Assembly: GCA_964187785.1 (NCBI GenBank)
Contig: OZ076419.1
Span: 39,804,001-39,868,000, forward strand
Direction of reading: 5' to 3'
Length of the DNA stretch: 64,000 nucleotides
From: Amphiscolops sp. MND2022
Lineage: Eukaryota
Shown: positions 1 through 64,000 of the stretch, piece by piece
Layout of the letters: every line of letters starts with the position of its first letter
Position numbering within the stretch: position 1 is the stretch's first letter
Position numbers and translations under genes: made by a program
The notes under the pieces: model-generated
Told to the model about the DNA's origin: nothing
The model's database searches: none
Seen by the model: only the letters and a program-made list of their open reading frames with translations

Positions 1-1
1 A

Positions 2-2670
2 ATGCCTGATGTGCTGGTGCTAACTATGCCCCTGTCTCGCTTCGCCGAGGTCGCTGAGATGGTCGGAGCCATATACGATCCAAACTTAAGAGGATCACAA
101 AAGGAACCACCCCCACAGCGAGTGATCTTCGCCAATCTCCTGGATCACATGGCTTGCGAAGGATTGCTGCATGACCTGGCCGCGATAATGTCCAATGTCC
201 GACGACTGGAAGACATTGCTGCCCTGGTGAACGAGGTGGTTGGTGCAATGGAACGTGCCGCAGGGATCCTTCGGGGTCGTCTGGGAGCGCTCGCGCTCTT
301 TGTATCCCCACCGAGATTCATGTATTGGCCACGCAGTCTGCAGCAGTTCGTCTACATTCTGCTGGAGGTGTGCAAGGCGCGCAGAGTGGAATTCGCCATC
401 TGTGCACCGAACTTGCGCGTGGATTGAGAGGACCTGCGCCCGGATACCATATCATATCCTGCCTTCTTTGCCGCTGTATCTAGAGCGCTGGTGGCTATAG
501 AACGCTCGGGAAACGCCCAGCTAACCATTGACGATGCCATCCTCTATGACTATGGAATGCGGATGGGCAGACTGGCCTTTGACCTTGACGGCAACCGCAC
601 CGCCCGAGAATCCAATGTAACTGAGCGAGAGGCTGTTCGCCGGTACAATTGGCTAGTGCGAAAGGATAAAAAAATCCCAGTGCGCGCAGAATTAGCCGAT
701 CTGACGAAGCAAATTGGTGCATGGCCTGCGGCGCGCACCGTCGAAAGAACGATTCCTCAGATCCGCTTCGCCTCGGGAATCGAGCCCGTGAAGCTGCCTG
801 TAGGGCTGCGATGTATCATAGCAATAGAAGCAACAAATCTGAAAGCAGAAGTCGACGCCGCAGCTACAACTTATGCTCATTGGTACCAGACTAGGTTTAC
901 CACTAGCACTCTGGCAGAAGTAGCTCGAGAGCTCGATTGTCCATTGGAAGCCTTCTGTACCAGTCTCGGTCTAGGATGGAACCTAGAGGTGCTAACTTCT
1001 GAGTTCTCGCTGACCCCTACGCAAACGGACAAGCTGTTAGAAACAATTGGAGAGGCAACCGTCGGAGAAATACTAGCGCTCGCGCTAGCGATGGGCCCAA
1101 CCAAGTTCGTAGCCGGACCACTGGCTTTGTTAGTCGACATGGTAATTGCCTGCGACCTAACCATGTTCTACAGCTACTTGGTCCTGGCACAAGGACAACT
1201 ACGCAGTCTGACCCGTTGGGGACACTTGATGACTTCCAAAGACCAGCAGGACTATTCCGCACAACTGGAGCGCATGCGTGCGTCAATCCAGCACTGGCTA
1301 TACTCCACCCTGGTGTTCGCCTCCGGCCTATTCGTGGGCGTAGACCAATCCCAACCACTCCATAATCCCGACCAGCAGATTTCCCGGGAAACGGCAGGAT
1401 TCCCCATGCCGCAGCAGATTGCAGACCTCACCCTGGCAGAAGTAGAAGACTTTGTTGCGGCAATGGCTCCTGTTTTGGCCCCTATCTTTGGCGCAGTGGG
1501 CGTGTGCCGGTACCCAACAAAACCATTGGCAACGGCCGTCCAAGTGCACATGGTCTCTTTCAATACCTACCTGCGAGGCCGTCCTTCACTGGCGTACCCA
1601 AGGGTAATACATGCAGTGCTGAGTGGTGAAGTGCCGCATGGGTACACAACTATCAAATCCGAAAGAGAGTTGGAGGAGAACTTGATGGGCTTGCTGCGCG
1701 CGCGCACCAGGAAAGCATGTCCCCTACCCCGGGAGCATGGACCTGTGAACTGGTATTCCGCACCTCTCAGTTTGGAAGGGGTTCCCTTTAGGTTCCCCTG
1801 GAGTCAAGAGTTCGTGAGAAAGGTTATTCGCGCCAGCACTAGTGCTGGTCCACCCGTGGATCCTCTATACTGCTTCAAATGCATCGCCTTCCCAAATCGT
1901 TAATGGAAGGAGCCGTTAGGTTGGCCCAGGGCAAAACCCGTTGGACGCGCCCCAACCGCCAAATCCAACACTTGGAGTCAGCCCAGATCCCAGGATGGGT
2001 TGAAGGCGCTGCTCAGATTAGGCAGAGAAATCTCCAATCCCGCGTCATTCCATTCCCCAGGAAGTCGGCATGGAAGCCTACGGGAAAGATGACCATGTCT
2101 GGAGATATGTCCATCGTCCAGCATGATGAGATAAATTCCGTGTTGGGCTCAACAGAACGAGCGCGATGGGAAGAATACTGTCTAGAGTTGGAGATTGCAA
2201 GCTTCCCTAAATGGAAGAGAGCTTGCGAGCTCTGGAGCCAATCTGGATGGATCTCACGCCGTGTAGCACTAGCGGTCGAGGGTAGAGCAGAGATGGCGAG
2301 ACAACAGGCGTTCGCGCCTACCATGCTCGCACCCACGATGGCGATGTCCTTGGATCGGCCCATCTCTCAACCGATCACCATTAATCTTCCAACCCATGAC
2401 TTGGAGCCAGACCCAGTTGGCCCGTCTTCGTCGCGAACGAGCCCTGAGTCCTCACAGCAGCAATCCGGAGAGCACACTGCCGAATTGACTCCCAATGCAG
2501 CACTAGTGCAGCCTATTGCCGAGTTGTCGCTCCCCGAAAGTCCGTCGGACTCTGAAACAGTTACAACCGGAGTCTCTCCCCGACGTCGAGCGTCAGTGTC
2601 GACCGACAACCCAGAACAGAACTCAGATGATGCCACTAAAGAGCGGACCCGACGCAGTTCAGCTCAATAA
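2..2670 (+). pseudogene. Disrupted >880-codon ORF of an unidentified GC-richer element; N-terminal part has an SGNH-hydrolase-like alpha/beta pattern (tentative)
   Basis: ORF 2-427 continues in frame past one TGA (GTG GAT TGA GAG GAC) into 491-1903. ORF 1879-2670 joins by a 1-nt shift at TTCAAATGCAT (~1873-1883). GC is clearly higher than the flanks. The pattern ALFVSPP...LQQFVYILLEVCKARRVEF resembles an SGNH strand-helix (by eye only). Confidence 0.5.
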
Positions 2671-2684
2671 ACCCAGCCGTTAAT

Positions 2685-2702
2685 GGGAGCGTTCGCGCTC
2701 CC
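2685..2702 (+). other. Perfect 7-bp hairpin with UUCG tetraloop just after the ORF stop
   Basis: GGGAGCG-TTCG-CGCTCCC, 14 nt downstream of the TAA ending at 2670. Confidence 0.7.
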
Positions 2703-2891
2703 TATACCCTCCTAAACTGCCAACAAACAGTGCCTTAAAACTTCTCATCCAGAACGGTGCTAGAATACAAAGTGCAATTTTTGTTCTTAGTTATGGTTAT
2801 ATAGTTAGTGTACCATTAGTGTTGCACTGGGTGTACGGCCAATAGAGTACGCCTGCCCCAGTGGCTTGAGTGACCAAGCAAAAAAAAACTA

Positions 2892-3602
2892 TTGTTCAAA
2901 GAACTATCATTTTTGTTGCGCACCGTTCGCGGTGTTTTTGAGTTGTCACAATCAAAAGAAGTCTTACCCCTCTTGATTGCGTTTCTATCTAGTCTAGTGT
3001 CCTTCATCAATCTGGTTGTTTACCGTAGGAGCCCCCCAAGCTCTAAAAAAAGAGTTTTTAATCGCCTGAATGAAATGAAGACTTGTAATCTCAAATGGTA
3101 AGGAAAAGAAATCTTAACTGACTTCGCTCGCAAAAAAGGTTTTTACACAAGTTGACTGCCCAAGCGAGTTTTAAACCGGCTGAAAACTGTAGCTCTCGAG
3201 CTGGTGCTAAAACCTAGTTCATGTTTTGTACGAATAGCTAGGCAGTAAGTTCTTTTTTGTGTGAAAAAAACTGCAAAGTCGACCAAAATTGTTGCCGAAA
3301 AACAAGGACTCGTCCTTGTTCTCCGACGTGTGGATGATGATTCCCAGCAGTCACTGTGATGCAGTTCCCTGACGATCCAGACGCCGCTTGCCAGGGACGA
3401 CAAGCCAGGAGCCTGGGGAGTGATGTAACGGAAAGCTCTGGTACAGCAACATCAACTTCGACATGTTCAGAAAATTTTGTCAAAAATTCGTTCAAATTTG
3501 ACGTGGCACTCAAACATGCTCAAGACGAAGTACCTGCCAGAAAAAGCACCCCAGAAAAGCAGAAATCGCCGCTCGCGACGAACAAGCACCGGAGACGACT
3601 AA
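2892..3602 (+). pseudogene. Stop-interrupted reading frame of unknown origin (~237 codons)
   Basis: ORF 2892-3101 continues in frame after TAA (GKEILTDFARKKGF...LPKRVLNRLKTVALELVLKP...) with a few further stops to TAA at 3600-3602. Confidence 0.3.
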
Positions 3603-4159
3603 AAAGACGTCCCCAACGCATACAGAACACGGTATTGTGTCAATCTCTAGGAGATATCCATTACTACAGTAAAGGAAATCAGTGTTCCAGATGTTCGCCT
3701 GAGTATCCCTGCGGTATCCTGTGTGGCAACTAGCGCTAGCGCTGGGAACCTGAGGTCAATCTTCATCAAATGACTCTGAACTCTTGATTTCTTGTTGTAT
3801 TTTTCGATGTGGTAAATTAATATGCTCGAGAGCTGTTGTTTAACATCTGTTTATCCAATTTGGCGATTTTATCAGATTCTCCAATATTACGGTTCAACCT
3901 TCATCGATTTTCAGCCCAATTTTTAAAGGCTAGTTGAGCAGTGGTCTTGAGTCTTGCAAGATGCCTGTTACTTTTAGCAGTTACAGACTAGGACCAGGCC
4001 AGAGAGCGTCCTACAAGACGGTTCCCCCACCTTGGGACTGGCTCCTTCGGAGGGAAAATGAGCTAGGGCCGCGGAGATCTAGGTCCCAGATTATATTCGC
4101 TGTTCTAGTTCCTCCACTCTGCGTTGCGGTTCAAGCGCCAGCGCTTATCGTTACAAAAA

Positions 4160-4500
4160 CTCGCAATGCCTTTGGGACTTTTCAACATCCATTCTGTTGC
4201 AAAAAAAATGAAAGGGGGACCCATTGGTGGAAAAAAAATTATTGAAAAAAAGTGGCGCATCGACGAAAAAAAATCTAAAGGGCGACCTTTTGGTCTCTTC
4301 CGGCATTGTATGTTACGCGGAACAGTTCCTTTTGGTTCAGTTCCTTGGGCCAACATGTACAATTTGGCGTCTTCTCAAAATTTTGTAGAACTTTCGGTAG
4401 AACTATCTTGGTCACTTCAGGTGGTTTAAAAAACACTGACGAAAAGCCATGGCTATAGTCGACTCTTTTCTTAAGAAAAGTCCCGACTAAAAAATCAAAT
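4160..4500. repeat. Interspersed repeat, related to 43340-43690
   Basis: Shared motifs CAACATCCATTCTGTT, AAAGGGGGAC, CCTTTTGGT and CCGACTAAAAA in the same order in both places. Confidence 0.55.
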
Positions 4501-4747
4501 GAATCAACGGGGTTGTTCAAAGTCGGCAATCAAAAAGGCACGCTTTATAAACAGATGGAATCATCCTCTTTTGTCCTAGCCCCTTCTAGTTATCACTTAG
4601 TAATGCTCACTTCTCAAAGTTTCTTTTCAGGTCTCAATGTAATCGACTACATCGTTCCCAAGTAGTCAACCAGTTAGCTTTAAACAGCTGAAAGAGCAGG
4701 CATTACGATCATTTGCAACAGTTTTACACTCTACTGTTTTTTTATAG

Positions 4748-4972
4748 AAGCAGTCAGAGACGAGATACGGAACCTGGAGATACGCAGAGGCGGTGAGTTC
4801 TCTTCTCACTGGACAAGAATTCCTAGTTCCATTGACAAAGCCATAGACGGTAAAAACAAAACAACGGAGTCCGACTGCTTTCTATCGACAGCTACAGTCG
4901 GCGAATCGTGGGTCAGTTTGGAACTGTCATGGTCAATAGTCAGCCATATCAACATAATGACACCGGAGAATG
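4748..4972 (+). CDS. Host gene exon: N-terminal half of an F-type lectin-like (FTP / F5/8 type C) domain
   Basis: Acceptor TTTATAG| and donor G|GTAAGA. Stop-free frame ...SSHW...KAIDGKNKTTESDCFLST...ESWVSLELSWSIVSHINIMTPEN matches the FTP pattern AIDG..C..T..PW..VDL..V..V.I. Confidence 0.7.
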
Positions 4973-5926
4973 GTAAGATACCAGCTCTACTGTCACTTAT
5001 ACGTTGACCACACCTCTTGGACCCATAGTTTTAGCATCATCATCACTGTAAAATGTACATAATCAATAAATATTGCCAAGAATCCAAATTGCCAACATTC
5101 TGAAGTTAGAGTACCAAAACAACCCCCATTTTTGCTGGTGAAAAACTTGGAATCGCTTTAAGTTATGCCTTATCAATGTTCGCAAAAACTTTTCTATATT
5201 TTAAATTGTCATCTATGGGGTATATTTTGTTTCTGAACTAAACAAAAATTACAAAGTTCACAACTAAGCCTATTATTGACTCCTGGAACCTTTTGAACAT
5301 GTAATGCTTCTCGAAAACTGCTTCTCGCAACGAAAGAAAAAAATACCATTTACAAATTTTGTATTTTGACCTGAATCTGTTCCCTTTGAGGCGAACATTT
5401 TTTTTTAAATTTCGGACTTTTCAACAATGTACAGCGCTAAATCAGAAGATACAAACGTTCCATTTTTCACCCCGGAAAACCTTTGTTTCGATTGAATTAC
5501 AACCGTTTTCGTCGGTTTATGCTTTATGATTAGTGTTATTTTAATGGCAAACAAGACAGTTGAAAAACTCTGTCAATTCTAACAATAATGGCAAATGGTG
5601 CTTTTTTTCCTCTGACAAGTAGTTTGTGAAATAATTCTCAACTGAGGTCAAAAAATCAATTTCTTTTGAAAAACAAATATTTTAGAATAACATTAGAAGT
5701 GTACATCCGCTTTCACAGAGGCATCTCTAATCTTCTAATCACAAGCGGTACCGCACTTGAATAAATTGTACCTACTGAAAATGAGTTTCTATGGTTGCCA
5801 TTTCTTTTGCGTAGAGGGCATGAAACTTGGTAAGTCGGGGCAGTTTTATGTTCCAGATCTTCTGGAAATGACTCCTAAAAGATTTGTCGAGTTAAAATCT
5901 GAATGAAAGATGGCCACTTGCTTGAT

Positions 5927-5932
5927 GGCTCG
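5927..5932. repeat. Left 6-bp TSD GGCTCG of the Polinton-type element
   Basis: GGCTCG immediately before AGTAGT and again at 20319-20324 immediately after ACTACT. Confidence 0.95.
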
Positions 5933-6081
5933 AGTAGTCATAAAAGTAGGAACCCTGGGTCACTTTTGCTCCGTTTTCGTGAATGTGAACTAATTTATAC
6001 GGGGGGGGGATTACCGTGAAATTAAGACTGTTGGTGTGGGGATATAACCTTGAAATTCAGACTGGTTTAAATGGGTGTGGC
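5933..6081 (+). repeat. Left terminal inverted repeat (149 bp)
   Basis: AGTAGTCATAAAAGTAGGAACC...G9...ATGGGTGTGGC is the reverse complement of 20170-20318 with one mismatch (GCTCCG vs GCTTCG). Confidence 0.95.
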
Positions 6082-7085
6082 ATTCATTAGTTACGGCGCT
6101 TAATATGGAAAATCTAGACGCTGGTGGTTTTATGGTTGATTAGTTTTATGTACTGCGAGCATATGGTGATTGTAAAGTTGCTCTCCGCGGAAATATTTCA
6201 AGTGGTTTTTGTTTACAAATCTCATGTGGTTATTGTTTGCAATTCTCAAGTGATCTTGAATTGTGTGTCAGGCAACTGGGTGAGGTCTCATCTTTTGATA
6301 AACCAAGTCGACAGCTTCTTTCTTATTTAATTTGTTACAGCTTTCATGTCATTGCACAAAAGCCCAAGAGTTGTTTCGCCCATGTGCAGATAATTTTTCA
6401 GATACTTTCAAATAGCAATCACAGCGATCAAAACTCCAGAAAATCCAGCAGCCATTTTACCTGGAGCAAAAACAACAATTGCTTGGTAAGTGTTTAACTT
6501 ATTATTTTAAAAAACTGGACATTCTGCGAATTGACCGATCTTCACAATTCAAGTGATTTTGAAACGAATTAAGTACACCAATTCTTTTCAATCCTGAATT
6601 TCCTGATTCTGAATGTTTCAGAGATAGCCAAACATCGAAGATTATTGTGATTTCTATTCCAATTCAAAATTCCAACAATCAGTACAATGAATGAAAAAGC
6701 GAAACGGACAAGAAGCAGCAACCAAAAAAAACCAGCAACAACTCAAGCAAAACTAATACAGGTTGGTTATTTGCTTTGTCTAAATTCATGATTTATTAAC
6801 TAGAGTAACCAAAAAAAACCAATACGAAAAACCTTGCTCCCAGTGCTTTCAATGACTTTCATGTTTACAGATCATCGCCACTGTTCAACATCAAAGAATG
6901 GTCAAGGAATACAATGAACCTGACAACTATGAGACGCTACTACTCTCCAGTTAAGTCAAAGAAAACTTTGAGCAAACACTGCATTTAGAGCTATATCTCC
7001 TGCATACATTTATCAGAATATATATTTCGTATCCACACACACGCAAAACTGAAAGTCTAATTAATAATTACGTTGGTCTAAAAGT

Positions 7086-8270
7086 CTAAATTTCCATAAT
7101 ATTTATAGAGCTATAAAATTTCTTTGTCTTTGAGTAAAAATGGCAGCATTCCAGTGCAACATACCTTGGGTAACCTCTGTCTATGTGAAATATTGGTCTA
7201 AATTTCCGCATTTTAGAGCTTTAATTTTTCTTTAACTTGTCTTTGAGTAAAAATGGTAGCATTCCAGTGCAACATACCTTGGGTAACCTCTGTCTATGTG
7301 AAAATTTGGTCTAAATTTCCGTCATTTTAGAGCTATAATATTTCTTTACCTTGTCTTTGAGTAAAAATGGTAGCATTCCACTGCAACATACCTTGGGTAA
7401 CCTCTGTCCAATTGAAAATTTGGTCTAAATTTCCGTCATTTTAGAGCTATAATATTTCTTTAACTTGTCTTTGAGTAAAAATGGCAGCATTCCAGTGCAA
7501 CATACCTTGGGTAACCTCTGTCTATGTGAAAATTTAGTCTAAATTTCCGTCATTTCAGAGCTTTAATATTTCTTTAACTTGTCTTTGAGTAAAAATGGTA
7601 GCATTCCAGTGCAACATACCTTGGGTAACCTCTGTCCAATTGAAATTTGGTCTAAATTTCCGTCATTTTAGAGCTATAATATTTCTTTAACTTGTCTTTG
7701 AGTAAAAATGGTAGCATTCCAGTGCAACATACCTTGGGTAACCTCTGTCGAATTGACAATTTGGTCTAAATTTCCGTCATTTTAGAGCTATAATATTTCT
7801 TTAACTTGTTTTTGAGTAAAAATGGCAGCATTCCAGTGCAACATACCTTGGGTAACCTCTGTCCAATTGAAAATTTGGTCTAAATTTCCGTCATTTCAGA
7901 GCCTTAATTTTTCTTTAACTTGTCTTTGAGTAAAAATGGTAGCATTCCAGTGCAACATACCCTGGGTAACCTCTGTCCAATTGAAAATTTGGTCTAAATT
8001 TCCGTCATTTTAGAGCTATAATATTTCTTTAACTTGTCTTTGAGTAAAAATGGTAGCATTCCAGTGCAACTTACCTTGGGTAACCTCTGTCCAATTGAAA
8101 ATTTGGTCTAAATTTCCGTCATTTTAGAGCTATAATATTTCTTTAACTTGTCTTTGAGTAAAAATGGCAGCATTCCAGTGCAACATACCTTGGGTAACCT
8201 CTGTCCAATTGACAATTTGGTCTAAATTTCCGTCATTTTAGAGCTATATTATTTCTTTAACTCGTCTTTG
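7086..8270. repeat. Tandem array, 114-bp unit, ~10.5 copies
   Basis: GAGTAAAAATGG recurs at 7132, 7245, 7359, 7473, 7587, 7700, 7814, 7928, 8042 and 8156. Confidence 0.97.
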
Positions 8271-8352
8271 CTTTCAGCTTAGTGAGCTAAAGTTTTGTTC
8301 TTTGTATTTCATTAATTTATCGAAATGTTCACCTTTTTTTAAAAAAAAAAAG

Positions 8353-10775
8353 CTCCCATAGAGTAGACACAATGTACTGGGTAAGACGGGCCTAACCCAG
8401 CCTGCACAGTACGAGTGTCTACTGGGGTCTTAGTATTGGTTAACCTCTCTTGGAGCAGGTAGACTGTTAGTGCTCTACTCTTCAAGAAACGGGTTGAGGT
8501 TAATCAAAGACTCCAGTAGGCACTCGAAATCTCCTGCACAAGTACTGATTCGATTCGATTCGATTCAAATCTTTACTTTTCTTCCTCTTCAGTTTAAATA
8601 CCTCTACACAGACTATATGGCGGTATCACATGTAAATTATGCAATTTCTCTACGTGGCATGGAATGTCTTTTTTTTGGTAGTGGAGAGCTTGAGATTTTG
8701 AAAATTGTTTCTTTGAAATCATATGTCCTGTTGTACTTCCATAGGGGATAAGTTCTGTCGGTTTGAAAAATTGTTGATTATGTCCAGCATTTTAGTGTTT
8801 TATTTGTCTTTAACTCTCAAAATGACTTACTTTAGTGTACTTTCATGGGGACAACTTCTGTCGGTTTGAAAAATTGTTGATTATATCCAGCATTTTTGCT
8901 TTTTAAATGTCTTTAACTCAAAATGGCTTACTTTAGTGTACTTCCATAGGGGATAAGTTCTGTCGGTTTGAAAAATTGTTGATTATATCCACCATTTTTG
9001 TTTTTTAAATGTTTTGAATAATATTTTAAGGGATCTTCTAAGTTCGATTGAAAAAAATATTGTTTATTTGTGACATTTTGGTGAATAGTTTGTCTTTGTC
9101 GCATAAAATGGTTTGTTTAGTATACTTCCGTTTTTGTCGATTTTTCTTCCGATTCCTTGTGCAAATTTTGTCTTCCTCTCATTTGCTATTTGGTAATTTC
9201 ACTACTCCCATGATGTAGACACAATGTACTGGGTAAGACGGGCCTAACCCAGCCTGCACAGTACGAGTGTCTACTGGGTCTTAGTATTGGTTAACCTCTC
9301 TTGGAGCAGGTAGACCGTTAGTGCTCTACTCTTCAAGAAACGGGTTGAGGTTAATCAAAGACTCCAGTAGGCACTCGAAATCTCCTGCACAAGTACTGAT
9401 TCGATTCGATTCGATTCAAATCTTTACTTTTCTTCCTCTTCAGTTTAAATACCTCTACACAGACTATATGGCGGTATCACATGTAAATTATGCAATTTCT
9501 CTACGTGGCATGGAATGTCTTTTTTTTGGTAGTGGAGAGCTTGAGATTTTGAAAATTGTTTCTTTGAAATCATATGTCCTGTTGTACTTCCATAGGGGAC
9601 AACTTTTGTCGGTTTGAAAAATTGTTGATTATATCCAGCATTTTTGCTTTTTAAATGTCTTTAACTCAAAATGGCTTACTTTAGTGTACTTCCATAGGGG
9701 ATAAGTTCTGTCGGTTTGAAAAATTGTTGATTATATCCACCATTTTTGTTTTTTAAATGTTTTGAGTAATATTTTAAGGGATCTTCTAAGTTCGATTGAA
9801 AAAAATATTGTTTATTTGTGACATTTTGGTGAATAGTTTGTCTTTGTCGCATAAAATGGTTTTGTTTAGTATACTTCCGTTTTTGTCGATTTTTCTTCCG
9901 ATTCCTTGTGCAAATTTTGTCTTCCTCTCATTTGCTATTTGGTAATTTCACTACTCCCATGATGTAGACACAATGTACTGGGTAAGACGGGCCTAACCCA
10001 GCCTGCACAGTACGAGTGTCTACTGGGGTCTTAGTATTGGTTAACCTCTCTTGGAGCAGGTAGACCGTTAGTGCTCTACTCTTCAAGAAACGGGTTGAGG
10101 TTAATCAAAGACTCCAGTAGGCACTCGAAATCTCCTGCACAAGTACTGATTCGATTCGATTCGATTCAAATCTTTACTTTTCTTCCTCTTCAGTTTAAAT
10201 ACCTCTACACAGACTATATGGCGGTATCACATGTAAATTATGCAATTTCTCTACGTGGCATGGAATGTCTTTTTTTTTGGTAGTGGAGAGCTTGAGATTT
10301 TGAAAATTGTTTCTTTGAAATCATATGTCCTGTTGTACTTCCATAGGGGATAAGTTCTGTCGGTTTGAAAAATTGTTGATTATATTCACCATTTTTGTTT
10401 TTTAAATGTTTTGAGTAATATTTTAAGGGATCTTCTAAGTTCGATTGAAAAAAATATTGTTTATTTGTGACATTTTGGTGAATAGTTTGTCTTTGTCGCA
10501 TAAAATGGTTTTGTTTACTATACTTCCGTTTTTGTTGATTTTTCTTCCGAATCCTTGTGCAAATTTTGTCTTCCTCTCATTTGCTATTTGGTAATTTCAC
10601 TACTCCCATGATGTAGACACAATGTACTGGGTAAGACGGGCCTAACCCAGCCTGCACAGTACGAGTGTCTACTGGGGTCTTAGTATTGGTTAACCTCTCT
10701 TGGAGCAGGTAGATTGAGCAAATTCTACTCTTCATTGTTGGGTTGAGATTAACCAAAGAGACTCCGGTAGACACT
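8353..10775 (+). repeat. Higher-order tandem array: units of 852, 749 and 649 bp plus a terminal partial unit
   Basis: GTAGACACAATG at 8363, 9215, 9964 and 10613. Units contain 3, 2 and 1 copies of a ~103-bp subrepeat (TGTACTTCCATAGGGGATAAGTTCTGTCGG...). Each full unit has a (GATTC)n microsatellite. Confidence 0.95.
8363..8525 (+). ncRNA. Putative structured RNA module (long multi-stem hairpin), repeated in each array unit
   Basis: GAGTGTCTACTGGGGTCT/AGACTCCAGTAGGCACTC (18 bp), TTGGTTAACCTC/GAGGTTAATCAA (12 bp), TCTTGGAG/CTTCAAGA (8 bp) and GTAGA/TCTAC. All non-WC pairs in these stems are G.U on the + strand. No expression evidence. Confidence 0.5.
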
Positions 10776-13436
10776 TTATAAACGAGAATACAGCCAAGGT
10801 CGTATTTTCAAAGTAATACGACCTGTATACTTTAGCTCTTTTTTTGGAGCTTCTTACAGTCTTCTTGTTTCCGTTTCAAAATTTCTAGGACTTATTGTAC
10901 AACTGTCGTTTCGAAATTCGATGGACTATACAAAGAATTCAAGGACCCTTCGCTCTACAGGAACGAGTAGTCCTCTGTCTGGTTTCTGTTGAATTGTACT
11001 TCAACTAGAAAAATTCAGCCCTCCCTCTCCAGGATGTGATGCTAATATCTCGCTGTAATAATTGTTGTATTGCGTTGGAGTGAATTATGTCGAGTTTTCT
11101 ATCTCAGGTATTGTTTCAGTTTCGTATTTCAATTGAATCAATTTGATTGTTGGTGTTTTCAGCATCGGCAACTTGATTCCGGAAAACTTTTGAGATCAAT
11201 TAGTGTACTTAGCTTTGTTTTTACTTTATCCTCAATTACCAACTTATGCAGATTGTTGCATTTTCGCGTTGGAATAGATACCACTGTGATTATTGATGTT
11301 TTTCAACCTCATCTTTGATTTTCTAGACGAAACTTCCTAAAAGTGAACAGATATCGAGTAAAACCAGACTTTTCAGCTGTACAGGTTGAACTTGTTCTGT
11401 TGAGTAGTAACAGACTACTACTCAATATCTTTCAACTTTTTCCCACTTGAATTAGCTCCCAGCTCTTCACTATGTGACGTGGAACTCAAACTCTTCATTT
11501 GAAGACACTTCGCAACATTAGCAGGAGAGGTTATTAATTATTGAAATTTTGTAATAGACACCAGTTTGACTGATGATATTCATTTTTGGAACAGACGAAC
11601 ATAATCTCAATTGCGAACAATCAAGTACTGCATTCGATAAACGTCATCAATTTCATGCTTTGCTCCATCATGGGCGTTTTTGACAATGTCTATGCATTGT
11701 TTGGTGGTATTTTGTATAGGAATAGACAGGATTGTTTTTTTATTGTCAACCTTGAAGTTGCGCGCGAGGCACTAGTTTATGAATTTTAACTGAATTTTGA
11801 CTGTACTGTTGCAATGAAGAGAATATACCAATGTGAGTGTTGCTTCATCTTTCAGTTATTACTTTTGGAGGCAAATCAGAGATTACTTTTTTTTGTGGAA
11901 AACGGACCTTTCCGCAATACTCAAAGCACCAAATAGTAGAATTATGTAACGTATTAAATAGCAGGCTGACTGTCGATGTTTTTTTTATTGTTCGGTTGCT
12001 TTTGATTTGGAATGGTTGAATGCAATCCTTATGCACTCTACTTCTCCACGGTTGAATCAAGGTAAATAAATTAGCTTTTACTTTATTTCCATGGTTTCAA
12101 TTTGAAAATTTTTGAAATTTCGTGGTGGAACAAGTATCACTGTGAATTCTTTTGTTTTGAAAAACGTTCTGAATTACATTTTCTAATCAATCTGATAACA
12201 GTCTTTTCTTCAACTGGTAATATTTACCTCGAACGAACTGAATATCTGATAATTACTGGTAGTTGTAAAAGGTATCAAAATAGTCATTAGGTTTTGACTT
12301 ATTAATTGTTAGGTAACGTTGAAACAGCACTTCAAGTAGTTGGCAGTTCACCTATAAGCCTTCTTGACTTTGATTTGCAACGTTTTATTTCAGAGAAGAA
12401 GTGAAAAAAATAGCATTGCTAGTTAGAGATTTTCTCGCCTGAAAGTAATTTGGAAACATTGGACTCAATGGATACACATCTTTCCAACTGATGTTCATCT
12501 GAAATCCTTTCAAATGCCTGTCTAATGTAAACAATCGTTCAACTATTTATTTTGAAATTGCTCTATTTTGATGTTTATGTTTGAAGCATTGATTTTGATT
12601 TTCAAAACTTATCCATTATGCAGTGTACTTGTGATTTCTTTCGGTACTGACTCTAAGACGTGAAGGAAGTATGTTATCTTTTTGGTAGTAATAATCCGTT
12701 AGCAACATTAGGTCTTTTTTTTGTTGTTGTTTTCAACTGGATACATCAATCTCTGAGATTGACTCTTAACTGGCAAAACAATTTGTCAATAAGATCATGG
12801 GTTCACCTTGTTTCCCTCAGTTGTCATTTCCAAAATAAATAAGTACGATTCGATGAAAAAAATTTCAAACGACAGTTTTCCTATTTTTTTGTAAACCCAC
12901 CACGGTCACAACCTTCTAATGTTTTCCTGAACGAGTTCCACACCAATTTTGATTGACACCACTCTTGACTGTCGAAAATCTGAGAATTGGATGGTATTCT
13001 CGTATACATTTTGAATTGCAGCAACATTCAATTTTCACACTACAATACAATAAAATTTTAAAAACTATCAGTAGTTTTACAAGATGAAGGTTTCAAAAAG
13101 TTTTCAAATTGCGTTGATAGAGATGCTCAAAAAATGTTCAAGATAATCCTGATTTCTAGAGTTTTCAACAATATTTTCGAGTGACAAGACCAACAACCTA
13201 TGAACTGATTACAAAGATTGTCTCGAAAAAGTATGCGTGTGTGTGGATTCCACTTGATATATTATGTTGCTTGTTTTAATAGTTTTATTCATCAATTTTA
13301 GACAGTAATGAAGTTTAATGTAATTAGCATCGGAAGTTAAATTTACTTCTTGTAGTCTTTCGGTTTTGAAAAGTAATAAAGGAATACTAAATTGGCCAGA
13401 CATTAAAGTTTAAGTTTCATAAAACAAATTAAAAAG

Positions 13437-16400
13437 TTAGGCTTCTTGAGCTTCAAACATGATGAATGGGTTTTTTCGCGCTCGTTTTGGCGGTGAGTAC
13501 ACTTGTTCGTCGTCGGGCGTGTCAGACGATAGGAAACCTGGGTCAGGTATATCTTCTTTCTCGCTCTCTGTGCTTCTTTTATATGACACAACAAAGTGCT
13601 TCTCGTCCATTGATATCGTTGGATCAACTAAAATCTCTGGCAATATACTTTTTGGCGATGAGTGGGGTATTTCATAATGCCCAAAAGCTAGGGTTTCATT
13701 CACATCTTCTTCAATGTATCGCTTGTTATCAGCACTGTTCAAAACAATTTTGTTGCATTCCTCAACAAAAAGCTCCAAGTTGTGAGACTTGATTGTTCGC
13801 ATTTTCTCTTTGATCGTTAGCTTTTCAGTCAGGACTCTTTTGTATAGATCGTGATGGAGAGCTTTCTGTACTATCTTCGTAACACCTTTTGCACACTTTT
13901 TGGATTTTACTGATGATTTGATGCTGTACATTTTTGCTCTCAGTCCGACATACTCGCTGATGATTCCACTATTCATCTCGTCTTTCATCTTCAGTACTAC
14001 TTTCTTGTTTTTATCGCAGTGCAAAGGGTGATCGTTTGGATAATCTGAAAAGTCAAACTCGTCCTGGATTTTTTGAAAGTCTTCGTACAAATTTTCCGTC
14101 TCAATTGCTAACAAAAGCGAGTCTGTGTCTGAGTAGAGAAGTTTCGCCTTGTCCCCATAAGTTGGTTTTATTGTTTGGTAGAGAAATTTGTACATAACCA
14201 ACTTGGACAAATCCAAAACTGTAGCTCCAATGTATGTAGGTTTGTTCCAGGTTACTATCGACTTACCCATAATCAAAGCACATAGATTCGGTTGAAAAAT
14301 TTTAAAAGATTTGAAGTTGGGTTTGCTAATAAACTTTTCACAATGGGTGTCATCTGTGAAAAGCTTTATATTTTGACGATTCGTCAAATCTTCCATGGAT
14401 TTCCCAAAAACTGAATTGTTTAACAATTTTCCGAGATCTTTCAAACAATCAGTTTTTGCTTTACGCCGAATTTCTGTGTTGATGTCAATATAGCATTTCA
14501 TCCATTTGCTCTGCCAAAATTTGATAACTTTATGAACTTTTACCACTTGTAACCCATGAGAAACGTAAAATTTCAAAATCCTGTAGTGGCACACGTAATA
14601 TTCCTTTGTGTTAAATGTTTGCAAAAGCTTGAATGTTTCCCCTGATTCACACTTTTCTCGTGCTTGTGAAGGTGAGAGCATTTCTTTTGTTATTTTTAAA
14701 TGCTCTGGTGCCAATGGATAATCATTGTGTTGATCATGTAATTCTTTTGGATATTCCAAATCAACAACAACGAAAAATCCAAATTCAGCATCGTCAGCAG
14801 TTGCTAATACAGTTGCAAGAGAATCCGTTGTTTCTGAAAAGTTGCCAATGGGTAAACTTTCACGCATTACTCCTCCATAGAGATTATTAGCGTCTAATAA
14901 AATCATCCAGGTTTTTGGCTCTGTTGCGTTATAATTTTCACATTGTGGATTATTCGCTTTGAAAAATCTACTGTGAAAAACACCACATATTCCACCCCTG
15001 ATTCCTCTCTTCACAATATCAAGATGGTCTTTTTCTGATAGTAAATCCAATTCAACCTTTGTTGTTTTGAGCATTGCTTCCCATGCAAAATGAGGAGCTG
15101 TAAGAAAGTGTGCTGGGTCCAGACCAAAATTGCTGTAAGCCAGTTGTCGAAAGTTCTCAAATACGTCGGCTAGGGTGTAAACATCAACTTGAAGACAAAA
15201 ATATCATGATATTCCCCCAGATTTTTTATACCTAGGCATTGCCACACCTTTTTAGCGTGCTGGTAGTCTTGATCCGATATCGGTTCATTGGATAAAGTGT
15301 CAATCCAGATGGGGGGAAGTTCGGTTTCTTGGAACTTGTCAAATGAGTCCATATAGCTATAAGGGTAAACTCCTTTCTGAAGAATTAGATTTTGCTGATC
15401 TTGTGAGAAATGACTGAAACCTTCTTTGAAGGTAGTAAAGGGAACATTATCAGTCTTCATTGTTTCAATAAGGCTGCTCAATGACTTTGCTTGGAATCGG
15501 AAACTATCAATAAACTTGAGCTTTTCAAATGTAATTACCTTTTGATTTTGGTCATTCTGGAAAGACCCTGTTGGTACACAAATTGAAAAGCTGATGAATT
15601 CTTCAGAGTTGTTTGCAATGCACTCTAGTTTTTCGTTACCGTCTCCAGGTCGATAATACCTCAGAAGTTGCCTAAAATCATACTTTGAGCCATTGTGAAA
15701 AATAACTGGAGTGAAATTTGGTGTTCTGCATGATATGTTACATTTACTATGGGCTATGCCTCGCAGTTTACCGGTAACATGATTATGCTCAAAAACCCTG
15801 TCGTTTCCGAGTGTTTCGTCACAAATAGAACAATCAACAGCATCTCTCAACTTTGTAAAATCACTAGTTTTCTTTTGGTAAAAAGGAAATCTTCTCTTGT
15901 CTCGATATATTTCTTTAGCCCAATTTCGAACCGTGTCCAAAAAACCTGTGACACACCCCTCACTCCGACTGGAATATTGCTTTATCAGTTTCCCTTTTTC
16001 ATTTAAGCATATTGCATGAATGCCACAAGGTATTTGTTTTTCAACTTTTCGTGCATGTAATTGGTTGGGTGTGTAGGTAATTTTTGGTGTGATGGCCTCT
16101 ATGTCTGCATAAATAACAAACGGGGCTCGCATTCTTGCTGCAAAACTTTTCCAAGCCATCTTACCATTTTGTTTCATCTTTATTCGGCAAGGTTGTTCAG
16201 AACACATGAGTTGACGATTCTTGAAGCGACTCAAGCTTGAACTTCCAGTCAAACAACGTCGACAGTAAAATTGATTCTTTTTCTTTGTTTCTCTTCGCAT
16301 AAACCCATTGAAATTTGTAATTAAACAGTAGTGATAACGACCATCGTCCTCAAGTAGCAATAAATCCACCGGAAATCCATTTTTGTTGGAAATACGAATA

Positions 16401-17239
16401 GGATAAATTTCCTTATCCAGAGCAAAAACATTAATTGATGAATCATTAGCTCCTTCAATCCTGCCAATGTCTTTAATTGTCACAGGATTCTCCGCGTCAC
16501 ATAAGTCAATTTTTTGAAACTTTTCATATGTGCTAGGACGACTCTTCTTGTTTTTTATATCGCGATAATGTCTTGCTGCGAGAATACAAAGCTCAAAACA
16601 GTTATTTGCCTTGATTGTTCGGATATTAAGCAAGAAGTTATTGTTTGAAAACTTGGTTGGTGTTGGTATAAAGCTTCCAGCTCTGATGGGCTTGTTTCGA
16701 GCGAAATTAATACTCAATTTCAAAATCTTCTTAACACTCCATCCAGAGCCATGCTGACAGAAGTTTTCAAACTGTTTCAGAATGTGATTTTTAATTTGGT
16801 CGAATGTTTCTCTCGAGAGACCCTCTGAATAAACAGCTTGCATTTTTGAGTTGAAACAAGTCTCAATTTCCAATTCAGTAGTTGGTTTGAATAATAAAAC
16901 ACACAAGGATAATTGGATTTTCAAACTAGTTGCCTCTTGTAAGTTTTTGATAATTAATGAATAGAGGTCCGGATAGAAGTTATTTAGGAAAACAATGGGA
17001 TCGAGGATTGTATTTTTTGGTTTAAAAGAGATAACTTTCAAGTAATTTCGTGTGGTATTCTCTTCAAAATCATAATCATCGCTGTCAGTTGTGTTCTCTC
17101 TTGTTGTTTCTGAGTTGGTTTGAGAATTTGACTCACGGTCGTTCGAATGATCTCTGTGTTTTTGGCGTACGTGTCTGTTCAGATTTCGCTTGTGTTTGTA
17201 ACATTTTAAGCAAGTTTCACAACAAAGTTTTCTGTCCAT
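13437..17239 (-). CDS. polB: Protein-primed family B DNA polymerase (pPolB, ~1265 aa) with N-terminal C2H2 zinc finger and endonuclease-VII-like module; one frameshift near 15200
   Basis: CETCLKCYKHKRNLNRHVRQKH (C2H2); CSIC...HNHVTGKLRGIAHSKCN (EndoVII-like); Exo I YADIEA; Exo II HNGSKYDF; motif A LLDANNLYG; motif B KLLNNSVFGK; motif C YSDTDS. The frame shift at the A5 run 15197-15201 joins YHD to LQVDVYTLADVFENFR. Confidence 0.95.
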
Positions 17240-18076
17240 AATGGAGGAGCGACTGGAAGGGTAGAATATACAACTTGTATTTGCAACAAAAGTTTTCAGT
17301 CTGTTTTTCAGAAAAATTCATTAGGTATTGGTCAAAATGTTGGAAAGTTGGGATAGCCACTTCCTATTGGTCGCAATATTAAATATGTTTCCCTGTTGCG
17401 ATCTTAATCACATGGAGTTTACAATCATTCATGTTTCAGGTCATTCTGTGAATTTCTTGTAGTTTTTCCGAAAAATTCTGTTCTTGACCTCAGAGAAGTT
17501 GTTTCTACTGAAAATTAAATACTAGGGAAGTCATATATAAATTATTTGTTATTTGTTTAGGTATAGTTTTAGTTGTAGTTATAGTTAAGCTATTTTTGAC
17601 CACAGAAAGTGACCTCTTGAAAAGGTCTAGATGACTAGCAAGTTTCAGTTAAGGTGAAGTTTTTCTTAAACTCAAGAAGTTGTTTTTCTCTGGACCTTAG
17701 AAAGATACAAAACACGTAGTGAATTTCGATTTAACTTTGAGTCTCAAGACATTATTCATGTTCATAGTTATTCTTATAATCTTTAACCTCAGGAAAGTAA
17801 TCTTCTTTTGAAATAGAAAACGAAATAGAAGCGATATTCAATTCAAATATTGAGTCTTGATTGATTAGTTTCATGATTTGCTCGTGAAGGTTATAAACAA
17901 AGTCATTGACAACATACCTTCGTTAGTTATAAATCATAAATTATTGAATTTCAACACTTTGTTTCACGATTGAATTGGAACGAAAGCTTTATTACACTAC
18001 AACCAATCAAAGGCATAGACTTTTGATTCATTTTTTCGAAGCATCTAACACATGCTTTAGGAAACGCTCAAGGAGT

Positions 18077-18829
18077 TCAAGTAATTAGGGCAAGCTTCAT
18101 GGCATAGATGATTATTCCATATTCACTTTTTACACTCTCTACCAACTGGAAACATAGGCTCCAAAGAGCTTGTTCGTGTCCTTGTAAGTTGTCTCCATCC
18201 ACATAATATTGGATTGGGGTTACTGTCGTTGATGAGTTCAATCTTGGGACAACAAAATCGAATTTTGCTTTAACAGGAGGGGCGGATGAGAAAAAACGTT
18301 TGAGTTGCTCTTGAATTGTCACTGTCCAAACGAAGGCTCCACTATTCGATTTTCTGGCAATTTCTTGAAAGTATCGGGAATAAAAACTGCAGGATCCATA
18401 TAAAAAAATTATGTAGTACCTGAAGCAACATATGTAAAAGACAAGTTGCGACTTGGGTGAGATACTTGAAACAGTTTAAAAAATCGAGTTTTTTACTTAC
18501 TTGATATCTGAGTCAATAGTCGTTGCTTCTATAGTTTCTTTTACTTCCAAAAGTGTGGTCTTCCTTGTTAAACCACCATCGATATTTCCCTCCACCATTA
18601 CCATCTCGTCTTGAACTAGGTATTGACCAAACAGTTTTGTGTTGTTGCTTGTAAACGTCATTTTGAAGCGTTTCGAAGATTTTGAAATAAAACCGGATTT
18701 TCCGAAGAAGAAGAACGGTCTAGGTAACAATAAAGTGAATCTGATAGTTGGTTGGCTGTCTTGAAATGGTATAGGGGAAAAATTACAATGACTGGAATAT
18801 TTGTTAGACAACACCTTTCTATTGGCCAT
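18077..18829 (-). pseudogene. Interrupted or spliced ORF of unknown function inside the Polinton
   Basis: ORFs 18497-18829 and 18077-18322 are in one frame. The two intervening stops both fall inside a 36-nt GTAAGT...TTTCAAG segment (18465-18500). Confidence 0.3.
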
Positions 18830-20169
18830 ATTTCAGTGTTAGTCTTTTCTTTCAATCAAGCACAACTTGTAATATTCTCTCAGATATCATCAATTTCTAT
18901 AACCTTCAATAACAAACTGTGAATAATTTCTTTTGTTAGTATTCTTGGGTATTCATTTCAAATTTGAAACATTCCATCTTTGATTATTCATACAACAAAG
19001 TCCATAACTATTCTGACAGATTATTGCAATTAGATCACTCAATTCTTTCAACTCGTCAGCAAAACCGTCATTATCGGAAACAAATACGCTGTATAAAGAG
19101 GGTTTATTGGTTGTCCTGTTGTTACATTTTCCACCATAGTCCATTTAAGTTTTGCACCTTAAACATGTTGAAATTTAATGAAATATTAGATTTTAAAAAA
19201 AATCGTTCTTTCAAATTACCTGTTTTGTTTGGAAACAATTCAGAAACATCAATTACCACCACTGGAATCCAAAAGTTACTCATAAATTGTTCGAGGCATT
19301 CTTTGAAATTGTCACTGTCTGTTCGTTGGTATATAATAAGATACCTGTAATTTTGTTGTTAATGAAAAAGTATACATATCACTTCTTGTAATAACTAGAT
19401 ATAACAACCTGAAGTTTTCACTTGGCTTTTGAACATATATTGAAACAATCAACTCCTGGAGTGTAGCTTCCCGTATCATTTAATCACAACTCCATAAATC
19501 ATAGTATTTGAAGTACGGAAATGTTTGCTAAAACTCATATTAAGGGAGTGCGAGGGTGGAAACAGTATTAATTGTTATACATTTTACCAAAGAATTCAGA
19601 TGCAATTCCATAACTTGAAGTGGTTTTCACTATACTTGAAGAAAATCTTCACTATAATAGCTGTAGAGATTCATGAAAAGGATCTACTTTTATTAACTTT
19701 AACCGAAAGTGGTGGCGATGTCACGATTACTCTCGAATTTATGTCCCCTGCGTGGATTGAGTTAACACTTTATTTTCACCATCACAAGAGTCTGAAGGCA
19801 GTCCCTCGAAGCGAAAAATTACGTTATCTTTTTATGCGGAAGCGACTTACAGATCTCTTTGAAACCCAGAAACCTCCTTTCATGGATTGAGTGTTTCTCA
19901 AAATTATATTCCAAATTAACCTCAGAAACGAATTTCTCGCCGTTAGTTAACATCTTGACTCAATTATTTAACCAAGCTCTTGAAGTCACTCGATAATAAC
20001 TTCTTTGATATTGAAAATATTGAGAAGACGCGGCGCACCCTCTTTATTGACACACAAGTCAAACCTTTACGATTTTTAAACAAGAACCACTTGAGAATTC
20101 GCCCCAGCGCAAGTGGTAAAAATAACAAATGGCACTGTACACATAAAAGCCCACGACGCGAGTAATAAA

Positions 20170-20318
20170 GCCACACCCATTTAAACCAGTCTGAATTTCA
20201 AGGTTATATCCCCACACCAACAGTCTTAATTTCACGGTAATCCCCCCCCCGTATAAATTAGTTCACATTCACGAAAACGAAGCAAAAGTGACCCAGGGTT
20301 CCTACTTTTATGACTACT
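20170..20318 (-). repeat. Right terminal inverted repeat (149 bp)
   Basis: Reverse complement of 5933-6081; ends ...ATGACTACT and is followed by the TSD GGCTCG. Confidence 0.95.
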
Positions 20319-20954
20319 GGCTCGTGTATATATATTTTCTTGTCGAAAATGTTCTGACTTCTGTAGATGAACTAGAGATACTACTGGATTTTGACTCGAG
20401 GTCATCATAACTTTTTTCAGTCGTTAATTCCTCCCCAACTACACATACCAGAAATGAAATATAGCCCGTCTGAAAGGTCCGTTACTGGACGTTCAGTGTA
20501 GGTTAGTGAGCCTCTGTCACCGTCCTCGCCTCTCGCTCCAAGATTTTAGTATCTTTTTTTTGGTACCGTTACTTCGCAACAGTTTCGCGCTTCGTGCGGT
20601 CCGCTCCCCGGGGGCGTGTAGTGCACAATACTTTGCTGTCAAAAGATTTGGGGTGGTTTTTCTTATTGGGTCAAGGTTTCTTTGAGAAAAAGAATTTTGC
20701 TAAAAGAAAATTCTCGAAAAGTTACTGGTATTAATATACTGGTTAATATTATAATTCCCCATGAATTTTTCCCAAATTGATTTTAAAAAAAACACATGAA
20801 ACACTGAGTCGGACTTGTCGTACTAGACAACTTCAATTTTGGCTTTGGATCTTCTCAAGTGGTTCAGTGTTCAAGAATGATACTTCACTTAATTGGTCAT
20901 TATCCTCTCCTCGATATTTACCTTTAGGGTATTGTTAAAATATTATTATTCAAG

Positions 20955-21173
20955 TGATGATGCGATTAGGCTTGGAAGCTGAAGGACTTTGGGTTGATGT
21001 CTGTTCACACGGCATTCAATGCTTACCCTGTGGAGTGATGACGTCAACGGACCCTGGCGATTGGGCAGGAGTATACTGTCTGGGTGGTTTCATTGCTGGC
21101 AATGAAGTTCGAATTCGACACAAATACCAAACAATGCGGTTTTGTGAAGTCGAGATAATCGGAAAGGCAATCG
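20955..21173 (+). CDS. Host gene exon: C-terminal half of the F-type lectin-like domain
   Basis: Acceptor TTCAAG| is phase-1 compatible with exon 4748-4972. Encodes MMRLG...CLPCG...VYCLGGFIAGNEVRIRHKYQTMRFCEVEIIG, matching the FTP end GRYVxI...LxLCEVEV. Donor G|GTTAGT. Confidence 0.7.
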
Positions 21174-21293
21174 GTTAGTGAATGAGGATGAAAAGCGTTC
21201 AAGCACAATTTTCATACATACACTAACACATGCGTCAGACTCCGCAGTTGGTCGGTCAGTTTGGAAATGGTCTAACATTTACACTCAAAATAG

Positions 21294-21359
21294 ACCCGTA
21301 CAACATGAACCGGTGTCGAAGATTCAAATGCCCTCTTGGACTGCATGAGACTAAGAAAG
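21294..21359 (+). CDS. Probable next small host exon (DPYNMNRCRRFKCPLGLHETKK)
   Basis: CTAAC branch-like motif plus AAATAG acceptor, phase-1 compatible; possible donor G|GTACGA. Confidence 0.4.
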
Positions 21360-21845
21360 GTACGAGAAAGCCACATGCATGGCAAGGACATTAACACAAT
21401 TTTGATGAGTTGTGAAATGAATTAACGCATGAACATATTCAGCCCTCCTCATTTGATTATCGTTAGTTTTACAGTCTTCTAAAACGCTTAGAACTCAAAA
21501 ATATACACGCACTAGGAAAGTCTGGTGCATTACTTTTCCATTTAATTAGTCCCCCAGCTGGAAAAATGGGTCAAAAGCTTAGACAGATGATGCTTCTATT
21601 AGTGCTGACAGTTTGTTTCCTAGTTTTTACAGGTTTGCAGAAAATCTTGACAGAATTGGGTATAGAAACCATGTCTTCAACCAACAAACAATTTAAGATG
21701 GAAGTTTCCGTTTTTTGCGCACTATTCTTCCAAACGAGAAATTAAATTCAAAAGAGCACAACGGTTTAGGCAAAACAGGGTAAACAAAAATAGAATATTT
21801 GTACAAGCAATAATTATAAGAACATTGAAACCCAAAGGGCTTTCC

Positions 21846-24036
21846 TGTCACAGCCCGCTCCCGGTCTGGGATGTTGCTGCAAACGCATCGGAATCGGGAG
21901 AGGACACGACAGCAGCCTGCGATTCCCCAAATGGTATTTTAACTATTAACTCCAAACATTAGTACCCACATTTAAAATAAACGGTGACTGAAAATATAAA
22001 ATATATGTCTATGTTGCGCAACTTTTAAACAGAAAAGTAATGAAAACAGGAAAATAAATGGACCAAAATGATTTCACCTATTTCCGGCATTGGCGCTTTT
22101 GTCACGTCAAAAAAAGAACATCGGGTACCTGAAAATCGAACCAAAACTGCGTCTCAAGATCAAAATCATAGACTAATCTAAATGAAAAACAGATACGAAA
22201 TTATCTCTAAAAAGAGCGCATACCCAGATCTAAAATGAAAACCACTTTGAAATACACGCTAGGACATAACGAATCGTCAAAATAAGGCTAGTTAATTGCG
22301 TTTGGACAGCAATTATTGTGATTTAGAACGTTGATAATGCGCGTGATAAAGTAAACAAAGCGGCGGTAAGAAAAAACGTACATGTACAATTGTCGTCACT
22401 AAGACGAAGACAAGTTTTGGAAATATATAACGTGACGTCACAACTCCGTCTAGGCATACCAAGTAATCATTCCGATTATCCGCCTGTGCTACGTCACGTA
22501 ACCAACGGCCATATTAAAAATCACTCCAATTATCCGCCAGTGTGATTGCACGGCCTTGGTAACTAGGTAGTAGTTCGTTCTAAATACTCGTCATCGATGC
22601 TTCAAACTAGTCAACATCTTAGTTCTGCCAAGAAAACTCGTCAACATGACGTTGACAAATTCATGAAATTAGATGAATTAAGTAAATCTGCCAAATTAGT
22701 AACGAAAACTTGTCAACACTACGTCACAAATCCATCAAAATAGCTGTTCTAATCCACCTGAAATCATGAGATGAATACTTTACCGATGAATCTAAAATGA
22801 AGAATGTGTTTGAAGTGCGCTTAATCTAACTAGGGAAATGGATTTGGAAATTGTGTCAACCTTCCGTCAGACAAGTTGTTATCAATCTAAAAGTGTTCTA
22901 GAAATAAATAGAAAGAAAATTCTTCGTAGATTATGAGTGAAAGTCACAGTTTATCATTGAAGTTGAAACAAGCTAATTGTATTTTTACTAGAGACATTTT
23001 TTTTATATGCTTGTACTTTCTACCCCATCTTTTGAATGTATGTTTCATAACCTTAACTTTGACTATACTTGCGCGAACATGTCGTTACTTACCTCGTGAA
23101 CTTATTGTAAGTCTTTACCAAAAGATGCAGTTGATTGAATATAATACTCTCCAATTTGTAAGCTTTTCGCAATTGTCACGACAGACCAAAACTACTACTG
23201 ATGCGTTGATTTAAATGTTGATGTTGGTAAACGTTATTTTGTCTCTAATCTAATATCCATCATTGCAATCTATTCAGAATATCTTCCTAGCATCGTTCAA
23301 ACAATCATAACTCAAGATTCAGTCATAGCATTTGTCCAAGTAAAAATTCAAAATCAGGTAATGTTTGTTCACGTCAGCGTCATTTCTGCGTCATTTTTCC
23401 TACGAACCAACGCTATAAAACAGGGAATCATTTCCGGCTTGACAGACTGAAGTAATGTCTACTTCCTGCTTGGGAGGAAACAAAAGGACGCCAGAATGAA
23501 ATGATATGATGCTCTTAGATGATTGAGGGACTCAGTCTTTTTCATCTGGAACAAATCAGTTGTGTTACGATTTCTCATTGCTCAGCTTAATTCTCAAAAT
23601 GTTGAAAAATACAGTTCGAAAGTGAGAATTCAAATTCAATCTCTTCATTCATAATGTCAACTGCAAGAAGCCAAAAGAGGAAGAGCAACCAACAATGTAA
23701 GTGAAGGTCTAGTTTCACCAACAGTAGTAGAAAATTCTTGTTTCTTGAATCGGGACGTAAACGTTGCTGGACCGTCAAGGCCAAAATCTACCAGGATCTA
23801 AAATAGCCTCCTAGAAAGTTTGAGGGTTTCTTTGAAAAAGGAAATAACCTGGGAAGTTAAGAGTCTTCTCATAGAGTCCCAGAAGGAGATTTTAAAAATG
23901 CTAAAACTAAAAACAGGAGAAAACATGAGAGAAAACACCGAAGAAACGGGAAATGAAACTAGGAGTTTCTACATTCCTACAAAATCTGTCAGAATCAATT
24001 CAACCCAAAACAACGACCCGAACATGAGTCGTAACA
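21846..24036 (+). mobile_element. Solo LTR, Gypsy family B (2191 bp)
   Basis: TGTCACAG...GTCGTAACA flanked by perfect 5-bp TSD TTTCC (21841-45 and 24037-41); reverse-complement homologue of 45930-48289. Confidence 0.93.
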
Positions 24037-25778
24037 TTTCCGTATAAATGAAAAACTTTGGAGTAGAAAAAAATTGGCGAAAAATTCTTCCTGGCACCGC
24101 TGCTTCTTTGTTTTTCATCACATTATGATAGATATTTTGTCATTTTTGACATGAGGACACTCTTGCATTGCCACTAAGCACGCTTCCTGACTATGTGGAC
24201 GACCTTCCATCGATTCTTTTTGAAATGGACTTCTCAATAGTTTTTTTCGAACGTATATTTGCTCTGACTTCTTCTCAGAAACACCAACTTAAAATGCTTC
24301 GCAACAAAACGTCATCGTCTGATTTTTCTTTCTTATCGTCCTCATCGCGTCAGACTGATCAAGCTCATCTTTTGTCCCTTTTTTGGTTAGTTTTGACGTG
24401 CAGCGACATGACCCTGCTCTCGAGGTACTCGGAAGGTTGGGATTCACAAGAGACCCCAGCAATCGAACTGTTTCAAAATTGAAATAAAACGGGATAAAAT
24501 TATTGATTATTTGTACGTTACATCATGAAAAGGTTTACATCATTTCTAGGAGCAACGTTCTCAAACACCGGGCGTTGCTATTTCATTGGAAACATCAACA
24601 AACAGAGCAAAAATTAACAAATAGAGACGGTTTCTATCAGTCGATTTTGCACTGGTTCTTCAATTATCAAAGTCGCCCGGAGTGTATCAAACGTCTCAGG
24701 TATACTTTGCGTTCGACGCAATCTATTTTGATCTGCTGTTTTTGCTGACTAGACAGCATCAGTTGTGCTACCTCATAGTATTCGTAATGACATTGAAATC
24801 AGTTTCCGGGAAACCGACCTGTCACTTTCTTTAGTTCTGAATTTTTAAAAAATCAGCTGCAGTGGCAAGACACTTGCAATATACCAAAAACCTTGCTTGT
24901 CTTGTAGCTCAAACCCTCCTTCGTACTTCTTCTGAACATAGAAGTTTCTGTAGAAGTGTTCGCCTTCTTCCTCTGTTTTGAAATAAGTAGGTGTCACAAC
25001 CCAGCTTATCGTCATTTATGATGTCAACCACATGATCATGATGACTTTCACTTTTAATGTTTTAGGAAGAACCATACCTGGTACAAGATTCCCTGATTTC
25101 CCAGGCAGTCGCGGAACATGTACTACTTTGCAAACATTAATTCAACTTCTGAGAGCCTAAATAGTTCACAACCCGGTGTTTTTGATGCAAGTAAAGCGAG
25201 CGGGACTCACGTCCGAACTAGGAAAAACCAAATGTGTGGACTCGTTCAGTTTTTCGAGCTTCCTGTGAAAACATTCAAAATTCACAAGACCGAAAAAAAC
25301 AACAACACTCATTTCGAAATTACAGCAAATTTGCAAATTTGTGCAAGATACTTCAAACATTTAAGCAGTTGTCAAATGACGTGTTCAGCAATATTGTTTC
25401 TTGGATAATCGATACCATCTTACTGGTAATTAGAACTCTTAAAATTGAGAAACTTTTGTGTGATGGCTTGAGAGCAATTTGAAATTTCAACCTACTCGTA
25501 CTTCGCTGTTGACAAAACTGCTACCCATTCACTGTCAAAAGCTCAGCTCAAGAACTTTCATAAAATATTTTGCGGTTTTCCAAAATGTCTTCGTTTATCA
25601 CAACCAACCTTGCCGTTTGCAAAAATTATCCTAATTTGTCCCTGTACGACCTTCCGATTGTCCTTGCAGCTTCTTTCACTTTTGGCAATGTTTTGTGTTA
25701 GATAAAATTAATCAATTATGCGCATACTAAGTCTGGACACAATCTTCGCAATTGTTCTCACTATCATCTTCATCAGCT

Positions 25779-27295
25779 TGTTACGACTCCGGTTAGAGTC
25801 GTTGTTCTGTACATTTCTGATTATTTTTAATGCTTTTTTGAAGGACATTCATCTTTTCTAGCTTCTCTTGATGAATAAATTTTCGGATTTATCAATTTTG
25901 AATTAAAGTTTGCAGAGTAATTGTTTTAACAAAACAAAGTAGAATTTGATACAAGACAGCAGATTGAATCAGAAATTGAATGAATAAGTTTACAGGTACA
26001 AGCTTTATATACCCTCCTAGCATCATCTGTTCATACTCGCGTACTTTAATTTCCATCGAAATATTAGTCACTTCCTGTAACTTTGCGGCAAAATTTTGAT
26101 CTTCGTCAGCATTTCGTCAATTTTTAAGACACGGCAATTCTAATCTAGTATTATTCATCAACCATGATCATATCATTTCATTCCGGCGTCCTTTTGTTTC
26201 CTCCCAAGCAGGAAGTAGATATTACTTCAGTCTGTCAAACCGGAAATATTTCCCCGTTTTTCTGCTTTGGTTCGTAAGAAACCGACGCCGAGATGACGCT
26301 GCCCTGAACAACTAATACCTGATTTTGAATTTTTACTTGAAGAAAATTATGCCTAGTTATTTTGATTTAGGCAATTTAGAGATGCTAAGAGAGTGACTGT
26401 TTACATGACGCTAAACAATTGAATATTTCAACAATTAACAAGTATTTATCTGATAAAAGTTGAGAGCAACACCTTTGAGCAACAATAAAAGACGACATGA
26501 CATCGTCAAACAGCCAATGAATTTATTAAGTTAGGTAATCAGAGCATAATTTATAAAACTTGCTTAGACTGCACTTCATTAACACAAATTGAAGATAAAC
26601 TGTGACTCTCCAATTTAAATAGTGTTAAAACACTGTTATTTTAAGTTAGTCTGAAAAATCCTGGCTTAAATACCATATTCCGTTCGAATTGAACCTTAGT
26701 CGACGCAATACTGACGTAGATTCAAAATTTGGTTTGGTTAGTTAAATTGTGATGTATTGTTGACGTTGATTCATAATCTAGCTTCGATTAGTTTTACCGT
26801 AGTAAAATAAAGCTCCTTTTAGTTTTAATACTGACTAAAACGCCTAATTTTATAAATTTGAGACGTAGAGTGGACGTAAATTTGGTATTAGACTTAGTCC
26901 TCCATTATAGTGGACGTAGCGTGGACGTAAATGTGGTATTTTGGATGGATTAAAACAGCTATTTTGATGGATTTGCGACGTAACGTGGACCTACGTTTTA
27001 GTATAAGACTTAGTCCGCCGATATAGTGGACGTAGTGTGGACGTAAATTTGGAATGAAAATTAGCTAGCTGCCATAGCTGTGACGTCATATCGTCGTCTG
27101 ATTTGGAATACTTTCTAGCTAGTTGCCAAGTTAGACGAGATGCTGACATCACATTTTGGAATGAAATTCTAGCTAGCTGCAATAGCTGTGACGTAGCGTA
27201 GTCGCGACGCAAATTCAATCGTATTGGCGAAGCGGTGACCTAGATTAGTTTTAGTTTGTTTTTAATTCAATCCTGTCCGGGCGCGGACTGTGACA
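25779..27295 (-). repeat. 3' LTR of element C
   Basis: TGTCACAGTCC...GTCGTAACA on the minus strand; preceded by GAGAGTGGCCC. Confidence 0.92.
26001..26015 (-). promoter_or_regulatory. TATA box of LTR C (also ~29276-29287; LTR B ~46461-46470)
   Basis: Minus strand reads GGAGGGTATATAAAG ~230 nt before the LTR end; the same context GATGCTAGGAGGGTATA occurs in LTR B. Confidence 0.6.
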
Positions 27296-28399
27296 GGGCC
27301 ACTCTCATAGGACGAATGGTTCTCGGGGGCTTGGTAAAATGAAAGAGATGATGATTCTTTAGTCCTACATGTTGACGTAGTTTCGTTCTTTTTGCGACAA
27401 GTAATTCCAATGATATGTCTCCGTTGTATTTTGCAGGAAAATGATTAAAATTCTACTGTCATCACTACGTATGTCCGGAAATGTGTGAAATTGTTTCGAA
27501 ATGTTTTAAGTTCTGAAATCATATATAAGTTAGATTTTGATGGTTTTAACTTGTCACAGTTTATTTCAGTTAATTAATATAGTCTAACTGTTTTCATACT
27601 GCACACATGATCACAGCCAAACTGCGCCTCTTGGCAACCACAATCCAGGCCGGGCGCGGACTGTGACAGGGCCACTCTCATGGGACGAAGATATCTCGTG
27701 GGGTTGTCGAAACTGAAGAGAGGATTGTTTTGGTTGTACGCTTTCCCAGAGGAATATGACATTTCTGGTACCACTCTGTAGTTCGGTATAGCACTCTTTG
27801 GGAGGTGGTAGAAGCTGTTTTTTAGTTCCTTTGTAGTCCCAGGTGTTGACATTTTGCCAACGTCACGTTTTTATTGGCCACGAATTAAATTAATTCGTTT
27901 GACCAAGTTGTCAACGTTTTGCTGACGTCAATTTCGTTAGCATAGCTAACTTTTGAATTTGTCACCGTTTTGATGACGTCATTATAGATTATAGGATTAA
28001 TTCTTAACCCTGATAACCTTTGTGTCGAGGTTATGCCGACGTCAATTTCGTTGGTAATTAGCCAACTTTAGGTTTTGTCACCGTTTTGATGACGTCATTA
28101 TTTATGGGCTGTTTGAACCCGGTCATTCTCAGATCCATATGATCTTGGAAGACCATGATGTGCAAAGTGATAATAAGGCTCATTTTTGTGCTCTGAGAGA
28201 TGCGCGTATTAGTGACGCCGGCGCGCTGGTTATTCAACAACCCTTAGGTTTGTTACATTCCCCGTTCCATTGAACTTTTGTGTTTAATACTTATGATAGA
28301 GTGGCCTACTCTATCAGTATTTCCACAGCTTAGATTTTCTGACGCGTCTCATTGGAAATGTGTGCTTCAGCGACTATGTCATTGTCATCTTTCTAACGC

Positions 28400-28880
28400 A
28401 CAACTCAGCAACAGGAAGATTCTACTTTTTTGAACTTAAGGATGTGAAATAATTTACCTGTCTCTGGAATCACCCAGAGAGCATGTTGCCAGCTTTTGGA
28501 ACCACGTGTTGTGGTATTCGATGTCCTCGACAAGTGTTGGACTGCATCTGACGATGTACTGATGGGATAGTTGTGGTTGTTGCAGTCGTCGAATTTCAAC
28601 TCGTGTAACATCAGTGGGTCAACAAGTCTCCATTTACCGTTTGGGTTGCGTTGCTCAATTATTGGGTTTGCGGGTTTGAAGAAAGGGAGGGTCGTAGTTA
28701 TCGTGTATTTCTGCATAGGTGCAAGTGCGTCTGTGAGGTCTGCTATGAGATTGATGGGTTCTGGCGAGTCTTTGTATGTAGACGGAGCTGTAGTTCTTCT
28801 GGGTTAATTTCACTTTGAAAATGTTGTTGATTCCAATATCGTTTTTTGGTGAATCTGCGTCTTGGGTCAAGATTCTCACG
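28400..28880 (-). pseudogene. Reverse transcriptase N-terminal remnant in element C
   Basis: YTITTTLPFFKPANPIIEQRNPNGKWRLVD...NHNYPIST.SDAVQHLS resembles the RT starts of elements A and B. Confidence 0.8.
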
Positions 28881-29039
28881 GTCGACGAGTTCGCGAAGTT
28901 TCTTTGACAATTTGGCGTAGGGTTGGTGTAGGTTTATTTTCATTTCCGTGGCGAAGAGCATACACAATGTGGAGGGACGATGTTTGGACGGTAGTTTATG
29001 CTGAGGTTTTCTTGGGCACATTTGTTGAAAGGTCCAAAA

Positions 29040-29051
29040 CTCCTGTCACCA
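29040..29051 (-). promoter_or_regulatory. Primer binding site of element C (TGGTGACAGGAG)
   Basis: Directly abuts the 5' LTR end; begins TGG, complementary to tRNA CCA. Confidence 0.85.
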
Positions 29052-30426
29052 TGTTACGACTCCGGTTAGAGTCGTTGTTCTGTACATTTCTGATTATTTC
29101 TGTTGCTTTTTTGAATGACATTCATCTTTTCTAGCTTCTCTTGATGGAAAAATTTTCGGATTTATCAATTTTGAATTAAAGTTTGCAGAGTAATTGTTTT
29201 AACAAAACAAAGTAGAATTTGATACAATACAGCAGATTGAATCAGAAATTGAATGAATAAGTGTACAGGTACAAACTTTATATACCCTCCTAGCATCATA
29301 CTTTAATTTCCATCGAGATATTAGTCACTTCATGTAACTTTGCGGCAAAATTTTGATCTTCGTCAGCATTTCGTCATATTTTAAGACACGGCAATTCTAA
29401 TCTAGTATTAGTCATCAACCATGATCATATCATTTCATTCCGGCGTCCTTTTGTTTCCTCCCAAGCAGGAAGTAGATATTACTTCAGTCTGTCAAACCGG
29501 AAATATTTCCCCGTTTTTCTGCTTTGGTTCGTAAGAAACCGACGCTGAGATGACGCTGCCCTGAACAACTAATACCTGATTTTGAATTTTTACTTGAAGA
29601 AAATTATGCCTAATTATTTTGATTTAGGCAATTTAGAGATGCTAAGAGAGTGACTGATTTACATGGAGGATAAACAATTGATTATTTCAACAATTAACAA
29701 ATATTTATTTGATAAAAGTTGAGAGCAACACCTTTGAGCAACAATAAAAGACGACATGACATCGTCAAACAGCCAATGAATTTATTAGGTTAGGTAATCA
29801 GAGCATAATTTAAAAAACTTGCTTAGACTGCACTTCATTAACACAAATTGAAGATAAACTGTGACTCTCCAATTTAAATAGTGTTAAAATACTGTTATTT
29901 TAAGTTAGTCTGAAAAATCCTGGCTTAAATACCATATTCCGTTCGAATTGAATCTTAGTCGACGCAATACTGACGTAGATTCAAATATTGGTTTGATTAG
30001 TTAAATTGTGACGTAGTGTTGACGTTGATTCATATTCTAGCTTCGATTAGTTTTACCGTAGTGAAATAAAGCTCCTTTTAATTTTAATACTGACTAAAAC
30101 GCCTAATTTTAAAAATTTGGGACGTATAGTGGACGTAAATTTGGCATTAGACTTAGTCCTCCATTATAGTGGACGTAGCGTGGAATGAAAATTAGCTAGC
30201 TGCCATAGCTGTGACGTCATATCGTCGTCTGATTTAGAATACTTTCTAGCTAGTTGCCAAGTTAGACGAGATGCTGACGTCACATTTTGGAATGAAATTC
30301 TAGCTAGCTGCAATAGCCGTGACGTAGCGTAGTCGCGACGCAATTTCAATCGTATTGGCGAAGCCGTGACCTAGATTAGTTTTAGTTTGTTTTTAATTCA
30401 ATCCTGTCCGGACGCGGACTGTGACA
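29052..30426 (-). repeat. 5' LTR of element C
   Basis: Direct-repeat partner of 25779-27295, lacking one internal U3 duplication. Confidence 0.92.
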
Positions 30427-31586
30427 CAGCTTTTCTCTTATCAAAGAACCACTGGACAAAGAATCGTATCAGTGGATGTTGCCTTGCAATAAAACCATAC
30501 CCACCATGTTTCTACCGAGTGAAAGGGTAAAAATGAATTGTGCCTTTGGCAGCTTCTTCTTGAATCAACAAAGCAAACGTAGCTGCCTGGATAATTTTTC
30601 CTGTAGTGTACAAGACTATCTTTCCACTTGGCGTATGTTTTTTATGATGGCGATGCATTGTTTCCTTCTGGAAGAAACCCAGGCCGATACGACATGGGGC
30701 AAAGGTGTTAGCTGTTGGATTTTCATCCATATTGCGATCCCCGGCAACAAACAACAAATATTCTCTCGAATTTTGTCAAAGCGATGTGGTAATTTCAGAG
30801 TTGTTCGTAGACAAAGTGAGTGATAGCCTTCTCTGTCCCCAATTTCTCAGTTTGAAATATGTTTGCGCCATTTCCGTACCTTCTTCAAGTTCCTTGACTT
30901 CATCGTTTTTTTCTTTCAAGGTTTGAAGCCTACCGTTTTTGGCCATGAACTTTCTCCACATGAAGTCTAGTTTGTCTGTCATTCTTCATAGCAACTTGGA
31001 CTTTGATCTGCCGGAGAAACTTAGAATTAAATTGCCATTGTCCACGTTTTTCGACGTTTTCCTCTTTCATGAGTTTTATTTCATGATTTCCTTGTTATCT
31101 GATATCAGTTGAAGTTGAAACGGCAGCTCACTGGTAACTGCTCCCCCTAATCTGACTGATACCTTTTGTATCCAGAACATCTTAGCTTTTCACAATGAAG
31201 AAGTCAGTTCCTTTTTTGCTCATGTTTGCTCCAGTTTGGTTCATTTTGGTTTGTTGTATCATTTTCGTCATGACCCACATTCTCCTCGTCATCATCATCT
31301 TTTACAGACGTGAATATTTCGCCTGAGAAGCTGGGAGAATCGTCAGTAGAATTGTCACTGGTCCCATTGGACGATCAGGACTACCATTCTTCTTTGGTTC
31401 CGCATCCTCCGGACACAGACTTTTTGCTTTTTCAGGTTTCAGTTTCTGGTTACGTGCGTCGGCCATTTTAAAGACACGGTTGTTGCGTCGCTGATTATCA
31501 AATGCTTAGAACAATTCACTTTTTTTGCGCTTCACTTCCAATGTGTTTTTGGCGCAACAAGAAACAAAGTTTCAAGGAAACACATG

Positions 31587-33100
31587 TGTAACAGCCTAGA
31601 GCTTGTATGGGTCCGTGGTGCATCGATGACGGCAAATGTCTCACCCATCTTTGGAGAACCTATGCAGAGACCCATTACTTCATAAGACTTATTTCACGTA
31701 AACTTATGGATAACTTTTGAATACCAGCAATGTTGGAATTCATTTATTGTTACAGTTATTAATAACTTGTTGAATGATGCTGATTTACAAATTAATCCAT
31801 GTACATTACAAGTGATTGATATATTTCTTACATTGTATCACGTTACATGAAACCTCATGAATTGAATGAATTATGCAGGACTCTCATGAAGCATTAGTGC
31901 GTACGAATTTAGACATTTATCTTATCTGCTGCAATGAGTTTACAGCAAATTGCAGTATAATTTCACTCTGTCGATATTTTTGATTGTGACATTTAAAAGC
32001 ATGACTCATCATTTTAATCCAATTGCGAGTGTAGTATTATGTTGACGTTAACATTTGTGCTGATTATGACTCATTCTGCATGTTACTACAAAGTTTCATT
32101 AACGCCAAACAGATTGGTGCCGTTAATACGCTGAGTGAGGCAGCCAGTCAGAATGTAGATTAACAAATGTCTTTCAAGAATTTAATTATAAATATGACGT
32201 AATACGTAAACCAATTTTATCTTGAACTAATAATGAGGCGCTATTATTAGTTACTACGTCTTTATGATGTAACCATGACACTGCAAAAAATGGTTGTCAT
32301 GTTACTAAATATAGACCCTAAGAACAAGGAGAGTTAAGAGCTCATAAAGAATTCATACCAACGAAATTCGCTGAACTGCTCAGTTCCAATTTCTCACTCC
32401 TCAATCTTTCATTTTCTTATTTTGATAATTTGATGTTATATGCATCTTCTTCAACTCTGTATTTGACTGTCTTATATCATCTTTCAACTTAATTAAAATT
32501 CTTCTCTCCAACAAACAACATTTTCACCTAATTGAGATGGGGAATAAAAAAAATAGGAGGTCCAGACATGCACAGTCACCCTCACTTGAGAGAGACTTGA
32601 GCGCATCTGAAAGTGAAACGTCAAAAAACAATGAGACTTTTATTGAAACTCTTAGTAAATTTGAAAATGTTGGTTCAGCTAGGGAATGAGAAACAGCATT
32701 AGTAAGTGGTTCTCAAAACGAGGATGATATACAAGTATGGACCCAAAGATTAACCGAAAAGACAAATAAGGAAGTATCAGACCTAAGGAAAGAAATGAAT
32801 GAAAAATTGGAGAATATGTTGGAGGAGATGAAAAATAGCAGAAGAGCACAATCTCTGACAAATAGAAGATACCAAGAGCAAAACACGCCTCAAGCAAAAA
32901 CCTCCAAAACCAAAAACACCAAAGACGATGAAGCAAAAACATCTGAACCAGAAGATCAAAAAAGCGAAATACAGGATAGTCTTTTCGAGCCATCGAATAT
33001 GAATGAATATAAAACATCGATGGCCCTTTGAATATACAAAACATCGATTTGAATGACTCTGTGGTTATAAATGAGGACCGTATAAGAGAGGATTATCACA
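31587..33100 (+). repeat. 5' LTR of element A (1514 bp)
   Basis: TGTAACAGCC...GATTATCACA followed by the PBS. Confidence 0.92.
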
Positions 33101-33112
33101 TGGTGACAGGAG
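33101..33112 (+). promoter_or_regulatory. Primer binding site of element A (TGGTGACAGGAG)
   Basis: Immediately follows the LTR ...TCACA. Confidence 0.88.
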
Positions 33113-34146
33113 CTACCAAACCACTTCATCGTCAAAGATCAAACAATACAACAACTACACACAATGAACATCTGATTGCTGAACCACTCAATACTCAGCA
33201 CGACCCCGTTAACCAAAGAGCGATGGCTATTGAGAAACTAGCAAGCCGCAACACAACCATCACTCTTTCACCCAAAAAATACACTTTTTTTAACGGCAAA
33301 AACGAGAATTTTGGTTCTTTTGAAGATCTTTTCCACGAAACACTCAGAATGCAACCCACAATAACTGAGGAAGTGAAAATATATCATTTCCACGCACATT
33401 TGCGTGGACTACCATTGAAATTATTCAAAAATATCCAACGAGCACCAACAAGTACGAGTGAAGATATTCTCGTAGTGTTCCGAAAAAAATACGTTAAGCC
33501 CGACTCAAGTCCGTCAGCAAAACATAGATTTCATCGCTTGGTATTTGACCCGGAACGCCAGAAACTACAGGATTTCCTCGAGGAACTGCAAGAAAGCGCA
33601 GAAAAGGCCTTTGGTGACATAGCATCCCAAATGATAGGAAATCTATTATATACAAAAGCCACCACATTTGAAAAGGTCTATTAATCAAGCTTATCTTGAA
33701 AATGGAACGTATGAACAAATAGTCCGACATCTCGAACGTGAGATGGAATTGCACGGACTTGTGTCAGAAGACACAGGCGTCAAAACACAAATGACAGTAA
33801 TAAAAAAACAATCAGAAGACAAAACAACACAACCAAAAACAGTGCCCAACAACGCATTACAAGACGACCAATGTCTATATTGTAAGGACACAGGGCACAA
33901 AGCAGCAGACTGCGCAAAGCTAGCAAAACGCCGTAAGCTTGAAGAAGACACTGACGTCGCAGGATAAACGCATTGTAACGCACTAGGACACAAAAAACCA
34001 ACATGCTACTTCGGAGCAAAGTTGGAAAACCGTCTTCCGAAGTGGACATTAACAAAAGCACTGAAAAAACACATTGAAAGCTATAAAAGTTCCCACAAAC
34101 ACATCAACGCGAAAGCACCCCGACAACAACATTCATCAACGAAGGA

Positions 34147-34153
34147 TTTAAAC
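34147..34153 (+). promoter_or_regulatory. -1 ribosomal frameshift slippery site T_TTA_AAC at the gag/pol junction
   Basis: GAT TTA AAC TAA: an X XXY YYZ heptamer in the gag frame directly before the gag stop. Confidence 0.75.
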
Positions 34154-34159
34154 TAATAA

Positions 34160-37100
34160 AGCCACGCCCCACAAAATCTTAGGAGAAAGATGACTGGAAG
34201 CATGCAACTCCTCATTCAATAAAAACAAATACTTTCACACATTATACTGACTCACAGACTCAAGAAACTCAACAAAACGAATCAGAGAAGGAATTGTATG
34301 AAATATACAGAGACCCCCCTGACAGATACACAACCACAACTCCTGATAAAAATAACGACGAAACCTCAAACAACCTGTATGAATCTGAACACGGAGATTA
34401 CCACAAAAATTACCAGAAACTCTTCCAAAAAACTATGTTGAACCTCTACAAGCACGAGACCTATCCGAAATACCAACTGAAACTGCATTAAATACAAAAA
34501 TTACCCCTCATAGATGATGATCTCCAAAATCACCTGACAATTAACAAAGAAACATACATCCCTATTCGCCTTTTATTAAAGAACCTCAGGCTCAAAAGTG
34601 AACGTCCTATGTAATACTTGCCAATGGATTTCGAAAAACTTACACTTGACAGTTTAATTGATACTGGAGCTCTCACGAGAGCTATATCAGAACAAGATCT
34701 TCATAAAATCGAACTACTCGCACCAAAAGCAATATCAGACACTGGTCCTGAACCAAATTTCCAAATAATGGTATCAAATGGACAATTAGAAGCACCAATT
34801 GGAACAGTCAGCCTCACATTTGAAGTGGCAGATTTTATGTTCAAAGAAAGTTTCATCGTCATGAAAGTCTTACCGAAACCCTTAATTGGACTTTGTTTCT
34901 GAAAGAGGAACAATGCCATTTTCGACATCCGACAAGGAGTATTGACTTTCCCACACTTATCAATGCAACTGAAACACGAAAACAATCTTCCAACACGACT
35001 ATCAACACCACTACTCGCAGAAGCAACATACAGACTGCAATCGGGTGAAACGATGCTTTTTGCAAGAAGAATGCCACACTTAATTGATCATGATGCAACA
35101 GGCATAGTAACGCCATCTGCGCGTTGAAGATCATGACACACTCTTTTATCTGCACAGTTAACAAAAACGCAGTAGGATATCAAATCTGTAATTTCTCGGA
35201 AATACCATATACAATCACAACCGACACACATCGAGCCGACTTCCCGAACAGTTAAAATTCATCAAACCAATCAATCCTTCAACACTAACACTCATCATGC
35301 ATCAACATACTGAAGTTACGAGGTATATCTTAACAAACTTCCTAAAGTAAACAACAAAGAAGACAAAACAGAACAGTACTGGTTTCCACCAACAGAACAA
35401 CCAGGAGATCCCACAAAATACACACCCATCCAAAATCGAATATTTGATGAACTAGTGCAACTACAAACACTAGAAAAACTCAACCCACAGGACGACGAAC
35501 AATGACGCAAAACAATCCTTGACAGTTTTGATTGGAGTGACACAACACTTACACATTTCGAACGACAAAAGTGGAAGAACTGCTGGTTGAATTAGACCAT
35601 ATTTTCACCCGACACAGGTTTGACATCGGAACAAGTAGAGAATTCAAAGTCAAACTCACAGCAAATGATGACCGAACAGCATAATATAGCCAATGTGTTC
35701 CAACTCCGATCAACCTAAAGGATGACATCACGGTAGAACTTGCCCTACTTCACAAGTATGGTATGATAACAACCCTACCTTTTTACTAAATATGCAAGGC
35801 TTTTTTCGCGCAACGAAACGCTAACGGCCGCTTACGACTGTTAGTGGACCTGCGCAAAATAAACAATCTTATCTCAGTAAACAACAACCACCCAGTCAGT
35901 ACACTTTCCGATGCAGCCCAACATATGGCAGGAAAGAAATTATTTTGTAAACTTGACTGTTCACAAGCGCACCACTGCCTTCAGGTGGCAGATTATCAAT
36001 CATTCCAAACATTGGCCTTCAACTTCGCTAGCCGAACTTTCGCGTATCGGCGATTAGCACAAGGCCTTAGTCAATCACTATCAGCATTCTCCAGTTTTAT
36101 TCGAGAAAATTTAGACACCCTCATCAAAGAAGATTAGTTCGCCCATTACGTTGATGATATCGGAATCGCAGCGACCACAGTGGCACAACTGTGTATAAAC
36201 ATCGGAGCAGCCTTCGAATGTAAACGGAACGCAGGTCTGAAGTTGTCAATGTCAAAATGCCATTTTGGAGTGAAGCAAGTCGACTTTCTAGGAAGGACAA
36301 TCAACCCTGAAGGAGTTTCTCCCCAAGTCGATAAAGTCAAAAACTTCCCAGCTAAACTCAAATTCCCCAAAATTTAAAAAGAGTCTTCAAAGGTATAATA
36401 GTTTTCTGAATTGTTACAGAAATTTTATGCCGCGCCTTTCTGAACGACTTACCCCTTTCTTTAAACTATTGCAGGCAATCTCCTCCTTCAATCGTGCCAA
36501 ATGGCACTCAAACAACCACGAAAAGACAAACAACTAATCCTCATGTCAGATGCAATCTTCACAACCGCAGGATATGCGATCATGATTGAAGACGATCCCC
36601 AACAAAAACTACAATCAAAGCGCAAAACATATGCCCAAATAGTCTTCGGCTCAAAAACCTTAAATCCAACGCAATTGAAAATGTCAATATACGCAAAGGA
36701 GTTTTTGGCAAGCTTCTTCGCGTTCTCCGAATTTGAACATCTTATGTGGGGAAGTACTTTTCCTGTAATTGATTTCACTGAAAAGCGAGAAGTTACGCGT
36801 TCCTTCCAAACAAATATCATTCCCCCGCTTTATGGAATGCCTGCGACTACGTCCTGCAGTACAATTTCGTCATCGCAGGAGCTACGAACACGGCCGCAGA
36901 CTTTTTGTCGCGAACGGAAATCAATCCAACAGAAAAACTAGAAATGACTCTACGCAACGACATACAAACAAAAGCTATCTTAATATTCAATCCTCTGTCA
37001 TTGCAGAAGAAGAACAATTTAATCTTTATCCGGACGATTAACTCGATGAAATCGATGATGAAAATTAAATAACGGAAATACAAAACTTTCATTAACCCAC

Positions 37101-38700
37101 TGCTGGAAAAATAAAATACCGATGACATTTCCGGGATAATGCAAAAGTTAGACTCGAACAAAACAAAGACCCCGTTCTCTGAAATCTTAGATCAAAAATT
37201 GAAGAAGAACCTTTTGACGAATTAGCGTGTACACAAGATAATCGCTATGAACACTGCCTACGAAACAAAATTTACCCCGAATTAAAATTCATCAAGATAT
37301 TGTTGCGCGAAAATACTACAACGCTATTGGACAAATCTCTCATTATCATATACTCCTACCAAAACAACTTCTTGAAGAATTCCTACAAGCATTGCATGGA
37401 CACAATGCAATTACCCAAGGAATAACAAAAAAGATCCAAGAATCACGACAAAAATACTATTACCCCTTAGTAGTAAAATACATTAAAAACTGGGTACAGA
37501 ATTGCCAATTGTGCATCCAAAACAAAAAAATCAACATGGATTTATTGAAAACACAACTTTTCAATTGTCCAGAATGGGACCTCGGTCAGGAAGACGTACT
37601 TCAAATGGGCATCTTACCTAATCGCCCACCAAGTGGAGGTTTTGATAACATTATAACAATTGATTTTTTTTCAAGATATTTATTTGCGTACCCAACAACC
37701 CGTATTACAGCCCCTACAGTCGCAAGAGTCATTATGGACATTTTGTGTAAACACACATATTTACCAACGACCATAATAACTGACATGGGCACTCAAGTTA
37801 ACTCACAAAACACACGAGAAGTAGCAGCAGCGCTTGGCGTGAACTAAAATATGCTTCGACCAAACATGCGCAAACAATTGGCATACTAGAACGCACGCAT
37901 GCTACAGTAAAAGCACATCTAAAAGCAGCTACTGGCGAATTCCGCTTTAACTGGCATAACTTCCTACCACTAGCTGTCCTAAACCACAACACAACGTCCC
38001 AAGCTTGTTTAGGATGTGAACCGACCCGTGTTTCCCACGGCAGGATGCGACACAACATACTAGACTACAATCTAGGTAATAATCCCAATCCACGGTATAC
38101 TCCGCAGACTGACAGAATAAATCCAACGCAGAATGGAGATACTAAATGATCAAACTAAAAAGAACAATATGCAGTCATATTTATTAAAACACTATGCATA
38201 CTATGACTGCAAAGCAAAAGCAGCACCACTGACAACAACAGATTATTGCTACATACTGAATCCCAGAACAGATACACAAGCAACAAAAATTCCTTCCGAG
38301 AGTTTCGTTGGACAGGCCTCTACAAAAGTTTTAAAGTCCTACCTAACAATAACTACATTGTACATAGGTTAGGGACAAAAAAAACGCAATTAATACAACG
38401 AATACGCTTGAGAAAATTCACACCCAGCGCACCGCTAGCCGATAGCTTTTTCAGAGAAACAGGCTGGCAAAAAGACAATCATTTAAGACTTGGGATACGA
38501 ATTTTGGCACAAACCCATTCGATAGAGAACCCCACCGATCATGAACAAGATGACATACACGAATATGTACCGATGAATCGAAATTTCAAAAAATTGTGGG
38601 GGAGCCCCGGTAGAACAAACTACCGTCCCTAATGAAGAAACCCTAACCAAAAATGCAGAAAATGAATTTGATACAATTGATGATCAATGAAATAAACAAT
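34160..38700 (+). pseudogene. pol: pol of element A (protease, dUTPase-like segment, RT, RNase H, integrase); many lesions
   Basis: LIDTGA protease; KLFCKLDCSQAHH and YVDDIG RT; MSDA...YAKEFLA RNase H; HGHNA..CQLC and FSRYLFAYP integrase. Confidence 0.9.
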
Positions 38701-39108
38701 ATACCCCTAATATTGATGCAGAAAAGTAGCCAGAAAATACAAAAGAAAATCACGTAACAACATTACTAGAAGATAATGATGATGTTCAAAAAGAAAAAGC
38801 TACTACTAATACACGTGGTGAAAAGTACAATTTACGAACTAACCCAAACCCTAACTTCTCAGACTCATACAGATATTAAAAACAGAAGACTACTGACACT
38901 CAACTTTCTGCCACAAGCTCCATATCAAAATTCACTATATAGCAATAAATACGGAAACAAACAGGTTAGAAGAAAAAAGTAATTGATATCAGACATCAGT
39001 TTTAAAAGAAACAAATCTAATCGTTTTTAACGGGCAATTCTGGTTTCAAAGAAGTCATCTTTCTCTTCTTGCCACTGGCAGTTGAATCGGGAAACAATGG
39101 AACATCAA

Positions 39109-39654
39109 TTAAACGACGGACGGCAGGGCTAGACACAGGAGACAGATTAATCTTCTCAGGAGATTTGCTTGGAGTGCTAGCCGCACTGGAGCTTCGACTT
39201 GAAATGGGCACTCCTCAGTAGGCATCCAATTCTTTCCTTCATCTGGACAGCTTTTACCATAACACGCCTCCAGCGATGAGCGAATCTCAATTCGTTTAAA
39301 GAAACTGGAAGACAGCAAATGCCAAACAGAAAGTTTGCATTTAGGTGGATGTCCTGGTCCCTTAGAAAGCAAATCGAAGACATGAGGCAATGAATTTGGA
39401 GACAAGAATAAACTCTCAACCTTCTGAACAGAAGCGATTGTACACTGAAGACTCCTGACTGCAGAAGAGAACTCATTGGCATCAGATTTAAGTCCAGATA
39501 AGGAAACAACGATTAATGGAGGGGAGACACAAGGACTTCGCAAAGTTTCGCAGCAGAAGCGGAACAGACGAAACAACTCTATACGGCTTTGAAGCTCGTA
39601 ATGGCAAGAGAAGAAGCTCACCCATTCTTTATTGTTATAAACTTGATCTTTCAC
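39109..39654 (-). CDS. Antisense accessory ORF between integrase and the 3' LTR of A (181 aa open)
   Basis: Open frame on the strand opposite gag/pol; the same position is occupied by an antisense ORF in B. Confidence 0.55.
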   Translation of the reverse strand: MKDQVYNNKEWVSFFSCHYELQSRIELFRLFRFCCETLRSPCVSPPLIVVSLSGLKSDANEFSSAVRSLQCTIASVQKVESLFLSPNSLPHVFDLLSKGPGHPPKCKLSVWHLLSSSFFKRIEIRSSLEACYGKSCPDEGKNWMPTEECPFQVEAPVRLALQANLLRRLICLLCLALPSVV

Positions 39655-40193
39655 GAAAGTTTGTTTTTATAGTTACCTAAATGCACATTTGTACGAAAGC
39701 TTTACCTTTATATACGCTTGATTTATGATGGCAATTATTTTAATCAAACTTACATGTAAAATTCACACGAAAATTGTAAAACCTAAGAAAAATAAAAATT
39801 GAACTTTTAAACTTCGCTATGTGAATTTTCATCCATGTTTGTTTACGATCAATTGTTACACCTTTGTCACTTGGAATGGAAAGTCAACGATCTATCCACC
39901 ATTTTTGGTAAGTGCGATGCAAGTATCATTTTGTTCTGGAGCTATTTGAATAGAAGTTGAAACATAATCAGACACCTACCCTGAAAATACGGGGAAAAGG
40001 GTCATTAGGAGAGGAGCATGACTCGATAAACTATCTGTCGTCTTGAAAAACCCGGGAAAATAACCAAAGTTCGAATGGAAACGAGAAACATTTATTCAAA
40101 CGAAATTCTCCAAAGAAAACGGTTAAAGCTCTGAAAACCTAAACGGGAAATAGAGCGCCGAGGAACTCTCATCTCTTTCCTATCGACGAGGAC

Positions 40194-41250
40194 ATGCGGT
40201 CCGTCTCTACAAACTACCCCGCATTAATAAACATATGTAGCGATTCTGGGGAAGAATTTGTGACTGAACAATCCTACTCAAAGCCGATATACCTGAGATT
40301 TAAAATTGGGGGACCGCCTAATAACCTCATGACAGCCTTTATTATTGAAGACACTGCCAGATTGTTCGCAATAAGCGAATCTGAAATACGAGAAGACTCC
40401 GTAATAGATATCACCGGCACTGACATCGAAAGAGAAATGCTAAGCATGATCTCGGAACAAACCGAATTACCAAGTTATTCACCAATTTCGTTCGTCGAAT
40501 CGAGCGGAAGCGATAACGGGAATCTACCAATAAATGCTAACTTTGCTATTGTCCCGAGAAAGAACAACGGTAGATCTGTGCTGACAGTTCTGCCCATGCA
40601 AGCTGGAAGACTAACAAGGCAACTACCCACTCAACCTGATGTTAACAGTAATAATCCTCCTATAACGTCCAAGTGAAAGGGCCAATTAGACCGATACTTA
40701 TTACACCCTTGGTGATACCGAATGAGATCCTTTTATCACACTACGCCCTTCCACATAACGGAGAGGAATATTACAGACACCCATGATAGACCAAGACAAC
40801 GTACCGGGTGCTCAATTGCGTTTATCAAATTTGGACACCCAAGGTATTGGACAATACCCATATGATACAAACGCCGGAATTTTACAACCAAACGAGCTTC
40901 GTAACGTCGTATATTACTTTAACGCCAACGGTCAGTTATACCTGGATACCCAAGGCACTCATACCAATGAGTATCTAGAGAATACTGGCGTAGACGCTGC
41001 CCGAAGTGACGACGCTACACAGCAACAGAGGAATCCCTTACGAAGACAGCTTAACCCCCCCGTTATGCAACATGTTCTGGGGAACTGTCACAGGTGCGGT
41101 AGAACCTACAATGAAGTTGCCTTGTATGCTCTGGGGGCCTACTTGGCGGCAACTGAAAACCCTGGCGAGACAGTATGAGACAGGAACATTAGATCACGGG
41201 CTTACTTAGATGGGTTCGAAGCAGCACTTATTTGCTTCAAGAATGCTGGC
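40194..41250 (+). pseudogene. Additional sense ORF upstream of the 3' LTR of A, unknown function
   Basis: ORFs 40194-40676 and 40783-41178; CHRC motif; coding-like frame continues after TGA (RSRAYLDGFEAAL) up to the LTR. Confidence 0.5.
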
Positions 41251-41251
41251 C

Positions 41252-42866
41252 TGTCACAGCCTAGATCTTGTGTTGGGTCCGTGGTGCAGCGATGATGGCA
41301 AATGTCTCACCCATCTACAGAGAACCCATTCGGAACCCCATTACTTCATAAGACTCATTTCACGTAAACTCATGTATAACTTTTGAATACCAGCAGTGTT
41401 GGAATTCATTTATTGTTACAGTTAATATTACTTGTTGGATGAGGCTGATATACATAATAATCATTGTATATTACAAGTGATTAATTTCTTGATCACTTGA
41501 TAAGTTAGGTCAAATCTTTGTTGCAGATACAAAAAAACGACTTTTGAAAAACTCTATATTTAATAACAACGAGCCCGAAACAACACTGAACCTATTTTTC
41601 TAGGGACAGAAGTATCCTGATTTACAAGTGATTAATAGTATCACGTTACATGAAATTTCATGAAATGAATAAATTACGCAGGACTCTCATGAAGCAATAG
41701 TGCGTACGAACTTAGACATTTAACTTAACTGCTGTAATGAGTTTACAGCATTTTGCAGTAAACTTTCACTCAGTCGATATTTTTGATCGTGACATTTAAA
41801 AGAATGACTCATCATATTAACCTAAGTGCAAGTGCAATATTATGTTGAAGGTAACATTTGTGTTAAGTATGACTCATTCTGCAGGTTACTACGAAATTCA
41901 TTAACGCCAAACAGATTGCTACGGTTAGAACGCTGAGTGCGGCAGCAAATCAGATTACAGATTAACAATTGTCATTCAAGTTTTTTTTTCAATTTATGAC
42001 GTAATTTTAACTTAAAATAATAATGGGACGCTATTTTTAATTATTACGTGTTTATGATGTAACCATGACACTCCAAAAATATAGATCCTGAGGAAAGGAG
42101 AGTTAAGAGCCCATAAAACGTTCATACCAAAAAAACTGCTGAACTATTCAGACCTCTTTTCTCACTTCTCAATCTTTGACTTATCTTGATAATTTGATGT
42201 TATATGCATCTTCTTCAACTCTCTATTTGACTCTGTCTTATTTCATCTTTCAATTACTTAAATTTCATCTCTCCAGCAAACAACATTTTCACCTTACTGA
42301 GATGGGGAATAAAAGAGATAGGAGGTCCAGTAAAGCACAATCACCCTCACTTGAGAACGACTTGAGCGCATCTGAAAATGAAACATCACAAGGTAACGAG
42401 ACTAATATTGAAACTCTTAGTAATTTTGAAAATGTTGGTTCAGCTAGGAAAAGAGAAACACCATTAGTAAATGGTTCTGAAAACGAGGATGAGATTCAAG
42501 TATGGACCCAAAGAATAACCGAAAAGACAAATAAGGAAGTATCAGACCTAAGGGAAGAAATGAATGAAAAATTGGAGAAAATATTGAAAGCGATGAAAAG
42601 TAGCAGAAAGGCACAATTTGTGACAAATAGAAGAAACCAAGAGCAAAACACCCCTCAAGCAGCAACCTCGAAAAACAAAAATACCAAAGACGATGAAGCA
42701 AACGCATCTGAACCAGAAGATCAAGAAAACGAAATACAGGATAGTCCTTTCAGGCCATCGAATATGAATGAATTTAAAACACCGATGAAACCTTTGAATT
42801 TACAAAACATCGATTTAAATGATTCTGTGGTTATAAATGAGGACCGGATAGGAGAGTATTATCACA
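41252..42866 (+). repeat. 3' LTR of element A
   Basis: TGTCACAGCC...TATTATCACA; contains a 124-bp foreign insert. Confidence 0.92.
41500..41623 (+). repeat. 124-bp exact duplicate of 42993-43116 inserted into the 3' LTR of A
   Basis: Identical ATAAGTTAGG...CCTGATTT; absent from the 5' LTR; flanked by duplicated TTACAAGTGATT. Confidence 0.93.
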
Positions 42867-42892
42867 ACATCGGTGTTTACAACGACTTTTAA
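42302..42892 (+). CDS. Intact LTR-borne ORF (gag N-terminal extension) running out of the 3' LTR into flank, 196 aa
   Basis: ATG at 42302 (MGNKRDRRSSKAQSPS...), stop-free to TAA at 42892; the 5' LTR copy has a TGA and a 1-nt deletion. Confidence 0.55.
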   Translation: MGNKRDRRSSKAQSPSLENDLSASENETSQGNETNIETLSNFENVGSARKRETPLVNGSENEDEIQVWTQRITEKTNKEVSDLREEMNEKLEKILKAMKSSRKAQFVTNRRNQEQNTPQAATSKNKNTKDDEANASEPEDQENEIQDSPFRPSNMNEFKTPMKPLNLQNIDLNDSVVINEDRIGEYYHNIGVYNDF

Positions 42893-43339
42893 GTTAACAT
42901 TTTTCCAAACATGTTTTTGTTCCAACTTTGTTATCCATCAAGCAGGCCTCTTATATAAAAGAAACAAAGGCTCTGCAGGAAGCTGAATTCCAATAAGTTA
43001 GGTCAAATCTTTGTTGCAGATACAAAAAAACGACTTTTGAAAAACTCTATATTTAATAACAACGAGCCCGAAACAACACTGAACCTATTTTTCTAGGGAC
43101 AGAAGTATCCTGATTTGAAGCACGTTCCTCCTTTCCCAAGTTTTTGTCTGTTATCAAATTTTAAACAGATTCCGCAGAAACTTTGTTTCTCTGCTTTTTG
43201 TTCCGATGTTATTTGTTTGATGTGAGGTTCGTATATTTGATAGGTTTTTTTGATTCCTTGGTAGTTGGAGTGGTACAGCTGGTTTTGATGCTCCATTTTC
43301 AGTTGGTGTTTTTGCCCCTTTTAACCAATTATTCTACAG

Positions 43340-43690
43340 CTCTTTGAACATTGACACAGTGCCGAAAAATGTGAAAGGGGGACACTTTTGGTATATCCAA
43401 CATCCATTCTGTTTGAAAATTGGAGGGGAGGCCTTTTGGTGCAATCCAAAAATTTTTAAAAAAGTCATAGTGCCAAAAAAATCCAAATGAAAAACACCAA
43501 AATCGGGGGCTCGGACGCTAAAAGGTGATCCCTAGTATGTTTGCGAGCTTCTGACGTTTCGAGTATGTTTTGAACGTCCGTTCAAGTTGATGATGTTGAA
43601 CAAATGAACAAAAAATGGACCTTACGGGTCCCAAAAAACTACCCGCGGTAAAATCCGGGCACTTTTCTTCAAAAGCGCCGACTAAAAACT
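43340..43690. repeat. Interspersed repeat, related to 4160-4500
   Basis: Same ordered motifs as 4160-4500. Confidence 0.55.
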
Positions 43691-44252
43691 GCTACTTAAC
43701 TGGCTGTTACTACTAATATAATGTTGAAATTTTTCACCGCTCATCATGGGGTGTTAGAGGAGATTCATTTACAGGGAATGAATTAAAGCACTAATGAATC
43801 ACATCATTTTTACATGTGTTGTCCATAATTAGGGTAACTGATTCGCAGTTGGGGGAACTTCAATTGAGCCTAAAAACACTTTTGTACATTGTAACTGCTG
43901 CCAACGTTGATAACATAGTCTCTTCTATTGATTTTCATAAACTTAGTCTAACCGTATGACGGATATACGTCGCATGTTCACTTCTTTCTTCTAACCCTTT
44001 GAATATATACGCTAAACTAACAGATAATATAATCTCCTAAACTGAGGTTGTTCCTTGATAGACATAATACTGCAGCTTTCTCAGTAGTACCACATGAAGT
44101 ACATTCTCTCTTCAATCTGTATTTCATTAGGTATTTGAAATCACACAAAATGAAATACATTTCTCATCTTTTACATGAGTACTTTAACTTTAAGAAGATT
44201 AAATTTATGCTCAAAAATGCCAAGTACTGCAATCGCTCATCTAAACACACTT

Positions 44253-45028
44253 CCCCAGCGATCGAAGACACGCTACGCTTGCCAAGATCATGGTTAATAT
44301 TGCTAAATCATAGTTAACCATGGTACCCTTGTCAAGATCAGGGCAAATAATGATACATGAAACGCTTGTGAAGATCATGACAAGATCATGGCAAGATCTT
44401 GGCAAGACAACCATGGTAAGACATGTGAGCTGTTTTCAATGGTATAATTTATTCTTTTCATGAAAATTTCTTGACGACTTCAATTTCTGACTAAGTCGTT
44501 GTGATAACTTCGGACATAACCTTTAGTTAACGAAAAAAAAGCTTTTCAATCTGAAAAGTATACAACAATTCTCAATAATTTGCTGCATCTATTGACCGAG
44601 TTTTGTTACTTGAGAACACGGCATTGTTACTACTATCATAAATCATTATACAAAGCAAACTTCTAATCAAGTTATTACAACTTGCGAGTTTGCGATATCG
44701 GTGTGAAAACCAACTTTTCTAGCTATGATTTGTTAATCATGTTAATACCTCACCTATTGAGGTAACGTGTTGAAATTACTGAAGTTCAAGAATGCAATAG
44801 AAACCGGTGCAACAAAAATAAATAGAATTAGAAAATGAGAGTTACCAAAAAGCGGATTTGGTACCATGGAACCCTTGTCAAGAACATGGTTAACATTGAC
44901 ATCCTTGTCAAGATCATGGTAAAACCTGGTACGCTTGGCACGATATTGCATAATCATGGTATCCTTGCCAAGATTTTGGTAAGATCATGGTAAGATCTTG
45001 GCAAGGCTAGCTAGCGATTTACCATGGG
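44253..45028. mobile_element. MITE-like element with subterminal CAAGATCATGG/CAAGATCTTGG repeat clusters
   Basis: Motif clusters at 44277-44425 and 44860-45010; imperfect terminal inversion CCCA...CGCTA..CTTGCCAAGATC; no clear TSD. Confidence 0.45.
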
Positions 45029-45048
45029 ATTTATTTGAGAATTGAATT

Positions 45049-45925
45049 TCAGTTCAAGTTTGGTGTGTGGATGTCGTGTATGCGGGACAAATAGTTCGCA
45101 GCAGCGTTAGCTTTGCATGGGATGTGACCTGGGACAAAGATAAAAATAAGTACATGATCAACACAAGTCCACAAACTTGAGGGAATTGTCTTGGCTTGGA
45201 AAAATCTGGTTAAACTACGGTTATCAGTGAGCACTAGCACGGTTTGGTACATCCCCATAAAATATGAGCGAACGTACCAAAGGCAAAATGTACAGCGAGA
45301 CATTTCCTTGCATATAACGACAATTTCAATAAAGTGGGATTGAAAATTTTGGAGCCAAACGAAACCGGGATGTATGATTTATGAGTTTTACCTGATTGGT
45401 CGGTAAGATAGTCTTCAATCATAAGAACAAAGCCAGCTGCGTAAAAGCTAGCGTCAGTCAAAACGATGTATGTTGGGCGTTACCTTTTGGTAGGCGAAAT
45501 GAGAAGTCACAAGCCTGTTCCAAATCTTTTCGAAGTTCTGCTATTTTCGTATGAGGTTCATTGGTCAAAACAGTGTCATTTTCTTTACGTGGTAATTTGT
45601 AGAAAGGCAAAAGTTTTTCTCTCAAATTTGGTAAAAATGACCTGAAGTACTAAAAGATTCCTATGAAACGGCGAGTAAGCAGTTTTCAGCACTTTAAGCA
45701 AAAAGTCTGACATATGCTTTTTGTCGGGGTTCATACCTTCACTGGTACTGGTTTGCCTAAGAAAGTCGTTTTTTTTAAGACCAAACTTACTTTTACCAGG
45801 GGCGAATTTTAAACCTGCTTTTTCTGTGCAAACAAAAATGGCTTTCGATTTGTTAACAAACTCGCCAAAGGTGTTAGCGGCTGTACCTAACTCATCCACG
45901 TATTGAAAGCATTGGTCTGCAACAA
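45049..45925 (-). pseudogene. pol: RT C-terminus plus RNase H fragment of a third Gypsy lineage (probably element D)
   Basis: ADQCFQYVDELG RT; TDASFYAAGFVLMIEDY and TDNRSL RNase H; differs from the RNase H of A and B. Confidence 0.8.
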
Positions 45926-45929
45926 TACA

Positions 45930-48289
45930 TGGGTCGTTTTGAGTTGAATTTATTCTGACATATTTTGTAGGGGTGTAAAAACTGCTAACTTTCTTCTCTG
46001 TTTCCTCTTCAAGGCTCTCCCTAGCATTTTCTCCTATTTTAGGTTTCAACATTTTCAAAATCTCTTTTTGGGATTCTACAAGAAGGCTTTTGATTTCGGA
46101 AGTACTTTCCTCCTTCAAAGAAGCATTCAAACTCTCAAAAGGCTATTTTCAATTCTGGGGGGATTTTGGTCTAGAAGGGCACGCAATGCTTACGTCCTTG
46201 TCTAGATGACAGGTATTTTCTTCTATTATGGGTGAAACTAAGCCATCACTTACACTTTCGGTGCTCTCCTGCTGATTGTTTCATCTCTTTTGACTTCTCG
46301 TGGTAGTCATTCTGAATGTAGAGATCCATTTTGAAATTTCAATTTCGAACTGTATTTTTCAACAAAGTTGAAAATAAGCTTGAGAATTGAGAAGATTGCT
46401 GCACAACTGATTTTTACAGATGAGAAAGGACTAAGTCCCTTGATTATAGAGAAACAGCATATTTATACCCTCCTAGCATCATTTGATCACGCATAATTCC
46501 CTAATTTTCCTTGAACAATTAGTCATTTCCTGTATTTTTGATAAAAACATCTTGTTCCCAAATTTGCGTCAATATTTTGCCAAATTTTAACACATGGCAA
46601 TTCCAATCTAGTATTAGTCATCAAGCATGATCATATCATTTCATCCCGGCGTCCTTTTGTTTCCTCCCAAGCAGGCAGTAGATATTACTTCAGTCTGTCA
46701 AACTGGATATGATTCCCTAATTTACTGCGTTGTTTCGTAGGAAAACTGACGCGGAGATGACGCTGACGTGAACAACTAATACCTGATTTTGAACTTCGAT
46801 TTGAACAAACGCTATGACTAATTCCCTAGTTATGATTATTTGAACGGTGCTAGTAAAATTTTTTGAATGGATCGGAAAACTGAAAACTAGATTGAGAGCA
46901 AATGTAACAATTAAAAACATCAACGCACAAATTAACATATATGGAACAATTCTAATCTGGCACAACAATAACGACAAGTTTACGAATTAGAGGAATGCTT
47001 CGTTATAATTAGCAACGGTTTGATAATATCACAGCAGGTTTTGGGATTGACAACAATAATCTTTCGCAGAGTATAAACATGGTCAACGTTATGAAATACA
47101 TGGCTAGGAAGTATGATGTAAAAGTACAAGCGTACGAAAATACATCTTTAATACAAAATACAAATAGCTCGTTTCAGTTACGACTACAAACTGTGACTTT
47201 CGTTCATACACTTCGAGGGAATTTCATTTGGATTAGTTCCTAGTGCGGTTTTAGGTTACCGGAGATTTGTCAGACGAAAGGTTGCGGCAAATTTCGAAGA
47301 TCGCCTCATTTCTCTAATCAGATTAGTCGTACCCTAAACGTACTCTTTAAATCAGACTTATCAGCAAAATATCCAATTCACCGCTTTAAAATGATTAGAG
47401 TAATTATTTTGATGGGTTTCTGACGTAGTGTTGGCAATTTCCTCGACTAATTTGACTGGTTTACTTAACTTATCTAATTTCATGAACTTGTCAACGTAGT
47501 GTTGACGTAAATTATTGGCAACCTTGGCAAACCGTCTAATTTGACGCAATATTGACGAGTATTCTAGAATGAATCTTTAAGTAGCGGCCAAGACCGCGAC
47601 GTATCTATGGCGGATTTTTGGAATGATTTTCGGTTAGCTACCATCGCGGTGACGTGGTTATGGCGGATATTTGGAATCGTTTTGCAACCAGCAAGGACGG
47701 AGTCGTGATATCACTAAGTGGTCCTATCAACTTGTTTTCGTCATTGCGACGTTGCATGTACGGTATTGCTTTACTGCCGCCACCTTTTTTCTTTACTTAG
47801 CGCTACATTGTTTTCTTAAATCATTTTAATTGCTGTTCCAATGCAAACAACTAGCTTTGTTTTGACAAAACGTAATCCCCTAACATGTATTTCAAAGTGA
47901 TTTTCATTTTAGATTTGGTTATATGCTCTTTCAGAGATAAATTTGTATCTGATTTTCTTTTATATTAGACTATGATTTCGAACCTGAGACGCAGTTTTGG
48001 TTTAATTTTCAGGTACCGGATGTTCCTATTTTGACGTGACAAAAGCGTCATGCCGGAAATGGGTGAAATCATTTTGGTCCATTTATTTTCCTGTTTTCTT
48101 TTTCGTTTAAGATTTGCGCAACATAGACGTAATTTTTATATTTTCAGTCACATTTTATTTTAAATGTGAGTACGAATATTTGGAGTTTATAATTAAAGAA
48201 CCATTTGGGGAATAGCAGGCTGGTGCCGTGTCCTCTTCCGATTCTGATGCGTTTGCAGCAACAACCCACACAGGGAGCGGGCTGCGACA
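45930..48289 (-). repeat. 3' LTR of element B (~2.36 kb)
   Basis: Starts TGTCGCAGCCCGCTCCC after AAGAGTGGCCC; homologous to the solo LTR 21846-24036; final ~15 nt missing. Confidence 0.88.
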
Positions 48290-50149
48290 GGGCCACTCTT
48301 CTGGGGGGAACCCCTCTGCCGGGTTGTCGGGACTGTAGCGACAGCTCTGGCGCAGATTCACTGGTGGCTGCAGATTCTGCTTCATCTCTCCTTTCCTCCA
48401 GGTCGTTCAGGGGACTCATTGGTTGGAAGCTTATTCATCTTGGTGTGCCAGGAGGGTAACAAAGTACGAATAGGAGAACTCTTGTTGAACTTGCTCTAGA
48501 TATTCTAGGACTCTACTGCTAGTGGGCGGCATCTTCTACTATGAATATCTCTGAGCTTAGACTTTCGTCGGGGCTTTCGGGGTTATCTGCAGGTTCTTCT
48601 TCTCGCAAGTTTTCTAATGCCTATTCCGTTTCGGGAGATTTTTCAGATTCAATAGATTCGTAGCTTAGATTTATTCTCATTCTTTTGCAGTCAGATTCCA
48701 GAGACTCTAGCGACAAGTCGAAATATTCTTCATCCCAAACAACTGTGGCCTCAGTGGGAGAATAGAAAAATTCTTTTTTCTAGGATTCCCTCTTTGTCGC
48801 TAGATGAGATGTCGACCATTTCGTATGTTCCTTCGTATGCCCATCTTTATTTGCAGCAGCGGTTGTAAATTGTCAAGTTGCTGGCTGGCACTGTTGATTG
48901 TTTCTAGAATCGATTGTTTCTAGAATCGAGGTTTCTGTCGCCCCTAAACCTTATTAGGATTAGTTAGGATTAAGGAAAATGTTGGGATAAACCCTCCATT
49001 CCGATTGGTTAGTCATCATTTAAATCCTTTTTTAATCCCGGGTGTTGGCAATTTGCCAACGTCGCGTTTTTATTGGCTACGAATTGAATAGTTCGCTCAA
49101 CCAAGCTTGTCAACATTATGCTGACGTCAATTTTGCTAGCCTTTAACTATCTTTTAGTTTTCTCACCGTTTTGATGACGTCATTGTAGATTGAAGTGTAA
49201 TGTTTTAACCCTGATAACGTCTTTTGTCGACGTTATTCCGACGTCAATTTCGTTGGTAATTAACCAACTTTAGGTTTTGTCGTTTTATCACCGTTTTGAT
49301 GACGTCAATTTCAGTTGTTGTTTTCATCATGTCAGCCGTTGTTGTCGTGACTGGCGTCAATCAAGTTGTTTTAGTTTCTTCTGTTTTTCCAGATGTCTTG
49401 CTGTTCACGATACCTGGTGCTCGTAAGCGTGCTGATCTTGGAGCTCCGAGTGGCAACGAGACCTGGTTTCTCTTTTCTGAGGGTGATTTTTGTCAAAGTG
49501 ACGTTGATGACTTTCGTCAACTCCCAACTGGTAGGTTTGTTATTTTTCCTCCCTTGAGCGTTTGTAGCAGTTAGGCCTTTTCTGCGTTTTGTATTTCCAC
49601 AGCTCAGAGTTGCTGACGCGTCGACACGGGAATTCTTTTTATCATCAGGTTCTGGAATCGCTGCAGTTCTTGCTGAGGCTGTGCCACTCCCTCCTTCTGT
49701 GGTCGCTGCAGTAGAGACAGGAGAAGTTGATCAGGTTGAACTACCCGTTGTTGTTTCAGTGAGATCTGAAGTGACTCTTCCATTTGTTCCCGATGTGTCA
49801 GATAATCCTGCTTCTGTCGCCCCTTTTTCGTCCTTCCGAGTTGATGAGCTTGACGTTCCCTTGGCAATTTTACTTTCTCCTTCCAAGCGGCTTGGAGGGT
49901 CTGATGCGTCAATTGCTGGTGTTGTTTCTGCTCGCGAAGGCGAGGAGGTTCCCCCTCTCTGCGAGTTAGAGTTCAGACAACGTCAATGTATTGCGGCATG
50001 GGCTCCTTGTACACTTGCTAGACCTTTGTGAATATCGAATTTGAGATTTTCCGGGCATCTTCTCATTTAAGTGTTTTGGCGCGTAGTGTCGTCGTTGCTA
50101 GTTGTTGAGTGTTGGTTGTTATATTTAGATGTTGTGACCTTTGAAAAGC

Positions 50150-51052
50150 AGCTGACTGGATGGAGCCATTACAGTTTCCACAGTTATATGGAATTGTGCA
50201 GCTTCATCATTGCCTGCTTTCTCGCAATCGGAAAGTGTCATCTCTGCCTGAGTTGAACGCGTTGGGAAGATTAAATGGATCCGGATAAGGTTGCTTCCTT
50301 CGAGCAGGTTGAAACTTCTGATTTCTTGCAGAATTATGATTTTGGAAAGACCCTGAGAAACAGTAAAGGAGATGAGGCGCGAGAATTTCGTGGTCCTTGC
50401 CGAGAATTCGTGGACCAACTAATAGACGGGATTTTGTCGTCGCAGGCTGTGCCATATGTTTTGATCCAATGGCTATATAGTTTCTGCCCCGATTTGCTTC
50501 TAGAGGGTGACGACCAAAATGTTTTCAGTCTGTTCAACAAACTGGTGCGCGTTTTGGAGCGGAGTGGTGCCGTGAGCGTCTAGTTACAAGCAAAGTTTGT
50601 TTTTCACTGAGCATACGATGGAGTGCGTCCGGGTTGCGATAGCTGGTTCGCGAGCCTTCATTTCTGCTTCCGATTTTGATCCATGGATGTATATTTGTGG
50701 CGTGGAACAGTCTGCCTTCATGGAACGCTCTGTGCAGTTATTTGTCGCTCATTTGGCACGTAACAAGGAGAGTGGTCATCAGCTTTTGCGCAGTGCTAAT
50801 AAGCTTGTCATAAGTCACGTTCCGCAAGCGATCCAGAGTCGTCAACAACTAGTTGTGCGGGAAGTGCTCCTGGAAATGTTTTGGGTGTTTCGACAAGCAG
50901 TACTAATCGTCCATGCAAAGGAGAGATGGCTACCAGCTTGTCTACATGGTTGGTTCAGAAAAAAAGGCGAGACGGATGTGGAGTCGCAGTCTGTAGGTAA
51001 CAAGAGGAAGCCGACTGTAAAGAAAAACTCATCGCAATCAAAAAATTGTTAG
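50150..51052 (+). pseudogene. Antisense accessory ORF of element B
   Basis: ORFs 50275-50583 and 50597-51052, antisense to pol, between integrase and the 3' LTR. Confidence 0.6.
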
Positions 51053-51739
51053 TTTTATGTTGACAGACTTTGTGTGAGACTGCTTATTTGATGTAACCTT
51101 GTGTCGTTTTGTTTCTGTTTGTTGATGTAAGTAAAGTAGTGTTTCTTGCAAAAAGAAAAGAAACGAGGAGGCCCATAAAAATGAAAAGTATTAACGTCAT
51201 ATTGGCGTGGACCAAAACTGCAAAATTGTCAGATCGGACTCCTGATATTGTCTTTTCTCTTTAATGAGTCGGAGTCAAAGCGTCAAGTCGTCAGAAGTCA
51301 GGGTTGGCATTAGGTTTAGGATTCGGTCGCAAGTTGTACTTTGTTGTTTTTCGCAGATTAGATCTAACTACTGTCGGTTAATTTGGGGGAATAAGTCTTT
51401 GGGGGAGGACTTTTAATGAGTGGGGGCGACGTATGTATGGGTTATCCCATGTTTGTGTTGAGATTTGAAAAGTCGGGCGACGGTGGCGTCGCGTCATTCG
51501 TGTCTTCGTTTTGATTTTCTGTTACTTTTGCGTTATCTTTTCGTCGCTCATATTCGTTACTTTAGGTGTCACTGTTTGCTCGTTAGTATCTGCACTTTCG
51601 GACGTCTCGTGTTCGTCAATTTGTTTTCCGAAATCCATTTCCCAAGACACTGCGTGCCACTCATTGTGCGACACCTTGACGTCTGGGTCTGGGAGATAAT
51701 CGTTTGATCGTACTGTGACCTCAGGTATGCGTTGTTATG

Positions 51740-54700
51740 GCGTGTAGGGACGTATACGTATTCTATGTAGCGTTTGTGTATATCTGGTGCCAGTTTTTCG
51801 TATCGTGTAATTGTTATTTGATAGCACTTTTATCACTACATATGGTCCCATCCAGATGCTATCTTGAAACGTCGATTGGTTGTCGGCTTTCGATATGGCA
51901 GTAGTTATTTGTTTTGAGCGCGGCTGCAGACGCTTTGCAATCGTAATTTTTTTTGTATTTGAGATAAGACAGCATTGTATTGTCTTTTGCTGTCGCGCGC
52001 ACTTCGTCAATTTGTTTTTGCAGCTGATCAGCTATATCCAAAGTAGGCGTGGTTTTCCATTTTGGCTTGATGCCCATTTTTAAATCAAGTACGTTGCAGG
52101 GTATTCGCACATGGAACACTGTGGTTGGTTCGCAACCTAGGGTTTCATGATAGGTCGTATTGTAGTTCAAGACTGCAATTTGGACATGTTTATGCCACAT
52201 TGAACGTCTCTCTCCCGTCGATATCTTCAAAGCCGTATTGATAGAAGCATGGGTTTTTTTCTAGTATGATTTGGACTCCAGGTCTCTGCGTCATTTCCGC
52301 GACGACTTCTAATTGGAACTGTGAACCTTTATCTGATGGGGTTTTTGTTTGCAAATATGCGTATCTTGTCATGACGTCGACAATGCCTCGTCCAATTGTT
52401 TTTGCTGTTACATTCTGCGTTGGGTATGCGAATAGGTAGCGTGAAAATACGTCAATCAAGGGCACGGTAATAAGTTCGAACGCATAAGTTCGAATTTTAC
52501 TTTCGAATGGTCTAAGTTCGAATTTTCCAAAAACCGGAACAAGTTCGAATCACTGTGTTCGAATTTTGAACAAACCGCCGTAAGTATAAAACGTACCTCT
52601 GATATTTCCTCAATTCATCTAGTGCCCCGCGGCCCCTTGGGGCCGCTTATGTTCCCGTCTTGCTAAACGAGGTCAAACAGGAGCAAAGACCTAGCGGGAA
52701 CGGAGATCGCGAAGCGATCGTAGTGGGAGCTGGTCTTTGTGACGGTGAGGGCGAGCGTGCATACACCGGATTTGCCACACATTAGAAAAGAAAAGTTTTG
52801 AAAACTTTCTGAGACATTCACGAAAGGTAATATTTTATTCTTGACACACCGGATATGCCCGACATGAAAATTCGAACTGGGTGTCTCGAAACTATTCCCA
52901 TTCGAACTTATTCCCCTAGTTCACATTCGAACTTAGTAAATCGAACTTATTGCCCGAAGCCGTCAATCATTGTTACAATGTTTTGGTATTCAGCAGAAAT
53001 TGGTAGATTTGGTAATATGTCAATCTCTAGTATGTCTTCCGGTCCCAAGACGTGTTCCGTATTGTTGATAATTTTTGGTCTTATTTGATTGTTGCTGATT
53101 CTTTTGTATTTAATGCAGTCCTCACATTTCAGTACCCATTGTTTGGTTCTTTTGTCTAGTTCGGGGTAGTAGTATTTTGATCAGCATTCTTGGATCATTT
53201 TGGTGATTCCTGGGTGTTTTCCCATTTGTCCGTGTATCGCTTTTAGAAGTTCTTTAATTAGATGTTCGGGGATTAGTATTTGATGATGTGTGACTTGTCT
53301 GCATTCCCCGTAGTATTTTCGCATAAGGATGCCGTTTTTAAGAGTTGCTTTGCTGTCGGATCAGTTTGTAGGAGATGTTTGTCACATTCTTCACAAATCA
53401 GTTTCCTTTTGATTGTTTTGAAGACTAGGTCTGATTCTTATTCGACTCTGATACGTGCGTCTTCCTTCATTGCCCCAAAGGTGTATGATGCCTTATTTAT
53501 CGGAATCGGGGTTGTCTCTTTGATGGCCAGTTTTATTTTTGTCGTCTCTTCATCGCATGCATTTCGTCTGGCTTGCTCCTTTTGTAAGAGTATTTCTTCT
53601 TCCGTTTCGATTGTTTCGTCTGGAAGAAAGAAAAATTGTTCCCCATCTGCGACGTCTGTTGATTGCAAATTTGTTTGTATTGGCCGGATTGTGATGTCAT
53701 CTCTGATCAAGACGAGATCATCTTGAGATCAAGTTCAACTCTCTCTTTGGAGTTAAGGTCCAGTCTCGACAGAAAATCAGCCGCTGTATTTTGTGTCCCT
53801 GCTACGTGCATAATGTGGAAATTGAATTGTAGCACATAACCACATGCATTCCATAGTGTGAGAAGAATCGCCTTTGTTCGGTAAAAGCTTGTTACCGATC
53901 TATTGTTGGTCATTACAAGAGTTAGTATGGTTGTTTCCCATAAGAAATGACTGTATTCCAAAAATGCGTGGTATATCGCTAGGAACTCTTTACAGTTGAT
54001 TGACAATTTGAGCTGAGCTGGGGAAAACACTTTCAATCCAAATGCAACAGGGGCAAAAGTGTTCTTTCTCGAATTGAGTTTTTTATCATTGACTTCTTAG
54101 CGCGCAGCCTTAGGCACGAAAGCTAGCGTTCGTCATTAGGACGTATTGGCGTCATGTGATTGGTTGTTTGAGAGCCAATCCGCAAGCTTCTGCTAATGCT
54201 GCGTTGATCGTTTTGTTGTTTTCAAGTAGTTCTTCTGTTACTTTGATTTACCTGTCTGCTTTCAAAAGTTCATAAAACCCGAGCAATTTTTCAGACAAAC
54301 GTGGGATGTAGTTGCTGCTATAGTTGACGAATCCAATGTATCTTTGTACTTGCTTCTTTGATTTCAGAAATCTTACGTTTGCTGGGAATTTTTGAATTTT
54401 CTGGTCTTGGGGGGCAATTCCTTGCGGTGTGATGGTTCTCCCAAGAAATTCAACTTGAGTCACTCCGAAATGGCATTTTTCGATAGTTCGTTTGAGTCCT
54501 GCTTGTCTGTTACATTCGAAGACGGCTCGGATGTTGCGTATTAACTGCGTCACGGAATTGGCGGCTATTCCAATATCATCCACACTGGTCGGCTTCGATC
54601 ACTTTGTCTAAAGACTCCCGCATAATACTTGGAAATCCTGACAGAGCTCTGCTTAATCCTTGCGCTAGTCGCATGTAGGCGAACGTTGTGGTTGTGAAGT

Positions 54701-56460
54701 TGAAGGCTAACATTTCGATTGATCGTTGATCTGCCATTTGTAGGCAATGATATGCCTGAGAGCAATCGAATTTGCTGAACAACTTTTTACCAGATAGGTG
54801 TTGAGCTGCATGTGACAGCGTGCTGCCTGGATGATTGTTTTTGATGTAATCATCTGAGATTAGTACATTTGTTTTCAGCAGGTCGACAAGTAGACGCAAT
54901 TTGCCATTTGGTTTGCGCTGTGCAACAATCGGGCTTGCATATCCTGAGAATGGCAGAGTCGTTACTATGCCGTACCTATGCATAAGCGCCAACTCGACTG
55001 TTAGGTCTTCTTTTAGGTTTATTGGTACCAACAAGCTTTGCATATAGATTGGAAGCTCGTCTTTCTGGGTTAGTTTCACTTTGAAGGTGTTGTTGATACC
55101 ATTGTTGAGTCGATGACGCGTAAAGATGTCTTTGTTTTCAAGTATGGTTTGTTCAAGCTGTATTCTCACATAGCCTTCAATCTGGGAGCATTCTTGGTCT
55201 TTTGTTGGATCTAATTCTTCTTTATTGATGAGTTCACGAATTTCTTTTAATATCCGACGTTGGATTGGCTTGTGCTCTTCTTCTTTTCCTGGGTTTCAGG
55301 TGTAGGGAACCAAAAATTCTCGTTGTTTCGTTCGTAGTTGTCATGAGTTCAATCACGTTCATATGGGTATCATCCGGTCTTGTATCAGTTTTAGTGTGGC
55401 AGCGTCAATAGGTCGCATTTTTTTCGTCTCTTCAGGTTTAAGAATTTGTAATTCCGCCAATTTAATGTGGTTTTTTATTGTGTGCGGAAAATCTGTCAGA
55501 CTGGCTTTTCTGTTATTGATTCTTTTGTCGTGAGCTGTTGCCAAGGCTGGTGCCACGATGATGGTGGCTGTCTCTTCAAACTGTGGTAATGGTTGTGTTG
55601 TCGCAGTGACTTCGTTCGTGTTGGTGGTGATGACCACTGCATTTACTGTTGTTGTTTGTTGGGGCGATAGCGTTTGCTTTCTTCGGGCCATTATTTGGAG
55701 TGATTTTGGATTGCAGTTTTTTATCTCATCTGTCATGCCCAACGTCATTTCGACGTGAGGGAAGTTGATGGTTCCGTTCGCTATGTCAATTACTGCTTGG
55801 TGATTTCTCATGAAATTTAGTCATATTATAGGGAACGACGTATTTGATAAATTGTTTAAATAAATGTATCCGTGAACGTGTATGTTCCAATGTTGAAATG
55901 GATGTCAGCTGTAGCTATGGGCTGTTCTAGTTGGGCGTTTGCGCATTCGATCTTGAACGGAGGTTGGGGGTACTCCTTCATGACGCAGCTGTCACTGTTG
56001 ATTTTAATTATAATATAATCGGACCAGGACATTGCATTGATGAACGCTCCTGAGTCGATAAGTCTTTGCATGCTTAACATATCTCCATCTTTTTCAGCTA
56101 TGTACTCTTTGATTGAATTGAGCGTGGCGGGGAAGTCGTCTGGGAAGATAGATTTCTTGGTAGAGCCGTGAGTATCTTCCTCGGGCAATTGTGACGATGG
56201 TTGTTAGTCGGGGGCGTTTGTTTTTTGATCTACTGGAGACGCAATGGGTTGTTCTTCTGAGGTGAGAGAGGACTGGACATGGATATCTGTGCTGTGTTGG
56301 TGATCACATCTGTATTCTTTGTCAGGCATACTGGTTTCCTTCTGATCTGATTGTGGAAGCTGTCTTCTTATGGTGGCGATTGCTTGTCGTCTGAGCCAGT
56401 CTTCCGTTGGTGTTCCATTGCATTCTGTTGTCGTGTCATTAGTATGTTGGTGGAAGATCT
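51740..56460 (-). pseudogene. pol: pol of element B (protease, dUTPase-like, RT, RNase H, integrase)
   Basis: LIDSGA; KFDCSQAYH and DDIG RT; CKEFLAIY RNase H; IDVFSRYLFAYP and YNTTYHETLG integrase. Confidence 0.9.
52460..52961. mobile_element. 502-bp MITE (Mutator-like 9-bp TSD) inserted in the integrase of B
   Basis: TSD GTCAATCAA/GTCAATCAT; imperfect TIR GGC..CGG.AATAAGTTCGA; multiple inverted AGTTCGAA subterminal repeats; interrupts IVTMID|VFSRYLF. Confidence 0.85.
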
Positions 56461-56519
56461 TCTATTGAATACGCCCTCTCGCGTCTACTGTTCCCCGAAG
56501 CGCAGGCGCGGCGTAATTA

Positions 56520-56526
56520 GTTTTTT
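56520..56526 (-). promoter_or_regulatory. -1 frameshift slippery site A_AAA_AAC of B with downstream GC-rich stem
   Basis: TCA AAA AAC TAA followed by CGCCGCGC...CGCGAGAGGGCG. Confidence 0.75.
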
Positions 56527-57488
56527 GAGTCTTCGACATATTTAGTTGTCGTTTGTTGGACGGAGTTATCCGTCTTTCTTTCCTGTTGAAGGTGACGCTT
56601 ATGCCGCCGATCGTTTGCAGAGTTGGCTCCATTCCAACAATCATCCGTTCTGTGGGTTTTGCCGCAAGTAACGCATATGAGGGTATTGCCTGCACTTGTA
56701 ATGTCTTTGCCGTTGTTTTTACCCGTTTGTTCCCACTTATCTCTTCTCATTTTTCGGCATTCTGCTTTGAAGTGGCCGAACTCATTGCAATAGAAGCAAT
56801 ATCCTTTCTTGGTGTTCTGGGTGATATTTTCGACTGGTTTTGTTTCAGTTCTGGTCTGGACCAGTTCCATTTTGTTTCGAGGTACTAGTGTCACCTCATC
56901 TGGCGCTCCAAGGCCGTTGAGCCTCATTTCTCTCTCCAAGTGGAGCACAAAATCATTATATGGTTTGTCCTCAAGATTTGTCCTGTTGAGGATTTTTTTA
57001 ACGTGGTCAGTCGTTTTTGCGTGTTTTGCCTTGTCTATGAATATTTGGGCTTCTGACCCAAAAAATTTCTTTGGCGGTTTTTTGGAATACGTCTAAAAAT
57101 TGGTGGAGCTTTTGCGTCGAGGGTTCGAATTTGAGTGCATCTCATTCGCATCTGTTTTTGCCATTGACAGAGAAGCGACGTTTGAAGATCGTCATTATTT
57201 CGTCCAACGAATCTTTTTAGGCGTCTCCTCGTAATAGAGAGTGAAAATAGTTATTTTTTTGGATTTCCGTGAGATGTTGGTACATCTTGATATTTGCACG
57301 GAAAAGGTCTTCGAAGAGTTCGAATTTTTCTGATTTCACGTCGAAAGTTGGGAGCATGGGCAACATAAAGCCATCGTTCTTGTCCGATGCAAATAGTGTT
57401 CTGGCCACTACGAGACGTTCTTTTGACGCCGATTGACTTTGGTACCTCATTTTTGGTCTTTTTGGCTGATTGGTGGAGTCGGTTAAAA

Positions 57489-57500
57489 CTCCTGTTACCA
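57489..57500 (-). promoter_or_regulatory. Primer binding site of B (TGGTAACAGGAG)
   Basis: Abuts the LTR end GTCGTAACA. Confidence 0.85.
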
Positions 57501-59029
57501 TGTTACGACTCTCATTCTGGTTGTTTTGAGTTGAATTTATCCTGACAGATTTCTTAGGGGTGTAGAAACTCGTAACTTCATTCTCTGTTTCCTCTTCAAT
57601 TGCTCTCCCTAACATTTTCTCCTATGTTAGATTTCAACTGTTTCATCCCCTCTTTTTGGGATTCTACAAGAAGGCTCTTGATTTCGGAAGTGATTTCCTC
57701 CTTCAAAGAAGCTTTCAAACTCTCCAAAAGGCTATTTTCAATTATCATATACACTGCACAAATTAACATAAATGTAACAATTCTAATCTGGCACAACAGT
57801 TACGGCAAGTTTACGAATTAGAGGAATGCTTCATTTTAATTAGCAACAGTTTGATAATATCACAGCAGGTTTTGTGATTGACAACGATAATCTTTCACAG
57901 AGTATAATCATGGTCAAGGTTATGAAATACATGGCTAGGAAAAAAGATATAAAAGTACAAGCGTTCGAAAACATATCTCTGTTACAAAATACAATTAACT
58001 CGTTTCAGTTACGACCATAAACTGTGACTTTCGTTCATACACTTCGCGAGAGTTTCATTTGAATTAGTTCCTAAGGCGATTTCAGGTTACCGGAGATTTG
58101 TCAGACGAAAGGTTGTCGCAAATTTCGAATATCGCTTCATTTCTTTGGTTAGATTAGTCGTACAGTAAACGTACTCTTTAAATAGGACTTATCAGCAAAA
58201 TATCCATTTCACCGCTCTATAATGATTAGAGTAACTATTTTGATTGGTTTCCGACGTAGTAATGGCAAGCTTCCTCGACTAATTTGACAGGTTTACCTAA
58301 TTTATCTAATTTCATAAACTTGTCAACGTAGTGTTGACGTAAATTATTAGCAAACTTGGCAAACCGTCTATATTGACGCAATATTGACGAGTATTCTAGA
58401 ATGAATCTTTAAGTAGCGGCCAATACCGCGACGTAGCTATGGTGGATATTTGGAATGATTTTCGGTTACCTACCATCGCGGTGACGTAGTTATGGCGGAT
58501 ATTCGGAAAGATTTTGCAACCACCAAGGAAAGAGTCGTGACGTCACTAAGCGGTCCTATCAACTTGTTTTCGTCATTGCGACGTTACATGTACGGTCTTG
58601 CTTTACTGCCGCCACCATGTTTTATTTACTTAGCGCTACTTCGATGTCTTAAATCATTTTAATTGCTGTTCCAATGCAATTAACTGGCTTTGTTTTGGCA
58701 AAGCGTAATCCTTTGACATGTATTTCAAAGTAAATTTCATATTAGATTTTGTTATGTGCTCTTTCAGAGATAATTTTGTATCTGATTCCCATTTAGATTA
58801 GAATAGGATTTCGAACCTGAGACGCAGTATTGTTTCTATTTTCAGGTACCGGATGTTCCTATTTTGACGTGACAAAAGCGTCATGCCGGAATTGGGTGAA
58901 ATCATTTTGGTCCATTTAATTTACTGTTTTTATTTTTGATTAAAATTTGCTCAACATAGACATGTATTTTACTTTTTCAGTCACAGTTCATTTTAAATGT
59001 GAGTACTAATGTTTGTAGTTAAAAAACCA
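57501..59029 (-). repeat. 5' LTR of B, with ~770-bp internal deletion and clipped start
   Basis: Collinear with 45930-48200 except that ~46155-46920 is missing at ~57744. Confidence 0.85.
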
Positions 59030-62000
59030 AGGCGGATCAAATGATTGATTCTTCGCAAGTCAACTAGTAGGCGTAGTTTACCTGATGGTTTCCTTACATT
59101 GAAAAATTGGATTTTAATACTTCGAATATGTTAGTGTTGTTATTACACCCTAATAATGTATTCCAAAAGGGCTAATTCTACAAGGACTTCATCACGATAA
59201 TGGATCGGAGTCGGAGGTAGTTGAGTGTAATTTGGGTCAACGTATTCCGGGGTGAGTTTCACTTTAAAATCATCATTTTTACCAATGTCAAGTCTATGTC
59301 TCGCAAAAATGTGATGGCATTGAAGGAGTAGATCTTCGACAATACATTTTGTTCATTGTTAAAAACATAAATTTTCCATGAGAACTGTTCTGAAAATTTT
59401 TGTTCTCGGCGATACTAATCGGATCAAGTTTTTCGTCATAATTTTTAATTTCAAGATTTCGTCATGAATCCGTTTTTGAATTCCTGTTATTGTCTCAGAG
59501 TTAGGACAATGCTCTGATGTGGGGAATCAAAGTTCGTCAGCTGAAGGCTTGATTTTAATTTCAGAATCTTAGACTAGGGCATTGATGTTTTGATTGAAGT
59601 AATTGGACAAAAGTTGAGGGATATTGGGCTGAAGGTATTCAGCTTGTTTCGGAGGTGAAATCGTTATGCGTGCAATAATGGTGTTTTTCGGAATGGTTAT
59701 TTTGTGAGGTAAAACGTTTAAAACAGCTAGAGAAACGTCTTCATTCGCTCTAAGTTTTACAAAAGCACTCGTTACAGAGACCTGTTTGATTATCAAATTT
59801 AGAGTGTGGTTTAATGATTATAACGGTGTCATTTGGATAATAGAATTTCGGTAAAGTACCAGGTACCATTTCATTCGTGTCAGGGTTTATGGCAATTAAT
59901 TTGGACTTTCGCTAAAATGATTCTTTATTGCAGTTACAGTACTAATTTCTCCATTAGTATGAAAACGTTCAGTGAGTTGCAACGTGAGGTTTGGCAGTTC
60001 AGAAGTTCGGCTCTTGGGCTGTAAAGAAAAGTCTTTTTTTTTTAAAGAAAGGTAAACTTAAAACTGTTTTAAGTAAGAGAAAAGTGTCTGAAAACTTTTC
60101 GTTGGCAATAGTAAAAGTGGCATGAAATGTTCCAAAATTGGGGAAAAGAGAGCCATTTGCAACTTTAATGAGATACATTGTGGGCTTCCTTTCTGTAAAC
60201 GGTGAAAAATAGACAGAGCTATAGCACTACGAAAGGCACCTGTGTCGATAAAGGCTTCAATGGCGAATTTAAAGTTTAATAGTATAGAAAATAGTGAAGT
60301 TCGAGGCTTTTTTGAAAAAAAAAACATTATTAGAAAAAGAAGGATTAAGTGAAGTAAAACTTAAAAAATAGAATGTGTTTTGTGCGGCTTACCTAGTTTT
60401 TTTATTCGTGTTGGCGTCGTAGTATGGTGACCACGGTTGGGTGACTGGGTTAAACGGCGGAATCATCGGGTTTGTCATCTGGGGCGGTGGTTGTTGAAAC
60501 GTATAAGCGGGGTACTGCCGATAGGGCAGAGCTGGTGGGTGATGGCTAGGTTGACGATGCCAACAAACAGCTATGGTATGGCCTATTTTATTGCAATAGT
60601 TGCAATATTTCCTGAAATATTGGGAATTGTCCATAATTTTGCCAATTGTTCTGTCCACAATTTTGCCAGATGTTCTTCCGATTGTTGTTGTACTTGTTGT
60701 TGTGGTTATTGTTTTCTCGGCCACTTTTATTAGTATTGTAGTTCTTCTTGTATTTCTGATTGCTGATGTTGTTTCGGTTGTTGTTCTGGTACTTGTTTTG
60801 GCGTTTTTGTTGCTGGTTGTTTTGGCGATTATCCTGCTGATTATTCTGCTGGTTATTTTGCTAGTTGATGAGGTTCAGAGATGGTGGCCGATTTTTGTTG
60901 CGTTGTTGCAACTCGTCTGAGAGTTTGTTAGTCTGATGTTTGAGAGTAACCTGTGCGAGGGAAAGAGCTTGCATACCTGTCAGTAGTTCTTTAGTGGAGA
61001 CAGAGGTTGAACTGATTTCATTGAAGGCAGAGTCATCATCTTCTAGATAGAGACGATCCACGATCTTTCGGCTTGCTGCTTTTGCACAAAGATCATCAAT
61101 TGTAGTCTCCTCTGGTTATGTCATCAATAAGCGACGAAGTTTGATGGGCATTCCTTGGATGAGGGATTCACGAACACGTCGTGCTCGCTCATGTGCGCGA
61201 TTCTCTGCCTCAACTGCATGTCGTCCTCCTGCAGCGCTGGTGCGGAGTTGTCAGGGAACGCTTCTAACGCCAAACGTTGGAGATCCGTTAGGAAGTCCTG
61301 AGCGCTTTCTTCTGAAGGTTTGAGTTTTCTTGCACTGAAGACAAGTTTTTAAAGTTCAACTCGCTGGTCATTTTGGTAGCGTTCTCGTAGAACAGCTACA
61401 CCATCGGGCGTTTCGAGCGACTGGTCAAATGTCAGGGCACCTCCTTCTAGATGCAAGTGCAGATAATGATGTCGATCTGCATCAGCAGTTCCAGCAATGA
61501 CAATACAGCTTTCGAGTTGACGAATAAATTCATCCAAAATTTTTTTTCAGTACCTTTGAAGGGTTGTAGATGTACAAATGTTTGAATCGCAGCCATTATT
61601 CAAAGAAGAAATGTAGTAGAACAACAAGTTTGTAGGTGGATGAAGTGTTATGGTCAAGTGTTTTATGTTAGTTGAAGTGGTTATCAAAACATTATTGTGC
61701 AGAGGAAACTGTTGTCAAGTACAATCAGTAGAAGTAGAAAGGTATTTTATGGGAGAGAGGAAAAAAACTCCTGTCACCATGTCATATGATGGCTGGCGTA
61801 GGCGGAGCGGCCAGTTTCATCATTTTATATCTTTAAGGTATGTCAGAGTTCTCTCCCTTAGTATCTCAGAAATTAATAAAAAGAGATGATAGTAGATTTT
61901 ATTCAGAAAAGTTACTGGCATTCTCCCCTGTCTCTTCTGTTGCTTTAGGGGCTCATACATCGTCGTCGCTGTGATTGGTTGAGGTCTTTCATTGGTCTAC

Positions 62001-62074
62001 GATGGTTGGTCCAAGATTAGTCCTGCACACTTGAAAGAATTTTTAGAACAGTGAACATGATGTATATCATGACA
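59030..62074 (-). mobile_element. 5' part of Gypsy element D (LTR, PBS, gag, protease, RT start)
   Basis: 295-bp LTR 61780-62074 with TGTCAT...ATGACA termini; PBS 61768-61779; gag ~61596-60389 with CNYCNKIGHTIAVC; FIDTGA protease; RKPSGKLRLLVDLRRINHLIR RT start at ~59030-59100. Confidence 0.88.
61780..62074 (-). repeat. LTR of element D (295 bp)
   Basis: 6-bp inverted termini, CCAAT boxes and AATAAA on the minus strand; abuts the PBS. Confidence 0.8.
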
Positions 62075-63189
62075 CACAGAGTTCAATGAAAGTCAAAAAC
62101 TTTTCAAGATTTCGTTACTCATTTCAGCCGAACCAGTGATTTTTTAACCCTTCGTCACTTCGAGGATTTTGAGAATCCACCAAGCTCTGATGTAGGACAA
62201 ACGTTCAATCAAGAGTATGTGCTCTACATACCTTGCTCAGTGCCGGGAGTTTTCGATGACAAACAGAATAATGTTGACAAAAATATCCATTCAGCAATTG
62301 GAGATCTAGTAAAATGGGACATTTTGTTCTTCATTGACATATTCTCCAACAGAAACCTGTTTTGGTGGTCACATGAGTGTTGCCTAATTTTCCAAAATCA
62401 AAATCTTTGCGTTTTTTAGTAGGATGGTACGTTATTCTGTGCCGGTTCATAAGCTGATCGGTGTTATCCGTGGCATAAGTGATCCAAATCCGACTTCTTC
62501 AAGAATCAGATCAAGAATTGTGATTTTTGTGATCCACACAAATGCATGGAATTCGCTATTGCAATTGCGATCAAGCTTCTGCTCTGGAAGACACAAATGG
62601 TTGAAAGCTTTCTCTTTTTGATACTTCTCAGATCTTTATTCAAAGTTTCCTTCCTTTTTCGAAGTTTACTGCTCTTCCGTCTGAAAAAAGGGTGTGGTTA
62701 CTGAATTATGTAATGTCAGTCCAATTGGAAACCGACGAGGTAGTTACGGACGGGAATTGTAGTTTGGGTGTCACATTGGTTTGTAATTTCTTATGCTTTT
62801 TGAAATCAAAATCAGCCAATGGGTTTCCGTAGTTTTGTTTTTTATTCACTTTCTTTTAGTCTCGTTTCGACAAACTTCAAGTCGTCTTTCTGACTTTTGG
62901 AAATCAGCTGAGAATTGAACAATGATTTGTTTTTGAGGGTGGCAAATCACTCAAAACATTCTGTAAAAATACGTGATTGTAACACATGACGCTCCTTTTG
63001 CTTGAAATTCAACTTCTTCCGAAACACATTGCTAGTCTCATGCTTGTAGAAACGGAAGACCTGCTCCCTCTTATTGCTCCAATTGTTTGGCCCATATTTG
63101 GTGCTGTGATGGTCTTTATATACCCCACACAAAGTTTGAAGGTCGCTGCCAACGCCTCGCATACTCAATCTCGCAATTTGTAAGTTCCG

Positions 63190-64000
63190 GCAGTTCGAGA
63201 CGGGCACCTACCTATCAGGCCATAGTCCACAACTTCGCTAACTTGCGACCTTCAATTGCCTGTACAATCATCAAGGATAGGAAACAGGTAGAACATGATT
63301 ACTCAACGCTGATACGTGCACGTGCGCGCTGCGCTCTACCCCTGCACCTAGAATTCCAACCAATTTGGTGGTTACACATACCTCTCAACCCAGAAACAGG
63401 TGCAGTAAATGATTTTCCTGGCTGGGATGTAGCGGTGATCCTTATGCGTGTGATACCTCAAGGATGTACTGGGCAAGGGCGGAACCCCGTGTCAACACTG
63501 CCACCATCTGGAAAAAAACCACCTATTGAACAAAGCCAGAACTGGTAGACCAAGTTATCAATCAACAGTATCAAAACTTGAAAACCGTTATGCCTTTGGT
63601 AGCACGAGATCCTACAGTCAGGACCTTGCCAGTGAACAAAGTTATTCCAAGTAACCCAAAAATGGCCTCGGAGATCTTTCTCGAATTGTTGGGTCGACAG
63701 CGAGAGCGCGGAAACCCAGTCGGGGAGGGCTATGCCAAGGCAAACAAGACATACAAAAATCGGTTTGTGCAACATGGACATCATCAACTTGCGGACAACT
63801 TGCCCGAAGTGTCGCTTGAGAGCCTAACCAAAGAGCAATGAAGCAGGGACAGTTGCCACAGGCTGTTATGTCTCATCACTCGTGAACTCAAGCCATTCGG
63901 ACCCGATCCAGGTTCAGGTAACTGCCAAGGTGGAAATGACTGAAGTGGTTCCCCTAGATGAATTGGCGGTCAGTGACCCTTAAGCCTTATCAGGTAATGC
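63190..64000 (+). pseudogene. GC-richer disrupted coding sequence of an unidentified element, runs off the window
   Basis: Overlapping ORFs 63087-63548 and 63578-63841 with coding-like composition; abrupt GC rise near 63190. Confidence 0.35.

What the first reader, a model, noticed from the sequence alone, without database searches (positions are those of the whole stretch)
5933..20318. Recently inserted Polinton that keeps only its protein-primed polymerase: candidate self-replicating, integrase-borrowing satellite element
Seen: near-identical 149-bp TIRs, a perfect 6-bp TSD and a pPolB with all catalytic motifs intact and one homopolymer frameshift. No other ORF over ~130 aa exists in 14.4 kb; 10.8-13.4 kb and 17.3-20.1 kb contain only stop-riddled frames, and 3.6 kb is tandem repeat. 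Established: canonical Polintons encode an RVE integrase (which makes the 6-bp TSD), packaging ATPase, protease and capsid proteins. Inference: an intact polymerase beside long-decayed neighbours fits a lineage that kept replicating with its own pPolB while taking integrase (and perhaps capsids) in trans from an autonomous relative.
Basis: partly seen in the sequence, partly recalled or inferred. Interest (0 to 1): 0.85.

Follow-up and report, generated by a model that had tools for sequence, protein, structure and literature searches.

The report
Reduced Polinton family without integrase
This 14.4-kb insertion has the ends and insertion footprint of a Polinton/Maverick virus-like transposon but carries only a protein-primed DNA polymerase (frameshifted in this copy), two small unknown genes and repeats, and it belongs to a multi-copy family that has kept spreading without an integrase or capsid genes of its own.

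Summary
There are 152-nt TIRs with one mismatch, a perfect 6-bp TSD (GGCTCG), Maverick-type 5'-(AGT)2...(ACT)2-3' termini, a Polinton-type pPolB with one frameshift, and about 3.6 kb of tandem repeat. The reduced structure is not a one-off deletion. Four sister copies in one ENA assembly share the architecture, three have their own perfect and different TSDs, and at least two carry an intact 1266-aa pPolB. Older subfamilies (about 5-8% and 13-18% diverged) and a relative with 70% amino-acid identity in pPolB, from another sample, keep the same right arm. No integrase, ATPase, protease or capsid remnant was found. I searched Pfam and PHROGs on all open stretches, and ran tblastn with 530 ORFs from 36 Polinton-like loci. 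The same search detected retroelement integrases elsewhere in the window. Both are orphans under purifying selection. The best reading is a non-autonomous Polinton derivative that replicates with its own polymerase and is integrated in trans. That last step is inferred, because no helper was seen. I rate it a new variant of a known kind.

The parts
5927..5932 (.). Left copy of the 6-bp target-site duplication (GGCTCG)
   Evidence: Read directly. It is identical to 20319-20324.
5933..6084 (+). Left terminal inverted repeat. It starts with AGTAGT.
   Evidence: 152 nt, 99% complementary to the right arm. One search finds the terminal 31-mer only at the two ends of the element in the 64-kb window. 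The end motif matches the 5'-(AGT)2//(ACT)2-3' described for Mavericks (PMC8097293).
6198..6245 (+). Subterminal 24-bp motif, two tandem copies (TCAAGTGGTTnTTGTTTACAAATC-like)
   Evidence: An inverted copy lies at 20071-20094, and a copy lies at the equivalent place in the distant relative L007 (4283-4316), where the surrounding non-coding DNA no longer aligns. It is a candidate cis-acting site (inference).
7086..8296 (.). Tandem array of a 114-bp unit, about 10.6 copies
   Evidence: Copy number differs between sister copies.
8353..10716 (.). Higher-order tandem repeat (period 650-852 bp, 3-4 copies, with internal 103-bp subrepeats)
   Evidence: The number of units differs between sister copies and accounts for most of their length differences, 13.5-15.8 kb.
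10800..13436 (.). Unique left-arm DNA with no detectable gene
   Evidence: There is no Pfam or PHROGs hit for any open stretch of 40 aa or more. There is no tblastn hit from 530 Polinton-like ORFs. About 1 kb of it is missing in sister copy L001. It is present at 92% identity in the older copy L012. Short-exon genes are not excluded.
13437..17239 (-). [quoted passage not shown] It is broken in this copy by one frameshift, with no premature stop otherwise.
   Evidence: It is 99% identical to the intact 1266-aa sister proteins P0028 and P0037. Relatives carry PF03175. There are 18,871 representative relatives at E<=1e-3. A 47%-identical relative sits next to rve integrase and an A32 ATPase.
15734..15865 (-). 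HNH / endonuclease VII-like zinc motif inserted between Exo I and Exo II of pPolB
   Evidence: Pfam PF02945 at E=1.2e-4, which is below the gathering score. The columns C470, C473, H485, H487, G494, C500 and N501 are invariant in 20 relatives, including the pPolB of a canonical Polinton.
18077..18661 (-). Gene B: a two-exon gene of 167 codons (exon 1 18661-18501, GT..AG intron 18500-18420, exon 2 18419-18080, stop 18079-18077). Orphan, function unknown.
   Evidence: The exons are conserved with L007 (51-61% aa, dN 0.25-0.38, dS saturated) while the intron is not, and the intron differs in length (81 vs 69 nt). GT..AG is kept in 8 of 9 copies. Only close relatives exist among 5.8 billion proteins.
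19600..19890 (+). Gene A: a 96-codon ORF transcribed away from gene B towards the right TIR. Orphan, function unknown.
   Evidence: The start and stop positions are shared with L007 (65% aa identity, dN 0.26, dS saturated). It is identical or nearly identical in the four sister copies. Only close relatives exist in the protein database.
20071..20094 (-). Inverted copy of the subterminal 24-bp motif
   Evidence: 2 mismatches; none expected by chance.
20167..20318 (-). Right terminal inverted repeat. It ends with ACTACT.
20319..20324 (.). Right copy of the 6-bp target-site duplication (GGCTCG)

Best explanation
The element is one recent, now polymerase-dead copy of a multi-copy family of reduced Polinton/Maverick derivatives.

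The unit that moves consists of:
- Maverick-type TIRs with (AGT)2 termini and a conserved subterminal motif;
- a long non-coding arm, mostly tandem repeat;
- a pPolB;
- two small lineage-specific genes (A, 96 aa; B, 167 aa, spliced).

Shown: the family inserts with 6-bp target duplications at unrelated sites. It has done so in several waves. It lacks detectable integrase, packaging ATPase, protease and capsid genes. pPolB, A and B are kept by purifying selection.

Inferred: copies are amplified by protein-primed replication from the repeated AGT termini using the family's own pPolB. This polymerase is probably favoured in cis because the priming protein stays attached to the DNA it copies. The integration step is done by an rve-type integrase supplied in trans by an autonomous Polinton in the same host, one that recognises the same kind of termini. 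Whether helper capsids are also used is open. This particular copy can only be a passenger, because its polymerase is frameshifted.
For: - TIR, TSD and termini. The same (AGT)2//(ACT)2 end motif with 6-bp TSDs defines intact Mavericks in PMC8097293.
- Family: the 90% cluster of the polymerase has 56 member sequences in assembly ERZ25074608, spread over at least 12 contigs among the 15 listed.
- Sister copies L001-L004 have both TIRs, the same architecture and about 99% identity.
- Three sister copies have perfect TSDs that differ from each other and from the window's: CACGTG, AATATT, AACCTG.
- Intact 1266-aa pPolB is present in L002 and L003.
- Older copies in the same assembly: L012 keeps the whole architecture and L011, as far as its locus reaches, the polB-to-right-TIR part (92-95% and 80-88% identity).
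- The relative L007, from another sample, has TIR-A-B-polB in the same order, and only these three genes still align.
- Selection: polB dN/dS is 0.09. A and B have dN 0.26-0.38 with saturated dS.
- The pPolB is of Polinton type. P0059 lies beside rve, a Pox_A32 ATPase and a 532-aa gene, and 22 of 33 IMG/VR loci with a pPolB relative also hold rve.
- Absence of other Polinton genes. As a positive control, the same queries find retroelement integrase remnants at 37.6-38.0 and 52.1-52.5 kb of the window.
Against: - No autonomous partner with matching termini was seen. The host assembly could not be searched by DNA, and the TIR is absent from JGI metagenomes and IMG/VR.
- The 2.6-kb unique left arm has no distant relative to compare with, so a gene made of short exons cannot be excluded. 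Gene B shows that this element does have introns.
- The functions of A and B are unknown. Structure predictions were too poor to use.
- Among recent copies pPolB dN/dS is 0.5-0.75. That is what neutral decay after insertion would give, and it says nothing about current activity.
- Most listed polymerase fragments in the cluster are not full length.
Confidence: 0.6

Rival explanations
1. The reduced element is self-sufficient. It integrates without a DDE integrase, using the HNH/endonuclease VII-like nuclease module embedded in its pPolB, the conserved N-terminal domain, or proteins A and B to cut the target and join the ends.
For: The lineage has persisted through several waves and in a second sample with the same small gene set. 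A, B and pPolB are all under purifying selection. The HNH-type Cys/His/Asn columns are invariant. No helper was observed.
Against: The same HNH-like module is invariant in pPolBs that sit next to an rve integrase (P0059), so it is not an adaptation to integrase loss. The 6-bp TSD and (AGT)2 termini are exactly those of integrase-bearing Mavericks. A and B are small and match no catalytic family.
Confidence: 0.12
2. The element is autonomous in the ordinary way. An integrase (or other transposase) gene is present but hidden as many short exons in the unique left arm or in the spacers.
For: Gene B has a spliceosomal intron, so spliced genes do occur in this element. My Pfam screen only covered open stretches of 40 aa or more.
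Against: tblastn with 22 rve integrases and 10 A32 ATPases from relatives gave nothing in the element, even at E<=0.05-10, while it picked up decayed retroelement integrases elsewhere in the window. One sister copy lacks about 1 kb of the left arm. pPolB itself is intron-free in this family.
Confidence: 0.08
3. It is just a decaying deletion derivative. The polymerase ORF is open in some copies only because the copies are young, and nothing in the element is functional.
For: Recent copies differ by under 1%, with dN/dS of 0.5-0.75 or above. Most polymerase fragments in the cluster are truncated. The window copy is frameshifted.
Against: Against a relative with saturated synonymous divergence, pPolB has dN/dS 0.09. 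A and B keep their start, stop and intron positions while all intervening DNA has diverged beyond alignment. Three age classes in one genome share the polB-gene B-gene A-right TIR arrangement.
Confidence: 0.05

Closest known systems
Polinton / Maverick self-synthesizing transposons (polintoviruses)
   Same: TIRs of about 150 nt, 5'-(AGT)2...(ACT)2-3' termini, a 6-bp TSD, a size close to the 15-20 kb norm, and a pPolB of the clade that in relatives is linked to rve integrase, an A32 ATPase and capsid-size genes.
   Different: It has no rve integrase, which is a defining gene (PMC5499653). It also has no ATPase, protease, or major or minor capsid genes. Instead it has two orphan genes and 3.6 kb of tandem repeat.
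Non-autonomous deletion derivatives of DNA transposons (MITE-like or internally deleted families mobilised in trans)
   Same: It has no integration enzyme of its own, keeps the family's termini, and exists as many near-identical copies with TSDs.
   Different: It keeps, under selection, a 1266-aa replication enzyme and two further genes, so it is not a passive passenger. No autonomous partner has been identified.
Linear pPolB plasmids / 'invertrons' of mitochondria and yeast cytoplasm, and adenovirus/phi29-type protein-primed replicons (comparison from general knowledge)
   Same: It has TIRs plus a protein-primed polymerase as the core. It also has a short repeated sequence at the very terminus (AGTAGT), of the kind used for jumping-back or sliding-back initiation.
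   Different: This element is integrated in a nuclear genome with target duplications, has a spliceosomal intron in one gene, and has no RNA polymerase gene.
Nuclease-bearing pPolB2 of nematode, oomycete and mollusc Polintons (Jeong et al. 2023, PMC10748475)
   Same: A small nuclease-type domain is inserted in a Polinton pPolB. Here it is an endonuclease VII/HNH-like motif.
   Different: I did not test whether it is the same insertion or the same pPolB subgroup. Here the motif is invariant in all 20 aligned relatives, including a Biomphalaria glabrata protein.

Membership tests
Polinton/Maverick | Long terminal inverted repeats | tested here: met
   152 nt, 99%. The same TIRs are present in four sister copies.
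Polinton/Maverick | 6-bp target-site duplication and the conserved 5'-(AGT)2//(ACT)2-3' end motif (PMC8097293) | tested here: met
   GGCTCG on both sides and AGTAGT...ACTACT termini. Three sister copies have other perfect 6-bp TSDs. The motif is described.
Polinton/Maverick | [quoted passage not shown] | tested here: met
   The motifs are visible and conserved. Relatives carry PF03175. Pfam does not reach threshold on the window's own pieces. This copy has one frameshift.
Polinton/Maverick | Retrovirus-like (rve) integrase | tested here: not met
   There is no rve hit in 98 open stretches. There is no tblastn hit from 22 Polinton-type integrases. A positive control elsewhere in the window worked.
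Polinton/Maverick | Morphogenesis module (DJR major capsid, minor capsid, A32-type ATPase, adenain-like protease) | tested here: not met
   Searches gave no hit in the element or in sister copies. Very divergent capsid remnants would escape sequence searches.
Non-autonomous DNA transposon family | Many copies with their own TSDs that lack the integration enzyme | tested here: met
Non-autonomous DNA transposon family | An autonomous partner in the same genome with matching termini | not testable with these tools
   The host assembly (ENA ERZ25074608) cannot be searched by DNA here. The TIR is absent from the JGI and IMG/VR collections.
Linear pPolB plasmid / invertron | Extrachromosomal linear form with terminal protein; usually also an RNA polymerase gene | tested here: not met
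   The element is integrated with TSDs in five loci. No RNA polymerase family was hit. An extrachromosomal form is not testable here.

The most novel reading that the evidence does not exclude
A minimal self-synthesizing transposon that has done without a DDE integrase altogether. It would integrate through the HNH/endonuclease VII-like nuclease built into its pPolB or through the two orphan proteins. Alternatively, still unusual, it could be a capsid-less satellite of a Polinton virus whose tandem-repeat filler keeps it near packaging length (copies are 13.5-15.8 kb).
Probability: 0.1. Interest if true: 0.85.

Novelty: new variant of a known kind. Interest (0 to 1): 0.55.

Why it matters
Polintons are defined by the pairing of a polymerase and an integrase. 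How they replicate and move has never been shown directly. This family has thrown away the integrase and all virion genes, yet keeps the polymerase and two unknown genes under selection and still inserts with the canonical footprint. That separates the two halves of the life cycle in nature. It suggests that the polymerase must be supplied by the element itself while integration can be borrowed. It also points to two small proteins and a conserved subterminal motif as candidate replication accessories. Finally, it warns that solitary pPolB genes in animal genomes need not be wreckage of full elements: L008 and the Biomphalaria glabrata locus also have an intact pPolB without integrase.

Tried and rejected
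- Pfam on the window's two polymerase pieces gave only a sub-threshold Endonuclease_7 hit, and PDB sequence searches gave nothing. The family assignment had to come from relatives.
- AlphaFold2 models of gene A (mean pLDDT 51) and gene B exon 2 (mean pLDDT 42) were too poor, so I ran no fold search. The full spliced gene B product could not be submitted, because only contiguous window sequence is accepted.
- Genes A and B have no homologue in the canonical Polinton L010, in L006, L008 or L009, or in 33 IMG/VR loci.
- The terminal 21-27 nt were not found in JGI metagenomes or IMG/VR. P0028 has no close relative in JGI metagenomes.
- The apparent 16.7-kb inverted repeat around the Biomphalaria pPolB (L009) is only (TA)n microsatellite.
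- The arms of the element share nothing with about 85 kb of host flanks, so the repeats are not an obvious captured host satellite.
- The host species could not be identified. There was no Rfam hit, and the neighbouring ORFs hit only retroelement domains.
- Kapitonov & Jurka 2006 and two Krupovic & Koonin reviews are not held in the paper library. Whether Repbase already lists polymerase-only non-autonomous Polintons therefore could not be checked. Full-text searches found no such description.
Full report
**Observation.**
- The window holds an inverted repeat of 152 nt with 99% complementarity at 5933-6084 and 20167-20318.
- The terminal 31-mer occurs only at these two places in the 64 kb, against 0 expected by chance.
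- The six bases outside each end are identical, GGCTCG.
- The element begins AGTAGT and ends ACTACT. This is the 5'-(AGT)2//(ACT)2-3' end motif reported, together with perfect 6-bp TSDs, for intact vertebrate Mavericks (PMC8097293).
- The only long reading frames are two pieces on the minus strand inside 13437-17239, in different frames. Every other ORF is 128 aa or shorter.
- About 3.6 kb is tandem repeat: a 114-bp unit at 7086-8296 and a 650-852-bp higher-order repeat at 8353-10716.

**The polymerase.**
- Pfam gives only a sub-threshold Endonuclease_7 hit on the window's own pieces, and PDB sequence searches give nothing.
- The protein databases do identify it. The N-terminal piece finds relatives that carry PF03175, DNA_pol_B_2.
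- The C-terminal piece finds 18,871 cluster representatives at E<=1e-3, typically 1100-1300 aa long. One of them is a Biomphalaria glabrata protein.
- The Exo I/II/III and Pol A/B/C/KxY residues can be read in the translations. They fall in invariant or near-invariant columns of a 20-protein alignment.
- A relative with 47% identity (P0059) lies next to an rve integrase, a Pox_A32 ATPase and a 532-aa gene.
- 22 of 33 IMG/VR contigs with a relative also hold an rve integrase. So this is a Polinton-type pPolB.
- Compared with intact sister genes, the window copy has 14-28 substitutions and one frameshifting length difference, with no other break.

**A family, not an accident.**
- The polymerase falls in a 90%-identity cluster of 56 sequences, all from one ENA assembly. 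These include proteins of 1266, 1266 and 1237 aa.
- I fetched four of these loci. All have both TIRs, the same order of parts and about 99% identity in the unique DNA. They differ mainly in repeat copy number, giving lengths of 13.5-15.8 kb.
- Three have perfect 6-bp TSDs that differ from each other and from the window's (CACGTG, AATATT, AACCTG). One (L001) has unmatched flanks and an internal 1-kb deletion.
- The same assembly also holds older copies. L012 is 92-95% identical and keeps the repeats, left arm, pPolB and right arm. L011 is 80-88% identical.
- A contig from another sample (L007) carries a relative with 70% amino-acid identity in pPolB. It has a homologous terminus followed by the same genes in the same order.

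**What is missing.**
- All 98 stop-free stretches of 40 aa or more outside the polymerase were scanned against Pfam and PHROGs. No integrase, ATPase, protease or capsid family appeared. The best E-value was 0.006, about what 98 queries give by chance.
- tblastn with the 17 proteins of the canonical Polinton L010 gave no hit inside the element, even at E<=10.
- tblastn with 530 ORFs from 36 Polinton-like loci, including 22 integrases and 10 A32 ATPases, gave no hit better than E=0.05 outside the polymerase.
- As a positive control, the same queries detect decayed retroelement integrases at 37.6-38.0 kb and 52.1-52.5 kb of the window.

- Between the polymerase and the right TIR, only three blocks still align between the window and L007: the polymerase and two small genes.
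- Gene A (19600-19890, plus strand, 96 codons) has the same start and stop positions in both lineages, at 65% amino-acid identity. The L007 copy has one in-frame stop.
- Gene B (minus strand, 18661-18077) has two exons separated by a GT..AG intron of 81 nt here and 69 nt in L007. The exons are conserved and the intron is not. The splice dinucleotides are kept in 8 of 9 copies examined. The spliced product is 167 aa.
- For both genes dS is saturated while dN is 0.25-0.38. For the polymerase dN/dS is 0.09.
- Both proteins are orphans. Only close relatives exist among 5.8 billion proteins. There is no Pfam family, and no counterpart in canonical Polintons.
- Structure predictions were too poor to use.
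- A 24-bp subterminal motif is present in inverted orientation near both ends and is retained in L007.

**How it most likely works.**
- Shown: a reduced unit (TIR, repeats, pPolB, B, A, TIR) has inserted repeatedly with 6-bp duplications, and its three genes are maintained by selection.
- Inferred: the AGT AGT terminal repeat fits protein-primed initiation with jumping-back, as in adenovirus (general knowledge). The family's own pPolB would amplify the DNA.
- Inferred: the 6-bp TSD and Maverick termini point to an rve-type integrase, which must come from elsewhere, most simply from an autonomous Polinton in the same host.
- The polymerase may be retained while the integrase is dispensable because a protein-priming polymerase acts preferentially on the DNA that encodes it. 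This is my inference.
- The HNH/endonuclease VII-like module in the polymerase is invariant also in integrase-linked relatives. It is therefore not a replacement for the integrase, although a role in integration is not excluded.
- The window copy itself is a dead passenger.

**Comparison and novelty.**
- The element meets the Polinton criteria for TIRs, end motif, TSD and pPolB. It fails those for integrase and the morphogenesis module.
- Since Polintons 'by definition' encode both pDNAP and integrase (PMC5499653), I file it as a non-autonomous derivative and not as a member.
- Full-text searches found no description of polymerase-retaining, integrase-less Polinton families. The founding 2006 paper and Repbase could not be consulted, so prior description cannot be ruled out.
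- Nuclease insertions in Polinton pPolBs have been reported (PMC10748475).

**Limits.**
- The host genome could not be searched for a helper or for all copies.
- The left arm has no distant comparator, so short-exon genes there remain possible.
- The host species is unknown. It is a eukaryote, with a spliceosomal intron in the element and retroelements nearby. The nearest named pPolB relative is from a snail.

- One search printed, through a failed filter in my script, a full table of tblastn pieces. The bounds of those pieces bracket the breaks of the polymerase in the window copy and in L011 and L012.
- and my first notebook entry also hold bounds of open pieces.
- One search printed the size of the length difference.
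- The exons of gene B were joined in a script only to test the splice model shared with L007.

Noticed in passing
window 15734-15865 (-), and alignment A2: An endonuclease VII/HNH-like Cys-Cys...His-x-His...Cys-Asn motif sits between Exo I and Exo II of the pPolB. It is invariant in all 20 aligned relatives, including one from a canonical integrase-bearing Polinton and one from Biomphalaria glabrata. A second invariant Cys-Cys-His-Cys set lies just before Exo I.
   Followed up: partly
L008:8147-13780: An intact 1259-aa pPolB relative (46% identity) on a 1.6-Mb contig has Bro-N, VRR_NUC-like and HNH_3 genes just upstream. It has no rve integrase within 10 kb and no spanning TIR. This may be another kind of integrase-less pPolB locus.
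   Followed up: partly
L009:10001-14242 (Biomphalaria glabrata CM074204.1): A 1267-aa open pPolB relative is annotated by NCBI as a cellular gene with three isoforms. It has no neighbouring Polinton genes within 10 kb. The apparent flanking inverted repeat is (TA)n microsatellite.
   Followed up: partly
L001:5843-19297: This sister copy has unmatched flanking hexamers (ATGAGT / ACCGGG) and lacks about 1 kb of the left arm. This suggests recombination between two copies or a rearrangement after insertion.
   Followed up: no
L011:7454-20300: An older subfamily copy (80-88% identical) has a second partial copy of the gene B / gene A / TIR region beside it, as a nested or duplicated insertion.
   Followed up: no
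window 1-2700: A G+C-rich stretch (51-55% against about 36% nearby) holds three consecutive plus-strand ORFs of 141, 470 and 263 aa. None has a Pfam or PDB match.
   Followed up: partly
window 33.0-38.1 kb and 52.1-57.6 kb: Decayed retroelements are present: RT_RNaseH at 36501-36941, integrase-like remnants at 37578-38035 and 52117-52519, RVT_1 at 54576-55169 and a zf-CCHC at 56517-56948. A block at 33286-33886 is 58% identical to a 508-aa ORF found beside a distant pPolB in L006.
   Followed up: no
window 6198-6245 and 20071-20094; L007:4283-4316: A 24-bp subterminal motif is conserved between lineages whose other non-coding DNA no longer aligns. It may be a protein-binding site for replication or integration.
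   Followed up: partly
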